Source: a virus
Lineage: Duplodnaviria; Caudoviricetes
Reading direction: 5' to 3' (one strand)
Virus record (IMG/VR): IMGVR_UViG_3300034190_001473
Location: 1 to 53,109 of that record
Length of the DNA: 53,109 nucleotides
Shown: piece by piece, positions 1 through 53,109 of the stretch
Layout: each line of letters begins with the position of its first letter
Position numbering within the stretch: the first letter of the stretch is position 1
Notes under the pieces: generated by a model
Told to the model about the DNA's origin: nothing
Seen by the model: only the letters and a program-made list of their open reading frames with translations
Database searches by the model: none
Position numbers and translations under genes: made by a program

Positions 1-11
1 GGAGAAAACAA

Positions 12-452
12 ATGAGTACCATTAAAGAATATCTGCAAGACATGTCTTCACGCGGCGACGCGCAGGCAGATTTTTGTTTGGAGGTTCTCGCGCAGAGCCA
101 GCCTGAGCCTGAGTTTGAACAGGCCGAAGGCTACCACACAACCAAACCATTCACGACAGTGGACTGCGATTGGGGGCCGTGCATTGGTCACACATTCGAC
201 AACGGTTGGGTGATGTATACCTACACCGAAGACCTAGCTCGCGTGTCGTTTCACCACCCAGACGAGCCAACCCCGCTCAAACATTACGAGGTATCCGTGA
301 CTGCCGAGGTCAGTTCAACGATCACGGTGGCTGCGCTCGACGAAGACAGCGCAGACGAACAAGCACACGAACTGTTCGACACAGCCCTTGCAAACGTCAC
401 GCCCAGTTCAGCATCAACCCAAGAAATCAAGGAGATTAAAAATGGCGCTTAA
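12..452 (+). CDS. hypothetical phage protein
   Basis: 146-aa ORF with GGAG RBS at 1-4; overlaps the next gene. Confidence 0.75.
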   Translation: MSTIKEYLQDMSSRGDAQADFCLEVLAQSQPEPEFEQAEGYHTTKPFTTVDCDWGPCIGHTFDNGWVMYTYTEDLARVSFHHPDEPTPLKHYEVSVTAEVSSTITVAALDEDSADEQAHELFDTALANVTPSSASTQEIKEIKNGA

Positions 453-681
453 CTATTATGTCGAGGTGTTCAAGCACACTTGGGAAGACTGGCGCATCGT
501 CGTGCCATCCGATGTCCAGCCTGAAGACGTAAAGGAATTTATCTACAAGCAGTTGGAGAAATTGCAATACATGGAAACCCCAACGCCGTCATTGGGTGAG
601 AGGACGTATGTGACTGAAGAGACACAGTTCTTAGAGGTTCAACCATACTGCACTGACGTCAAGGAGACTGACAATGGTTAA
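442..681 (+). CDS. hypothetical phage protein
   Basis: Start moved to ATG 442 (AGGAG at 430-434), MALNYYVEV... Confidence 0.7.
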   Translation: MALNYYVEVFKHTWEDWRIVVPSDVQPEDVKEFIYKQLEKLQYMETPTPSLGERTYVTEETQFLEVQPYCTDVKETDNG

Positions 682-847
682 GGGGCTAACCGAGGGAGAA
701 AAGACACGAGCATTTACCGTGATGGTTCACGGCATCTGGAAAGAACGAGAGCTTGGGTTGCTGACACGAGAGCAACTGACTGAGCGTATGCAAGAGGCAA
801 GAGACGCTTGCTTTGAAACAACCAAGGAGACTAACACACATGACTAA
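674..847 (+). CDS. small hypothetical protein (57 aa, not in ORF track)
   Basis: AAGGAG at 661-666, ATG 674, MVKGLTEGEKTRAF...TNTHD*. Fills the gap and overlaps both neighbours. Confidence 0.65.
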   Translation: MVKGLTEGEKTRAFTVMVHGIWKERELGLLTREQLTERMQEARDACFETTKETNTHD

Positions 848-2894
848 ATACGTGCAAGAAAACGAGGCGCTTGACCAAGTCGTTATGAGTGGCCACGAAA
901 TGATGGCTGCAACCACGACAGCGGTGCGTGCCATAAGCAATGACTACGAGACGGGCGTAGTCTTCCAAGGCAAGGGTGCTTTTACAGACGGCAAAGACGT
1001 ATCGCTGCCCGTCATCCCCATGAACGCCCCCGTTACCAAGCGAGATGCGCTAGTCGTCGGCGGCTATGCCAATCACGAGGGGCTGCACAAATTGCTGACA
1101 GACTTCTCTGGCTTGCGTAAGAAGATGGAGAAGTGGGCGCAAGAAGGCAGGGCTTTGACCAAGCAGCTCGCCAACGGCATGGAAGACGGGCGCATAGAAC
1201 ACGGTGGTACTGTGCTTTACGGCGGCTTGTCTGGTGCAATCGACAAGACAGCACGCGACGTCAATCGCAAGTTCATTGACGAAGTCTACCCGCAAGACCC
1301 CACTATCGTCGAAGACTTTGGCAAGATTGGCCCAGTCGCAATTACTTGGGAGAGCCGCAAGCGTATTGGCTACCCCGATCCCAGCAACGAAGAGGCATTG
1401 AAGCTGTTGCCGCCCGACATTCGCCGCAAGGTTAAGAAGATTGTTGACAGACTTATGAAGGTTCCTCACGGCGTCACAGGTCTGGGCAAGATTGATCGTC
1501 GCAAGGCATTGGCTGGCAGTCGCAAGGTTGCGGAGATGGCAGAAAAGATAGCCGACGAGTACATGAAGAAGATGCAAGAAGAAGAGGAACAGAAACAACA
1601 GCAACGTAAACAGGGCCAAGGTCAGGGTGGTGCTGAGACAGGGCAATCGCAAGGCGAGGACAAGACAGCCAACCCGGATCAACCCGGCGAGATGGGTAAT
1701 CCGGGTGACAACCAAACGACTAAGCCGAACGAAGAGGCTAAGCCGAACGAAGAGAACGGCCAAGGACGAGACGAAGAGAAGGGCGAAGGTGGGACAGGCG
1801 AACAGGCAGGAGGTTGGGGAGCGACAGGTCTTGAGGAAGAACGTCAAACTTTGCGAGAGCCGATACCTCACGACCCAAGTCTTCAAGATGCTGTGAAGCG
1901 AACCATTGGCAAGATCACCGCACAAACGGATCAACCATATACTGTCATGCTGCCTGATCGTGACAAGTTCTATCCACGACGTGCGCTCAGCGAAAGCCCT
2001 GAGATTAAGAAGGATGGTAAGTCGTGGTATGCTGAGCAGAAGAAGTCGATTAGCTCAGAGATAGGCACGACACGACGTAAGATGGAGCGTCTGCTTACGG
2101 CTATGGCTCGGACTGATGTTCATAACAACAAAAGGAGTGGTAAGCTGGACGTTCGTGGCAACGTCAGCAAGATCGTCAACCTAAAGACCAACGTCTTCAA
2201 GAAGAAAATGGAAGAGGCCAACGTCAATTCTGCACTGTCGTTGTTGATAGACTTGAGCGGTAGCATGAGTGGCGAGAAGATACGGCTTGCCAGTCAAGCA
2301 ACGCTTGCGATTGCCGAGGCGTTGGACGTTGTTGGCGTGCCATTTGAGGTGCTGGGTCATCACACGATTGCTAACTTGCGTGGGCTAATGAAGAGGGAAA
2401 AGCTGACGGAGGTTGTTTATGGGATGTATGGTCGTCGCTGCTCTATCATCATGAAGCAGTTCAAAGACTTCGATGATCCGCTTAGTCTTTGTCGTCCGAC
2501 GTTGGGTTCTATTCAGCATAGCGTATCGGGCAGCAACGCTGACGGCGATGCAATCATCTGGGCAGCGAGGCGTTTGCTTGAGCGACAAGAAGAGAAAAAG
2601 TTTCTGTTCGTTCTCAGCGACGGCAAGCCAGCGTACTACTCTGATACGCGAGACGAAGACCAGTACACTCGTGATGCGATTGAGTGGGTCAGGTTTCATG
2701 GCGTGAAGGTGTTTGGCTTGGGTATCAAGAGCAATTATGTGTCCAAATATTATCCTGATTACGTCACATGCTGGGACATGGAGCGGTTCGCCAAAGTGTA
2801 CGTCGACCAGATTGTCAAGCTACTGATGAGCAACGCGCTACCTGACCAGTCTAGTCTTATGAAGACTACGGCACGACGTGGCAAGGCCATATGA
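840..2894 (+). CDS. CobT-like VWA-domain protein with N-terminal HExxH (zincin-like) region
   Basis: MIDAS motif LIDLSGSMS; GSNADGDAI and VLSDGKP as in CobT-type VWA domains; N-terminal HEGLH...EDGRIE; acidic low-complexity linker. Start ATG 840 after AAGGAG. Confidence 0.85.
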   Translation: MTKYVQENEALDQVVMSGHEMMAATTTAVRAISNDYETGVVFQGKGAFTDGKDVSLPVIPMNAPVTKRDALVVGGYANHEGLHKLLTDFSGLRKKMEKWAQEGRALTKQLANGMEDGRIEHGGTVLYGGLSGAIDKTARDVNRKFIDEVYPQDPTIVEDFGKIGPVAITWESRKRIGYPDPSNEEALKLLPPDIRRKVKKIVDRLMKVPHGVTGLGKIDRRKALAGSRKVAEMAEKIADEYMKKMQEEEEQKQQQRKQGQGQGGAETGQSQGEDKTANPDQPGEMGNPGDNQTTKPNEEAKPNEENGQGRDEEKGEGGTGEQAGGWGATGLEEERQTLREPIPHDPSLQDAVKRTIGKITAQTDQPYTVMLPDRDKFYPRRALSESPEIKKDGKSWYAEQKKSISSEIGTTRRKMERLLTAMARTDVHNNKRSGKLDVRGNVSKIVNLKTNVFKKKMEEANVNSALSLLIDLSGSMSGEKIRLASQATLAIAEALDVVGVPFEVLGHHTIANLRGLMKREKLTEVVYGMYGRRCSIIMKQFKDFDDPLSLCRPTLGSIQHSVSGSNADGDAIIWAARRLLERQEEKKFLFVLSDGKPAYYSDTRDEDQYTRDAIEWVRFHGVKVFGLGIKSNYVSKYYPDYVTCWDMERFAKVYVDQIVKLLMSNALPDQSSLMKTTARRGKAI

Positions 2895-3049
2895 AGCGAG
2901 CCAGAATACCAGCAGTATGGTTCACTTGGTCGAGCGGTTCACATCGGCTGGCTTACTACGTGAAAGTCTACTGGACGTGTAGGGAAAGGGGGATAAGAAA
3001 AAATGACAAGGCAAAAGTTGTTGAGGTTATGTTAGAGCTTGCACCTTGA
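2891..3049 (+). CDS. small hypothetical protein (52 aa, not in ORF track)
   Basis: ATGA overlap with the upstream stop; MKRARIPAVWFTW...ELAP*. Confidence 0.5.
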   Translation: MKRARIPAVWFTWSSGSHRLAYYVKVYWTCRERGIRKNDKAKVVEVMLELAP

Positions 3050-3107
3050 ACATATCCGTGACACATTCGTAACATTAACATTAACATAATAGCGAAGGAA
3101 TTTTTAT

Positions 3108-3398
3108 ATGGAAGCTCACACGGCAGATAGAGTTGTTGGGTCTGCTTGCTGCGGCGCGCCGTGGCAAAACGGGCCAGTCGGCCCCACCGAAATCGCAGAG
3201 GCTCTTGTTAGTCTGTGCGTTAAGTGTAGCAATGCACACGCTGACTTAGAGATTTGCGTGCATCTTACAGACGGCACGCAGATCAAAGACATAACCGATG
3301 CAAGAAAAAGGGGTGCAACCACAGAGATACGCACAGTCAGCACCGTTTACCATGTCGTCACGACCGACATTTACAGGCTGATCCACAACATAATTTAG
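3108..3398 (+). CDS. hypothetical protein
   Basis: 96-aa ORF with AAGGA RBS, after an AT-rich promoter-like gap. Confidence 0.6.
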   Translation: MEAHTADRVVGSACCGAPWQNGPVGPTEIAEALVSLCVKCSNAHADLEICVHLTDGTQIKDITDARKRGATTEIRTVSTVYHVVTTDIYRLIHNII

Positions 3399-3411
3399 GA
3401 GACCTACACAC

Positions 3412-3882
3412 ATGGGTATCGCAGAAAAAATCACGACAAATACACTACAAGAACTAGGCGTTATTAAAGAGCAGAAGCCGGAGCCTAGCAGTATAGCAAC
3501 AGACTTGGAAGTTTCTTCGGGCGAGTTGTGGGCCAAGTACGACGGCTCACGAACCAAGTCGACAACGTATCGGCCACGCACACAACGTCACGGTAGTCCA
3601 AGGGGCTGGACGAAAGATGACGTGCTGGCTGAGCTTGACGAAATTAGAACAAACAATATCGACATGAGCATGGAACAACAGGCCGTGCTCACACGTAAGA
3701 ACTTTAAGGAGTGCGTCGAACTTATCACGACAGACTTACTGAATGGTGTGGAGCAAGGCGGCTTCGTTGTGAACGGTGGTGATAGCATCATCATCTTACA
3801 GCAACGAATTGCCGCATGGCTAGTCGAGCATACACGCCAGTATGACGGCAAAGACTACCGCATTGTGGTCGTGGAGGGGTGA
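3412..3882 (+). CDS. hypothetical protein
   Basis: 156-aa ORF with AGGAG RBS. Confidence 0.7.
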   Translation: MGIAEKITTNTLQELGVIKEQKPEPSSIATDLEVSSGELWAKYDGSRTKSTTYRPRTQRHGSPRGWTKDDVLAELDEIRTNNIDMSMEQQAVLTRKNFKECVELITTDLLNGVEQGGFVVNGGDSIIILQQRIAAWLVEHTRQYDGKDYRIVVVEG

Positions 3883-4163
3883 TGCAGAAATTGCGAGTAG
3901 ACGTGGACAAGGGTGAAGCTGCCATTGTCATCAGGAAAGACGCTTCGATTGAGACGTATATGAAGCTCAACGAAGTCGTTGGCGAGCCGTCGCTACTCGC
4001 GCTTGGTATAAGCTGGTCGTGTGAGAACGAGGATTGGAAACTCAGGCTCATGCGGAAGGCGAGAGTAAAGTTGTTGGGGATTATGGGGGCTGCTGACACC
4101 AGCAAAAGCCAGCGCCAGCAACACACACATGATGACGGTCACGACACCGTCATTGAGAACTAA
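3879..4163 (+). CDS. hypothetical protein
   Basis: GTGA overlap with the upstream gene; GGAGG RBS. Confidence 0.7.
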   Translation: MMQKLRVDVDKGEAAIVIRKDASIETYMKLNEVVGEPSLLALGISWSCENEDWKLRLMRKARVKLLGIMGAADTSKSQRQQHTHDDGHDTVIEN

Positions 4164-4281
4164 TAGGAGTAAAGACTAACAGAGGCAAGACAAGAACAGG
4201 CATCAGAACCAAAGCCACTGAGATACGACTAATGAATAGCACTAGAATACTAGCGACCAACTTATGAAAGGAAGGTCACAA

Positions 4282-4719
4282 ATGAATGACGATACACAGC
4301 GACGACTTGCGGCGATTGAAGCACAGTTAGATTTGATTATGCGGTCCTTGCTTGGCTCCACACCCACGGCCCCCCCGACAGAGCCAATCTCTGTTGCTAC
4401 GGCAAGTCGAGAGACAGAACTAATGGCGTATTCGCCTAAGCAAATTGCTGCGATCCAACTTGTTAGAGCTGGGATGCAAACAGAGGCTATGGCGAAAGCG
4501 CTAGACTGCACGGAAAGCACGATCAAGGTACATGTACGAGGATACATGAGACGATCTGATACGAATAGTCGACACAAGGCGGCTATCCATTACGAAAACT
4601 TGGTACAAGGCATGACACCAGAGCGTCACAAGAAATTGACCGACGTCGAGATGGACTGGGCCGAGAACCCAGACTTGTATCCTGACACAACTAAAATGCT
4701 ACATCAAAAAGTGAGGTGA
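4282..4719 (+). CDS. LuxR/GerE-type HTH DNA-binding protein
   Basis: YSPKQIAAIQLVRAGMQTEAMAKALDCTESTIKVHVRGYMRR follows the LuxR C-terminal HTH pattern. Start ATG 4282 after GGAAGG. Confidence 0.75.
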   Translation: MNDDTQRRLAAIEAQLDLIMRSLLGSTPTAPPTEPISVATASRETELMAYSPKQIAAIQLVRAGMQTEAMAKALDCTESTIKVHVRGYMRRSDTNSRHKAAIHYENLVQGMTPERHKKLTDVEMDWAENPDLYPDTTKMLHQKVR

Positions 4720-4721
4720 TA

Positions 4722-5789
4722 ATGCTGAAACTCAAGAAACAATCAGGTTACTGGCACGTCGTCGGTACATATCTAGGAGAGAGGGTCCGTCGCACAACGG
4801 GCCTTCGGGCCGTTAACAGTATGAAAGCGATGGCCGAGGCGGTACGAATAAAGACAGAGAAAGAGATAGTCGACGGCCAGTTCGGGCCGAAGGTTACGCA
4901 CGAGACGTTTAGGGATGCGGTCTTGCGCTACAAGGAATGGCAAATCTTGCAAAACAAACGTAACAAAGAGCAAGAGAAAATCCTTGAGAACTTTTGTGAT
5001 GATTGGGGCGACGTGCTATTGAGAGACATCACGACTGATGCGATCATGGTTTGGTCGACGACTAAGTGGACAAAACATAAGCCGGGTACTGTGCGGCGTT
5101 ACCTCAACGACATGAGTAGCGTGCTGAACCATGCGGCGAATAGGTTGGACAACTGGAACGCTCCAAAGGTTTCCAAGCCAGCCGCCAATGACGAACGCGA
5201 CGTACATTTTGAGCGCGACGAAGCCAACAGCTTCCTTGACTGGGCCAAGAGTGAGTGCGTTCATTACCACCCACACTTCCTGACGCTAATCTCGACGGGC
5301 GTTAGGCTTGGTGAGTTGCTGGCGTTGCGTCGGCCACACTTCGGCAAGTCTAACGACGGTGTGTTGAAGGTACGTCGTCGTCTCAAGAAAACTGGCAAGA
5401 CAAAGACGCGAGACATCCCGCTGACGAGGCCAATGCTTGAGCTGGCTCAGACGTTTGCCAGCAAGAGCGCACACGAGCCGTTGTATGTAGCACAGAGGGG
5501 CAACCCGTTCAGTTCGGCTGGGGCTGCAAGCACTGCGTTGAACGAGGCGTTGGGTGAGGGGCTGAAGGCGATTGGTCTGCCGTTCGATGGCGAGGATAGC
5601 ATGAGAGTGCATGATTTGAGGCACACGTTTGCTTATCTGGTAGCCAAGGGGGACGGTAAGCATGGCGCTGACCTTGGCGATCTGCAATACTTGATGGGCC
5701 ATGAAGACATAAAGCAGACAATGCGCTATCGGGGATTTATTCAAAGCAGAGCAAAGGGTTACGTGAGTTGTATGTTGGATGTGTCCTAG
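4722..5789 (+). CDS. int: tyrosine recombinase / phage integrase
   Basis: Catalytic motifs TGVRLGELLAL, KTKTRDIP, HDLRH, MGH and TMRY; GAGGT RBS. Confidence 0.93.
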   Translation: MLKLKKQSGYWHVVGTYLGERVRRTTGLRAVNSMKAMAEAVRIKTEKEIVDGQFGPKVTHETFRDAVLRYKEWQILQNKRNKEQEKILENFCDDWGDVLLRDITTDAIMVWSTTKWTKHKPGTVRRYLNDMSSVLNHAANRLDNWNAPKVSKPAANDERDVHFERDEANSFLDWAKSECVHYHPHFLTLISTGVRLGELLALRRPHFGKSNDGVLKVRRRLKKTGKTKTRDIPLTRPMLELAQTFASKSAHEPLYVAQRGNPFSSAGAASTALNEALGEGLKAIGLPFDGEDSMRVHDLRHTFAYLVAKGDGKHGADLGDLQYLMGHEDIKQTMRYRGFIQSRAKGYVSCMLDVS

Positions 5790-5995
5790 ATATGTCGGCA
5801 GACTTCTGACAAACGTAAGAGAAATTAATTCATAAGCCGTTGATTTTAAGCATTTGTTTTTTTGTAATGAACTCCTTTAATAGGGGAAATATTACATAAC
5901 TCAGGTGCATTTCAGCAGGGTAAGTCTTTAAAAACAAGGGCTTACCCAGACAAACCAATACTCCTAGACATGTCTTGGACATAGCTTATCTAGGA
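5784..5995. other. putative attP site
   Basis: Non-coding region right after int. Direct repeats TCCTAGAYATGTC at 5784-5796 and 5962-5974. Inverted IHF-like boxes at 5833-5845 (AATCAAcggcTTA on minus, exact WATCAANNNNTTR) and 5932-5944 flank an imperfect palindrome. Confidence 0.6.
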
Positions 5996-6008
5996 TATAT
6001 CCTGATAT

Positions 6009-6071
6009 TTGACACAATTAAGTTGTGACAGATGCTTGACACCACATATCCTACGTGCCATATGTGTCACA
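6009..6071 (+). promoter_or_regulatory. sigma70-like promoter region with TGTGAC operator-like repeats
   Basis: TTGACA at 6009 and 6036; TGTGACA at 6024-6030 and its reverse complement at 6065-6071. Confidence 0.5.
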
Positions 6072-6095
6072 TAATAATTAACTGATGAGGATAAG

Positions 6096-6533
6096 ATGTC
6101 TAATACAACTACTACTCGCAAGCAGCGTGTTGATTTAAACGCCGAGCAACGTGCGCAAGTTGTTACGCAATACTTTCAAGAGGGCGTCGGAAGTGGTGCG
6201 CTTGCGGAATTTTACGATGTGTGTGAGGCCACCATTCATGCGATCACCAAGCCTCGTCGCTTGGAGCTGAAGAAAGCACAGCACTTGCAAGAGGCTATGA
6301 AGCTGCGCAAAGCGATTAGCAAAGCCAAGCCAAAGGCGGGTGGCATTGTTCGGTCCAAGAAAAATCTGGTGAAAGAAGATCATCCTGACCAGAACTTGTC
6401 GGTGAGCTGGATGTCCAGCGAGAGCGACGCTTTCATCACGGGCATGTCCATTGCTTACGGGTTATCTCGTGCGCAAGTGGTGGATAAGTTGATCGACATC
6501 GCCAAGGCTTCCAATGCCACGAAGCAAAACTGA
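6096..6533 (+). CDS. DNA-binding protein (N-terminal HTH, possible C-terminal ribbon-helix-helix)
   Basis: GVGSGALAEFYDVCEATIHAIT is HTH-like; LSVSW...AYGLSRAQVVDKLI is RHH-like; GAGG RBS. Confidence 0.6.
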   Translation: MSNTTTTRKQRVDLNAEQRAQVVTQYFQEGVGSGALAEFYDVCEATIHAITKPRRLELKKAQHLQEAMKLRKAISKAKPKAGGIVRSKKNLVKEDHPDQNLSVSWMSSESDAFITGMSIAYGLSRAQVVDKLIDIAKASNATKQN

Positions 6534-6777
6534 TCCAGACGCATTACGAGTTGCGCCGATTGTGCGCAACTTTTTTGAAATCGTTCACGCCAGCGACAGA
6601 AGCTACCAAGTTATAGCTGACGATGCTGGTGTGAGCCGCGAAACCATTGTGCGTTGGCAGACGTCTGCCAGCCCTAGTCTTGTGACGTTTATCGCAGCGG
6701 TAAATGCTATGGGATACGATGTTTTTTTAAGACCGACTACCCCAGCCAGCGGTGGGGCTAATAACACTGGCAGTTAG
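6514..6777 (+). CDS. XRE/Cro-family HTH regulator
   Basis: SYQVIADDAGVSRETIVRW...PSLVTFIAAVNAMG. Confidence 0.75.
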   Translation: MPRSKTDPDALRVAPIVRNFFEIVHASDRSYQVIADDAGVSRETIVRWQTSASPSLVTFIAAVNAMGYDVFLRPTTPASGGANNTGS

Positions 6778-6820
6778 TGCGACGTACCTTTCATACCCGC
6801 TCGTGGGGTCGGCTTGCCGG

Positions 6821-7111
6821 TCACTCGTACACCTTGCGAGTGGTACACTCCGCGTCGTGAACTAACGTGAGCCGAGTATCCGTCTTGATAGAGGCGCGGC
6901 TCGTAGAAGAAGGGGGTTGCTGTAAAGGCTTCCCCCTTTTTGCTTTCTCCCAGATATGCTCTGCCTCGGCTGCTTCAAAATCGTCGAGAGCTTCAAGCAA
7001 AATCTCGACGTAATCTTTTAAATCCTGTATTTCTTCAAGGGATGTTTTCAAATTTTCCTGCAATTTTTTTTCACGACTTAACATGTCTTCAAATATTTGA
7101 CGTGTAATCAC
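6821..7111 (-). CDS. hypothetical coiled-coil protein
   Basis: 96-aa ORF coupled by overlap to the upstream gene. Confidence 0.6.
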   Translation of the reverse strand: MITRQIFEDMLSREKKLQENLKTSLEEIQDLKDYVEILLEALDDFEAAEAEHIWEKAKRGKPLQQPPSSTSRASIKTDTRLTLVHDAECTTRKVYE

Positions 7112-7362
7112 TGGGATGTTTCCCCTCTCAACTCAGACAAAGACACACCCTCACCCAGCATTGCGGCCTCGGCCAGCATGTCGGCAAGACACATAGCGCC
7201 TTCGTGAGTAAGATAAAAATTTCCAGAGCCAATCGTTAGCACCATTTTCCCTGATTGAGACAGGGAAATGTAGGGCGAGACGCAACGCGCCTCGGTCCCT
7301 GTTATTTCCGCGACTTGCACTGACCCTGATGCTGCGACAGTGCAAGCTACTGCGTGGGCCAA
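7108..7362 (-). CDS. hypothetical protein
   Basis: 84-aa ORF in a packed minus-strand run; TTG start uncertain. Confidence 0.55.
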   Translation of the reverse strand: MAHAVACTVAASGSVQVAEITGTEARCVSPYISLSQSGKMVLTIGSGNFYLTHEGAMCLADMLAEAAMLGEGVSLSELRGETSQ

Positions 7363-7422
7363 TCAGTATCCGATCTTCTTGCCGGGGCGGGGCTTGGGCT
7401 TGGGCTTGGGCTTTTTCTTCAC
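7363..7422 (-). CDS. 19-aa basic micro-protein MKKKPKPKPKPRPGKKIGY (not in ORF track)
   Basis: AAGGAG RBS just upstream of GTG 7422; fills the gap between neighbours. Confidence 0.55.
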   Translation of the reverse strand: MKKKPKPKPKPRPGKKIGY

Positions 7423-7432
7423 GTCGTTCTCC

Positions 7433-7639
7433 TTACGTTGGTGTGTCGTCTCTCGTGCAACGATGCCTGATTTGCACAGGCATCCCTGTTGTTTGCCAAA
7501 GTTCTATCTGTAAACTTTCTGCCTTTTCTTGCGCGACTAGGTAGCACGACGACTTGGTTGTGAAGCGGTCATTATTTTCCATGATTGCTTGTTGCCCGTT
7601 GGCAAAGACTATCCAGAAATATAAGACCCAGACTTCCAT
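7433..7639 (-). CDS. small hypothetical protein, possibly exported
   Basis: Hydrophobic N-terminus and two Cys. Confidence 0.6.
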   Translation of the reverse strand: MEVWVLYFWIVFANGQQAIMENNDRFTTKSSCYLVAQEKAESLQIELWQTTGMPVQIRHRCTRDDTPT

Positions 7640-7640
7640 A

Positions 7641-7895
7641 TCACCAAGCCTTGCATGACCAATAGCGTGCGCTAGTCTTGGGTCCGGGGTTGTCGCAGTT
7701 GTGGCGAGCGCGGAAAGACTTGCGACGAGCTGGTATGTTTTTCTTAATGGTCATGCTCTGATCCCCAAAGCGTACAACCTTAGTCGAGTTACCATCCTTC
7801 ACGCAGACGGCAGACTTCTTTGAGGCGCTTGGAGTTTTCCAAGGCTTGTTAATTTTCTTTCCTTTGCAAGCGCCAGAAATTCTACCCTTTGTCAT
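7641..7895 (-). CDS. conserved basic phage protein
   Basis: VRFGD...RRKSFRARHNC...ARYWSCKAW, a motif I recognise from many marine phage proteins of unknown function. Confidence 0.75.
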   Translation of the reverse strand: MTKGRISGACKGKKINKPWKTPSASKKSAVCVKDGNSTKVVRFGDQSMTIKKNIPARRKSFRARHNCDNPGPKTSARYWSCKAW

Positions 7896-8364
7896 CCTCG
7901 TCTCCGCTCATTACAGTAAAGAGTTTAACGATGTTGTCGGGCGTGTCGTCCTCACTCGCCTCTTTTTCCAGATACTCTGCGTCCATGCAGGGCCAGCCGT
8001 ATTGCATGAGATAGCCCTCGTAGATAAAGGCGAAGTCGTTAAGGCGCATCACGACTAAGCTGTCTTGAGTTTTCATATTGTTGCGACGCTGCATCACGAC
8101 GGGCATTTCGGGAGTGTCAGATTTATGTATGCCTGTCTCGGCTTGCTGCATTGCTGCGTAGGGCTGGAACTTTTCTGTGCGTTTTGCCTCGACCCACAAG
8201 TCTGGCGTTCCGATTAGGTCTGCGCGACCACCGCCAGTTATGTATGACCCACCACCAGATAGGGGTGCGCGTGTGACTTTGCCTTCGCCGCCGAACAATC
8301 GTCGGTCTAACCACTTGGCAAGCTCTCGCTCGTAGCCGTCGCCTTTTCTTTTTTGTTTACTCAC
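7882..8364 (-). CDS. Holliday junction resolvase (Hjc-like PD-(D/E)XK nuclease)
   Basis: KGDGYERELAKWL...ADLIG...WVEAKR. Confidence 0.8.
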   Translation of the reverse strand: MSKQKRKGDGYERELAKWLDRRLFGGEGKVTRAPLSGGGSYITGGGRADLIGTPDLWVEAKRTEKFQPYAAMQQAETGIHKSDTPEMPVVMQRRNNMKTQDSLVVMRLNDFAFIYEGYLMQYGWPCMDAEYLEKEASEDDTPDNIVKLFTVMSGDEDDKG

Positions 8365-8378
8365 GTCGGCTCTCCTGT

Positions 8379-8702
8379 TTATTTAAACTGCCAGTCGTCG
8401 GGGATGCCCATTAGGTCTGGGCTTTTGCATTTGTTGCAGACGTATTGCCAACGTTGTCGAGAGGCCGTCGACTTGCACTTGATGCAAGGGCGCTCCCAAT
8501 TATCTACTTCGGATTTATTAGCGGTGATCGCGTACTTCGCGCCGTTAAATTCAGCGAGGCCTTCTCGGATCAAAATGCGCTTAATGGTATCAGAGCAGCA
8601 GCCAAATCGACGAGCCATTGCGCGGTAGGTGTAGTCGTGGTCTAGCATATATTCCAATAAGTCCCGCTCGCCTTCGGAGAGGCCAGCTCGGACAGATCGC
8701 AT
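8379..8702 (-). CDS. HTH plus zinc-ribbon protein, putative transcription regulator
   Basis: Start moved to ATG 8702 (GGAGGTG RBS). YTYRAMARRFGCCSDTIKRIL HTH; CIKC...CNKC. Confidence 0.7.
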   Translation of the reverse strand: MRSVRAGLSEGERDLLEYMLDHDYTYRAMARRFGCCSDTIKRILIREGLAEFNGAKYAITANKSEVDNWERPCIKCKSTASRQRWQYVCNKCKSPDLMGIPDDWQFK

Positions 8703-8917
8703 GGTTTTTTCACCTCCAATGCGGGAGACGCCCCCGCCAAAGGGGGGGTCTGGTATGGGGTTTGTGACATGAAATGGGATTGACGAATGGACGTCGTTAC
8801 TATTTATAATCGCGTGAGCGTCGCAAGGTACTAATAGTTCTAACCGTTCAAACAAGGACAGTTGCTTCGCACTGTCCTCCCGCACAAGACTACTAGAACT
8901 AATAGAACTAATAGCGT

Positions 8918-10906
8918 TCACACCCACCTCCCAACTTCGTAGACGGGCAGACTTAGCTTGCGGCTGATGTCCTCTGTCGACATGCCTTGACCCGCATAGT
9001 ACGCAGCTTTTTGTTTCATGGATGCGGTGGACACGACGTACTGTGAGCCGTCGATTAAACTCTCAGCCCATCCAATAAAATGTGTCTCGTGTAGCTCTGT
9101 CGTCTGCCGCACCTTGCCGAAACTTATTTGACTGACCATGCGCAGACGGCTGTCAGGTCGTAGCCTTTGCTCAAGAAACCCAAACGGCGTCCACATTTTC
9201 CCATTGCCGTCGTACATTTCCAGATCGCCGTCCCACAAACCAGCCTTCGCCTTTGCGTCAGCCTTGCGCTGGAACACCTGTGTCACCATGACCTGTGTGT
9301 CGATGTCTGTGAGCTGCGCCGTGCTGCCAGCCTCACGACCAAGGCCATTCTCTCCCGGCTTATTGCGGTGGTGAACCATCACGACAGATGCGCCGAACTT
9401 ATTGCGTATGCTCTTTGCAACGTGATTAACTTTGAACCACTCGCTCGCGCTCGCTTCCTCAAGGCCACCGAAAGCATTTCTCACCGTGTCGATGACCACG
9501 ATGTCTGGCTTCACCGCTTCAAGCCATTCACCCAGTAGACGAAAGCCTTCCTCAGTAGACAGCACCATTTCGCCACCGTCTTCTGCGTTGATGAGTGACG
9601 GCGACCACATGTTAAATTTGTCCGACGTCTCGCCAAACATTTTCACAAAATTCTTAAACCGATACAGTATGGTGCGGCTTGGATTGTCGTAGTCGAGATA
9701 TAAAATCTTGGCTGGCTTCGTTTCGTAAGGTCCAAACTGTTCTTTGCCAGCAGCCATTGAGGTAAGTAAGGCTTGCAAAAAGAAAGACTTGCCGTGGCCG
9801 TTATACCCCACGACCTGAGTAATCGTGGCGGCTGGAATGAGCGGGTCGCACCAGTATTCTGTATCGCCTATGCTGTCGATCAGTCGATCAATGTCCGACC
9901 CCAGTATGGGCTTGAGCCTACCAAGTCGCACAGGTTTTTTTTCTTCGATTATCCGGTGGCCATCGCTGTCGTAATCAGACGGATAGTTGCGACGGTCCAT
10001 GTCTATTGCGCTGCGCACTTTAGTTTCTAGCCAACGCTTCGTCTGGTCGGGGTCGTAGCCAGCCGAGTTAAGGAACTCGTCGTTAAAATCGAGTGCAGCT
10101 TTGAGGCAATCATCACCAATGATGCCCTGCCTCACCTTCTGCCCGACGTACCTAACCATCAAGGCGTCGGTCCCGTCACCGTCTTGGAGCTTGCGCCCAA
10201 GGTGCGCGACACGCACCTTCGTCTGATCCCATATGCTTATAAACTCTTCGGGGTTGTGTAAGCCTACACCTGACAAGTCGAGTGACCCGAAAGAAAATTC
10301 ATCGCCAGCTTCAGACGCAACGCCTTTCCAAGGGTGGAGGTCTAGGTCGTCCCAGTCAGCGGTTGTTTCAAAGCGGTACTCGTGTTCAACGATTTCATCT
10401 TTTACTTTGATCGACGGGGGCATGACGACAAACCCGCCATCGCCACGAAAGTCTAGGCCTTCGACTTGTGGCCAGTCACGGCCAACGCCGCCGACCTTAT
10501 TGGCAAACCTCGTGCCTTGCCGTGGGTGCTTGAAGTAAAAGTGAGCGCCCTTCTTTGTGACGACTTTGTAGGGAGACGTCATCGCGTTCTTCTCTGCAAA
10601 CTTAATGGCGTCTTCGTTGTCGCAATCAACAGCAACGACACCACTCAGCTCACCAGTAATTAAACCGATGTTAAAATATTTTACAACGTTCCCCGACTTG
10701 GTACGGACACCTTCGGTAAACCAATCGTCTATCATGTCTTCGGTCACGGCGTTCGTCTGCCAGTCGATCCAGCCCAGCAGTGGGGTCTTGGACGACAGCG
10801 ATAGCGGCATGATGTTCCAGCCACGATCAATCGCTTCAAGTGCAGCCGTGTACGTGCGGCTCTTGTGCCTCTCTAAGTCATGTTCAGTCAGCGTCTTGCC
10901 TGTCAT
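8918..10906 (-). CDS. bifunctional primase-polymerase fused to RecA-family (AAA_25-like) helicase
   Basis: Prim-pol motifs NIGLITG, AVDCD, GAHFYF, LDFRGDGGFVVMPPS. Walker A GYNGHGKS, Walker B IVVIDT, VHHRNK. Start ATG 10906 after GAGG. Confidence 0.88.
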   Translation of the reverse strand: MTGKTLTEHDLERHKSRTYTAALEAIDRGWNIMPLSLSSKTPLLGWIDWQTNAVTEDMIDDWFTEGVRTKSGNVVKYFNIGLITGELSGVVAVDCDNEDAIKFAEKNAMTSPYKVVTKKGAHFYFKHPRQGTRFANKVGGVGRDWPQVEGLDFRGDGGFVVMPPSIKVKDEIVEHEYRFETTADWDDLDLHPWKGVASEAGDEFSFGSLDLSGVGLHNPEEFISIWDQTKVRVAHLGRKLQDGDGTDALMVRYVGQKVRQGIIGDDCLKAALDFNDEFLNSAGYDPDQTKRWLETKVRSAIDMDRRNYPSDYDSDGHRIIEEKKPVRLGRLKPILGSDIDRLIDSIGDTEYWCDPLIPAATITQVVGYNGHGKSFFLQALLTSMAAGKEQFGPYETKPAKILYLDYDNPSRTILYRFKNFVKMFGETSDKFNMWSPSLINAEDGGEMVLSTEEGFRLLGEWLEAVKPDIVVIDTVRNAFGGLEEASASEWFKVNHVAKSIRNKFGASVVMVHHRNKPGENGLGREAGSTAQLTDIDTQVMVTQVFQRKADAKAKAGLWDGDLEMYDGNGKMWTPFGFLEQRLRPDSRLRMVSQISFGKVRQTTELHETHFIGWAESLIDGSQYVVSTASMKQKAAYYAGQGMSTEDISRKLSLPVYEVGRWV

Positions 10907-11102
10907 TGATTGCGTCCTCGAAATATTCGTTGATGTTGAGATTGGGGTAGTGTTCAAGAAGTCGTGCGATTGTGGGCGTGCCGAAATAGCCCGTGCGGAT
11001 CGCGCGATATGGTGCGGTCCTCGTGTTGCCGAGCAAATTCGCCACGTTGCTTACGCCGCCACAATCTTGAACCAATCGGGCAGCGTTGAATTTTATTGCC
11101 AT
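10884..11102 (-). CDS. Cro-like small HTH protein
   Basis: GGVSNVANLLGNTRTAPYR; first gene of the divergent unit; AAGGAG RBS. Confidence 0.65.
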   Translation of the reverse strand: MAIKFNAARLVQDCGGVSNVANLLGNTRTAPYRAIRTGYFGTPTIARLLEHYPNLNINEYFEDAINDRQDAD

Positions 11103-11258
11103 GTGTTTTCTCCTTCTCCCCTGTCACTAATGCCCATTATACATATCGTCTACATATCTTGTGACGTTTGTGACACAGAATACGACACCTCTTTATTGTG
11201 TCTCGATATGTGTTGGAGTAGAAAGGAAAAGTTACTTCAACTTCTACAGGAGACTTCA
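11103..11258. promoter_or_regulatory. divergent promoter/operator region
   Basis: Gap between head-to-head genes. TGTGAC-type motifs at 11122, 11160 and 11169; ACATATC at 11141 and 11152, inverted near 11206. Confidence 0.6.
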
Positions 11259-11678
11259 ATGTCCGATTGGGATACAGAACCCGCCAAAGAAATTAACAAC
11301 GCCAGCCCTGCGCTGGTCGCCGCCGTCGCAGAGTACAAGCGCGTCGCGTCTACCTTAGAAAAATTGCAAGAGCAGCACGCTAGTCTGATTGAGACAATAG
11401 CTGCCGAGTTCCCGATGATGTCAGGTGAACAGGCGATTGATGTCGGGGGTATGACCGTCACATGTAATCGCACCGAGCGGTGGACGTGGGACGCCGAGTA
11501 CCTTGAGGACTTGTTTATGACGTCCGACACGCTGCCAGACCACGTCAAAAAGAAACTTACTGTGAACAAGCGGTTGTTTCAGAACCTCGACGACGCCGAC
11601 AAAGCTCAGCTAATCCCTGCGCTTACCAGAACCCCCGGCCCCGCAAAAATTAAAGTTATAGAGGTGGATAATGTTTAG
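11259..11678 (+). CDS. phage recombination-associated protein (Gam/Gp157-like, tentative)
   Basis: True start ATG 11259 after AGGAG; coiled-coil N-terminus; precedes the Sak4-like/SSB genes. Confidence 0.6.
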   Translation: MSDWDTEPAKEINNASPALVAAVAEYKRVASTLEKLQEQHASLIETIAAEFPMMSGEQAIDVGGMTVTCNRTERWTWDAEYLEDLFMTSDTLPDHVKKKLTVNKRLFQNLDDADKAQLIPALTRTPGPAKIKVIEVDNV

Positions 11679-12474
11679 CCCACAGAACACAAAAGACGAG
11701 ACGACTAGCTTTCAGAAGTCGTTGTTCTTCGCGCCTCATGGCTATGGAAAAACTACGCAGTTTAAATACTTGCAGGATTATTACGGCAAGGGTTTCATCA
11801 TATCTGGTGAGAGCGGCCTGTCATCTATCCGCTCTGCGAACATAGACTTCTTACCCTTTAATTCGTGGAAGGGTAAGTCGGACCCGACGTCTGGTGACTA
11901 CTCATTTGTAGACATATTCCGCTGGATGAAAACGCCAGAGTTTAAGGCGAAGGATTATAAGTGGGTGGGAATAGACAGCCTTACGGAACTGTCCTCTCAC
12001 TCACTGAAATCTGCACAGCAAGACAGCGACGAAGAGGCTCAACGCCAAGGCAAGAAAAACGCCAACGGCTTTGAGGCGTGGGCCAAGCACAGCGCCAATT
12101 TAATCGGTGCGTGCAAGGCCATCAGAGATATGCCTATGCACTTTCTTGTCACGGCACTTGCAAAAGAAAGCCAAGACGAGAACGGCAACACAGAACACTG
12201 GCCCTTCCTCGACGGTAAGGCGGTGCAGCAAGCACTGCCGGGGATTTTTGACAACGTCTTTGCTGGCGTGCGTGCCACGGCTGGCGACCAAGGCAACCAG
12301 CAAGTCATCCGCTACATAATTACGGACGACGTGAAGGGATGGAAGGGCAAGGTTCGTGATGAGAAGCGGCGTCTTGCTCCCGTTGAGACGACAGGAAACG
12401 TAGTCGACTTGTTTAAGAAGATGGCAATGTCCGACGCAGATTTTAAGAAACTTTCAACCAAGGAAACAGCATGA
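11671..12474 (+). CDS. AAA_24 / Sak4-like phage P-loop ATPase
   Basis: APHGYGKTT, ISGESG, IDSLTEL; adjacent to an SSB gene. Confidence 0.8.
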   Translation: MFSPQNTKDETTSFQKSLFFAPHGYGKTTQFKYLQDYYGKGFIISGESGLSSIRSANIDFLPFNSWKGKSDPTSGDYSFVDIFRWMKTPEFKAKDYKWVGIDSLTELSSHSLKSAQQDSDEEAQRQGKKNANGFEAWAKHSANLIGACKAIRDMPMHFLVTALAKESQDENGNTEHWPFLDGKAVQQALPGIFDNVFAGVRATAGDQGNQQVIRYIITDDVKGWKGKVRDEKRRLAPVETTGNVVDLFKKMAMSDADFKKLSTKETA

Positions 12475-12968
12475 GCTTTTCATTCGACAAACTAAATCTA
12501 GGCGGCGTCCAAGCGTCAGGCGCTTCGACTATGCTACGAGCGGGACGATACGTCTGCACGGCAAGAAATGCTGCGCTGAGCGACACTAAGTCTGGCGGCA
12601 AATACATTGAGGTCGAGCTAAACGACAACAATGACATGGGCAGCATCAGGGCCTATCTTAATATACATATCCCTGCTTCTGAAACTGCCACACGCATTGG
12701 ACGTGAGCAGCTCAAAGCTCTACTAACATTCGGCGGTCATAAAGACCCAGACAATATCGGAAAGCATGGCATCGCCAGCATCAACGGCTTGAAGACAGGC
12801 GTGCTAGTCGTGTCGGAGAGCTACATCAAAGACGGCGAGACGCGAACTGGCTCAAAGGTCAAAGGCTTCTTTGATCCAAAGGGCTTCGTCCCCACAGTAT
12901 CACCATCGCCACAAAGCGCCCAAGCACCTTCTGTGGCCCCGCCGTTGGATGACGACATTCCATTTTAA
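12471..12968 (+). CDS. single-stranded DNA-binding protein (DUF669-like)
   Basis: LRAGRYVC, TKSGGKYIEVEL; acidic tail DDDIPF. Confidence 0.78.
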   Translation: MSFSFDKLNLGGVQASGASTMLRAGRYVCTARNAALSDTKSGGKYIEVELNDNNDMGSIRAYLNIHIPASETATRIGREQLKALLTFGGHKDPDNIGKHGIASINGLKTGVLVVSESYIKDGETRTGSKVKGFFDPKGFVPTVSPSPQSAQAPSVAPPLDDDIPF

Positions 12969-12992
12969 CCTCCCAGAATGGGATGTCGAACT

Positions 12993-13068
12993 GGGGCCGA
13001 GACACTGTGAGTATGCCCGACGTATATCGTCGCCGCGCTCGGACTTTGTGAAACTCGGCCCCTTTTTT
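12993..13068 (+). terminator. long hairpin / intrinsic terminator
   Basis: GGGGCCGAG (12993-13001) pairs with CTCGGCCCC (13054-13062), followed by T6. Inner CGACG/CGTCG stem. Confidence 0.6.
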
Positions 13069-13091
13069 AAACGAGCAAATGGACAGGGCAA

Positions 13092-13898
13092 ATGGACAAA
13101 TGGACAGCGTGTCCAGACATTACAAGTCTGATAACTGAGGCGTACCGAGAGGAACGACGTGGCACGCCGAGACAATACATCGGTGCGTCGGGCATTGGCC
13201 AGCAATGCCTTGCCAGCATAGCCTTTTCTTATAGAGGCTACCCCGACACGGCCCCCGAACCACAGCTCAAAAGAATTTTTCGTGACGGACACAAAATAGA
13301 ATACGACGTTGTGAAAGACATGAGAAAAGCTGGCGTTCACGTTATGGAGAATGACCCGCTCACAGGTAAGCAGTGGCGGTGGACAGGATACGGCGGCTTA
13401 GTTATGGGCAACGCTGATGGGCTGATGGAAGTCGATGGCGTTCTGGTTGGCGTCGAGATCAAGTCGATGAATATGGCCAAGCACGCCGAGTTTATTAAGA
13501 AGGGCGTGAAGGGATCGCACCCAAGCTACTACGACCAGATGCAATGTATGATGGGGCTGTCGAATATCCAGCGGTTTGTGATCGTCGCGTACAACAAAAA
13601 CAATTCCGCGTATCACCATGAGTATGTAGACTTCGACGACTTTCGGTGGGCGTTCCTCACGACCAAGATCGAAGACGTGCTGAACAACCGAGTGCGGCGT
13701 GTGGCGACAGACGAGAGCGACTGGCGTTGCAAAGGTTGCTTCAAGCGTGATGCTTGCTGGAAAGGTGACGAGCCAGAAGAAAAATCAGTAAGGACGTGCG
13801 GTAACAGCTACGCAGATAACGATGGCGTACTGCACTGCAACAAGTGCGACGCTCTGATGTGTACTGATTGGAAGAAATTTGAGCCGAGGCCGACATGA
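13092..13898 (+). CDS. Cas4-like PD-(D/E)XK exonuclease with Fe-S cysteines
   Basis: ASGIGQQC, GNADG, VEIKS, QMQCMMG, CKGCFKRDAC. Confidence 0.82.
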   Translation: MDKWTACPDITSLITEAYREERRGTPRQYIGASGIGQQCLASIAFSYRGYPDTAPEPQLKRIFRDGHKIEYDVVKDMRKAGVHVMENDPLTGKQWRWTGYGGLVMGNADGLMEVDGVLVGVEIKSMNMAKHAEFIKKGVKGSHPSYYDQMQCMMGLSNIQRFVIVAYNKNNSAYHHEYVDFDDFRWAFLTTKIEDVLNNRVRRVATDESDWRCKGCFKRDACWKGDEPEEKSVRTCGNSYADNDGVLHCNKCDALMCTDWKKFEPRPT

Positions 13899-14122
13899 AA
13901 ATTAAAAACAAAAAGAAAATGATTGTTGATCTTGAGTTGCTGGAACAGAGCGTGGTCACACGCATTGCAGACTTAGAATGGATGATTGAATGGGGTGACG
14001 ATAGACCTGACCAGACTGACGTCGAGGCCAGCCTGTCTGACAGACGTAAGGCATACGACAAACTCAAGTACATTCGCAAAGACATAGCCATCCTGAGAAA
14101 AGAGGTGATTGATTGTGAATAG
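13895..14122 (+). CDS. hypothetical protein
   Basis: ATGA-coupled 75-aa ORF. Confidence 0.65.
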   Translation: MKIKNKKKMIVDLELLEQSVVTRIADLEWMIEWGDDRPDQTDVEASLSDRRKAYDKLKYIRKDIAILRKEVIDCE

Positions 14123-14654
14123 GTTAGTAGCTTTTGTCGGGCCAATCGGCAGCGGAAAATCTGTATGCGCGGATTACTTATGCTCACATTATGGCTATAC
14201 TAAAATCAAGTTCGCTGGTCCGTTGAAACGTATGCTCAAAGAGATGGGCTTGACCGACGAACACCTTGAGGGTGCGCTTAAAGAGCAGCCTTGTGACATA
14301 CTTGACGGGAGAACACCACGATGGGCGATGCAGACACTTGGAACGGAATGGGGGCGAGACCTAATCAGCGAGCGGTTATGGGGCAACGTGTGGCAACATC
14401 GGGCCGATCAACTTCTGCTGACGCAGCCAGTCGTGACAGACGATTGTCGCTTTCAGAACGAAGCGGAGAGGGTCAAGTCGATGGGCGGGATAGTAGTACG
14501 GGTGTCACCACCGGACAGCCACTCGACAGGGACCGCCGCAAATCATAGCAGCGAGCAATACGACTACGAAGTAGACATGACAATCAAAAATCCCGGCGAT
14601 AATTCTTTGCACAAGGCGCTGGATTTTCTTGCGTGTGGAACTGTCATAAAGTAA
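14109..14654 (+). CDS. deoxynucleoside monophosphate kinase
   Basis: GPIGSGKS, FAGPLK, TPRWAMQTLGTEWGR, DDCRFQNE, HSSE, typical of phage dNMP kinases. Confidence 0.88.
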   Translation: MIVNRLVAFVGPIGSGKSVCADYLCSHYGYTKIKFAGPLKRMLKEMGLTDEHLEGALKEQPCDILDGRTPRWAMQTLGTEWGRDLISERLWGNVWQHRADQLLLTQPVVTDDCRFQNEAERVKSMGGIVVRVSPPDSHSTGTAANHSSEQYDYEVDMTIKNPGDNSLHKALDFLACGTVIK

Positions 14655-14754
14655 AACATTACAGAGGGTTGGCCGAGGACGCAGTTGGGTCACATTTGTT
14701 TTAATCGCTGACCCTCACGACCCTTCCGGCTAGGTTACGCACTGCGACGAAGGG

Positions 14755-15189
14755 TCAACCTAACCACAGCCAGACCCCCGCAAACATACCCGCGACTAGG
14801 GTGACAAACAAGACGACAGCGCATGTCATTTCTATTTTGTTTCGTAGTTCTTCTCGCCGTCGTTCTTCTTCTTCTCTTCTTTTCTTCTTGATTTCGCCCC
14901 TGACTTTAAGCAAAGCATCCCACGCATAAAATCCTCGGCTGGCTATCACAGCTTTCTTAAGCTCTACTTCTAAGTCGTTGCATTTCTGCTGGGCGGCGTA
15001 AGTCTCAAGCGCCTCTTCGTTGATGGACTTGCCAGACCGCTTCTTCTTTTTTTTGTGGCCGTCCCTGACTTCGTCAATGGCTCCCCACATTTTTCCGATG
15101 TCGCCCATCATGCTGTGGGCATCTTTGCCCAGCTTTACACCAGACTTAATCGCAGCGAACGCTGCGACTGCGACTGATATAGGCTCCAC
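14755..15189 (-). CDS. hypothetical membrane-anchored protein
   Basis: Coiled coil plus C-terminal transmembrane helix; last gene of the lysis region. Confidence 0.7.
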   Translation of the reverse strand: MEPISVAVAAFAAIKSGVKLGKDAHSMMGDIGKMWGAIDEVRDGHKKKKKRSGKSINEEALETYAAQQKCNDLEVELKKAVIASRGFYAWDALLKVRGEIKKKRREEEERRREELRNKIEMTCAVVLFVTLVAGMFAGVWLWLG

Positions 15190-15192
15190 GAC

Positions 15193-15390
15193 TTAGCCCT
15201 TTGCTGCTTTTCTGGCAGCTTCTCTATCTAGTATTTTTTGAATGATTGCCGCCGCTTCTTTGCTAACTGTCGAAGGTATCTGCTCGCTAGTCGTTCGTTT
15301 TTTTGACCACTCTTGCACACCATTCATTCCGTTAAGGCGGTCCATTGTATTGGCGCTTACCTTCGGCACTTTGTCTTTCTTATGTCCCAT
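15193..15390 (-). CDS. hypothetical protein
   Basis: 65-aa ORF packed between neighbours; GGAGG RBS. Confidence 0.6.
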   Translation of the reverse strand: MGHKKDKVPKVSANTMDRLNGMNGVQEWSKKRTTSEQIPSTVSKEAAAIIQKILDREAARKAAKG

Positions 15391-15391
15391 G

Positions 15392-15829
15392 TCAGCCCTC
15401 CATCAGCCAGTCTTCGACGTCGAAACAGGGACATGCCTTGTTCGACCATTCGTTGTGTCCTGAGATAGTAGTAATCGTTGGATGTTTTTCCTTTAGGTCT
15501 GCGATTAAATTGCGCAGCGCGACGTCTTGCTCAGCAGTAAAGTTATCCTTGAAGATGTCGTGAGCCTCGCCGCCACGTCCCCCCAAAAGTGTCACGCCGA
15601 CAGAGTGTTTGTTGCGACCACGGCAATGCGCTCCACTATGACCGATAGGCCGAGCTGATCCGACGTCGCCCTGACGATTGATGGCGAAATGGTATCCACA
15701 ATTTTTCCACCCCCGGTCCTCCACATGCCAGCGCGTCAACTCTTTGACAGCGTCTTCGACTGGCTTATCCTCGTACCAAGACGGCCTAGTCGCGGTGCAG
15801 TGAATTATGATTTCAGTCAGCTTTCTCAT
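15392..15829 (-). CDS. endolysin, N-acetylmuramoyl-L-alanine amidase (T7 lysozyme-like)
   Basis: IIIHCTAT, GYHFAI, GAHCRG, GHNE, KACPCFDV. Start moved to ATG 15829 after GGAG. Confidence 0.92.
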   Translation of the reverse strand: MRKLTEIIIHCTATRPSWYEDKPVEDAVKELTRWHVEDRGWKNCGYHFAINRQGDVGSARPIGHSGAHCRGRNKHSVGVTLLGGRGGEAHDIFKDNFTAEQDVALRNLIADLKEKHPTITTISGHNEWSNKACPCFDVEDWLMEG

Positions 15830-15989
15830 CGGCTTTCTCCTTGATGAGTTTTCTTTGTCGTTCGATTTCGTCGCGCTGCGTTTCAAGCTCGACGAACTGC
15901 TTGTCGATTTTATTGGGATGGGGAAATCCCACGACATTGTCGTGCCAAACAGACGTAAACTCCCGGTCATCCGACGTGTCATAACTCAC
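15813..15989 (-). CDS. small hypothetical protein (58 aa, not in ORF track)
   Basis: GTGA overlap with the holin stop; MSYDTSDDREF...EKADEKAD*. Confidence 0.55.
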   Translation of the reverse strand: MSYDTSDDREFTSVWHDNVVGFPHPNKIDKQFVELETQRDEIERQRKLIKEKADEKAD

Positions 15990-16375
15990 TTCCCCTTACC
16001 GAAATATTGTGTTGCGCCACGGATACCGAAGCTGGCTGCGACTACACATCCCCACGTATAGATGAACCAATCAGGGGCTTGCTCCAATGCAGCGAAGCCA
16101 TCAAAGACTATGTCTCTCCCAGTCTCCCCAGTGAAGCAAACTATAATGGGGAGGCTCATCAGGATTGTAATATACTCATCCTTCCACGACGACTTTGAGC
16201 CTTCGGCCATGATCTTTTCCCAGTTGGCCTCGCTCTGGGCTTGGGACATAAGTATCTGGGACTTGGCCTCGGCCTCTGAGACTTTCATCTTAGTCTCTGC
16301 CGCTTTTGTTTCGACTTTGCCTTGAAGCCATGTGCCAGCAAGACTAGAGAGTGGGCCAATGAGTGCTTGGATCAT
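15986..16375 (-). CDS. holin (3-TM, gene-transfer-release-like family)
   Basis: SWKDE motif, hydrophobic segments, VAASFGIR; next to the amidase. Confidence 0.7.
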   Translation of the reverse strand: MIQALIGPLSSLAGTWLQGKVETKAAETKMKVSEAEAKSQILMSQAQSEANWEKIMAEGSKSSWKDEYITILMSLPIIVCFTGETGRDIVFDGFAALEQAPDWFIYTWGCVVAASFGIRGATQYFGKGK

Positions 16376-16590
16376 CGCTCCTTACCTCCCGCAACAAAGT
16401 ACGAGGCAACCAGCCCAGACAGCGCTAAATACTGAGCCATCAAAATACTTTCGGCGGCTTCAACTCGCGCTGGGTCGTACAAGGTAACAGCCGTAGCGAC
16501 TAGCATCATCACCATTGCTGCCCAACACATATGTCGGCGGTTGGCTTGGTAAGTCTTGAAGTCGATATGTTCACGTTCTTCCTGTGTCAT
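16372..16590 (-). CDS. small two-TM membrane protein
   Basis: Two hydrophobic helices; lies in the lysis cluster. Confidence 0.65.
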   Translation of the reverse strand: MTQEEREHIDFKTYQANRRHMCWAAMVMMLVATAVTLYDPARVEAAESILMAQYLALSGLVASYFVAGGKER

Positions 16591-16844
16591 TCCTCAAATC
16601 CTTCTTTAAGACCTTCCATGATCTCTTTGACCGTAGGACGGCGCTTGGTGTTGGGCGAGTAGCGACACTGAAACGACTTGGGACACTCAGTGTAGCTGAA
16701 CGAAGGGTAATGATACGCCGTCGTTCGGTTTGGACCGAGATAGATGCACACCATTTCGCCCGAAATTTTTGTGCGCTTGGCCAGTTGGCAAGTGACGTAG
16801 TCTGGGGTGGCCAGTCCCGCGACTAAGATTGCTGCAAACCACAT
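16587..16844 (-). CDS. small Cys-containing exported protein
   Basis: Signal-like N-terminus, four Cys; TGATG coupling to the giant gene. Confidence 0.65.
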   Translation of the reverse strand: MWFAAILVAGLATPDYVTCQLAKRTKISGEMVCIYLGPNRTTAYHYPSFSYTECPKSFQCRYSPNTKRRPTVKEIMEGLKEGFEE

Positions 16845-19800
16845 CAGTCAAACGTGCCTCCGAAGCTGCTGCTGTTACTTTTCTTGCCGCCCGTGCTTGG
16901 CTCGCCACCAAGATCAGCCGCGCTTTCTCGGAAGTAGCTGACGCCGCCCAAGATCGGAAAGCGCATCGCAAGCTGCCGTAGCATCGCACGCCGCTTGGCA
17001 GTGGCTTCCCCGTCGCCAGTGACGTAGTCTTTCAACCCTGTCGCTACATCTATCGCACCAGTACCGGCGCTCACCGATGGGCCAAAGATGCTAGAAGCAA
17101 TACGCACTGTGCCGTATGCTCCATTGTCCATCTGCGCCGAGGCATTGTATAGAAGTTCCGCAAACAATCCGAGGCCACCAACAGCTAGTAAGCCATCAAT
17201 ATAAAGGCCCAGATTTTCGTCTGCGTCGCCGCCTTCCTTAGCTCCTAGCCCTTGAGCAATAGACCAAAGACCCAGCATGTTGGTGTCGGAACCCTTGCGC
17301 TCACGCAATGCCATTGACTGCTCGTCTTCACCGCCACGCATTTGCACGACGTCTTTGGTCATTACAGACAAGCTGCCCATGCCTACGCCAGCAGTGAGAA
17401 GGTACAGCGCAGGCTTTGTGTTGCCTGCCTTTGCCTCACTAATCACATAGCCACTAAGTCTGGCCATCATCAGAGGGAAAGACTTAAGCTGCCACATCAT
17501 AGACTGCCAAGGGTTCTGCGCCCAAAGAGGTGTGTCGTTGGGGTTAGGCATGAATACGCTTTCGTTTGTGAAGCGCAGCATCGCCATCTGTACCTGTTTC
17601 TTAATGGCCTCATCGCTTGGTGGCAGCTCGTCCAATCTGATAGCACCGTGCTTTAAGAAGTCGTACTTTGCGCCTTCTCCTGTCAGGCCATAACGCTTGA
17701 GGTAACGGATTGAAGTTTCATAATCCTTGCTACCCCGCAGACCTTTCGCACGCATCGCCAAGGCTCTGTTAATTTCAGTCTTGAAACTTTCAAAGCCGAC
17801 CATTGCTGACACTTCGCGGTTGATATTTGTCCACCCCGTCAGACCTGTGAAGTTGAAGAACGAGTTTGTGAACTTCTGGTTTCCCGCACCTGATTGTTGC
17901 ACCGCTCTGTCGTGCATAAGGTTTTCGATCCCGACGCCGATGTTGCGTGCAGCGTCACGGTAGGCTGGGTCTTTTTTCACGTAGCCTTTCCATGCTGTAT
18001 AGAACGCTCTCATATCCCCACTGCGTATAAGTGGAAGCACCATGTCGGGCATGGATGTTAGGGTTGTAAAGCCAAGCAACGATACCGAGTTAAACGCTTT
18101 CATGTTACGGCTCACGACATAGCGCAGCTCGCTCCCGTCGCCGCCATCTATCGAACGCTTGTTAAGTACGTTCATCATGTCGCGCATTTTAGTTTCGTTG
18201 CTATGTGTGAGGCGGTTTGTTCTAGGGAAATCAATCATCGCATTGATGATAGCATCCACGCGAACATTGTAGCCGACGTCGTCCCTGTCGATGCCTTCCA
18301 CCGCATTGATTAACATAGCCCTTGCGCGGTGCTTGTTCTTTCGGCGCAGTTCTGGCGTGTCGCCCAGCTCCTTTTCGACAGATACAAGCAAGTCTTTTAT
18401 TTCGTTACCCCGCCCCTGTACTCGCGGTACAAGAACTTCGTCTACCTGTAATGGTCCTTCCTTTGACTGCCCGTGAGACGACGTATGCTTGGCAGAGCGT
18501 AAGATTTCCACCGCCCTGTCTAGGCCACTGCCCTTACCAGACATGGTAGCTCCACGAGCTACGTCTAGGTAGGTGTCGAAGCCGTGCATGTTTAGACCGA
18601 ACCGTTCTGTCAGCAGGCGCTTCCTTACGGTGCGGTCAAAATATTTGGACATGATGCCTTGCAAGTCAGTGACTAAGAAGTTGTCCATTTCCACCATGTC
18701 GCCTGCTTGAAGCTGCAAGACGCGAGGGGCAAATATGCTGCCCAATGCTTTCTGTACTTGCGTGTCTATGGATGGATCATGCCCTTGAGTTAATCTGTAG
18801 TGGACATTTTCGGCCTTCGCTTCCAGCTCATCTATGCTGTGTCGCTTCTGCCCTCGGTAGTCTGGGCTGTTTTGCTCGCGCTTAAAGTAAGTTACGAGAG
18901 CATCCTTGAACCTGTTGGGGTTAGCCAGCAGTTCGTCTACATCCCAGACTTGAGGGACATAGAAGTCGTTACCTAGATTTCGTGCGTCACCGACAGCAAT
19001 CCCAAGGTCACGCATTTTTTTCAGCTCTGCATCAAACAGTCTTCCAATCTCTAACGCGGCTTCTCTTTCTTCCTGTGCCAGCTCTTGAACAGCGCCCCGT
19101 CCTCGACGCAATGCGCTTATAATTCTGTTGTGGCTGTCTGGTTGCTTGGCGTCTTTTAGCATTAAGCCACGGTTGCGGTTGGCCCATTTCTTCACCCGAC
19201 CCCCTGCGTCTGGCAGGGCGTTTAGCTTTTGGAACACACCGTTGACTGTGTTGTGCAGCTCGACGTCATGCTCTTCAAAAAATCCAGCCCCGTCTTGAGG
19301 CTTGATCTTATCCGCGTACCAATTAGCTCCGACGTTGCGGAAGTGTGCCGCGTTTTCTGAAAAGAAATTCACCACGGACGATAGCTTGCTCACCTTCTGA
19401 GCGTCTGCCTCCGTAACGTCTTGCTTCTTAAATATTTTACCCAGTACCGGGACCAACTGCACAGGTAGCTCAAGTCGTTGCGCCTCTTGCGCTAAGTTTG
19501 CAAACCGCCCAGGTGGTAGCTCGCCGTTTACGACAGCCATTTCTATGGCTAGTGACCCACCCATTTTGCGCTCAGAGTTTCTAGTCGGGTTAGAAGAAAA
19601 GTTTGCATCTACTGGTGTAAAGCCACCCTCCGCTTGGCGAACAGACGCGCTACTGAACACAACATCGCCTACGTCTGTGGTCAAAGCGTCGTAGCCCTGC
19701 CCAGACATGAAAGCGTTAAATGCTTGCCGCGCTTTTATCGCGTTCTTAGCAGTCCCGTGCTTGACCATAAGGCCGTCTTCGCCAGTCAGCGTGCGGTGAA

Positions 19801-22800
19801 GTGCTGCGCCTGAGAAAGTATCAGGTACGTTGCTCATCAACTCTTCGACAGCTCCGAAGTTTATCAGGCCAGCATTTACCATTCTGCCAATCAGGTACGA
19901 AATGCCGTCTTGTGCGTCACTTCTAAAGGAATAAGATGACCCGCTTGTCAGGTCAAAAGGCGTAGACATTTTGGCAAAAACTGGGACGACTTTAGGCTGC
20001 ACAATCGAACCATCCAGACTTTCCAGCAGCCGCCAATGCCGATCTTGCATAGCGAGGAAGTGCTTAAGCTCGTGGTTCACGACGCCGTTCTGGTCTTGGC
20101 TCCTGTTCATAAGATCAAGTATGCTCTGTCGGTAAAACACAATGGCTTCTGCCGATACCATGCCACCGTCTATATCTGCTGGTGTCAGCGGCGAAGACTG
20201 CAAGGCTCTCTTAGTCGTTTCTAAAAATTCGACCTCGTCAAACTCTGCGTCTGCCTCTCCCGCTTTAGTCATATAAACCCCATCGCCATAGGGTCCGTCA
20301 GACGTTTTGGTCACGCCGTTTACATCTGCTTGCGGTGACTTATTGAAGCGAAGGAATGTGTCGACGTTTTCAAATGGGCTTGCGCCTAAGAAGGTGCGTA
20401 CCGTTGCTTGCATTTTCTCTGACATAGACATGGTTAGTTCGCGGCCAAATCTGCCTGCGATTGTCGGGGAAATAGTACTAGAGCCGTGCGACTTAGCCGC
20501 CATCAGCACTGGCGTTCTGGCTATGGCAACCTCTTCTTTAGTGGGCGACAGCAAGAATATTTCTTCGCCGCTATTAACCCACTTGTTCGCTTCGTCGTAA
20601 TCTCTCTTGAAGGCTATAGTGTCTTTGGGGAACGCAAGTATGTCGTGCGTAAGATCAAAGACTATCTGGCCTATTTCTTTTAAGCCATTCTCAACGTCAG
20701 CAACGGCAAACTTGGGCGGGTCATAAGTAAACGTGCCTCCCGACGCTTGATTTTGCGAGCTGTTTTCGTATTGCCTTTTCAGCAAAGTCCTTAGCCTGTC
20801 GTCAAAAGTGTTCGTCTTGCCGATGTCTGGCTTCACCCCAGAGTTTGTCTGGCGCATAGCGCGAGTGACAAAGAAATCTAAGGTTTCACTTTCTCTCTGG
20901 TTTGCGTCTGCGTAGCTAACTTGCGCAGCGTCGTTTATGTCTTTCTGCTGACTAGGTGAGAGCATACGATACGCCATCATATACAAGTCGGGCAGTACGT
21001 CTTCGTATAGGTTTTCTGTGATGTAATCTTTCTTTGCGTCCAACGCTTCTCTCGACGGTTGTTGGTTTAAACGCGCATCGTTTATACGAGTTATCTTGAC
21101 CGCCAGCTTGCGCAAAGTTTTGCGCATTTCTTTAAACAATGGACCGTCTTGTTCTAGTACGACTTCGTCGTTGCCTGCTTTGTTTTGCCCGTAGCCTGTA
21201 ATGACGTGAGCAGTGTACTCAGTGTCTACAATTTTATTAGGCGCTTCTGTTTCAGATATGCCAGCGTTGTGGAAGTTCGTCCACAATGACTGCAAGACAG
21301 TCTCCACGTCGGCTCTGCGGTGCGTCATAGCACCCTTGGCTACGACGAATGGCGCAGACTTATCGCCAGCAGGCTTGTTAGGTGGCGCGTAAACACCCTC
21401 ATGTTTGACCCCAATGTTTTTCGGGTCTGTCTTCCAACGCAAGGCAATCTGTATCCATAACGGATCGCCCAGCTCTGTCGCCGCCTTTGCTAGTCGCGCA
21501 ACAATCTTATGCTGCTCGCCGTTCTTCGACATGTTTGTAAGCTCCGTGAGGATTTGCTTAGCAAAGTCCCCCTTGGCCAACGCCTGCTTGTAAAGCTCTT
21601 GCATGGTTGGGATAGACGTTAGGTCTGGCCGCGCACCCAGTTCATTTATGCTTTGGAAAATGCTTTGGATTGCCATGACGCCAGTATCGCCATCGACAAT
21701 GTGACGCTTTAGCGCCTCAATGGGCGCAATAGGGACCGCCAACTCGTCGACCATCCCAGCCAAATCATCTGGCGCGACGTCGGCTATGTCGATGCCTGCG
21801 TTGTTAAACTGAGCGACGATTAAGTCTAGGGCTTCCTTCTTTGACTGGTACTCGGCTGCGTCTTCACGGGCCATTTTCTTAAACCGTTCAGACTTTCTGT
21901 TCACTTTTCGGACTTCCGCTTGTCCTTCAAAAGTAATCCCAATGTATAAGTCTGTCGTCGCGTCTCGTGGCATCTGCCTGTTGAAGGCAGCAATCATCTG
22001 CCTGTTCATAACGTCCATTGCGTTGTTCAGGTTGGTTGCGAGCAAGTCCATTTGCTGAATAATTTTTTCGTCAAGATTATCATAGGGGCTATCCTCCCTA
22101 ATCTTAGCTTCCGTCGCTTCGTCCGGTGTGCCGCCGTCGTCTATTAGCTTGCGGATTTCGTCGTCACGCTGCTTGGTTTCCTCGACGTCTGGATTGAAGG
22201 CTTTCTTATTTTCCCTCAGAGCTTTTAGAAAGGCGTGGACTTTATGTTGTGCCTCTAAAAGTTTGCCCCGTTGCAGCGAGCCAGTCCCAGTGTCAAACAT
22301 TGTGATCCGCACGTTGCCACTACCCTCTTGGAGAGGGTTGAAGTAGTGAGTTTCCTCGCCAGCTTTGCCGCCAAACATGCCGTAGATTTTATTCTTGGCA
22401 GCTTCCATGTCTGTGGCGAGCGACAAGCTGTCGTCCAGACTTGCGGGTGTTCGCATCTTTGCGCCAAGCAGTGTCAGGCGTGTCGTGTCGAGAAGTCTAA
22501 TCTTTTCTCCAAGGAACGCTGCGGTGTTTCTCTTCTGCCCCTCTTTCATGGGCTTGCCGAACTTTGCACCTACGCCTTCCAAGTGCGCAAAGCGACTAAT
22601 GCCCACGTTCATTTTGCCTGTAACGGGATCAGGTTGCAGCACAGGCATGTGCTTTTGAAAGATTGGAACCAAGTCGGGGTCTAGCTGCACACCCGGCGTT
22701 TCTATGCCGCGCAGATTGTTGAGCAACATTGTTCCGAGCTGTGCAATCTTGCCCCACAAGCTGATGTTGTTGACCTGTCCGTTGGATGTCACCCACGTTA

Positions 22801-25800
22801 AGAATTGGTTGGCAAAATACTCTGATGGCGAGTGCAGGGAATTACTAAATAGCTGTGGGTCTACCGAACCTTTTTGCAAAAGGTCCATGTCCAATCCGTC
22901 GCCAGCTTCGGCGTCGTTGTAGAACTTTTCCATTGCCGACCAGAACTGAACCTTGTCTGTCTCATCCAGCACGTTGGCATACAGCCAGTGTGCTGTCTCG
23001 TGGATGATCGTCGCAGTGATTGGTGTGTGTCGATTGCCGCCAGCATTGATCTGCTCTTTGTCCAGCGTGATACGGTTCCGCTTACTCCCAAACTTTTCAT
23101 TCGCAAAGTCTGGCGTAAATGAGTTTTCATTACCCACCTCAATTAAGGGGGATTTTCCAGTGAAAGTGAAAAGGTTCTCAAGGAACGACACCGACGCCGC
23201 CAAGTCGTCTGGCGCATGTTCTGACAGCGCTTGTTGGAGCTGGTTATAGTTCACCTTAACACGACGTGCGGTGTCTCTATCAATGCCGTTCTTAGCGGAT
23301 GAGTTCAGTAAAGCACCGACTGACGCTCGCAATCTCATAAAGTTTTTATAGCTGTTCAGTGAGGGCAGCATATTCCAAGAGATACTTTCGAGACCAAACA
23401 TCATATCGTTCAGCTCGCCAATGGTTTTTGGTACTGTCGCTAACTCGGCCAAGACCGCTATGTGTTCTTCCGACCCACTGATAGGGTTGTCTGCAATCGT
23501 GGATAGCTTTGATGCTTTCGTGTTCACGGCAGCTTTACTGCCGTCTGGTACTGTGTTTGCCAGCGACGCCAACTCTGCGTCAGCGTCGGCCACTGTGACC
23601 AGTTTCCCGTTCCTGTCGTAGAAGCTGTCGCTTGCGTCCATAGGACGGAAGGTTTCGAGAAGCTGGTCTTTGCGGGACACGCCTGTCGATGGCAAGTCTA
23701 CGTGACCAAAGATAAACTCATAGCGGGAGCTATTCTTCAGCATGTCGCCTGCGCTCTGTGCTTTCTTCAGACTTGTGGCTCGCACACTTCCTTTTAGTTT
23801 AGAGGTCTTGTCTACAATCTGCACTGCAAACATTTTGCCCGTTGGAATTTGTGCGGCGTAGTATTCGCCATTGTGTGTCAGGCGGTCTGCTGGATCGACT
23901 GGCTTGGCAGGCGTGTCTAAAGGCGTCTCACCCTTTTTGGTGTTAGGCGTCAGCGGTTTATTGTTACCGTAAGTCTCGGAATTTTTGTGGTCGATTGGGT
24001 ATTCCGTACCGACTTGGTTAGCTTTGCGCCGATACTTGTTTGGCATCTTGTTTGCGACTTGGTTAAAAGTTTCGCGGAACATCGGCAAGAGATCGTCAAT
24101 CAAGTCCTTCTTAGTGTCGAACACATAGACCTTACCGTCAGAGGCCCGTGTAAACACAGCCTTCCCGTCTGGCAGACTATCTACAGCGCCAAGCATACGA
24201 CCTTCAAACCCAATACTTGTGCGGCTATTGCCCAAGTCGACGTAGTCCAAGTCGTTGAACAGGTCTATTTCAATGCCATCAATCACACGGATGTAGGGCG
24301 GCTTGCCCTTGGATGTCGGCGGCACGCTGTCTGGCTCAGTGACAGGCTTAGTCTTCTTAGCGTAATGCGCCCGTATCTTTTTGATCTGGTCTTCTAGCCA
24401 CGCTTTAGGCAAGCCGTTGTCTCGCTGGATAGTCAACGCCTCGGCAATGTCTTCGCCCATTTCTACGCTGGCGGCTTCCTCTTGCATAATGCTGTCGGCC
24501 TTTTGCCTTACCGCAGTTTTTGTCGCTGGGTTAATAGGCTTGGCCTCATTGAGCGGTACTCCCGCCATTATAGCGTAGTCTTCGGGCGTCATTTCAGGCC
24601 CATTACCAGCACGGTTATTTAAGGTAGCTGTGACAGCCGCATTAAAGGCGTCGGCTTCTAGCTCTGCGCGAAGTTCGGGGTCTTTAATGTGGTCAAAATT
24701 TTGAAACGCTTGGTCGTAAGCGTTATCTCCATCTAGCCCTCGTCTTTCGTTCATTGCCGCCTCTTGCGCAGCGTCTCTGGTGGCTTGGTCGCCTTCCGAT
24801 TTAGTGCGAGCGTAGTCTTGCCTTGCTGCCGCCGCCCGTGCTTTACCGGGTGCGGAGATTAGGTCGTCAGCAACTTTGCTGTCCACTTTCGCGCCAGTAT
24901 CCAATGCGTTTTGGAGCGCAAAGCCTAGCTTGGTGAGCGTGGCACGCATACGTTGCAGCTCAACCTCGTCCATAGCGACCTTTTCACCAGTCCTAGCCAT
25001 AGTCCCATCGCCTTGCTTTTCCAGCCTGCCTTTCATGGTGTCATGCAGCTTATTTCTTAAAGCGTTGTACTCAGTCCTGAGACTTGTCAGCCCTTCGTTC
25101 TCAAGATATTCGACCTTGTTGTCAGCCGCAGCTTCCTTCTTAGTCGAGCTGTTAAAGTCTGAAACGATACCCTTTAACGCTCGTCTCATTACTTGCGCAT
25201 CTGAGATTTCCGAGGCATCGCTGGTGCTGTCCACCAATGCTTGTCGTGCAAGCTGCAACTGCGCAGGGTCGACTAAGATTTGCGTACCTTTTTTAAGGCT
25301 AGGGTCGTCAACAAAAAACGTCGCAATCCTTAACTTGCTGTAAAGCGCGTCGAGAGCATCCTGTGCATCTGCTACTTTTTGAGGGTCGATGGCTGCATCT
25401 GGGTTTTTCTTAGACGGCTTGGGGTTTTTCGCGCTCTTTAATTTGTTTATCGCTTTGTCTAACTGCTCTATGGCGGTTATCCGTGGCTGCGTGTACGGCA
25501 AGTTACGCTTAGCCTTAACCGAGTTACTCACGCGCTGCTCAGACGCCGCATCAATCGCTGCGTCATGGATCGCCATTTGTGCAGTGACTTGGCTGTTCAA
25601 AGTTTCCAGCTTGCCAGTCTGCCCGTTTCTAACGGTTGTCTTTCTAAATAGCTTACCGCCCTTGCTCTTACCAAAGACTGCCGCCAACTGCGCGGTTGTT
25701 GCCTTGCCTTCTGTAGTCTTGCCCCAGACAGTCATCTTTCCTGTGGCCGCGACTTGGGTGTAACCAATGTGCTTGCCGAGACCTAGAGCTGCCGTCGCGT

Positions 25801-28800
25801 CGCTTACGCCAATAGCCGACGACGTCCTTACGTTGCCTCTGTCACCTCGGATACTTTTGCCGTCTTTAACTGGGTTGGTGCTGGTGCTGTCGTAGGCTAA
25901 TCTGTCCAGCTTCTTTGCGCTATCGGTGCGCTGACCCTTCCTGTCGCCGTAAGCATATGTCTCGTCGTCCACCCCACGGCGACCCATGTCTATATTTTTT
26001 TCGCGGCTCTTTTGCAGCTTTTCGTTACGTGTATCAAGAATTGAAATTATCTTAGAGACGTACATGTCTCTCTTAAAGCCGTACTTGTCTATCAGAGCTG
26101 CTATTTCTGCGCGAGCTGCTAGGTGTGCCTCTTGAGCTGGTGTGGCATCCTTGGTTGGTGACACTTTGTAACGAATACGAGTAGCGCCTTTAGCAACGCC
26201 AACAATGTCGCCGCCGGGACTAGCCAAGATGTTACCAAAGTCATAACCAGCCAGCCTAAATTCACGGCTCTGGATTTCGGTGGTGTACTTTTTGCCAGCC
26301 GCGCTTTCTGCCAACGACGGCTTGAAAGTTCTCAGCATTTTTTCCAGAGCTTTTGTAAGCTCTTGCCGCATCTGTCGGTTAGCATCTATCTCGTTTGATA
26401 TGGCTTGCTGATTGCGCTCGACAAAGTCACCAGAGCGACGCATCCATCTGTCGACCTTGTCGTCAGCCAATCTGTTTACGATTGTTTCCGCGTCGGCCAT
26501 TTTCATCTGACCACTTGCCAGCAAGCTCGACAAATATTTTTCTTTGAACTCGTTAAGCTCGGTTTTCATGGAGCTAGGAAGGCCTTCGATAAACACTTTT
26601 ATCTCTGACTTCTTTGCAGGGGGGAAATCAACGCGCTGGACGTCTGGGTTGTTAATCGCTGCGCGAGCAATATCTGCAAACTCTGGCGTGAAGTCTTGCG
26701 CCATGCCCTCTAAGACTTGGTCAGGCAATCCAAAGCCGTCCACCAATCTGTCGTCAAAGATTTCTACTGCTTGTCGCTCACGCCAATCATTATACTCAGC
26801 CATTGCACCCGCACGGTATGGCGTCGCGTCTCCGTATTTCTCTGCTTGGTTTGCGTCTAGTAAAGTTTCAAAAACTACATTGTTTAATGCAGACGCAGCT
26901 ATGCCGTCGTCATCGTTTAGCAATTCTATAGCATCGCTGCGGCCAGCATATTCTTCAAGGATTGCTTGGAACTTTGCTTTTCGTGCAGCAATAGCCGCCT
27001 TGGTATTTTTCTTAATGCTGCTGATTTGTTCAGCCAACTGCTTAGCGGTGAACGGCCCACCAATGTTATCGACTAATAATTGCAAAACGGCAAATCGACT
27101 GTCGGCATTAGTATTCATGTCGACAATATTTACGATCCGCTCGGTAGCGGTCACTACTACTTCGACTGGTGCTACGTCGGGTGTGCCGCCGCTTGGCTCT
27201 TCTACTGGCTGTGCGGCCACTTTCGCAGCATGTCTCGCCATTCTGTCTTGCTCAAAGAGCTTTGTCGCTTCTGAGCTTTTTTCTTTTACGGCGTCTTGAA
27301 CTGCGCGTTGGTCGTCGGCAGCTTTAGTCGCGTCATCTAGCGCTTGTCTTTTCTCGTTAAAGACGGCCATTTCTGGGCTGTCAGGAGCGCTTGTCACTTT
27401 TTCAATGTTGCCGCCATCAGCGTCTTGACCGACTACTTCTTTTTGCAGGCCTCGTTCCGCGTCTTGCAGTTCTCGCGTCGCGCTATCAACCGCTTCATCT
27501 AACTCAGGCAGCTTCTCGCCAGCGGCCTCGACTTGCTGGCGCAATGCCTCCTGTATACGTGCTTCTCTTTCGGCAATCGCGCTTTCATTGACATCTGATA
27601 ACCGTTCGCCAGCCGTGTCGCTCGGCTGACCGCCACCCGTAAGATTTTCGCGGTTTTTCCCTACCCCTACGGCGTCTACGCCTTGAGCTTGTGCCACTGC
27701 GTTGGTAACGTCTCGGACTAAACTTCGTCCCTCGCCTTGCGTGTTTTCTTCAACAGTAAAGCCTTCGCCCACAGCGGCGTTCATAGTGTTGTCTGCTGCG
27801 TTACCGACGCCATCGGTATAGCCAATGCGCTTCTGTTGGTTTGTTAAGTCTTCCAGCAATTTGATGTCGACGTCTGCCGTGGCTTTGGATGGAGCATCAA
27901 TGCCCTGTAGCTGCACTTCGATTTTGTCTGCCACTGCACGGTGGCGTTCTGCCAAGTCGCGTGCTTCTCTAATCTTTACTTCGTTAGCGCCAGCGGCCAC
28001 CATTTTTTCAGCGTCGGCGTCATACTTTGAGGCAAGGCCAATGCTATCGTTCATAGCTTTGACACCGTTTAAAAACCGCTGCGATGCGCTCGTATCAACC
28101 GATGACGAAGCGCTTACGTCGATAGTCTTCCCGCTGTCGTCAGCAGTTCCTTGCTCCATCACAGCGTCTTGCAGTTCTTGCGTTCTTTGGCGCTCTGCCC
28201 GATCCGTAAATACTTGGGTCAGGCGCACTTTATTGGCTGGCGTCCCGATCCCTGTTGGTTCTTCTGGGGCGGCGTTCTCGGCCTCTTGCTGTGCTTTCGC
28301 CGCTGCCGTCTGGCGTCCGTCTAAGTCAGCTCTGAACGCTGCACGACGTCCGTCCCTTATGCCTCGACCTATGGCGTTGCCCTTGCCAAAGCCTTTGGAC
28401 ATTGGGTTGACGTTAGGGACAAGCGCACCAGCTAGACCCATAGGTGCGCCGAGCAATGCGCCCCCAATTAACCCGCCGCCGATTGCAGCGCCCGTCTGCA
28501 TCAAGCTGTACTTGTCTTGCAAGCCAATCTTTATATCACGCGACTGCGTACCTAGACTGTGTATGCCCTCGACTAGACCACCAGCCAGAGCTTCCGAAGT
28601 CGCACCCTTTGTAAGACCAGCGCGGATACCAGCTTTTCTTGCTTGGCCTAATGCTGCCTGTGTCGTGGCATTTTTTACGCTGTGAGTACCAGCTTTGGCC
28701 ATAACGCCAGCCGCCGCCGCACGCGCAGCAACTCCACCCGATCCGAAACCTACGACGTTAATAACGTCGAGCAGACCAGCCGCAGCATTTGTGCGAAACC

Positions 28801-29188
28801 CCTGCCAGCCGTCGCCACCTTCCTCATAGAAGTCTGGCATCGCGTCAAAAGTTGTTTGCAGTCTAGCAAGACGTGTGTTTTGCGCGTCGCTCTGCGACTT
28901 ACTGTCGTATATGTCTCGGCCAATGGATACAGTGTTCATGTTGCGCCAGCGGCGGTCTTCCATGAAATAGTCTTTGGCTTCGTCTGTGCTTGTAAATGTC
29001 TTGCCGTCGCGCTCTTGGTAGTAATCAAATACGTCTTGGACAAATGCCGAGCTATTCCAAGCGTTGCGTGCGGTTTCTTTGGTTAAACCCGCTGCGTACC
29101 CCAGACCTGTGTCGCCTTGACCGTCCTGTGGGCCACCGTCAATGTCAATTTGTGCGTTGTTTAAAAAGTTGCTAAATAATTTCGACAC
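16844..29188 (-). CDS. giant internal virion / ejection protein (4114 aa), polyvalent-like
   Basis: 12.3-kb ORF after other ejection genes. HETAH...SEYFA zincin motif; GDGVYMT...VVPVFAK...PFD...GYDA...VVF ART-like motif; Gly/Ala-rich hydrophobic N- and C-terminal segments. Confidence 0.85.
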   Translation of the reverse strand: MSKLFSNFLNNAQIDIDGGPQDGQGDTGLGYAAGLTKETARNAWNSSAFVQDVFDYYQERDGKTFTSTDEAKDYFMEDRRWRNMNTVSIGRDIYDSKSQSDAQNTRLARLQTTFDAMPDFYEEGGDGWQGFRTNAAAGLLDVINVVGFGSGGVAARAAAAGVMAKAGTHSVKNATTQAALGQARKAGIRAGLTKGATSEALAGGLVEGIHSLGTQSRDIKIGLQDKYSLMQTGAAIGGGLIGGALLGAPMGLAGALVPNVNPMSKGFGKGNAIGRGIRDGRRAAFRADLDGRQTAAAKAQQEAENAAPEEPTGIGTPANKVRLTQVFTDRAERQRTQELQDAVMEQGTADDSGKTIDVSASSSVDTSASQRFLNGVKAMNDSIGLASKYDADAEKMVAAGANEVKIREARDLAERHRAVADKIEVQLQGIDAPSKATADVDIKLLEDLTNQQKRIGYTDGVGNAADNTMNAAVGEGFTVEENTQGEGRSLVRDVTNAVAQAQGVDAVGVGKNRENLTGGGQPSDTAGERLSDVNESAIAEREARIQEALRQQVEAAGEKLPELDEAVDSATRELQDAERGLQKEVVGQDADGGNIEKVTSAPDSPEMAVFNEKRQALDDATKAADDQRAVQDAVKEKSSEATKLFEQDRMARHAAKVAAQPVEEPSGGTPDVAPVEVVVTATERIVNIVDMNTNADSRFAVLQLLVDNIGGPFTAKQLAEQISSIKKNTKAAIAARKAKFQAILEEYAGRSDAIELLNDDDGIAASALNNVVFETLLDANQAEKYGDATPYRAGAMAEYNDWRERQAVEIFDDRLVDGFGLPDQVLEGMAQDFTPEFADIARAAINNPDVQRVDFPPAKKSEIKVFIEGLPSSMKTELNEFKEKYLSSLLASGQMKMADAETIVNRLADDKVDRWMRRSGDFVERNQQAISNEIDANRQMRQELTKALEKMLRTFKPSLAESAAGKKYTTEIQSREFRLAGYDFGNILASPGGDIVGVAKGATRIRYKVSPTKDATPAQEAHLAARAEIAALIDKYGFKRDMYVSKIISILDTRNEKLQKSREKNIDMGRRGVDDETYAYGDRKGQRTDSAKKLDRLAYDSTSTNPVKDGKSIRGDRGNVRTSSAIGVSDATAALGLGKHIGYTQVAATGKMTVWGKTTEGKATTAQLAAVFGKSKGGKLFRKTTVRNGQTGKLETLNSQVTAQMAIHDAAIDAASEQRVSNSVKAKRNLPYTQPRITAIEQLDKAINKLKSAKNPKPSKKNPDAAIDPQKVADAQDALDALYSKLRIATFFVDDPSLKKGTQILVDPAQLQLARQALVDSTSDASEISDAQVMRRALKGIVSDFNSSTKKEAAADNKVEYLENEGLTSLRTEYNALRNKLHDTMKGRLEKQGDGTMARTGEKVAMDEVELQRMRATLTKLGFALQNALDTGAKVDSKVADDLISAPGKARAAAARQDYARTKSEGDQATRDAAQEAAMNERRGLDGDNAYDQAFQNFDHIKDPELRAELEADAFNAAVTATLNNRAGNGPEMTPEDYAIMAGVPLNEAKPINPATKTAVRQKADSIMQEEAASVEMGEDIAEALTIQRDNGLPKAWLEDQIKKIRAHYAKKTKPVTEPDSVPPTSKGKPPYIRVIDGIEIDLFNDLDYVDLGNSRTSIGFEGRMLGAVDSLPDGKAVFTRASDGKVYVFDTKKDLIDDLLPMFRETFNQVANKMPNKYRRKANQVGTEYPIDHKNSETYGNNKPLTPNTKKGETPLDTPAKPVDPADRLTHNGEYYAAQIPTGKMFAVQIVDKTSKLKGSVRATSLKKAQSAGDMLKNSSRYEFIFGHVDLPSTGVSRKDQLLETFRPMDASDSFYDRNGKLVTVADADAELASLANTVPDGSKAAVNTKASKLSTIADNPISGSEEHIAVLAELATVPKTIGELNDMMFGLESISWNMLPSLNSYKNFMRLRASVGALLNSSAKNGIDRDTARRVKVNYNQLQQALSEHAPDDLAASVSFLENLFTFTGKSPLIEVGNENSFTPDFANEKFGSKRNRITLDKEQINAGGNRHTPITATIIHETAHWLYANVLDETDKVQFWSAMEKFYNDAEAGDGLDMDLLQKGSVDPQLFSNSLHSPSEYFANQFLTWVTSNGQVNNISLWGKIAQLGTMLLNNLRGIETPGVQLDPDLVPIFQKHMPVLQPDPVTGKMNVGISRFAHLEGVGAKFGKPMKEGQKRNTAAFLGEKIRLLDTTRLTLLGAKMRTPASLDDSLSLATDMEAAKNKIYGMFGGKAGEETHYFNPLQEGSGNVRITMFDTGTGSLQRGKLLEAQHKVHAFLKALRENKKAFNPDVEETKQRDDEIRKLIDDGGTPDEATEAKIREDSPYDNLDEKIIQQMDLLATNLNNAMDVMNRQMIAAFNRQMPRDATTDLYIGITFEGQAEVRKVNRKSERFKKMAREDAAEYQSKKEALDLIVAQFNNAGIDIADVAPDDLAGMVDELAVPIAPIEALKRHIVDGDTGVMAIQSIFQSINELGARPDLTSIPTMQELYKQALAKGDFAKQILTELTNMSKNGEQHKIVARLAKAATELGDPLWIQIALRWKTDPKNIGVKHEGVYAPPNKPAGDKSAPFVVAKGAMTHRRADVETVLQSLWTNFHNAGISETEAPNKIVDTEYTAHVITGYGQNKAGNDEVVLEQDGPLFKEMRKTLRKLAVKITRINDARLNQQPSREALDAKKDYITENLYEDVLPDLYMMAYRMLSPSQQKDINDAAQVSYADANQRESETLDFFVTRAMRQTNSGVKPDIGKTNTFDDRLRTLLKRQYENSSQNQASGGTFTYDPPKFAVADVENGLKEIGQIVFDLTHDILAFPKDTIAFKRDYDEANKWVNSGEEIFLLSPTKEEVAIARTPVLMAAKSHGSSTISPTIAGRFGRELTMSMSEKMQATVRTFLGASPFENVDTFLRFNKSPQADVNGVTKTSDGPYGDGVYMTKAGEADAEFDEVEFLETTKRALQSSPLTPADIDGGMVSAEAIVFYRQSILDLMNRSQDQNGVVNHELKHFLAMQDRHWRLLESLDGSIVQPKVVPVFAKMSTPFDLTSGSSYSFRSDAQDGISYLIGRMVNAGLINFGAVEELMSNVPDTFSGAALHRTLTGEDGLMVKHGTAKNAIKARQAFNAFMSGQGYDALTTDVGDVVFSSASVRQAEGGFTPVDANFSSNPTRNSERKMGGSLAIEMAVVNGELPPGRFANLAQEAQRLELPVQLVPVLGKIFKKQDVTEADAQKVSKLSSVVNFFSENAAHFRNVGANWYADKIKPQDGAGFFEEHDVELHNTVNGVFQKLNALPDAGGRVKKWANRNRGLMLKDAKQPDSHNRIISALRRGRGAVQELAQEEREAALEIGRLFDAELKKMRDLGIAVGDARNLGNDFYVPQVWDVDELLANPNRFKDALVTYFKREQNSPDYRGQKRHSIDELEAKAENVHYRLTQGHDPSIDTQVQKALGSIFAPRVLQLQAGDMVEMDNFLVTDLQGIMSKYFDRTVRKRLLTERFGLNMHGFDTYLDVARGATMSGKGSGLDRAVEILRSAKHTSSHGQSKEGPLQVDEVLVPRVQGRGNEIKDLLVSVEKELGDTPELRRKNKHRARAMLINAVEGIDRDDVGYNVRVDAIINAMIDFPRTNRLTHSNETKMRDMMNVLNKRSIDGGDGSELRYVVSRNMKAFNSVSLLGFTTLTSMPDMVLPLIRSGDMRAFYTAWKGYVKKDPAYRDAARNIGVGIENLMHDRAVQQSGAGNQKFTNSFFNFTGLTGWTNINREVSAMVGFESFKTEINRALAMRAKGLRGSKDYETSIRYLKRYGLTGEGAKYDFLKHGAIRLDELPPSDEAIKKQVQMAMLRFTNESVFMPNPNDTPLWAQNPWQSMMWQLKSFPLMMARLSGYVISEAKAGNTKPALYLLTAGVGMGSLSVMTKDVVQMRGGEDEQSMALRERKGSDTNMLGLWSIAQGLGAKEGGDADENLGLYIDGLLAVGGLGLFAELLYNASAQMDNGAYGTVRIASSIFGPSVSAGTGAIDVATGLKDYVTGDGEATAKRRAMLRQLAMRFPILGGVSYFRESAADLGGEPSTGGKKSNSSSFGGTFD

Positions 29189-29223
29189 GTCGGTACTCCA
29201 GTTTCCGAGGCTTGTTCGGACCC

Positions 29224-29254
29224 ATCATACCAACGTGTTAAGTTCTAGTCGTCC
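29224..29254 (-). promoter_or_regulatory. putative late promoter GGACGA-N19-TATGAT
   Basis: One of four identically spaced copies; directly upstream of the giant gene. Confidence 0.7.
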
Positions 29255-32074
29255 TCACTGCTGAGAGAGAGCTTCCATTGCCAATGAAACTGACCGTTCA
29301 TCAAAAGGCAAACCCGCCGACTTTAGCGCGTCAGCTATGACGCGAGGCATTTCGGTTTGCTGCCATTGCGACTTTTCAGAAAAATTGCTGATCTCGGCTG
29401 CGTCAAGACTGCTCTGCAAAGCAGTTTTAATAGAAGTCGCAAACTCTTCCGTCATTCTACTTTGTATTAGTGTCTCCGCTTTTTGCGCTCGTGCTGCGTC
29501 CCAAGCCTTGTAGCCTTCGTTAGCTCTTTCTATCCCCGTAAGTTCTGGTCTGGCTGGGGCTGCTGGCGTGTGGAAAGGTGTGTATATTATATTACCATCG
29601 ACCATTCTTCTTTTGCCATCGGCTGATACGCTACCGCTTTGGCCGTTTGATCCGGGGGGCGGTTGCACGACTAAGCCATTTTCCTTTGCTGCCGCTGCTG
29701 TCATTCTCTCGCCCTTAACAAGCTGCCCGTCTACCAAGTCGTAATAAAAGAACGGGTTAAGAAGTTCGCCATTGGCGTCTTTAAACGTCTTGCCAATTTT
29801 CCTGCTATCGGCTGTCACCATTGCATACGAGGTTTCGCCGTTGGCGTTCTTAGTACGTGTGAGCCACTCTGGTTTTACCATAGGCTTAGTATCTAAAATT
29901 CTTTGAAACAAACCTTCGGCAAGAAGGTCTATGCTGGTTTTTGGTTTAGCAGGAATTTCCCTAACAGACCACCGCACTTCGTCTTCTTGCAGCCCTGCTA
30001 CAAAAGTCTCTATGCCAGCGGTTAATTCATTGGCAATCTTTTCGCGGACTTTTTGTACCGCTTCTGGGGTGGCAGTGATCGGTAAGCTGGCAATGTCCCT
30101 TTGCAACTTTTGGATTGCGATAGCTGATAATTGCTTAAACAGACCGTCCTCGTATGTTTGGTAATAAGTCTGTGGCGGGGGTATGCCGTCTTGCATCTGG
30201 ATCGCTTGACTTTGTACCCACCCCGCCATGTCACTCGTGGCTGGTAGCATCAATGTGGCTTTAGCAATGTTCACAACCTCTTGCATTTCTTCTGGCGTAG
30301 TTTTTTCCGGTTCTAGCCCCATGTCTCTTACTATTTTCAAAACAGTCTGACTGGCTTGAACTCTCTTGGACATTGAAATGTGCGCTGTATTGGCCAAGGC
30401 TCTAAGAGCAACTCTTGCTACTTTAGCCGCAGGGTCGTCGCTCATAATCAATAGGTCTGCGGCCTTTTCATTTTTCCAGTAATCGGCACTAGCGTTCCAA
30501 GTCGAAGTTAAAGCGGTGACGTGTCTATCATGGTTTGTCTGCCACAGTTTTGCGTGCGCGTAAGCGCCACGGCTGTCTAGTCGCTTGTAAATATCTTCAA
30601 ACTCTTCTGGAAATTTTTCCTCGCCGTCTGCGTTTTCCGTCATTTCGTAAGGGTCCATCCCCAACATCGCTCTGTGGTTGTTTAATACCTCAAACGCTTT
30701 ACCTTTTCTCCCTCCGATGTCGGCTTGTGTAAATATTCTATCTAAGTCTGTACCATTGTTTGCAACAAATTCGAGCAACGCGGCATCGTCTTCTTTTTTT
30801 TCTTTGGCTATCGCACTCTCGCTGCCAATGGTTAATGCGCCCAGCAATTCGTCAAAGTGCCTTTCGTAAATACCGGGATCAAGAGCTTTTAGTACATCAT
30901 AGTCGTTAGTGGTATTTTCCAGCAACGTCGTGACGTATTCTCTGCGCTTTGCGTCATCGTTATATTTTTGAAGAAGTTCCCCAGCATATGCAAACGACCC
31001 TGTTAGTGATTGCTTAGCTTTATCTAAATTGTTGTTAGCTTGAGCTATTCTTTTGGGTTTGTTGGCTGCGCGTAAGTTGGTCCCGTATATGTCAATCTCA
31101 GCGTCGGTAGGTATTCCCAGCCCACTTCGTGCGAAAAAGGCTTTAGCCGCTTTTTGCAATTGGGCAGGGTCAGTAGTGTCCACAGCCAAATCTGCGTCTA
31201 CTTTATTTAATGTTTCAGCTATATAGCTGGGCCGATACGTTTCGTATTCTTTTGTGGCCAGTTCCATATACTTATCCACGGCGGCTTGGTCAGGGACAAA
31301 GCCGTTTGGGAATGAATTTTTAAACCTTTGCTCGGCTACCTGTTTGAACGCCGCTAATGTCGTGCTGGTCTTAATCAGGTCTTGAAATCCTTCTGCACCC
31401 TGTGAGGTTGCGGTACTATTGTAATCGGACATAAGCCTAGATACGGTGCTTTCTCTTAGCGCTTGAATAGCCGCCTTATGACGTTGGGGGGCGTTGTCGT
31501 ATGCGGCGGTCCATTGACTGTCACTTTGAAGGTTCATTAACCCTTGGTCTCTGTAATACTGCTGGAAATCTGCTTGCTGGTTTAAAAAGTTGTTGTTCTT
31601 AAACCAGTCAAAAGTGAACATATCTCCTTTTATGCCAGCGGCGTCTAGCTGCGCTTGATAACTGGCATAGGCAGTGGTCCCGCCGGGTTTCACTTTACCG
31701 TCTGCGTCTTTTTCCTCTGTTGCATGGTCTGTCCCAATGTGGGCCTTGGCAAGTTCTTTTGCTATTGCCAGTTGTTTTGTGATATTGCCCAGCGCATTGC
31801 CAGCCGCAACGGTCTGTTTGTTCGCTTGTATCTGGCCAAGTCGTTTGGAAGTTTCTTGCAGTGCGCCAGACGAGGGAAGGCCAGCGCCAAAGTAAGATGT
31901 GCCGCCAGACAGAGACGACTTATAGTTAGCCAAGTCTTCGGTGCTAACCTTTGCGCCCATGTCGGCGTTCATCTTAACGTAGCTCTGAAATAGCTCCGCA
32001 TTTTCAGACCGACGTCTACGACTTGTGTCGACGGCTTCGTTGTAGCCCTTGCGAAATGCGTTGCCTAATCTCAT
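29255..32074 (-). CDS. internal virion (ejection) protein, 939 aa
   Basis: Position and helical Ala/Gln-rich composition. Confidence 0.7.
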   Translation of the reverse strand: MRLGNAFRKGYNEAVDTSRRRRSENAELFQSYVKMNADMGAKVSTEDLANYKSSLSGGTSYFGAGLPSSGALQETSKRLGQIQANKQTVAAGNALGNITKQLAIAKELAKAHIGTDHATEEKDADGKVKPGGTTAYASYQAQLDAAGIKGDMFTFDWFKNNNFLNQQADFQQYYRDQGLMNLQSDSQWTAAYDNAPQRHKAAIQALRESTVSRLMSDYNSTATSQGAEGFQDLIKTSTTLAAFKQVAEQRFKNSFPNGFVPDQAAVDKYMELATKEYETYRPSYIAETLNKVDADLAVDTTDPAQLQKAAKAFFARSGLGIPTDAEIDIYGTNLRAANKPKRIAQANNNLDKAKQSLTGSFAYAGELLQKYNDDAKRREYVTTLLENTTNDYDVLKALDPGIYERHFDELLGALTIGSESAIAKEKKEDDAALLEFVANNGTDLDRIFTQADIGGRKGKAFEVLNNHRAMLGMDPYEMTENADGEEKFPEEFEDIYKRLDSRGAYAHAKLWQTNHDRHVTALTSTWNASADYWKNEKAADLLIMSDDPAAKVARVALRALANTAHISMSKRVQASQTVLKIVRDMGLEPEKTTPEEMQEVVNIAKATLMLPATSDMAGWVQSQAIQMQDGIPPPQTYYQTYEDGLFKQLSAIAIQKLQRDIASLPITATPEAVQKVREKIANELTAGIETFVAGLQEDEVRWSVREIPAKPKTSIDLLAEGLFQRILDTKPMVKPEWLTRTKNANGETSYAMVTADSRKIGKTFKDANGELLNPFFYYDLVDGQLVKGERMTAAAAKENGLVVQPPPGSNGQSGSVSADGKRRMVDGNIIYTPFHTPAAPARPELTGIERANEGYKAWDAARAQKAETLIQSRMTEEFATSIKTALQSSLDAAEISNFSEKSQWQQTEMPRVIADALKSAGLPFDERSVSLAMEALSQQ

Positions 32075-32985
32075 TTTGCTATCCCTTTGTACTCTGGAAC
32101 GCCAGCGCCAAGACTTGCCGTTCTGTAATACTCAAGCTGACGGTCTGTATCGCTCATAACGTCTACGCGCTTGTCGTTGAAGCCAAAGGTAAAGCCAAGG
32201 TTCGGTGCGATCTGCTCGCCAAACCTACCAACCGCCGAACCGAAACTTTCTGAACTATCGGCATACTGATCCGCAGCCGTTTTGCTAATGTCGGCTTGCT
32301 GATTGTATGCTGTCTGCATCATCTGTGGTGCAAAGTTAGTGAGCATAGGGCTTTCGGCGTCAATCGCTGCTGAGTACACACCCTTAGTTTCATCCAGCAT
32401 ACCCGTTCTGCCAGAGTTTAAAGCGTCTGCATAGTTTGTGCTTCTCGCAATGGCGCTGTCGAACGCCATGTTGTCTAGCTCTGCGACTTTATCCATAGAC
32501 TTCTCTATGATGTCGGCCTGTCGGTCACTGTTATACGTGCTGCTACCCAGACCGCGATCAATGTTGGCAGCGGTCTCCGACGAAGACACCCGCTCAACTA
32601 TGTCCATATAGCTGGACATGTAGTTGGTGCGTAGATCGTCATAGTTTTTCTTTATGCCGTCTTCGTCGACCATGTTGTATTCACCCAGCTTTGCGCTGGC
32701 TTTCCTAATCTCATGGTCGAGCTTGCCTGTTCGCTTCATAAGCTGCTCTTGCGCTTGCAATTCCGACTGACGTCTTGATGCCGCCATAGCTTGATACTCA
32801 GCCGCAAGCTGTTGTTGGAAAGCCATCTGGTCGCGTGCAATAGCTTCGTCTTGCATCATAGTCGTAAGAGACATGCCCATATCAAAGAAAGAGCCGCCTG
32901 CTTCGGCCATCATTCTTCCGCGACTGCCTTCTTTTAACGCGCTTCCGAAACCCTTACCACCGGCTTCACCGAGATTTGCCGCCAT
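32071..32985 (-). CDS. internal virion / DNA transfer protein
   Basis: Gly-rich N-terminus, Gln/Ala-rich coiled coil, position. Confidence 0.65.
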   Translation of the reverse strand: MAANLGEAGGKGFGSALKEGSRGRMMAEAGGSFFDMGMSLTTMMQDEAIARDQMAFQQQLAAEYQAMAASRRQSELQAQEQLMKRTGKLDHEIRKASAKLGEYNMVDEDGIKKNYDDLRTNYMSSYMDIVERVSSSETAANIDRGLGSSTYNSDRQADIIEKSMDKVAELDNMAFDSAIARSTNYADALNSGRTGMLDETKGVYSAAIDAESPMLTNFAPQMMQTAYNQQADISKTAADQYADSSESFGSAVGRFGEQIAPNLGFTFGFNDKRVDVMSDTDRQLEYYRTASLGAGVPEYKGIAK

Positions 32986-32995
32986 GTCTTAACTC

Positions 32996-33688
32996 CTAGC
33001 CGTACTTTGAAGCATACCCAGCTTCTCTTTTGCCTAATAAATTACGCCCAAAATTACCCGCTCTCAGGCTTTGTGGGCCGTAGCCAAGGTTGTAACCGCC
33101 AAGACCGCTGCCGAACCCAGTGCCAGCCGCCATCCGATAATTCACGTCGTTGTTAAGAGCTTGGCCGGGAAGTGGTTGTTCGCCTGTCGTGGCGACGTCT
33201 GAAGCCATTTCAGTTCCGACGACGTCTGTCTGCTCCATGCTGCCTTCTGGCAAAGGATTTTCAATCGTGCCATCTACGCCGCCAGCCAAAGCACGACTTC
33301 CGAAACCCTCACCGCCTTCGCCTACTGCGCCGGGGCTTTGATTAGCAACAGTCGCTTCCATACTTGGTAGCCCTGCGGCACTTGCGTATTCGTCACCCAA
33401 GTAAGACGCACCAGCTCGCGCCGTGTCAAATGGCGAGAACATCTGGCTTGCGCCTTCGCCACCTAAAACCATCGTCAGGTCTTCGTCGCCCATGCCCGGC
33501 ACGGCGCTGTCTTTCCCAGCCGCCGCGTCCTTGATGAACTCGTACTGATTGCTTGGCGTGCCAGCATCCGAAGTAATGAACTGCTGTGGCCCAATGCTAT
33601 CAGGGACCATATTCATCGGAGCCGCTGGACCGGGCCGCGCAATTGCTGGCGCTGGTGTTGGCGCTACCGCTCTTGATCTTCCACCCAT
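32996..33688 (-). CDS. putative virion protein
   Basis: MGG-Pro-rich N-terminus; GGAG RBS; position. Confidence 0.6.
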   Translation of the reverse strand: MGGRSRAVAPTPAPAIARPGPAAPMNMVPDSIGPQQFITSDAGTPSNQYEFIKDAAAGKDSAVPGMGDEDLTMVLGGEGASQMFSPFDTARAGASYLGDEYASAAGLPSMEATVANQSPGAVGEGGEGFGSRALAGGVDGTIENPLPEGSMEQTDVVGTEMASDVATTGEQPLPGQALNNDVNYRMAAGTGFGSGLGGYNLGYGPQSLRAGNFGRNLLGKREAGYASKYG

Positions 33689-33698
33689 AGTTTATCTC

Positions 33699-35336
33699 CT
33701 ATCCTATGACTACGCCAATGCGTTTGTCGTTTAAGCCTGTCCGACGTTGGCTGCGTGCTTGCTGCATACTGTTCACTGGCGTCATCTTAGCATTTCCATA
33801 GTTTCGGTTCGTCCCACCCTGTTGAAGGTAGCGAACTCCGTTCATATCTGGCTGCGCACTAAACAGAGGGTTGTTAGACGCTGATGTTGTGGGCTGACCG
33901 CCAAGGCTAGTTGGCTGCACAGAGTTAGGGTTGGCGTTCTTGGCGTTGGCTAACAGCCACGCTTGCCAATCGAAGTCTGGTGAGCCAGCCGCCACGTCCC
34001 CAGACGTGTCCGACAGGCCTGTGTTTTGCAATGTAGAAATAGCAGGGGTTTCTCGTGGGGCAGGGCTTGCAACTGAACTGTTCTCTGGTCCGTCATTTAG
34101 ACTTGCCCCAAACCCGCCATTCTCTTCTTGGTTTTCTTGCTGTTGGGTGCGTGCTTCCCAAGGCGTCTTGATGTCGCTGCTCATAATTCCTGGTGCTACG
34201 TCTTGCATCTTGCCGCCGACGTAAGAGCCAATGCCTTCTGTAAGCCCGACACCTGTTGTTACTGCGCCAACCGTTGCCTGACCAACGCTGCCTGTGCTGT
34301 CGTAGATTTTTTGGCCGACGAAGGGCGCGGCCTTGCCAGCCGCGAAGTCGCCAAGAGCGCCTCCTAGCGCATTGCCGTAGTCAAAGCTCGCCGTGCTTGC
34401 CGTGCCTTCCCATCCCGGCACGCGAGGCCCGTATGTGTTCATTGTTTCGTAGTTCGTTCCTGTGCCAATTATACTACCAACAGGCCCAAGCACTTGTCCA
34501 AGCACTAAGCCTTCGATAATGTTACCAAGACCCGTACCAAACCTAGAGCCAAAAGTATTCGTTCCCACGTTGCCTGCGGCGTCGGAAGCAAGGTTGCGTT
34601 GAAACGGTTCGTTGTAAGCGTCGGCCAGATCGTCAAAGCTAGATTGATTTGTGCGCTTGTTATAACCTGACCCTGCAAATGTTTCCTTAATAGTTGAGCC
34701 AAGGGCGTTACCCAAAGGGTCATCAAAGCTAGAGCCGGGGAACGAATACTTTGTGCCGCCGCTGTACTTTTGGCGCATCAGCTCGGCCAGCATCTTAGTC
34801 GCTGCCTGTTGATTTTCTAGCGTCGGTGGGCCGTATCCCGCCTGCGCTTTAGTCGGGTCAAACCCTTCTAATAAATAACCGCCCTTGCCCATGCCGACGT
34901 TGATTAAGTCTTGGTCGATGAAGGGCAGACCAGTGTTAGCTTTGTCCCAGTTAGCCTTTGCCGTTTTGTACGCTGCGTCGTATGCGGTCTTGTTGTCGTA
35001 ATTATTACTGATCGTGTTTCGCAAATTAGAGTACGTACCAGACGTAATAGGCTGGCCGTCTTTACCTACTGCGTTAGTCACGCCTTTGTACGTGGACGAG
35101 TAGCCTTTCTTCGCCAGCTCAGCATTGATGACGGCTTCTCGTTCTTCCGCAGCCCTGAGCTGTGCACCAAGGTCGCTGTCGCCACCGTCGTTCGTATTTG
35201 GATACTTGGGTTTTTGCAAGTTATCGGGCCGCATCTTTGCGCGCTTGCTTGTCTTCAGGTCAGGGTTAGAATTTACGTTGCCTTCATTAGCCGTGTTGTT
35301 GTCACTGCTGTCGTCGTCGCTACCGCCGCTGCACAT
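33699..35336 (-). CDS. putative ejection protein
   Basis: Start moved to MCSGGS (ATG 35336, AAGGA RBS); Gly-rich hydrophobic central segments. Confidence 0.65.
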   Translation of the reverse strand: MCSGGSDDDSSDNNTANEGNVNSNPDLKTSKRAKMRPDNLQKPKYPNTNDGGDSDLGAQLRAAEEREAVINAELAKKGYSSTYKGVTNAVGKDGQPITSGTYSNLRNTISNNYDNKTAYDAAYKTAKANWDKANTGLPFIDQDLINVGMGKGGYLLEGFDPTKAQAGYGPPTLENQQAATKMLAELMRQKYSGGTKYSFPGSSFDDPLGNALGSTIKETFAGSGYNKRTNQSSFDDLADAYNEPFQRNLASDAAGNVGTNTFGSRFGTGLGNIIEGLVLGQVLGPVGSIIGTGTNYETMNTYGPRVPGWEGTASTASFDYGNALGGALGDFAAGKAAPFVGQKIYDSTGSVGQATVGAVTTGVGLTEGIGSYVGGKMQDVAPGIMSSDIKTPWEARTQQQENQEENGGFGASLNDGPENSSVASPAPRETPAISTLQNTGLSDTSGDVAAGSPDFDWQAWLLANAKNANPNSVQPTSLGGQPTTSASNNPLFSAQPDMNGVRYLQQGGTNRNYGNAKMTPVNSMQQARSQRRTGLNDKRIGVVIG

Positions 35337-35337
35337 A

Positions 35338-35793
35338 CTATAAGTCCTTCTGAAAAATGTAGCCCGTCTGGGTGTAGCCGTTCTTTTGAGCAAACTTGTC
35401 CCAGCCATTACGGACGCCATTATTGCACGGCATAAACAGCAAGACTTCTGCGTCGTTGTATCTTGCCCAATGCTCAAACTTTTTCATAAAGCGTAATGCA
35501 GTTGAGCCGCCACGATGCAACGGATGTATATACATGTTCTGCTCTATCGCCAGCGTGGTTTGACCAAAGTAGTGTTTACTCAAGTTGGCAAAGAACATGC
35601 CTGTTATGCCGTCGTCGGTCACAATGTCTTCGTCTACTAAGCTCAGTTTCTCTTCGCTTTCGATGTAAGACTTTAGCATAAACTGAACTTTGTCTTCGTC
35701 GAAGTCGTGGTTCGAAAACACACCTTCACTGTGCATAACCTCACCAAGCACCGCCAGCGGTGTCACGTCTTCAAGAGTTGCCAAGCGGATCAT
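35338..35793 (-). CDS. GNAT-family acetyltransferase
   Basis: MIRLATLED...MYIHPLHRGG...KNGY. Confidence 0.8.
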   Translation of the reverse strand: MIRLATLEDVTPLAVLGEVMHSEGVFSNHDFDEDKVQFMLKSYIESEEKLSLVDEDIVTDDGITGMFFANLSKHYFGQTTLAIEQNMYIHPLHRGGSTALRFMKKFEHWARYNDAEVLLFMPCNNGVRNGWDKFAQKNGYTQTGYIFQKDL

Positions 35794-36245
35794 GGCGCTC
35801 TCCCATACGTCGGCCCGACGTAGTCGTAGCCTAGTCGCTTGGCTATAATATCAAAGCCTGAGTGAATACTGACAGTCGGCTCAAAGAATATGCCCTTGCA
35901 TTTGTTTAAAGCGGCCCAACTTCGCAGCTCTCGCATAAAGCTCATAGGAACCTTGAGGTTCCCACGGTGGTTAGGCTCAATATACATCAGCCTTTGCTCA
36001 GCTATGAGGTCGCTGCCAAAGAAGGTCTTGGATATTTGTGCTGAAAAGAAACCCACAATCTCACCTTCTTTCTCGTAAACCATAAACATCCAGTCTGGCT
36101 GCTCGTGTGTTAGCTTTGCGTGCGCCATCATGTCGTCGGCGTCTACGTCGTATTCTTTGTAGTAGCCCTCCGCTATCATATCGAAAGCAAGGGCTACGCA
36201 TCTGTCTATGTCTTCCGCTTCGGCCAAGCGGATTAGTTCTTTCAT
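35790..36245 (-). CDS. GNAT-family acetyltransferase (paralog)
   Basis: IRLAEAED...MYIEPNHRG...RLGY. Confidence 0.8.
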   Translation of the reverse strand: MKELIRLAEAEDIDRCVALAFDMIAEGYYKEYDVDADDMMAHAKLTHEQPDWMFMVYEKEGEIVGFFSAQISKTFFGSDLIAEQRLMYIEPNHRGNLKVPMSFMRELRSWAALNKCKGIFFEPTVSIHSGFDIIAKRLGYDYVGPTYGRAP

Positions 36246-37729
36246 ACCAGTATCATGTCCCCAAATCCCCTGCCGCGACGTGCAGTAGTACCCGCAATGG
36301 CGCGAGCAAAAGCACTCTGGTCTTGCCTACTTGATTTTTGGTAATTGTAGTCGCCTGTTTCCCTGTCGCGTACTTTGTCTTGATACGTCACGCCCTCTGG
36401 CAAGTAAGACATATTCATGGGAGCGACAGGGTTAGGCTGGGGTATCGTGGCCGAAAGGTTCGCGTTCTCGTTTTTCTTGAACTGGTCGTAGTATTCGTCA
36501 GGTAAAATCTCTGGCATTTGAGCTACAGGGTAGCTGCTGGCACTTAAGTTTGGCGGCTTTGGAGGGGGCGCGGTCTGCGATCCTAACGCAGCACCTATGC
36601 CTGCACCGTAGTTTGCAGCCTGATTGGTTGTGACTGCCTTGAAGCTGCCCTTCAGAGCGGCCCTCAAATCGTCAAGAGTTCCTTCGTAGTCTTCTCCTTT
36701 GTTTAAAAATTGGTCTTGGGCTGGCAAGGCTTTTCGCGTCTCTGTTTCTGCTGTAGTTTCAAACAGGTTGCCAGCGCCACGTCCGACGTAGGAACCAAGG
36801 CCAGCGCCTAGACCTGTGTAAAGCGCAGACTTAGTGTCTTGCCCTGACAATTTGCCAAGACCCGCCATGCCCACACCAGTCACCGCCGACTGCGCCCAAG
36901 GATTGTTGGCCACATAGTCTGCGCTTTTGGTTAGGAAATCGTACCAAGCAAACTTTTGTGCGCCTGTCTTTTCGTCGTAGTTGCCATTGGGGTCGCCCGA
37001 TATGTACTGACGTTCGTCGCCGCCTTCGGCACGAATGGCGCGAGCAATAGCCATGCGAACTTCTGGGTGTCGTTCGCCCACGACTTTAGGCAAAACCATT
37101 TCTCCCGGCTCTGTGTAGGCTATGCGTGTGTCGCCGCCGTCCATGCGGTGATAGTGGATAGCGTCTGCTTGGTCGACGACGGGGATCATTCCGTTGCCGT
37201 CTTCTGGCAAGCTGCCGTTCATTTGCGGCTCCCGCTTCGGGATTTTATTTGCCGCGCTGCGTTTCCCAGAGTTTCTTTTGCTGGCTTCGTTTTCTGTGTC
37301 TGCCAAAGACATGTCGTTAGTGTAATAGTTGTTGACCCGATAGGGTTCCATTCGCGCATCTGCACGGTAGCCTTCGGGCATAGTGGCAGCGGGATTTTGC
37401 CCTAAATATTTTAACGCCATGTTGTTATTGAAGCGACGCTTGTTCTCCATCAGCGTTGCCTCTGGCTCAAGAGGTGGCGGCAATGCCTGACCTACCGCTC
37501 GGCTTAACCCACGCATATCCATGTTTAATTGCGGCTGCGTCCGTTCAAAGTTGCCGCCGCTTGCGACTGCTGACTTTAGGTAATCAAGAGCTTGGTAACG
37601 CGCTGCGTCTCGGTCATACTGATCCATGTCTTCGATGTCGCCCTTCGGCGTCTGAAAGTACGGGTAGCTCTCTTGGTTTAGTCGGCGTAAAAAATTTGCG
37701 GCTGTTTCGCCTTCTCTTGGCCCTGCCAT
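36242..37729 (-). CDS. putative internal virion protein
   Basis: Start ATG 37729 after AAGGAG. DTRIAYTEPGEMVLP...TGAQKF motif followed by Gly-zipper segments. Confidence 0.65.
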   Translation of the reverse strand: MAGPREGETAANFLRRLNQESYPYFQTPKGDIEDMDQYDRDAARYQALDYLKSAVASGGNFERTQPQLNMDMRGLSRAVGQALPPPLEPEATLMENKRRFNNNMALKYLGQNPAATMPEGYRADARMEPYRVNNYYTNDMSLADTENEASKRNSGKRSAANKIPKREPQMNGSLPEDGNGMIPVVDQADAIHYHRMDGGDTRIAYTEPGEMVLPKVVGERHPEVRMAIARAIRAEGGDERQYISGDPNGNYDEKTGAQKFAWYDFLTKSADYVANNPWAQSAVTGVGMAGLGKLSGQDTKSALYTGLGAGLGSYVGRGAGNLFETTAETETRKALPAQDQFLNKGEDYEGTLDDLRAALKGSFKAVTTNQAANYGAGIGAALGSQTAPPPKPPNLSASSYPVAQMPEILPDEYYDQFKKNENANLSATIPQPNPVAPMNMSYLPEGVTYQDKVRDRETGDYNYQKSSRQDQSAFARAIAGTTARRGRGFGDMILV

Positions 37730-37740
37730 GCTCTTTCTCC

Positions 37741-39573
37741 TTATACGTTGACTGTCGCGGCTGCGATACACACCTCAAGGCTCTGCCCCGAAGAGTTGTT
37801 TGTTACGACCAACTCAATCCGTTTACTTGCCACAGTCCCGTTAATCTCAATGACCGTGGCGATGTTATCCGACTGCAAGCTAGACGTCGCAGCGTATGTA
37901 CTGCCGACAGCCACGCCGTCGACTGAGATTTGCAGCGTACAAGTTCCAGACGACAGCTTGTATGCTATGCCGTCGATACGAATTGTCTGTTTCCAAATGC
38001 GCGACAAATAGTAAGTCTTGTTGCCAATGTTCGCGCTGCTGTCTTCGTGTACCGAGAAGAATGGGATCGACACGGTTGAGAATGTTTCGGGTAACTGTGT
38101 AACTGGTAGGTTGCCCGAAGTGTCTAGTGTTGCGACGCCGTTGGCTGCGCCCATGTAAGTTTTTGGGACAACGGAACTGAAGTCGATGTCGCCATATTGT
38201 AGACCCGTACCTGTACCGTTCACGCGCACGTACTGGTTTGCGTTAGTTTGTACGAACGTAGGCAGTGAGCTTTCTGGCGATGTCTCAAGCCACTGCGTTC
38301 CCTCGTAGAATTTAAGGATAGCTGGTGTCAGGGACGTGTCGAGCCACAAGTCACCAGTCGCAGGGCTAGTCGGGGTCGAAGACTGCGATAAGATGTTGGC
38401 TTTGTTGAGCAGGGTGTTTGCCAGTGCGGAGACTTTGGCCTGCGGAATTTCGTCGTCTTGGACTGCGACTTTGGCGTAGTTGATGTAGCCTGCGGCGTTG
38501 GTGTATTCGTCTTCAAACATCATGCCAGCCACGGTCTTTAGTGATTGGTTCTCGACGGTCATAATCGTCACCTTGTCGCCAGTTGTTAGCTGGTTTGAGG
38601 TGTCGACGAAGGTGATAGTGTCAGACGTGGACGACGACAAGTAGTCTGCGCTACCGCCCGGTTGCTGCAAGATGCCGTTGCGCCAGACTAGGATTTTTTC
38701 GTCGTCAGTGTGGACGAACGAAACCAGTGTAGTCGAGCCAGAGATTTCGTTATCGACACGACGGAAGTTCGTGACCGACTGCGCTCGTATTGAGTACACG
38801 CTGACCTTGTCGCCAAGGGCTACGGCTGGGCTAGTAGTCGCAAGAGTTATCGTGTTGGCGGTGGTGTCGTAACTGTACTGCGCTGCCGTGTTAGCTGTCG
38901 TGGTATCGTGCAGAAGCAAGCCGTTGCGGTAGACCACAATGTTCTCGGTGGATGGGTCGAACGAATATCCAATAACGCTGTTGGCCGCACCGATTGTACC
39001 CGTTGCCGTTGCGCCCGAACCGCTGCCGCCAGTGATGGTGACGGTTGGGGCTGCTGTGTACCCAGAGCCAGCGTTCGTAATTGTGATTGCTGTTACCGCG
39101 TCTGCCGTCAGTGTGGCAGTGGCGGTTGCTGTTGTCCCTGTCGTCTCCTGTGGGTCAGATATTGTTACTGTCGGCACAGTCGCGTAGTTCGCACCGCCTG
39201 CCGTTACGGTAAGTGTGGCGATTGGGCCACCAATTAAAACGTCTGCGCGACCAAAGAAGAATGGGCCTTCTACGTTGCCGACTGATGCGCCTGCCGTGCC
39301 ACGAAACGTCGAGACGTCTGCGATAGTTACCCAGCCCGTTTCTGCGCCAGAGTATTGGCCAATGCGATACTGGATGCCTGCGGTGGCGTCGAGGCGCATT
39401 TGGATCGGGCCGTCAAACACGCCTTCCTCGTTAAAGATTGTCGCCATCAGCTCGGAGATAGTTTTGTCGCCCAGCTCCGCTGTATTGAGATAACGGATCA
39501 CGTTCTCAAAGTCAGTGTGGATGTTCCCACTGTTGACATAATTTTGTGGGTGCTGCTGTCTTAGTCGTGCCAT
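37741..39573 (-). CDS. tail / virion structural protein
   Basis: Thr/Ser-rich beta protein with [19 protein letters not shown]-type repeats and ANGVATLD motif. Confidence 0.7.
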
Positions 39574-39576
39574 TGT

Positions 39577-41067
39577 CTAGCTCCTTACTGTGACTGCGAA
39601 GCCGATTATTTTCAGCAGCCCTTTGCCTTTTGTGGTGAAACGGAATTGAACGCCTCTATATCTATGCTCAAACTTGCGTTCGTATTGTCGGTTGAGCGGC
39701 ACGTCTGGGAATTTGTTCTCTGCGCCGTCGCCTTCGATGAGGAACTGCATAGCAGAGAGGTAGCGGCCACGTTCGTCGAACGCTTCAATCTGTAGCTCGC
39801 CCTTGCCTGTAGCTTGTAGGATAAAGCTGTAGCTTTCCTTGGTGTCGTTAATCGCGCCCTGCCAAAGGATTGGCGTGTCGACTACCATTTCTGGGCTGTG
39901 CGTCACTAAGTCTTCAACACTGCTACGGTTCCATATGCCGCCGGGGGTTCCCATTAGTGTTGTGCCGCCAAGCTGTCTGCCACAACAGGCGTTAAGAAAT
40001 TCGCCTGTACTCCACTTGCTTTCGCCACCCTTCATTGGGTTTAGCGATAGCGTTAGTCGCTTGGTAATTTGGTCAGAGAACGGAAAAAATACGTGGTACT
40101 GGCCTTCGTCTTGGTCGTAGAAAGCGCTTATCGTTTCCTTGTCAGCCACGTTACTAAGCATGTCGCGGTATGTCAGATCAATTTTGTTGCTCATTGGGAT
40201 AGTGTAAAGCGTCACACCATTTGTCTCTGAACGCCGCAATGAGTGTACGCCGTCGCGTGCGCAGAACATTAAGTCTGCGCCAGCCATCTTAATTGTGTTG
40301 TGGCTTATGCAGCCGACGTTGACGTTAGCTTTGTCGTTAATTGTCCACTGCGTATAGTCAGGATGGATTTCATACACTAACGTCTTGTCGTTGGTGAACA
40401 CGGCAAGGCGAGAGTTTTCAAAAACGCCAAGGCCTGTAATCTCATCAGCAGTGCCAATGATGTTGCCCACGTCTATGTCTGCGGCCTTTAGGACGGACGG
40501 TGAGTTAGGTTCTTCGTCGGCTGTAAAAATGTCTCCGTCGTCAACGCGACTAAAGTCGATGACTGTGCGCTTCCCCGGCATACCAGCAATCGCCAGTCTT
40601 CTTTGTATCGACACGATGAAGGCGGGACGTGGGTCGCTGTCTGCCGTGATGTCTGCCCACTTAAACCCGTTGTACTCGTACATCCCATAGTCGCGGCTGG
40701 CAAAAACAACTTGGTCGTTAAAGATTGTCGACGTGACAACCGCCGCCTTGGGGTAAACCTCTGGCTTAATATGGCCTCGCTCTGACTTTAACGTCGTGCC
40801 GCCGCCATCGACTTGCGCCCAGACAGCCAAGTCGCGGCCAAAGAAATTGACGTGCTTGATGTACTTGTTTGTTTCCGTGCGACTTACAGCACCGGGGTCG
40901 CGCACCATTGTACCGCGCCAATCGGCATAGCCGTCTTGGATGCGAAACATGTGCTGCTTCTTACCTGTGTCGAGAGCGCCAACGTCACGACTTGCGTCAA
41001 TGCCTTGGAAGTCTTCGTAGGGGTAGACCTTAACTTTTACCCCGCTGGGAGCGTATGTCGTGGACAA
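39577..41067 (-). CDS. tail tubular/nozzle (stabilisation) protein
   Basis: FQGIDAS N-terminus, VGCISHNTI, beta-rich; follows the adaptor gene as in podoviruses. Confidence 0.65.
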   Translation of the reverse strand: MSTTYAPSGVKVKVYPYEDFQGIDASRDVGALDTGKKQHMFRIQDGYADWRGTMVRDPGAVSRTETNKYIKHVNFFGRDLAVWAQVDGGGTTLKSERGHIKPEVYPKAAVVTSTIFNDQVVFASRDYGMYEYNGFKWADITADSDPRPAFIVSIQRRLAIAGMPGKRTVIDFSRVDDGDIFTADEEPNSPSVLKAADIDVGNIIGTADEITGLGVFENSRLAVFTNDKTLVYEIHPDYTQWTINDKANVNVGCISHNTIKMAGADLMFCARDGVHSLRRSETNGVTLYTIPMSNKIDLTYRDMLSNVADKETISAFYDQDEGQYHVFFPFSDQITKRLTLSLNPMKGGESKWSTGEFLNACCGRQLGGTTLMGTPGGIWNRSSVEDLVTHSPEMVVDTPILWQGAINDTKESYSFILQATGKGELQIEAFDERGRYLSAMQFLIEGDGAENKFPDVPLNRQYERKFEHRYRGVQFRFTTKGKGLLKIIGFAVTVRS

Positions 41068-41070
41068 TAG

Positions 41071-41703
41071 TTATCTCCCAGTGTTGTAAGATTGCGTGCC
41101 TGTCGGCCTTTGTGATACGTCCCACGGGCTGACTTCGATTGCGCCACTGCCATACTTGCGATGGTACAGAACACGGTTCATCATTTTGAAATACATAGGG
41201 CCATATGCTTCGATCTTGTTTGACTGTTGCTGGACCGCGTAGTGATACAGCAATCCCGAAACCATGATGTTGTCGGGGATCGGCATGACCTCGGAAGGGT
41301 GCGTGTAATAGTTTATTTCTGGGTTGTCCCAGTAAGGATGACCACGCAAGTCTTCTATGACGAGGTTCGCAAACTCTATGAACATCATCATTACTTCGCC
41401 GTCGACGGTTCCGGGGTGCATGTCGCCGTACCGTCTAAGGGACTGCATGACCAAGGCTTCTAGGTTGGAGTATGGCGAGTTGAGGTGAGGGTTGTTGCCA
41501 GAAAAACGGTTACGCTTCTCGCGTGCTTGGTCGCCTTCGCGCCAAGCTGTGTCAGCGGTCTTAATCAGGGTGGCGTCTATGTCACGACGCAAGTCTACCG
41601 CACCTACGACTGACTTGCCGTCCTCGTCAGTGTGACGAGGCTCGTCGTTCGCAGGCAGTGTGCCTGTGATAGTCGCGCTGTCGTAAGAGCGGTAGGTTGC
41701 CAT
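41071..41703 (-). CDS. head-tail adaptor / tail tubular protein A-like
   Basis: Position and helical C-terminal domain. Confidence 0.5.
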   Translation of the reverse strand: MATYRSYDSATITGTLPANDEPRHTDEDGKSVVGAVDLRRDIDATLIKTADTAWREGDQAREKRNRFSGNNPHLNSPYSNLEALVMQSLRRYGDMHPGTVDGEVMMMFIEFANLVIEDLRGHPYWDNPEINYYTHPSEVMPIPDNIMVSGLLYHYAVQQQSNKIEAYGPMYFKMMNRVLYHRKYGSGAIEVSPWDVSQRPTGTQSYNTGR

Positions 41704-41981
41704 TAGTCTTCCTCCACTCGAATAATGCGGCCCTGCACAATAAACTCGTGCATTACAAAACGCTCAACCAAGTGGTCGGGTACAGACCAAGTTAGGTATT
41801 CTTGCTCTTTGCAGAACCGTGGACGTATTTCCTCACCGACTACGGTAATCGGGAACGCTGTTATTTCTGGATTGCTTGAAACGAATAAAACCTTAGACGG
41901 CAGCGCACGTACTGGTGCGGCGGCGACTTTAGCCCTTTTAGATTTGGCCGTTACTTTAGCGGCTTGTATTTTATCAGACAT
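41703..41981 (-). CDS. hypothetical protein
   Basis: Start moved to ATG 41981 (GGAG RBS). Confidence 0.65.
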   Translation of the reverse strand: MSDKIQAAKVTAKSKRAKVAAAPVRALPSKVLFVSSNPEITAFPITVVGEEIRPRFCKEQEYLTWSVPDHLVERFVMHEFIVQGRIIRVEED

Positions 41982-41990
41982 GTTGTCTCC

Positions 41991-42024
41991 AAAAGAATGG
42001 GGCTGCAATTTCTCACAGCCCCAT
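41991..42024 (-). terminator. intrinsic terminator after the capsid gene
   Basis: ATGGGGCTG/CAGCCCCAT 9-bp stem followed by TCTTTT on the minus strand. Confidence 0.75.
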
Positions 42025-42053
42025 CCTACAAAGTTTTTAAGATTGGTTCGTCC
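42023..42053 (-). promoter_or_regulatory. putative late promoter GGACGA-N19-TAGGAT
   Basis: Motif copy just after the capsid stop; the -10 box overlaps the terminator stem. Confidence 0.65.
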
Positions 42054-42057
42054 TCAC

Positions 42058-43239
42058 TTAGGAGACGGCGCTCCAACCCTTAATGCGGTGATGCACTTTC
42101 GACTGAAGCATTTCTAAACCACATTCGGTTTGGTACATGTGCTTCACACCATCGAAGTCTGGCGCTTGGATGTCACGGATCAACTGAGTGTCACGACCCT
42201 GCATGTAGCGATACTTCAGCTCGCTCATGTCGAGAATAATCATCTCTTGATCCAGACCCGGTATCTGACGGAACATCGGGTGCATGTAGACCAGCAAGTC
42301 GCCAGCGTAGGTGGTGTACCGCGAAAGACTTACGCCGTAGGCGTTGTCGATCTGAGTTGGTTGCCAGCGGTTCTTGCCGATTTCCATAAGGTTGGAAATC
42401 ACGCGAGCACCACAGAACGCGACCTTCTCATTGCCGCCATATGCGAAGATGTTTTCGATCAACAAGCGATCAAATTCTTTCTCCGTGATGACGTTGGACG
42501 AAGCACCGTAGGACGCACCATCGGTTACAGTTGTGATGCTGTTACGCAACCCGCCTGTGAAACGAAGGGGCGATGCAGTAGAGCCGTTGACTTCAGCACG
42601 CTTCCCGAAGAACATGGCCCGTTCTATGTCGGACATGTGCATCTTTAGCGCTTTGGTAAGCTGCTCTTGCTCTTTGTCGCCAGTACGCAGATAGGTGTTC
42701 TGCAATGTACCTGTGACCTGTACGCTCGACTTAAAGATTTGCGTGTAGTTGAAATCCATAGTCGGGTCGAAAGAGATTGCAGTCGGGGCTGACCCGCCTT
42801 CAGTATCCGCAAACCCACCGATAATAATATCCGCATTATCAGCAATTTGGTGTGCAGTTCCACCGATGTTACGCTCAACCGCGATTGAGTGTGAAGAGTT
42901 CACTGCGGCAGTCGCACGCATAACTTCGCCAGTGGCGACGTTAATTAAGATGGTTCCCGGTACGACAAAGTTTTTGTCTACGTTGGAAGCATCAATAGTG
43001 AAGGCGGCAGTCGAAGTCGATGCAACCGCACCGTTGACTGTCAACTTGCGATCTGGAAGTTCATCGCGGTAGTGGTTGTACTTAGGGTCATCCGTGCTTT
43101 CGGAACCCGTCATCGACAACAATGCCTGTAGGGGTGCGCTGCCATTTGGCTCAAGAAGAGTAAAAAGCTCGCGATAGTTAGTGGGGCGAAAGTCAGTCGT
43201 AAACTGGCCAGTCCCGCGAAGTCCTTGAATAGCACTCAT
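42058..43239 (-). CDS. major capsid protein (SU10/DUF5309-like)
   Basis: NYTQIFKSSVQVTGT, DIERAMFFG, RFTGGL, TECGLE; downstream of the scaffold gene. Confidence 0.85.
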   Translation of the reverse strand: MSAIQGLRGTGQFTTDFRPTNYRELFTLLEPNGSAPLQALLSMTGSESTDDPKYNHYRDELPDRKLTVNGAVASTSTAAFTIDASNVDKNFVVPGTILINVATGEVMRATAAVNSSHSIAVERNIGGTAHQIADNADIIIGGFADTEGGSAPTAISFDPTMDFNYTQIFKSSVQVTGTLQNTYLRTGDKEQEQLTKALKMHMSDIERAMFFGKRAEVNGSTASPLRFTGGLRNSITTVTDGASYGASSNVITEKEFDRLLIENIFAYGGNEKVAFCGARVISNLMEIGKNRWQPTQIDNAYGVSLSRYTTYAGDLLVYMHPMFRQIPGLDQEMIILDMSELKYRYMQGRDTQLIRDIQAPDFDGVKHMYQTECGLEMLQSKVHHRIKGWSAVS

Positions 43240-43286
43240 AGCTATTGCTCCTGTGTTAAGAGGTGTGTGGGTTTGGGGCAGCTAAC

Positions 43287-43364
43287 AGTCTCGCGGCTTC
43301 AGCGACTAAGACTTGTCGTACCTATGTCTGTCAGACGTTCGGGCCGTAGCGCGAACCGTGTCTG
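43287..43364 (-). promoter_or_regulatory. structured capsid 5' leader (two hairpins)
   Basis: Hairpins at 43332-43364 (GC-UACG-GC apex) and 43287-43313 (GC-UGAA-GC apex). Confidence 0.55.
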
Positions 43365-43372
43365 TCTTGTGT

Positions 43373-43403
43373 ATTAAAGCAAAAAAAAGGGGGGCTGTCG
43401 TCC
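43373..43403 (-). promoter_or_regulatory. putative late promoter GGACGA-N19-TTTAAT for the capsid gene
   Basis: Motif copy embedded in the scaffold terminator. Confidence 0.65.
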
Positions 43404-43407
43404 CCCC
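43381..43407 (-). terminator. intrinsic terminator after the scaffold gene
   Basis: GGGGGG-ACGACAG-CCCCCC-T8 on the minus strand. Confidence 0.8.
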
Positions 43408-43417
43408 TCTAATTTTT

Positions 43418-44470
43418 TTATGCAAGGCCGCGCTTTTGCATGGCTTGTGCAGTTAAGGCGTCCATAAAGCCTTGGTCTGGACTTGCCGCAGTCGCAGCCG
43501 CACCGCCGCCAGACGGCATAGGATTGACCGAGCCAGTGAAGGCTTGACGGCGTTCGTTCATAGAACGAAGGCGTTCCATTTCGGGCGCGTCACGGTTCGC
43601 CGCAAAGTCTTGGCCAATTTTGTATGTCAGCTCTGGATCAATGAAGTCGTCCTCGTTGTACCCACGGCCATAAGCGAAGTTAAAGAAGTCGTCTTGCGCT
43701 TCGTCTGGTAGCTTGAGGGCTTGCTGCATTTGGTTCAAGTTGTTTGCAGCCTTCTGTCTGTACGCGCTGTCTCGCTGCGCTTCCGCAGACTGCAATGTCT
43801 TGCCAGCCTCTTTATTGACCCCGTTAGCTTCGGCCATCATGTTTTGCATCATGCCTTTCATCTGGCCGTTTTCTTCTTGGAGTTGCTGGATTAGCGACAT
43901 ACCTTGTCGATACATCGGGGGTAGCTCGACGCCGCTCTCACGCTCCCACGCAGCAATCTCATCGTCGACTTCCATCGCTGTACGATTGCCGTCTGGACGG
44001 TCTGGGGTCACGTCGCGCTGGTCGCCCAACGTCGGGTTCTTCGTGTAGGCTTCCATTGAGGCTCTAAGAAACTGAGCCATGTCGTCGCCAGATACATTGT
44101 GGCCAGCGTTTTGGGCGTTCCGCATGACCTCTTCAATCATACTGATTGCAGGCTGCATTGGCTTGTAACGTGTGGCGTTGTCGTGGTTAAGCGTCTTGTA
44201 TCGGCTGGACATGCCTGCGATCTGAGAGGCCGACATAGTTTTCTTCTGCCCGTCGCCCATGTCTATTTGAATGAAGGCTTCCTCTTGAGACTTATCACCC
44301 TCCGTTTGAGGGCCAGCGATCTCCTGTGCCTTCTCATTGTCAGTCGGAGCCGCGTCTTTCGATTGCGGTGGCCCTGCCGGTACGGGGGCAGGCTGTCCAT
44401 CGGGTGCTGGCGCTGGGCCTAACTGTTGCGCTGCCATTTGTGCAATCATTGCGTCGTCTTGTTCTGCCAT
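43418..44470 (-). CDS. capsid scaffolding protein
   Basis: Acidic, Pro-rich N-terminus and coiled coil; immediately upstream of the capsid gene. Confidence 0.7.
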   Translation of the reverse strand: MAEQDDAMIAQMAAQQLGPAPAPDGQPAPVPAGPPQSKDAAPTDNEKAQEIAGPQTEGDKSQEEAFIQIDMGDGQKKTMSASQIAGMSSRYKTLNHDNATRYKPMQPAISMIEEVMRNAQNAGHNVSGDDMAQFLRASMEAYTKNPTLGDQRDVTPDRPDGNRTAMEVDDEIAAWERESGVELPPMYRQGMSLIQQLQEENGQMKGMMQNMMAEANGVNKEAGKTLQSAEAQRDSAYRQKAANNLNQMQQALKLPDEAQDDFFNFAYGRGYNEDDFIDPELTYKIGQDFAANRDAPEMERLRSMNERRQAFTGSVNPMPSGGGAAATAASPDQGFMDALTAQAMQKRGLA

Positions 44471-44502
44471 TTTCTTTCCTTTCCAGCCGTAGCGGGATGT
44501 GT

Positions 44503-44784
44503 TTAGAGGGCCGTGGCGCTCTCTTTAAGCTCGCCCCTGTTGGCAGCGTCCATCAAGATATTGTTGTTCAAGACTTGGCTAACTACAGAAGGGAGGTCGA
44601 CGAACTTCCTCGCGGCCCACATGGAACCGCGACGAAAATGCACCTCTTCTATGGGCATGGCTGGGCCATCACACAGTTGATATGCTGCTTGAAGAATGGA
44701 GTTTTCCATTTCCTCTTGGATTACTTGCCAGCCCTTCGACTTGAGCATGGCGTCTATTGCGACTTGTTTTTGTTTTGGGGTCAT
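44503..44784 (-). CDS. hypothetical head-associated protein
   Basis: Start moved to ATG 44784 (ATGA overlap); SKGWQVI motif as in small genes preceding scaffolds. Confidence 0.65.
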   Translation of the reverse strand: MTPKQKQVAIDAMLKSKGWQVIQEEMENSILQAAYQLCDGPAMPIEEVHFRRGSMWAARKFVDLPSVVSQVLNNNILMDAANRGELKESATAL

Positions 44785-45044
44785 TTGCCTAGTGTTACAT
44801 ATGCGCCGACAGACAAGATGCCGAGGATAGCCAGTATGCACCATCGCACTATTGTCTTGAGAGCTGTTGATTTTACGTCGCGCCAGCCGTCTATGAGCTG
44901 GCGCAGTTCCCTTACGTCGTGAGGTGCGTCGTCGTCAGACAAGCCAATACGGGCCAGTGCTTCACGCGCACCTTGCTGGGCCGCTTGTTGCAGCATGGCT
45001 TCGATCTCTGGTTTAGACAATCTGTAAGTCGTGACCTCGGCCAT
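44781..45044 (-). CDS. small membrane protein
   Basis: GAREALARIGL...DVRELRQL plus C-terminal transmembrane helix. Confidence 0.7.
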   Translation of the reverse strand: MAEVTTYRLSKPEIEAMLQQAAQQGAREALARIGLSDDDAPHDVRELRQLIDGWRDVKSTALKTIVRWCILAILGILSVGAYVTLGK

Positions 45045-45055
45045 GCTGTTTCCTT

Positions 45056-45379
45056 TTAGGCGGCTTCGTATGTCGCCTTGTCAGTGGCGATTGCCGACGA
45101 ACTTGTGCCTTCGTCAACGCCGAGCGCGGCCTTGTTCGTCGCGTCGCCTTTGACCTTGGGAGACTGCTCTGCAATCTGCTGCAAGACATACTTGTTTGTC
45201 ACTACAGCCGCGCCGTTGACCGAGGCTTTAAACTCGCTCTCGTAGCTGTCGAGGACAGAATAATACATTTTGCCATCCCAGCTTAGTAGGCTGCGAACAT
45301 TACCCGCCGTCCAAGAGGGGTTGCCCCAGCCTGCTTCTGGGACGCTGTATATCTTTGATGCTGCGTTGTCGTATGACAT
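45056..45379 (-). CDS. hypothetical protein, possible fibre-associated chaperone
   Basis: 107 aa, GGAG RBS, directly after the fibre gene. Confidence 0.6.
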   Translation of the reverse strand: MSYDNAASKIYSVPEAGWGNPSWTAGNVRSLLSWDGKMYYSVLDSYESEFKASVNGAAVVTNKYVLQQIAEQSPKVKGDATNKAALGVDEGTSSSAIATDKATYEAA

Positions 45380-45391
45380 GGTTAGTTCTCC

Positions 45392-48031
45392 TTAAATCCG
45401 CTTGGCTGGAACGTATAGGTTGCCCTCGTTACCGCTGACTTTGCCGTTCGTATCAGTGCCCCAAGTGTACATATCGCCGTTCTCGTCTAGGACTTCCCAG
45501 CCTTGGCTCAAGCTGGTTGAAGACCCCATGTAACCTTGGACGTTGGCTTGAATTAACGTGCCGTTTACGCCGAGTGGGAAGGCTGGGGACATTGGCGAAG
45601 AAATTGGGCTTGGGAAGTTGTAGAAACCACATTGATAACTCGCCGTACCCGTGATGTAGAACCAGCCGTTGCGTCGAGCGATGCGGTCTTCCTTGTTGGC
45701 GTGGCACATAAAGCCCATATGGTAGTAACCCGACGTTCCCGCTGGGGCGCAATAGATTTCCGACACCCATTTAAGTTTGTCGTCACAGATAAGTGGCGTT
45801 GTTGTTTGGGTGGCGTTGCCGCGACCTTGTACGCCGACAGTGTTCTGACCTGTGGCATACAAGCTGCCGTCTTCTGTCAGGAAGAACACGTTTTCTGGGT
45901 GATACCCGCGTGGGAATACGTCGATAACGTGCTTGTTGGTGTCAGTGCCGAGGCCACCCGCGACTTGAGTGAGAGTGTAAACAGTGCTGTCGGTGTTGCC
46001 GAGGCCAAGCTGACCATAGTTGTTTCTGCCACATGCGTAGACACGTCCAGACGCCATCAGTACGTGTGTCGTGCCGTGGCTTCCCGCACCTGTCGCAATC
46101 GCTTTAACTGGCGTCTGACCAGAGACAGAGATTTCCGTTGGCGTTTGCTTGATAGCGGTGTTGTTACCCTGACCGCACTGACCATAGTTGTTGCCGCCCC
46201 AAGTGAAAATACGGTTGTCTGTGGTGAGCACGACACAGTGGTTGTAGGTGCCGCCACTGCAACTAATCGACTTCACGTTTTTGTTGAAGGCGTTGATATA
46301 AGTGATAGTGTTTTTGTTAGCGACTGTGCCGTCACCCATGCCGCCGTTGACGTTGTAGCCCCAAGCGTAAAGGTCGCCATCTTCCATTAACAGCATTATG
46401 GTAACTGCCGTCTCGGTGCTGGATGAGCTGCTGGATGCAATGTAGCGGCAACGCCCCGCGCCTGACGGGATCGGAACCTTGTGAAAATAGTTGCGGTCTA
46501 CGTTAAAGCCGTCAACTTGCTGGCCTTCGTCGCCGTGACCCGTCACGTAAACGGAGCCGTCTGCGTGAAGGATCGTCGTGTGGCTGTATAGATTGATAAC
46601 TTGAATTGCGTCCGAGAACATTACGTTGTCAGCCATCGTGAAGCCGCCCAAACCTTGCCCGTTCTTCGCGTAACCGTTGGTTTCCCACACATAGTCGCCG
46701 TGGTTGTACTTGCCAGTTTGCCCTTCGGAGTTAGACCCCCATGTCGAACATTCGAGCCTGCCACGGTTATAGACAATCGCTGACGAGTGGTTGCCAGTAG
46801 TCCAGCCCGTCTTGCCCATGTCCCATGTGCCTGTGTTCGCCGCATATGAGTGGGTCGAACCGCCGAGAGTACCTGTGGCTTCTGTAATGTGGTTGGCAAA
46901 CTTGTAGCGTCCACCTGACCAAATGCCAGTGTAGTCGCCTTGGAGAGAAGCAAACTTGCGGTTCTCGTTTGCGCCCCAGTTCTGCCACACTGGTTTGCCT
47001 GTGTATTTGTCGATGCCGAGTGTGTCGCCGTAGTCACCGACAGGTAGGCGGGTGACGGCTGTGCTGGTAAGCACGTTGATCTGACCGCCAAGGCCAATGG
47101 TGTCGAACGTCGCGCTGTCTGTGCCGCGAGAATAGTAAAACAGAGTTGCGACGTTCGGTGTGGCTGGCATTGCGACTGTGACTGTCGCGTTAGACGAACC
47201 TTCCGTGCCAGAGCGGGTAACGTGTACTGTGCTAGTCGCGTCGAATGAGGCCAAGTCTGTGCCGCTATTGTGCGTGCCGTCCGACGTAGTCGAGAACGAA
47301 AAGATGTGGCCCGTGTTCGATGCGTCCGATACGTCGAAGATGTAGCTGATACCCGGCTGCATGGGGAAAGTCGGGGCTTTGTCATAGCCGCTATGGAACC
47401 CGCGTCCTTCGGGGAATTGTGGCTTAATGTAGTAGTAGCTTTCCGCTCCGTAATTACGGACGTGGACAGTGTACTGCACAACTGACGCCGACGATGTTCC
47501 TTCTTTATACATCATGTCGCCTGCGGTTGTCATAGGCGTGGTGACTGCCTGTGCGATTGCGGCTGTGTCGATGACGTGCGCGTAGTTAGTCCCGTCGCAG
47601 AATACCCAGCCCGTAGAGTTGGCTGCGATAGACGGGATGTTGGCTGTCTGGTTCAATGCCTTGACTGTGACAGGGACAGGCAGAGCGTTGTCGATGATAA
47701 CTGCTACGCCTTTGCTGGGCGCGACTACGACAAAGCCAGACTGAGCGTTGCTGCTGTCTGAGTTGGTGATCTTAACGACTGTGCGAGCGACCTGTTCGTC
47801 GGTGAGTGTTACCGTAGCGGCTGTCGCAAGACCTACGCTGACGACTTCGGCAGGCTTGGTGGCCTCGTTAATCATACTGAGCATAGCGTCTGCGCCAAAC
47901 AGCCGCTCGGCTGCTGTCGAGAGATACACTAAGTCGCGTGAAGTTGCGGCTGATGCGCCAGTATCATCTGCCAATACTTTGCCGCGCGTTTTGATTGCAT
48001 CGACAAGTTCTTTAAGAGAGTTCGTACTCAT
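45392..48031 (-). CDS. tail fibre / receptor-binding protein with RCC1-like repeats
   Basis: Repeated WGxNxxGQxG units (WGSNSEGQTG, WGYNVNGGMG, WGGNNYGQCG, CGRNNYGQLG, TGQNTVGVQG). Confidence 0.8.
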   Translation of the reverse strand: MSTNSLKELVDAIKTRGKVLADDTGASAATSRDLVYLSTAAERLFGADAMLSMINEATKPAEVVSVGLATAATVTLTDEQVARTVVKITNSDSSNAQSGFVVVAPSKGVAVIIDNALPVPVTVKALNQTANIPSIAANSTGWVFCDGTNYAHVIDTAAIAQAVTTPMTTAGDMMYKEGTSSASVVQYTVHVRNYGAESYYYIKPQFPEGRGFHSGYDKAPTFPMQPGISYIFDVSDASNTGHIFSFSTTSDGTHNSGTDLASFDATSTVHVTRSGTEGSSNATVTVAMPATPNVATLFYYSRGTDSATFDTIGLGGQINVLTSTAVTRLPVGDYGDTLGIDKYTGKPVWQNWGANENRKFASLQGDYTGIWSGGRYKFANHITEATGTLGGSTHSYAANTGTWDMGKTGWTTGNHSSAIVYNRGRLECSTWGSNSEGQTGKYNHGDYVWETNGYAKNGQGLGGFTMADNVMFSDAIQVINLYSHTTILHADGSVYVTGHGDEGQQVDGFNVDRNYFHKVPIPSGAGRCRYIASSSSSSTETAVTIMLLMEDGDLYAWGYNVNGGMGDGTVANKNTITYINAFNKNVKSISCSGGTYNHCVVLTTDNRIFTWGGNNYGQCGQGNNTAIKQTPTEISVSGQTPVKAIATGAGSHGTTHVLMASGRVYACGRNNYGQLGLGNTDSTVYTLTQVAGGLGTDTNKHVIDVFPRGYHPENVFFLTEDGSLYATGQNTVGVQGRGNATQTTTPLICDDKLKWVSEIYCAPAGTSGYYHMGFMCHANKEDRIARRNGWFYITGTASYQCGFYNFPSPISSPMSPAFPLGVNGTLIQANVQGYMGSSTSLSQGWEVLDENGDMYTWGTDTNGKVSGNEGNLYVPAKRI

Positions 48032-48043
48032 TTTTTTCCCTTT

Positions 48044-48562
48044 CTAAAGGACATCAATGTCGAGCAAGACGGCTTCCTCAAGCCGATCAAGTCGCGGTTC
48101 TGAGTTGGTTTTAAATTCTTGGACTTCGGATAGGACTGCGTCGCCGTCAAAGAACAGCACAAATTTGGTTACGTCGAGGACTGCGCCTGACGTATGCGGG
48201 GCGACGCATATGTAGACCTTCTGACCGCTCTGGATCATGTCTAGTCGTTTGTAGTTTGTGCCAGTCGCGTAGGCTCCGCGCTGATTAAAGAAGTTCTGGT
48301 TCGTGTCGAACCATCCAGCGTTAGCGTCGGTGTAGTGGCCGAAGCGTGCTTGGAAGACTGGGAGGGTCGCGTCGGTTTCGGACACGCGGAACTGCAACGC
48401 GGTGGGGTTGAGGCCACCAGTGCTGGTGAACAGATTTTGCATCAAGACTGGGAGAGAGAACGTACCCTGTTCGCAATCTTCTAGGTACTTATCCAGTACG
48501 TGCGTTCCCGTCTTACTGCTGCGGAAACTAATCTGTTCGCCAGTGGGCCTTGTATACGCCAT
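48044..48562 (-). CDS. virion structural protein
   Basis: RGAYATGTNY..LD...YICVAPHTS resembles carbohydrate-binding-like modules of tail proteins. Confidence 0.6.
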   Translation of the reverse strand: MAYTRPTGEQISFRSSKTGTHVLDKYLEDCEQGTFSLPVLMQNLFTSTGGLNPTALQFRVSETDATLPVFQARFGHYTDANAGWFDTNQNFFNQRGAYATGTNYKRLDMIQSGQKVYICVAPHTSGAVLDVTKFVLFFDGDAVLSEVQEFKTNSEPRLDRLEEAVLLDIDVL

Positions 48563-48588
48563 GTTAAGCCTTGTTTGTGTTCTTGGAC

Positions 48589-48619
48589 AATTTAACCGTT
48601 ATCTCAGGGCAAGTCGTCC
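48589..48619 (-). promoter_or_regulatory. putative late promoter GGACGA-N19-TAAATT
   Basis: Motif copy in the intergenic gap upstream of 48044-48562. Confidence 0.65.
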
Positions 48620-48623
48620 TCAC

Positions 48624-48899
48624 TTATTCCATCCCCAGCTTTTGCATTAAGGCGATGATCTTGGGGCGGGTAAGGCTGTACCTTTCGTCTTGCTCGTACT
48701 GGCGCTCTAAGCCAGACACGCGGTTCTTTAAGTCGACGTCGTTGTATTCACCGTTGATAACGATTAGCTGCACCAGCTCGACACGAAGGGCGTCGGCTGC
48801 CTTGGTTGCGGCTTCCTCTGCTACTGCCTTGATGTACTGGCGCTGTAAGCCTGTGAGGTTGGTGGCGTCCTCTATGCTGGCGGCTGTTGGCTTAGTCAT
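48624..48899 (-). CDS. hypothetical protein
   Basis: 91 aa, AAGGAG RBS, after the portal gene. Confidence 0.7.
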   Translation of the reverse strand: MTKPTAASIEDATNLTGLQRQYIKAVAEEAATKAADALRVELVQLIVINGEYNDVDLKNRVSGLERQYEQDERYSLTRPKIIALMQKLGME

Positions 48900-48900
48900 G

Positions 48901-50784
48901 TTATTCTCCTTGGCGCTTTAAGTTGCCAGCTTGGATTTCTTGCTGCATCTGCTCTTGGGGCATAACGCTGGCTCCGCGCATACGCTCCATCTGCATCTGT
49001 TGCTGTGAGGGCGACATGCCTTGTGCGGCTTCTTTCTCAGTGATCTTGAACTGGTCTAGGTCGCTGACGCCCATAGAACGTATGGCTTCCTCCGCGATCT
49101 TGCCGACCTTGTATTCCATGTTGAGGCCAGTCTGGTTCATAACTTGAAGCATGTTCATCCAAGTCTCGGCAGAGCGTGTGGGTTCTACTGGCAGAGTTCC
49201 GTCGACTATGAGGTAGTCTACCTCACCTTGCAGCATGGATATGTCGAAATCCATGTAGTCGTCTTTAATCATATTGCTTAGTTCGCCGGGGCTGTCTGTC
49301 CCCATAATGCGAAGCGACCCTTCGTAGTCGAGCGCGTCTTGCAAGTTGCTAACCATCATACGGACCAGGGGGCGTACTGTTGTCGAAGACATTATGCGTG
49401 AGATTACGCCAAGTCGTTGGGAGCCTAACTGGGTAAGTCGTTGGATTTCCGTCGCGGAACGGATGCCATCTGCTGTCGGCATACCCTGTTGGGCGTCACT
49501 GGCGGCAGACACACGCTGCTTGAGGTCAGACATAGCCCCGATGTCGTTCCAATGACCCCTAGTTACGTCAGGTATCTCTGCAATAAAGACGCCGTCACCC
49601 GGTTTCGTGCCGGGAAGTGTGCGAACTAAGCCCCACGGGTTGCGGTCTATTAAGTCTGGCACGGATACGGCAGTGGGGTCGACGAAGATTAGGTTGTTTA
49701 AAGCCGCTTGGACGTTGTCGATACGGCTGCGAAGTAGCCATGTGCTGATGTCGTGCAGTGGTAGGAGCAAATCGTATAGGGATTGGCCGTAAGTCTTGTG
49801 ACTATCGTGATACAAGCCGCCAATTACGACGGGGAACTGGCGTCCATAGGGGTTTAGACGGCAGTTTATGATAGCGCACTCATCCAGAACGGTGACTAAC
49901 ATCCATATCTGGTCGATACTGGGTATGCCAATCTCGTATCCGTTGAACCTAACCCATGCCTCGTCCACTATTCGGCTGTCTTGAAGGGTAAAATGATAGC
50001 CATTCTCTTGTCCACGAGGGTCGTCGGGGTTGATTGATAGGCCTCGGCCCTCTTCGCGGAACCAACCATGCGCGTCCCATGAGTGTTTGCCCGTCTCCTT
50101 GCGGCGAAGGCCGGGGTACTTGGCGACTTTGGGGTACAAACCAGAGCCTAGAAGGGCAGACGTGGACATATGGTCCGTGAATATAATGAATTGCATACGA
50201 TCCCAGTCGCCCCAGTTTACTCTAGGGTCGGGAAAGCAGCGACGTGGGTCGAAGTTTACTATGTCGTTCGTCTTTGTGACAGGGTTCCACACGCATTTCG
50301 TAGGGGCAAAGCCATAGCGTATGCTGTCTAGGAGCATTTGGGCTAGTCGTGCCTCGCCAGCGGTGCGTCTCATGTGCTGGTGTAAGAGGCGTTCTAGGAT
50401 TTGAGACGACTTGCGGGACTTGCGGTTGAGGCCTTCAAGCTGGAACATCGGGTTGCGGCCTGTGAGCGCGGCCATGAGGTAGGTAAGGACCGTGTCGCTG
50501 ATAGCGCGTGTGTCTGCGACTACGGCCTTCTCTCTGAACTTGGTACTGTCTGCTGGAACCCACACATCGTGCGCCCTGTCTGCGTCCTGCCAGTGCTTGT
50601 GACGGCCACTGATGCGCTCGAATGACATCTTAGTGCAGGCACGAACATAGTCTATCAGTTTGGTTTCCTGATCCTCTGTGAGCATGTCGGATATGTCTTC
50701 GTATTCCATAAGCGCGTTGGCGTGTTCCGACAGGTCAACGACAATATCTTGCTCCGCAGAATAAGGCTGGTTCTTGTATCGCAT
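48901..50784 (-). CDS. portal protein
   Basis: Follows terL (TAATG overlap at 50784); DSIRYGFA, YGQSLYD, RSATEI; Gln-rich C-terminal tail. Confidence 0.85.
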   Translation of the reverse strand: MRYKNQPYSAEQDIVVDLSEHANALMEYEDISDMLTEDQETKLIDYVRACTKMSFERISGRHKHWQDADRAHDVWVPADSTKFREKAVVADTRAISDTVLTYLMAALTGRNPMFQLEGLNRKSRKSSQILERLLHQHMRRTAGEARLAQMLLDSIRYGFAPTKCVWNPVTKTNDIVNFDPRRCFPDPRVNWGDWDRMQFIIFTDHMSTSALLGSGLYPKVAKYPGLRRKETGKHSWDAHGWFREEGRGLSINPDDPRGQENGYHFTLQDSRIVDEAWVRFNGYEIGIPSIDQIWMLVTVLDECAIINCRLNPYGRQFPVVIGGLYHDSHKTYGQSLYDLLLPLHDISTWLLRSRIDNVQAALNNLIFVDPTAVSVPDLIDRNPWGLVRTLPGTKPGDGVFIAEIPDVTRGHWNDIGAMSDLKQRVSAASDAQQGMPTADGIRSATEIQRLTQLGSQRLGVISRIMSSTTVRPLVRMMVSNLQDALDYEGSLRIMGTDSPGELSNMIKDDYMDFDISMLQGEVDYLIVDGTLPVEPTRSAETWMNMLQVMNQTGLNMEYKVGKIAEEAIRSMGVSDLDQFKITEKEAAQGMSPSQQQMQMERMRGASVMPQEQMQQEIQAGNLKRQGE

Positions 50785-52400
50785 TATAGTTCTCCCCAAC
50801 CCTTAAACTCAGGCTGATGCTTTAGGTCTTTAGCCCACCATTCCTTTTTTTCAGCCTGTTCGAATTGAGCCGAAAGAGAGGAAGCCATGTTGATTGGTCC
50901 GTTCATTAGTTCGCTGGCCGCTCCACCCATTTTTGCAATCGCCTCTAAGCCCATAGAGAGGGCGTCAATCTGGTCATCGTGCTTGCCCGATGGAAAGGAC
51001 TGGGCCTCTTCCATAAAGCTGTCGAGCCATAATGCACTATCTGGCAGATAAACTCGTCCCCCCTCTATGAGCGGAAGTACGGCGTTAAGACGTGAGACTT
51101 TATCGCTGCCTACCTTGACTGGTAAGACCGACATACCAGACTGGCTTCGCAGCTCTTGTATGAGTGACTGGCCGCTGGCTTTGTCTTCTATGTACAGGCC
51201 CCGTAAGCCTCTGCCGCGCCATTTGGCGTTAAGGGTTATGGCTGCTCGCTTGAGTTCGGGGAAGTCGTACTTGTCGCGCACGATTTCTAGGATGTGAATG
51301 TCGTTCAAGTCGTCGAGGCCAAGCACCATCATTACGGAATAGTCAGCAGTTTCGGTCTTTTTAAATGCTGTGTCTGCCGCGATTATGACCGTGTTGCACT
51401 TGGGGACGTCGTTAGTCTTGCGCCACCAGCCTGCTTTTATCAAATTACCGCCCTTAATGTAGGGGGTTTGTTGGTAGAGACTGGCAAATTCGCGTGCGTC
51501 TAGGCGCTCTCGCTTGCGTAATTCTTCTAGGGGAAAGCGTTCGCCCCACAGGGCTTCCTCTGTTTCTTTGTAGAAGGTGCGCTTGGATACGTTTACTTTG
51601 CTTAGCTCACCCTTGGGGATGTAGCGTTCGTCGTCCTCTGGCAGTGAGGCTACAGACGCCTTCTCTTGGCTCTTTACGCGACGTATGGCGGGGAAGTTTA
51701 CGTGCTTCCATGCGCCTTCCTTCCAGTCCTCAGTGTCCATAAGCCGTCCAGCTAGGTCGTCAGGATGCCAGCGGGTTAGGATCACGACCTCTATGGGGGG
51801 CGTACCGTCTGGCTCTGGCTGCTTACGTGTCGATAGGGCAGATATGTAGTACGACCACGTCTTGTTACGCTGTGTGGCGCTGTCAGCCTCTTCACGGGCC
51901 TTTATGGGGTCATCTATTAGGAGCAATGTGGCTGCGCGACCAGTGGTCGAGCCGCCCAAGCCAGTGGCGTAGTAGCCGCCGCCCAGTGTAGTGCGCCAAT
52001 CGTCTACCGCTTTGCTCTCGTCAGACATGTGAAAGTCGGGGAAGGCTTGCGGTACGATCAGTTCGCGTGCGTGGTCGCGGGTCTGACGGCCAAAGGTCTT
52101 GGCTAAGTCTTGGTTGTAAGACGTCGCCAGCACGTTACGATTGGCTTTGCGAGCCAAGTAGTAAACCGGAAATAGCGTCGACGCCAACCACGACTTGCCG
52201 TGTCGAGGCGGCATCGTAATAAGCAAACGGTTGCAGCCCAGTGTATCTTTCTCAAGGTTATCCAGAGTTTCAATGAGTTCCTCTTGGAACCCTGCGAGCT
52301 TAAAGTCTGGATATAGAGCTTGGACGAACCCATGAAAACTATCCCTCGCTTTGGTGATTAGGAGTAGGCGTTGGGCTGCTTGCTGTGGCGTCAATGACAT
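50784..52400 (-). CDS. terL: terminase large subunit
   Basis: MPPRHGKS Walker A, LLLIDDPIK Walker B, TRWHPDDLAG, DTA, IEDKASG, HDDQIDA. Confidence 0.95.
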   Translation of the reverse strand: MSLTPQQAAQRLLLITKARDSFHGFVQALYPDFKLAGFQEELIETLDNLEKDTLGCNRLLITMPPRHGKSWLASTLFPVYYLARKANRNVLATSYNQDLAKTFGRQTRDHARELIVPQAFPDFHMSDESKAVDDWRTTLGGGYYATGLGGSTTGRAATLLLIDDPIKAREEADSATQRNKTWSYYISALSTRKQPEPDGTPPIEVVILTRWHPDDLAGRLMDTEDWKEGAWKHVNFPAIRRVKSQEKASVASLPEDDERYIPKGELSKVNVSKRTFYKETEEALWGERFPLEELRKRERLDAREFASLYQQTPYIKGGNLIKAGWWRKTNDVPKCNTVIIAADTAFKKTETADYSVMMVLGLDDLNDIHILEIVRDKYDFPELKRAAITLNAKWRGRGLRGLYIEDKASGQSLIQELRSQSGMSVLPVKVGSDKVSRLNAVLPLIEGGRVYLPDSALWLDSFMEEAQSFPSGKHDDQIDALSMGLEAIAKMGGAASELMNGPINMASSLSAQFEQAEKKEWWAKDLKHQPEFKGWGEL

Positions 52401-52728
52401 CTGGTTCGTCCTCTATGGGGGTGTTCGCTTGGGCGGCAATGGCCTGTAGCTCATTGAAGGTGAGTTCGTGCGCGGCTTTGTTTTCGACTGCGTGTTCGTT
52501 GAACGAGTGGTGTAGGTCGGGCATGACTTTATTCAGCATCATGCCGAACAGTCTGACTTGCTGGTTGTTCCATTGCTTATTGCCATCCAGCACTTCGCGC
52601 ACGGAAGGCATTTGCTTGCGCACAACGTCTAAGACAGTGCGGCGAACACGGTCTACTTCTATTGGGGTCACTGGCGCTAGGCCACCAGTGCCGTGGGTTC
52701 TGCTTACTTCTTTTCTATATGTAGCCAT
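52339..52728 (-). CDS. putative terminase small subunit
   Basis: Directly upstream of and overlapping terL; LNKVMPDL motif. Confidence 0.6.
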   Translation of the reverse strand: MATYRKEVSRTHGTGGLAPVTPIEVDRVRRTVLDVVRKQMPSVREVLDGNKQWNNQQVRLFGMMLNKVMPDLHHSFNEHAVENKAAHELTFNELQAIAAQANTPIEDEPDVIDATASSPTPTPNHQSEG

Positions 52729-52805
52729 GTCTCGTTTCCGTCACATTGATTTCGTTTTGTGCTGCGAAAATCCGGTTCCCCGGTGATGGGTATATGGGAA
52801 ATCAA

Positions 52806-52840
52806 ACGGCGAAAGGGGGTCTACCCCCCCCTTTCGCCGT
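52806..52840. repeat. 14-bp perfect inverted repeat upstream of terS
   Basis: ACGGCGAAAGGGGG-tctaccc-CCCCCTTTCGCCGT. Confidence 0.8.
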
Positions 52841-53109
52841 AGCTTTTGGCAACCTTAGCTCTACAAGTAGAGCTAAGCCGTTGTATTTATTACTAAATAG
52901 TGTCCTATCTAGGGAGAAATCTTCTTCTTCTAGTGGTGAGTTTTGAATTGTTGGTCCCTTCTCTTCAATTCAATACGGTTCTTAAGTCTCAGGACAGTCA
53001 TAACAAATACTTACCTCTCTATTCGTCCTTGCCCTTCTGAAAGAAGGGCTGGGTTGGAAGTTAGTGGCCGGTTGGTTTCGACAATCCGGCAAAAACTTCA
53101 ATCAATCCA

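What the first reader, a model, noticed from the sequence alone, without database searches (positions are those of the whole stretch)
43287..44522. Four look-alike RNA hairpins (C-GC-tetraloop-GC-Y) in scaffold and capsid leaders
Seen in minus-strand mRNA. Scaffold leader: agag-C-GC-CACG-GC-C-ctct (44522-44505) and tcc-C-GC-TACG-GC-T-gga (44497-44482, abutting the SD). Capsid leader: gttcg-C-GC-TACG-GC-C-cgaac (43356-43337) and gt-C-GC-TGAA-GC-C-gc inside agtct/agact (43313-43287). The lower stems differ in sequence but still pair, while the C.Y mismatch and GC/GC apex are kept; this pattern suggests a protein-binding RNA motif, present as a pair before each head gene. Established: P22 scaffolding protein autoregulates post-transcriptionally. 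Inference: a shared translational operator couples scaffold and coat synthesis. I do not recognise it as a named family.
Basis: partly seen in the sequence, partly recalled or inferred. Interest (0 to 1): 0.72.

Follow-up and report, generated by a model that had tools for sequence, protein, structure and literature searches.

The report
Conserved capped hairpins on phage head-gene mRNAs
Three of the four hairpins are copies of one uncatalogued, strongly conserved RNA hairpin that sits in front of the scaffold-like and major capsid genes in a family of marine phages and probably helps these two head proteins to be made in large amounts.

Summary
All four hairpins exist at the stated coordinates. 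H1, H2 and H3 belong to one real class: a free-varying lower stem, a pyrimidine-pyrimidine mismatch, two G-C pairs and a YNMG (mostly UACG) tetraloop. In 80 related viral loci the core occurs 177 times on the sense strand and 3 times on the antisense strand. It always lies at the same two places: a tandem pair ending 14-17 nt before the scaffold-like gene's ATG, and one copy 106-135 nt before the capsid ATG. The three lower-stem pairs covary strongly. H4 is conserved too, but it is a different hairpin (apex GCUGNA) inside a larger capsid-leader domain. H1 lies in the 3' end of an upstream ORF in this window, and it is read in other frames or is noncoding in other clades. Rfam has no match, a literature string search found nothing, and the paper on the cultured relative CRP-810, which carries the motif, does not mention it. 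The motif is confined to phages with this head module. H3 follows a terminator and a promoter-like signal. RNA contigs from two studies end at its base. My best reading is a shared post-transcriptional 5'-edge element with an unidentified sequence-specific reader. Autogenous scaffold-coat coupling remains untested.

The parts
44505..44522 (-). H1: AGAG / C / GC / CACG / GC / C / CUCU. It is a class member with the rarer CACG loop. In this window it overlaps the last six codons and the first base of the stop codon of the upstream 93-aa ORF.
   Evidence: 12.5 bits; conserved 21-28 nt upstream of H2 in relatives
44482..44497 (-). H2: UCC / C / GC / UACG / GC / U / GGA. It is the best-scoring class member and abuts the SD.
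   Evidence: 28.3 bits; motif end to ATG is 14-17 nt in 39 of 40 distinct leaders
44468..44481 (-). SD (AAGGAAAG) and ATG of the scaffold-like gene, directly after H2
44503..44784 (-). Upstream 93-aa ORF, conserved in all relatives. It is predicted as a helical hairpin with an invariant R-R-G, and its function is unknown. Its 3' end overlaps H1.
43418..44470 (-). 350-aa scaffold-like gene. It has no Pfam or PHROG family and is called scaffold from its position, size and composition only.
   Evidence: weak atlas lead to Phage-scaffold at 0.89
43386..43410 (-). Intrinsic terminator T1 after the scaffold-like gene. Its loop and 5' arm carry the conserved GGGACGAC (43397-43404).
   Evidence: -18.4 kcal/mol, z -4.6; GGACGA[CT] in 49 of 52 distinct spacers
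43373..43378 (-). -10-like hexamer TTTAAT, 18 nt after GGGACGAC. This is a possible capsid promoter.
   Evidence: a -10-like hexamer 18-19 nt after GGACGA[CT] in 37 of 49
43332..43364 (-). H3 with its extended stem. The inner hairpin is 43337-43356: GUUCG / C / GC / UACG / GC / C / CGAAC. The outer helix is CAGAC/GUCUG.
   Evidence: -14.7 kcal/mol; 23.5 bits; 72 of 76 loci; RNA contigs of two studies end at 43356
43287..43313 (-). H4: a different conserved hairpin with apex GC-UGAA-GC. It is part of a longer capsid-leader domain.
   Evidence: flanks pair better than shuffled, mean z -2.1, 21 of 40 below -2; not matched by model R1
42058..43239 (-). Major capsid protein gene (SU10-type)
   Evidence: PF17236, 3.4e-44
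41994..42027 (-). Terminator-like hairpin T2 after the capsid gene
   Evidence: -26.4 kcal/mol, z -6.1

Best explanation
H1, H2 and H3 are copies of one cis-acting RNA hairpin class. The lower stem varies freely, and above it come a Y.Y mismatch, two G-C pairs and a YNMG (mostly UACG) tetraloop. The class marks the 5' edge of the two high-demand head messages in a family of marine CRP-810-like phages.

Shown: the element is real, strand-specific, fixed in position, structurally constrained and confined to this head module.

Inferred: it acts after transcription as a 5'-edge cap. H3 forms the first structure of the capsid message, which is either transcribed from a promoter-like signal just after terminator T1 or trimmed back to the hairpin. 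H2 sits directly 5' of the SD of the scaffold-like gene. H1 lies one A/U/C-rich spacer upstream of H2. Together the hairpins would block 5'-end-dependent decay, keep the ribosome binding site free of long-range pairing, and, with terminators T1 and T2 at the 3' ends, delimit stable scaffold and capsid mRNAs.

The apex is held fixed over hosts of very different G+C content and includes a destabilising mismatch. I therefore infer that one sequence-specific reader, a protein or a nuclease of phage or host and still unidentified, recognises all copies, so that the two messages are handled together.
For: Strand and position. The core CGCYACGGCY occurs 177 times on the sense strand and 3 times on the antisense strand in 80 loci totalling 593,051 nt. 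It lies 106-135 nt before the capsid ATG in 72 of 76 loci.

H2 module. H2's motif ends 14-17 nt before an ATG in 39 of 40 distinct leaders. This holds even where that ATG opens a 12-47 codon ORF instead of the scaffold-like gene, which is the case in 4 of the 40.

Structure. I used 115 distinct copies that were not selected for stems. The three lower pairs are 76-94% paired with 4-5 pair types each. The covariation score is 0.50, against 0.11 in shuffles (0 of 500 reach it) and 0.08-0.16 when the partners are slid.

Not a coding constraint. H1 is read in two frames (A-T-A or R-Y-G-P) or lies after the stop codon, depending on the clade.

Specificity. In the window and in 10 related records, the strong model hits lie in the two leaders only. 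The two other hits of 20 bits or more are inside ORFs. In IMG/VR the tandem pair in hairpin context occurs only with this head module: 47 of 84 newly fetched stretches have module homologs and all 47 have an ATG 8-29 nt after the pair, while 37 have no homologs and only 2 of those show stems on both copies.

Joint absence. Two distant relatives (L315, L329) have no UACG/UUCG-type copy in either leader.

5'-edge placement. GGACGA[CT], 18-19 nt, a -10-like hexamer, and then H3's stem a few nt later. An RNA contig of run X8 (94% identical, depth 22) runs from the capsid gene to the base of H3 and then directly into Illumina adapter. A contig of run X9, from another study and 100% identical over 70 nt, ends at the same base, 43356.

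Delimiting terminators. T1 and T2 flank the two genes.
Against: No reader was found. No ORF of the window has a recognisable RNA-binding domain. The two conserved small neighbour proteins have no significant fold match, and both are also present in the two relatives that lack the motif.

The RNA evidence comes from contigs only. A contig can also stop at a strain-variable base, and position 43357 varies among relatives. Base 43356 lies 17 nt after the -10-like hexamer, which is too far for a start site, so a processing step has to be assumed.

No promoter-like signal precedes H1/H2. An RNA-library contig of run X6 spans the upstream ORF, H1, H2 and the ATG without a break.

G.U against A.C counts in the stems do not tell which strand folds: 6 against 13 in the three inner pairs. 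The strand assignment therefore rests on orientation, position and loop type.
Confidence: 0.42

Rival explanations
1. Translational operator. A phage protein binds the capped hairpins and represses or couples translation of the two messages, setting the scaffold-to-coat ratio. The protein could be the free scaffold-like protein, the capsid protein or a small neighbour.
For: H2 abuts the SD at a fixed distance in 39 of 40 distinct leaders, the classic place for an operator. A tandem H1-H2 pair would suit a dimeric binder. The fixed apex with a mismatch points to protein recognition. The motif occurs only with this head module. The P22 scaffold autoregulation paper appears as a title in a reference list.
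Against: H3 is 106-135 nt from its ATG and at the 5' start of the leader, so it cannot mask the capsid RBS directly. No RNA-binding domain or fold was found in the neighbouring proteins. Binding could not be tested. The scaffold-like protein is acidic and helical by reading of its sequence.
Confidence: 0.25
2. Processive antitermination signal of the nut or put type. The nascent hairpins, alone or with a small protein, modify host RNA polymerase so that it reads through T1 and T2 into the downstream virion genes.
For: Each terminator is preceded by class members in the same transcript: H1/H2 before T1 and H3 before T2. H3 lies just after a promoter-like signal. The phage is temperate-like, with an integrase and no RNA polymerase of its own detected. 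A fixed loop on a variable stem recalls boxB (own knowledge).
Against: H2's fixed 14-17 nt distance to an ATG has no role in antitermination. The loop is a 4-nt YNMG, not a boxB-type pentaloop. No N-like or Q-like protein was recognised. Partial termination at T1/T2 is itself a plausible way to raise scaffold and capsid mRNA levels.
Confidence: 0.12
3. A structure-only element with no reader. An extra-stable UNCG-capped mini-hairpin serves as a fast-folding clamp or nuclease roadblock, and the apex is kept simply because it is the most stable short cap.
For: 104 of 115 distinct copies have a UNCG loop (UACG, UUCG or UCCG) closed by C-G. That such caps are extra-stable and occur between phage genes is own knowledge (Tuerk et al. 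1988, recalled).
Against: A destabilising Y.Y mismatch is kept in every copy that matched the search pattern and at the same place in the loci. 11 of 115 copies carry non-UNCG loops (CACG, UUAG, UAAG) while keeping the rest. UACG is strongly preferred over the equally stable UUCG: 94 against 9 of 115. No GNRA caps occur at these sites.
Confidence: 0.12
4. A DNA-level site (protein binding, packaging or replication), or a by-product of coding or chance.
For: Stem covariation alone would also fit a DNA cruciform, and the wobble counts do not settle the strand. H1 and the 16.5-kb look-alike lie in Ala-Thr-Ala codons.
Against: 177 sense against 3 antisense copies. Fixed distances to the SD and ATG. 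The motif is non-palindromic. H1 is kept in different frames and outside ORFs. The window count exceeds all 100 shuffles.
Confidence: 0.04

Closest known systems
C(UNCG)G extra-stable tetraloop hairpins between phage T4 genes (Tuerk et al. 1988; recalled, not read here)
   Same: A small hairpin capped by UACG or UUCG on a C-G closing pair, in phage intergenic mRNA.
   Different: Here the two pairs under the loop and a Y.Y mismatch are also fixed. Non-UNCG loops (CACG, UUAG, UAAG) are tolerated. The copies sit only before two specific genes and are conserved by position across a phage family.
Translational operators bound by phage or host proteins (MS2/PP7 coat-replicase hairpins, T4 gene 32/regA, the thrS tandem-hairpin operator; own knowledge)
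   Same: A fixed-apex hairpin next to an RBS (H2), and a tandem arrangement (H1-H2) as in thrS.
   Different: No binding protein is known. H3 is far from its RBS. The same apex is shared by two different messages.
5'-terminal stabiliser stem-loops (ompA-type; Emory, Bouvet and Belasco 1992, recalled)
   Same: A hairpin at or near the 5' end of an abundant message (H3; weak RNA hint).
   Different: Known stabilisers need no particular sequence, whereas here the apex is invariant. H1/H2 are internal to an operon.
Lambda/P22 nut boxB and HK022 put RNAs (own knowledge)
   Same: A fixed loop on a variable stem, upstream of terminators, in a temperate-type phage.
   Different: A tetraloop with a mismatch rather than a boxB-type pentaloop. 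No N-like protein was found. The tight link to the SD and ATG is unexplained by antitermination.
Fixed-apex hairpins in scaffold and capsid leaders of other phage groups, noted earlier in this scan (AI notes, unchecked: e1-6103936, e1-6059891, e1-5894391, e1-456519, e1-5849030)
   Same: Small hairpins with free stems and a fixed tip, confined to scaffold and capsid leaders.
   Different: Other apex sequences and other phage lineages. Only one of them has a candidate reader (a phage CsrA-like gene), and none was found here.

Membership tests
Any Rfam 15 family | Score at or above the family's gathering threshold | tested here: not met
   0 matches over the whole window at gathering. In 43150-44650 at E<=10 there are 9 weak matches; the strongest lie on terminator T1 and none covers a whole hairpin, only ceN28 (14.9 bits) clips H2's 3' half.
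C(UNCG)G tetraloop hairpins | UNCG loop | tested here: met
   104 of 115 distinct copies have UACG, UUCG or UCCG. 11 of 115 have CACG, UUAG or UAAG. In the window, H2 and H3 have UACG and H1 has CACG.
C(UNCG)G tetraloop hairpins | C-G closing pair | tested here: met
   115 of 115, but the search pattern required it. It is independently exact at the same position in 72 of 76 capsid leaders.
Lambda-type nut (boxB plus boxA, with N) | Pentaloop of the GNRA-like type on a short stem | tested here: not met
   The loop is 4 nt, YNMG.
Lambda-type nut (boxB plus boxA, with N) | An arginine-rich N-like antiterminator is encoded | tested here: inconclusive
   No such family appears among the ORFs scanned with Pfam and PHROGs. 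Small basic proteins without a family could be missed.
Lambda-type nut (boxB plus boxA, with N) | boxA element next to the hairpin | not tested
   I ran no search with a boxA consensus.
Intrinsic terminators | G+C-rich hairpin followed by a U run | tested here: not met
   The scan lists T1 and not H1-H3. The flanks of H1-H3 have no U run.
RBS-proximal translational operators | The hairpin overlaps or abuts the SD or start codon | tested here: met
   Met for H2 only, at 14-17 nt from motif end to ATG in 39 of 40. Not met for H1 or for H3, which is 106-135 nt away.
RBS-proximal translational operators | Specific binding by a regulatory protein | not testable with these tools
   No tool here models a protein with RNA, and no candidate was found.
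5'-terminal stabiliser stem-loops | The hairpin lies within a few nt of the mRNA 5' end | tested here: inconclusive
   RNA contigs of two studies end at the base of H3, one running straight into adapter. The promoter-like signal places a start 0-5 nt before the extended stem. These are contigs, not raw reads.
RNase III processing sites (T7 type) | About two turns of duplex | tested here: not met
   H1 and H2 have 5-6 pairs. H3 has 7 pairs, or 12 with the outer helix.

The most novel reading that the evidence does not exclude
The capped hairpins are the address label of a small post-transcriptional regulon. One dedicated reader, still unidentified and possibly a protein without a known RNA-binding fold such as the conserved 93-aa or 92-aa neighbour, recognises the Y.Y / GC-GC / YNMG cap on both the scaffold and capsid messages and sets their stability and translation together. 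The same logic, with lineage-specific caps, would then recur across many tailed-phage groups as a general way to fix head-protein stoichiometry.
Probability: 0.3. Interest if true: 0.8.

Novelty: new variant of a known kind. Interest (0 to 1): 0.62.

Why it matters
Scaffold and capsid proteins are needed in hundreds of copies per virion, while their operon neighbours are needed in a few. How tailed phages set this ratio after transcription is known for very few systems. Here a 16-20 nt element with an invariant cap and heavy stem covariation marks exactly these two messages. It is found in more than 100 viral contigs from marine metagenomes and in the cultured roseophage CRP-810. The element would also be a new entry for RNA family libraries and a useful marker for annotating head modules whose scaffold genes have no protein family.

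Tried and rejected
Rfam at gathering and at E<=10 gave nothing on the hairpins beyond a weak ceN28 match that clips H2.

RNAalifold on MAFFT alignments of the H4 region predicted no pairs. For a hand-drawn H4 structure on 10 sequences of the window's clade, pair counts were no better than shuffles: 0.161 against 0.155. Support for H4 therefore comes only from the flank-pairing z-scores and from single-sequence folds, which put the apex in a hairpin in 15 of 17.

Counts of G.U against A.C did not identify the folding strand.

Search for a reader:
- Pfam on 9 plus 39 ORFs and PHROGs on 9 plus 40 ORFs showed no RNA-binding family.
- The AlphaFold models of the 92-aa and 93-aa neighbours (pLDDT 80.9 and 88.6) had no PDB match at E<=0.001. 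The best E-values were 0.17 and 1.4, the latter to P4 Psu, which is not significant.
- The atlas search gave only hypothetical clusters.
- HMMs of both neighbours hit all 10 loci tested, including the two without the motif, so there is no phylogenetic-profile signal.

None of the 120 has a head-module homolog, so these are chance or coding repeats and no prophage host was learned.

RNA runs are all held as contigs with small shares of the sampled words. Stretches without cover say nothing, and depth cannot rank the genes.

The P22 autoregulation paper is not held. A literature search for the motif string gave only unrelated primers and guide RNAs among the 15 listed of 154 papers. A search for tetraloop + major capsid + bacteriophage + UTR + stem-loop gave 1 unrelated paper.

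I did not use complex prediction, because it takes no RNA chain.
Full report
SETTING. The window is a 53,109-bp IMG/VR virus record, estimated 89% complete. The minus strand carries a virion module in this order:
- terminase and portal;
- an 879-aa RCC1-repeat protein;
- three small ORFs;
- a 350-aa protein with no family, called scaffold-like from its position;
- an SU10-type major capsid gene (PF17236, 3.4e-44);
- further virion genes, including a 4114-aa ORF;
- lysis genes.
An integrase and recombination and replication genes lie on the other arm. No phage RNA polymerase was recognised. The nearest named phage is Roseobacter phage CRP-810, which matches at the DNA level only in the capsid gene (65% identity).

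OBSERVATION. The generic description C-GC-N4-GC-Y is not special. The core occurs 103 times in the window against 88.7 expected, and 6 of the 103 have three or more flanking pairs, which is about the chance rate. The narrower CGC-YACG-GCY is special. It has 5 matches against 0.79 expected, and none of 100 shuffles reaches 5. Four of the five have 3-5 flanking pairs, all on the minus strand. These four are H1, H2, H3 and a copy at 16485-16502, which lies inside a 72-aa ORF. In this window H1 lies within the last codons (S-A-T-A-L-stop) of the upstream ORF, so it is not in an untranslated leader here.

RELATIVES. A search with the capsid protein fetched 80 loci at 68-100% amino-acid identity.
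- In 72 of the 76 loci with a complete capsid start, CGCYACGGCY lies 106-135 nt before the ATG. L067 and L076 carry UGCUACGGCC at that place.
- Over all 80 loci (593,051 nt) the core occurs 177 times on the gene strand and 3 times on the other strand.
- Most loci have a tandem pair, 21-28 nt apart, before the scaffold-like gene, plus the single copy before the capsid gene.
- With a relaxed pattern, the gene strand shows UACG 178 times, CACG 16, UUCG 12, and a few UCCG, UUAG and UAAG. The other strand shows about 60 scattered matches with no preferred loop.
- The cultured phage CRP-810 has an H2-like copy (UAAG loop) abutting its SD and an H3 copy after a terminator. Its paper has no occurrence of hairpin, promoter, terminator, scaffold, stem-loop or RNA polymerase (term search of the main text).

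STRUCTURE. I aligned 115 distinct 26-nt copies chosen by loop type and position only, not by stems.
- The three pairs below the mismatch are paired in 76%, 94% and 93% of copies, with four or five pair types each. The innermost, for example, is AU 40, GC 27, CG 24, UA 13, UG 3.
- The covariation score is 0.50, against 0.11 in shuffles (0 of 500 reach it) and 0.08-0.16 with slid partners.
- The mismatch is C.U in 75 copies, C.C in 33, U.C in 4 and U.U in 3, out of 115. The pattern forced pyrimidines there, but the exact-match positional data show the same conservation.
- Wobble against A.C counts (6 against 13 in the inner three pairs) do not settle which strand folds. The assignment to mRNA rests on orientation, position and the UNCG-type loop.
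- H1 is not held by coding. The upstream ORF reads it as A-T-A in the window's clade and as R-Y-G-P in others, or stops (often at TAG) at its base.

SPECIFICITY. A covariance model (R1) finds H2 (28.3 bits), H3 (23.5), the ORF-internal copy at 16.5 kb (13.3) and H1 (12.5) in the window, and does not find H4. In ten related records, four of them 99-100% complete, the strong hits lie in the two leaders. The two other hits of 20 bits or more are inside ORFs.

A scan of IMG/VR for the tandem pair gave 87 stretches. Of the 84 that were new:
- 47 hold homologs of the 93-aa, scaffold-like or capsid proteins. All 47 have an ATG 8-29 nt after the pair, and 41 have stems on both copies.
- The other 37 have no such homologs, are mostly coding tandem repeats, and only 2 have stems on both copies.
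More distant capsid relatives still carry the motif (L288, L289, L290, L323, and L328 with UUCG and UAUG loops). Two (L315, L329) have no UACG/UUCG-type copy in either leader.

ANATOMY OF THE TWO SITES.
(a) Scaffold-like gene. H2's motif ends 14-17 nt before an ATG in 39 of 40 distinct leaders, with the SD directly after the 3' arm. In 4 of the 40 that ATG opens a 12-47 codon ORF ahead of the scaffold-like gene. So hairpin-SD-AUG behaves as one module. H1 lies one short, G-poor spacer upstream. What precedes H1 is the conserved C-terminal coding sequence of the 93-aa ORF, with no promoter-like signal.
(b) Capsid gene. The scaffold-like stop is followed by terminator T1. GGACGA[CT] is present in 49 of 52 distinct spacers, 41-55 nt before H3. 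A -10-like hexamer, most often TTTAAT, follows after 18-19 nt in 37 of those 49. H3's (extended) stem begins a few nt later. H3 is therefore the first structure of any transcript started there.

The rest of the leader is also conserved. It holds a long hairpin domain whose apex is GCUGNA(N)GC; this is H4, and in the window's clade it happens to read C-GC-UGAA-GC-C. An ACGNAAC stretch follows before the SD in most clades. H4's flanks pair better than shuffled flanks: mean z is -2.1, with 21 of 40 below -2 and 34 of 40 below -1. Formal covariation could not be shown on MAFFT alignments. Terminator-like T2 follows the capsid gene.

RNA EVIDENCE (weak). Only assembled contigs of RNA libraries were available. 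In run X8, a 941-nt contig (94% identical, depth 22) covers the capsid gene up to H3. Three nt after 43353 it continues directly into Illumina adapter, which indicates many fragments with one fixed end at about 43356, the first base of H3's inner stem. In run X9, from another study, a contig identical to the window over 43287-43356 ends at 43356 with no loose end. This end could be a processed 5' end. It could also be a contig break at a strain-variable base, because 43357 varies among relatives. A low-depth contig of run X6 spans the upstream ORF, H1, H2 and the ATG unbroken.

MECHANISM. Three things are shown. This is a sense-oriented, structurally constrained element with a fixed cap. It occurs at two fixed places, in front of the scaffold-like gene and in front of the capsid gene. 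It is confined to phages with this head module.

The most likely mechanism is inferred, at about 0.4. The hairpins would be 5'-edge caps that protect and insulate the two messages, which T1 and T2 bound at the 3' side, and a common sequence-specific reader would recognise the cap. Three observations argue for a reader:
- the destabilising mismatch is kept;
- UACG is preferred over the equally stable UUCG (94 against 9 of 115);
- non-UNCG loops are tolerated while the rest of the cap is kept.

No reader was identified. No RNA-binding family appears among the ORFs. The conserved 93-aa and 92-aa neighbours gave confident models without significant PDB matches. Both neighbours also occur in the two relatives that lack the motif.

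The rivals are these:
- an autogenous or coupling translational operator (0.25), favoured by H2's place and disfavoured by H3's;
- nut/put-like antitermination (0.12);
- a structure-only clamp with no reader (0.12);
- a DNA-level or chance explanation (0.04).

COMPARISON AND NOVELTY. The cap resembles the C(UNCG)G hairpins known from phage T4 intergenic regions (recalled). The element works like translational operators or 5' stabilisers. It meets no Rfam family and fails the loop criterion of boxB, the U-run criterion of terminators and the length criterion of RNase III sites. I found no description in print. The evidence for that is the motif-string search (15 of 154 listed, all unrelated), the tetraloop/capsid search and the CRP-810 paper. 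Supplements were closed and could hold annotations that I did not see.

Earlier notes of this scan (AI notes, untested here) describe fixed-apex hairpins with other caps in scaffold and capsid leaders of other phage groups. They prompted my search for a phage-encoded reader, and they suggest the arrangement may be general.

VERDICT. This is a real, new RNA motif family of a known general kind. Its function is not yet shown.

Noticed in passing
window 43373-43404 (-), and the same spacer in L001-L080: GGACGA[CT] is embedded in terminator T1 and is followed after 18-19 nt by a -10-like hexamer (TTTAAT is the commonest). GGACGA[CT] occurs in 49 of 52 distinct spacers, and 37 of those 49 have the hexamer. 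This may be a dedicated capsid promoter overlapping a terminator. GGGACGAC is not repeated at other intergenic places in the window.
   Followed up: partly
L060, L061, L063, L066 (scaffold leaders): In this clade the H2-SD-ATG module opens a 12-47 codon ORF. The scaffold-like gene follows with its own SD.
   Followed up: partly
window 41703-41981 (-): A conserved 92-aa gene follows directly after the capsid terminator. It has a Lys-rich N-terminal tail and a small alpha/beta domain (pLDDT 80.9). It has no PDB fold match and no family, and it is present in all relatives tested.
   Followed up: partly
window 44503-44784 (-): A conserved 93-aa helical-hairpin protein with invariant W19, R51-R52-G53 and P65. 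It has no significant fold match. Its best hit is P4 Psu at E=1.4, which is not significant.
   Followed up: partly
window 16485-16502 (-): A fifth copy of CGCUACGGCU with a weak 4-pair stem lies inside a 72-aa ORF of the lysis region (13.3 bits). No extra site of this kind appears in the 10 related records searched, so it is probably a coding coincidence (V-A-T-A-V).
   Followed up: partly
L014, L015, L016, L021, L022, about 65-100 nt into the scaffold-like ORF: A further hairpin-shaped copy (GGG-C-GC-UCCG-GC-Y-CCC) lies inside the scaffold-like coding sequence (G-A-P-A-P) in some clades. It is absent from the window.
   Followed up: no
L288, L289, L290, L328 and L323, L329 (capsid leaders): At the H4 position, more distant relatives carry other clade-specific fixed loops: UGUUUAUC-like in the first four, and AUGGUAAUUC-like, twice in L329. 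The second hairpin of the leader therefore also looks like a recognition element that changes between clades.
   Followed up: no
window 16844-29188 (-): A 4114-aa ORF with no PHROG match lies in the virion module.
   Followed up: no
window 45392-48031 (-) and 35338-36245 (-): An 879-aa protein with RCC1 repeats and a weak tail-fibre match lies between the portal and the head genes. Two tandem GNAT acetyltransferase genes sit among the tail genes.
   Followed up: no
window 42119: RNA contigs of two studies (X8, directly joined to adapter, and X10) both end at 42119, about 60 nt before the capsid stop codon. This could be a fixed RNA 3' end or an assembly artefact.
   Followed up: no
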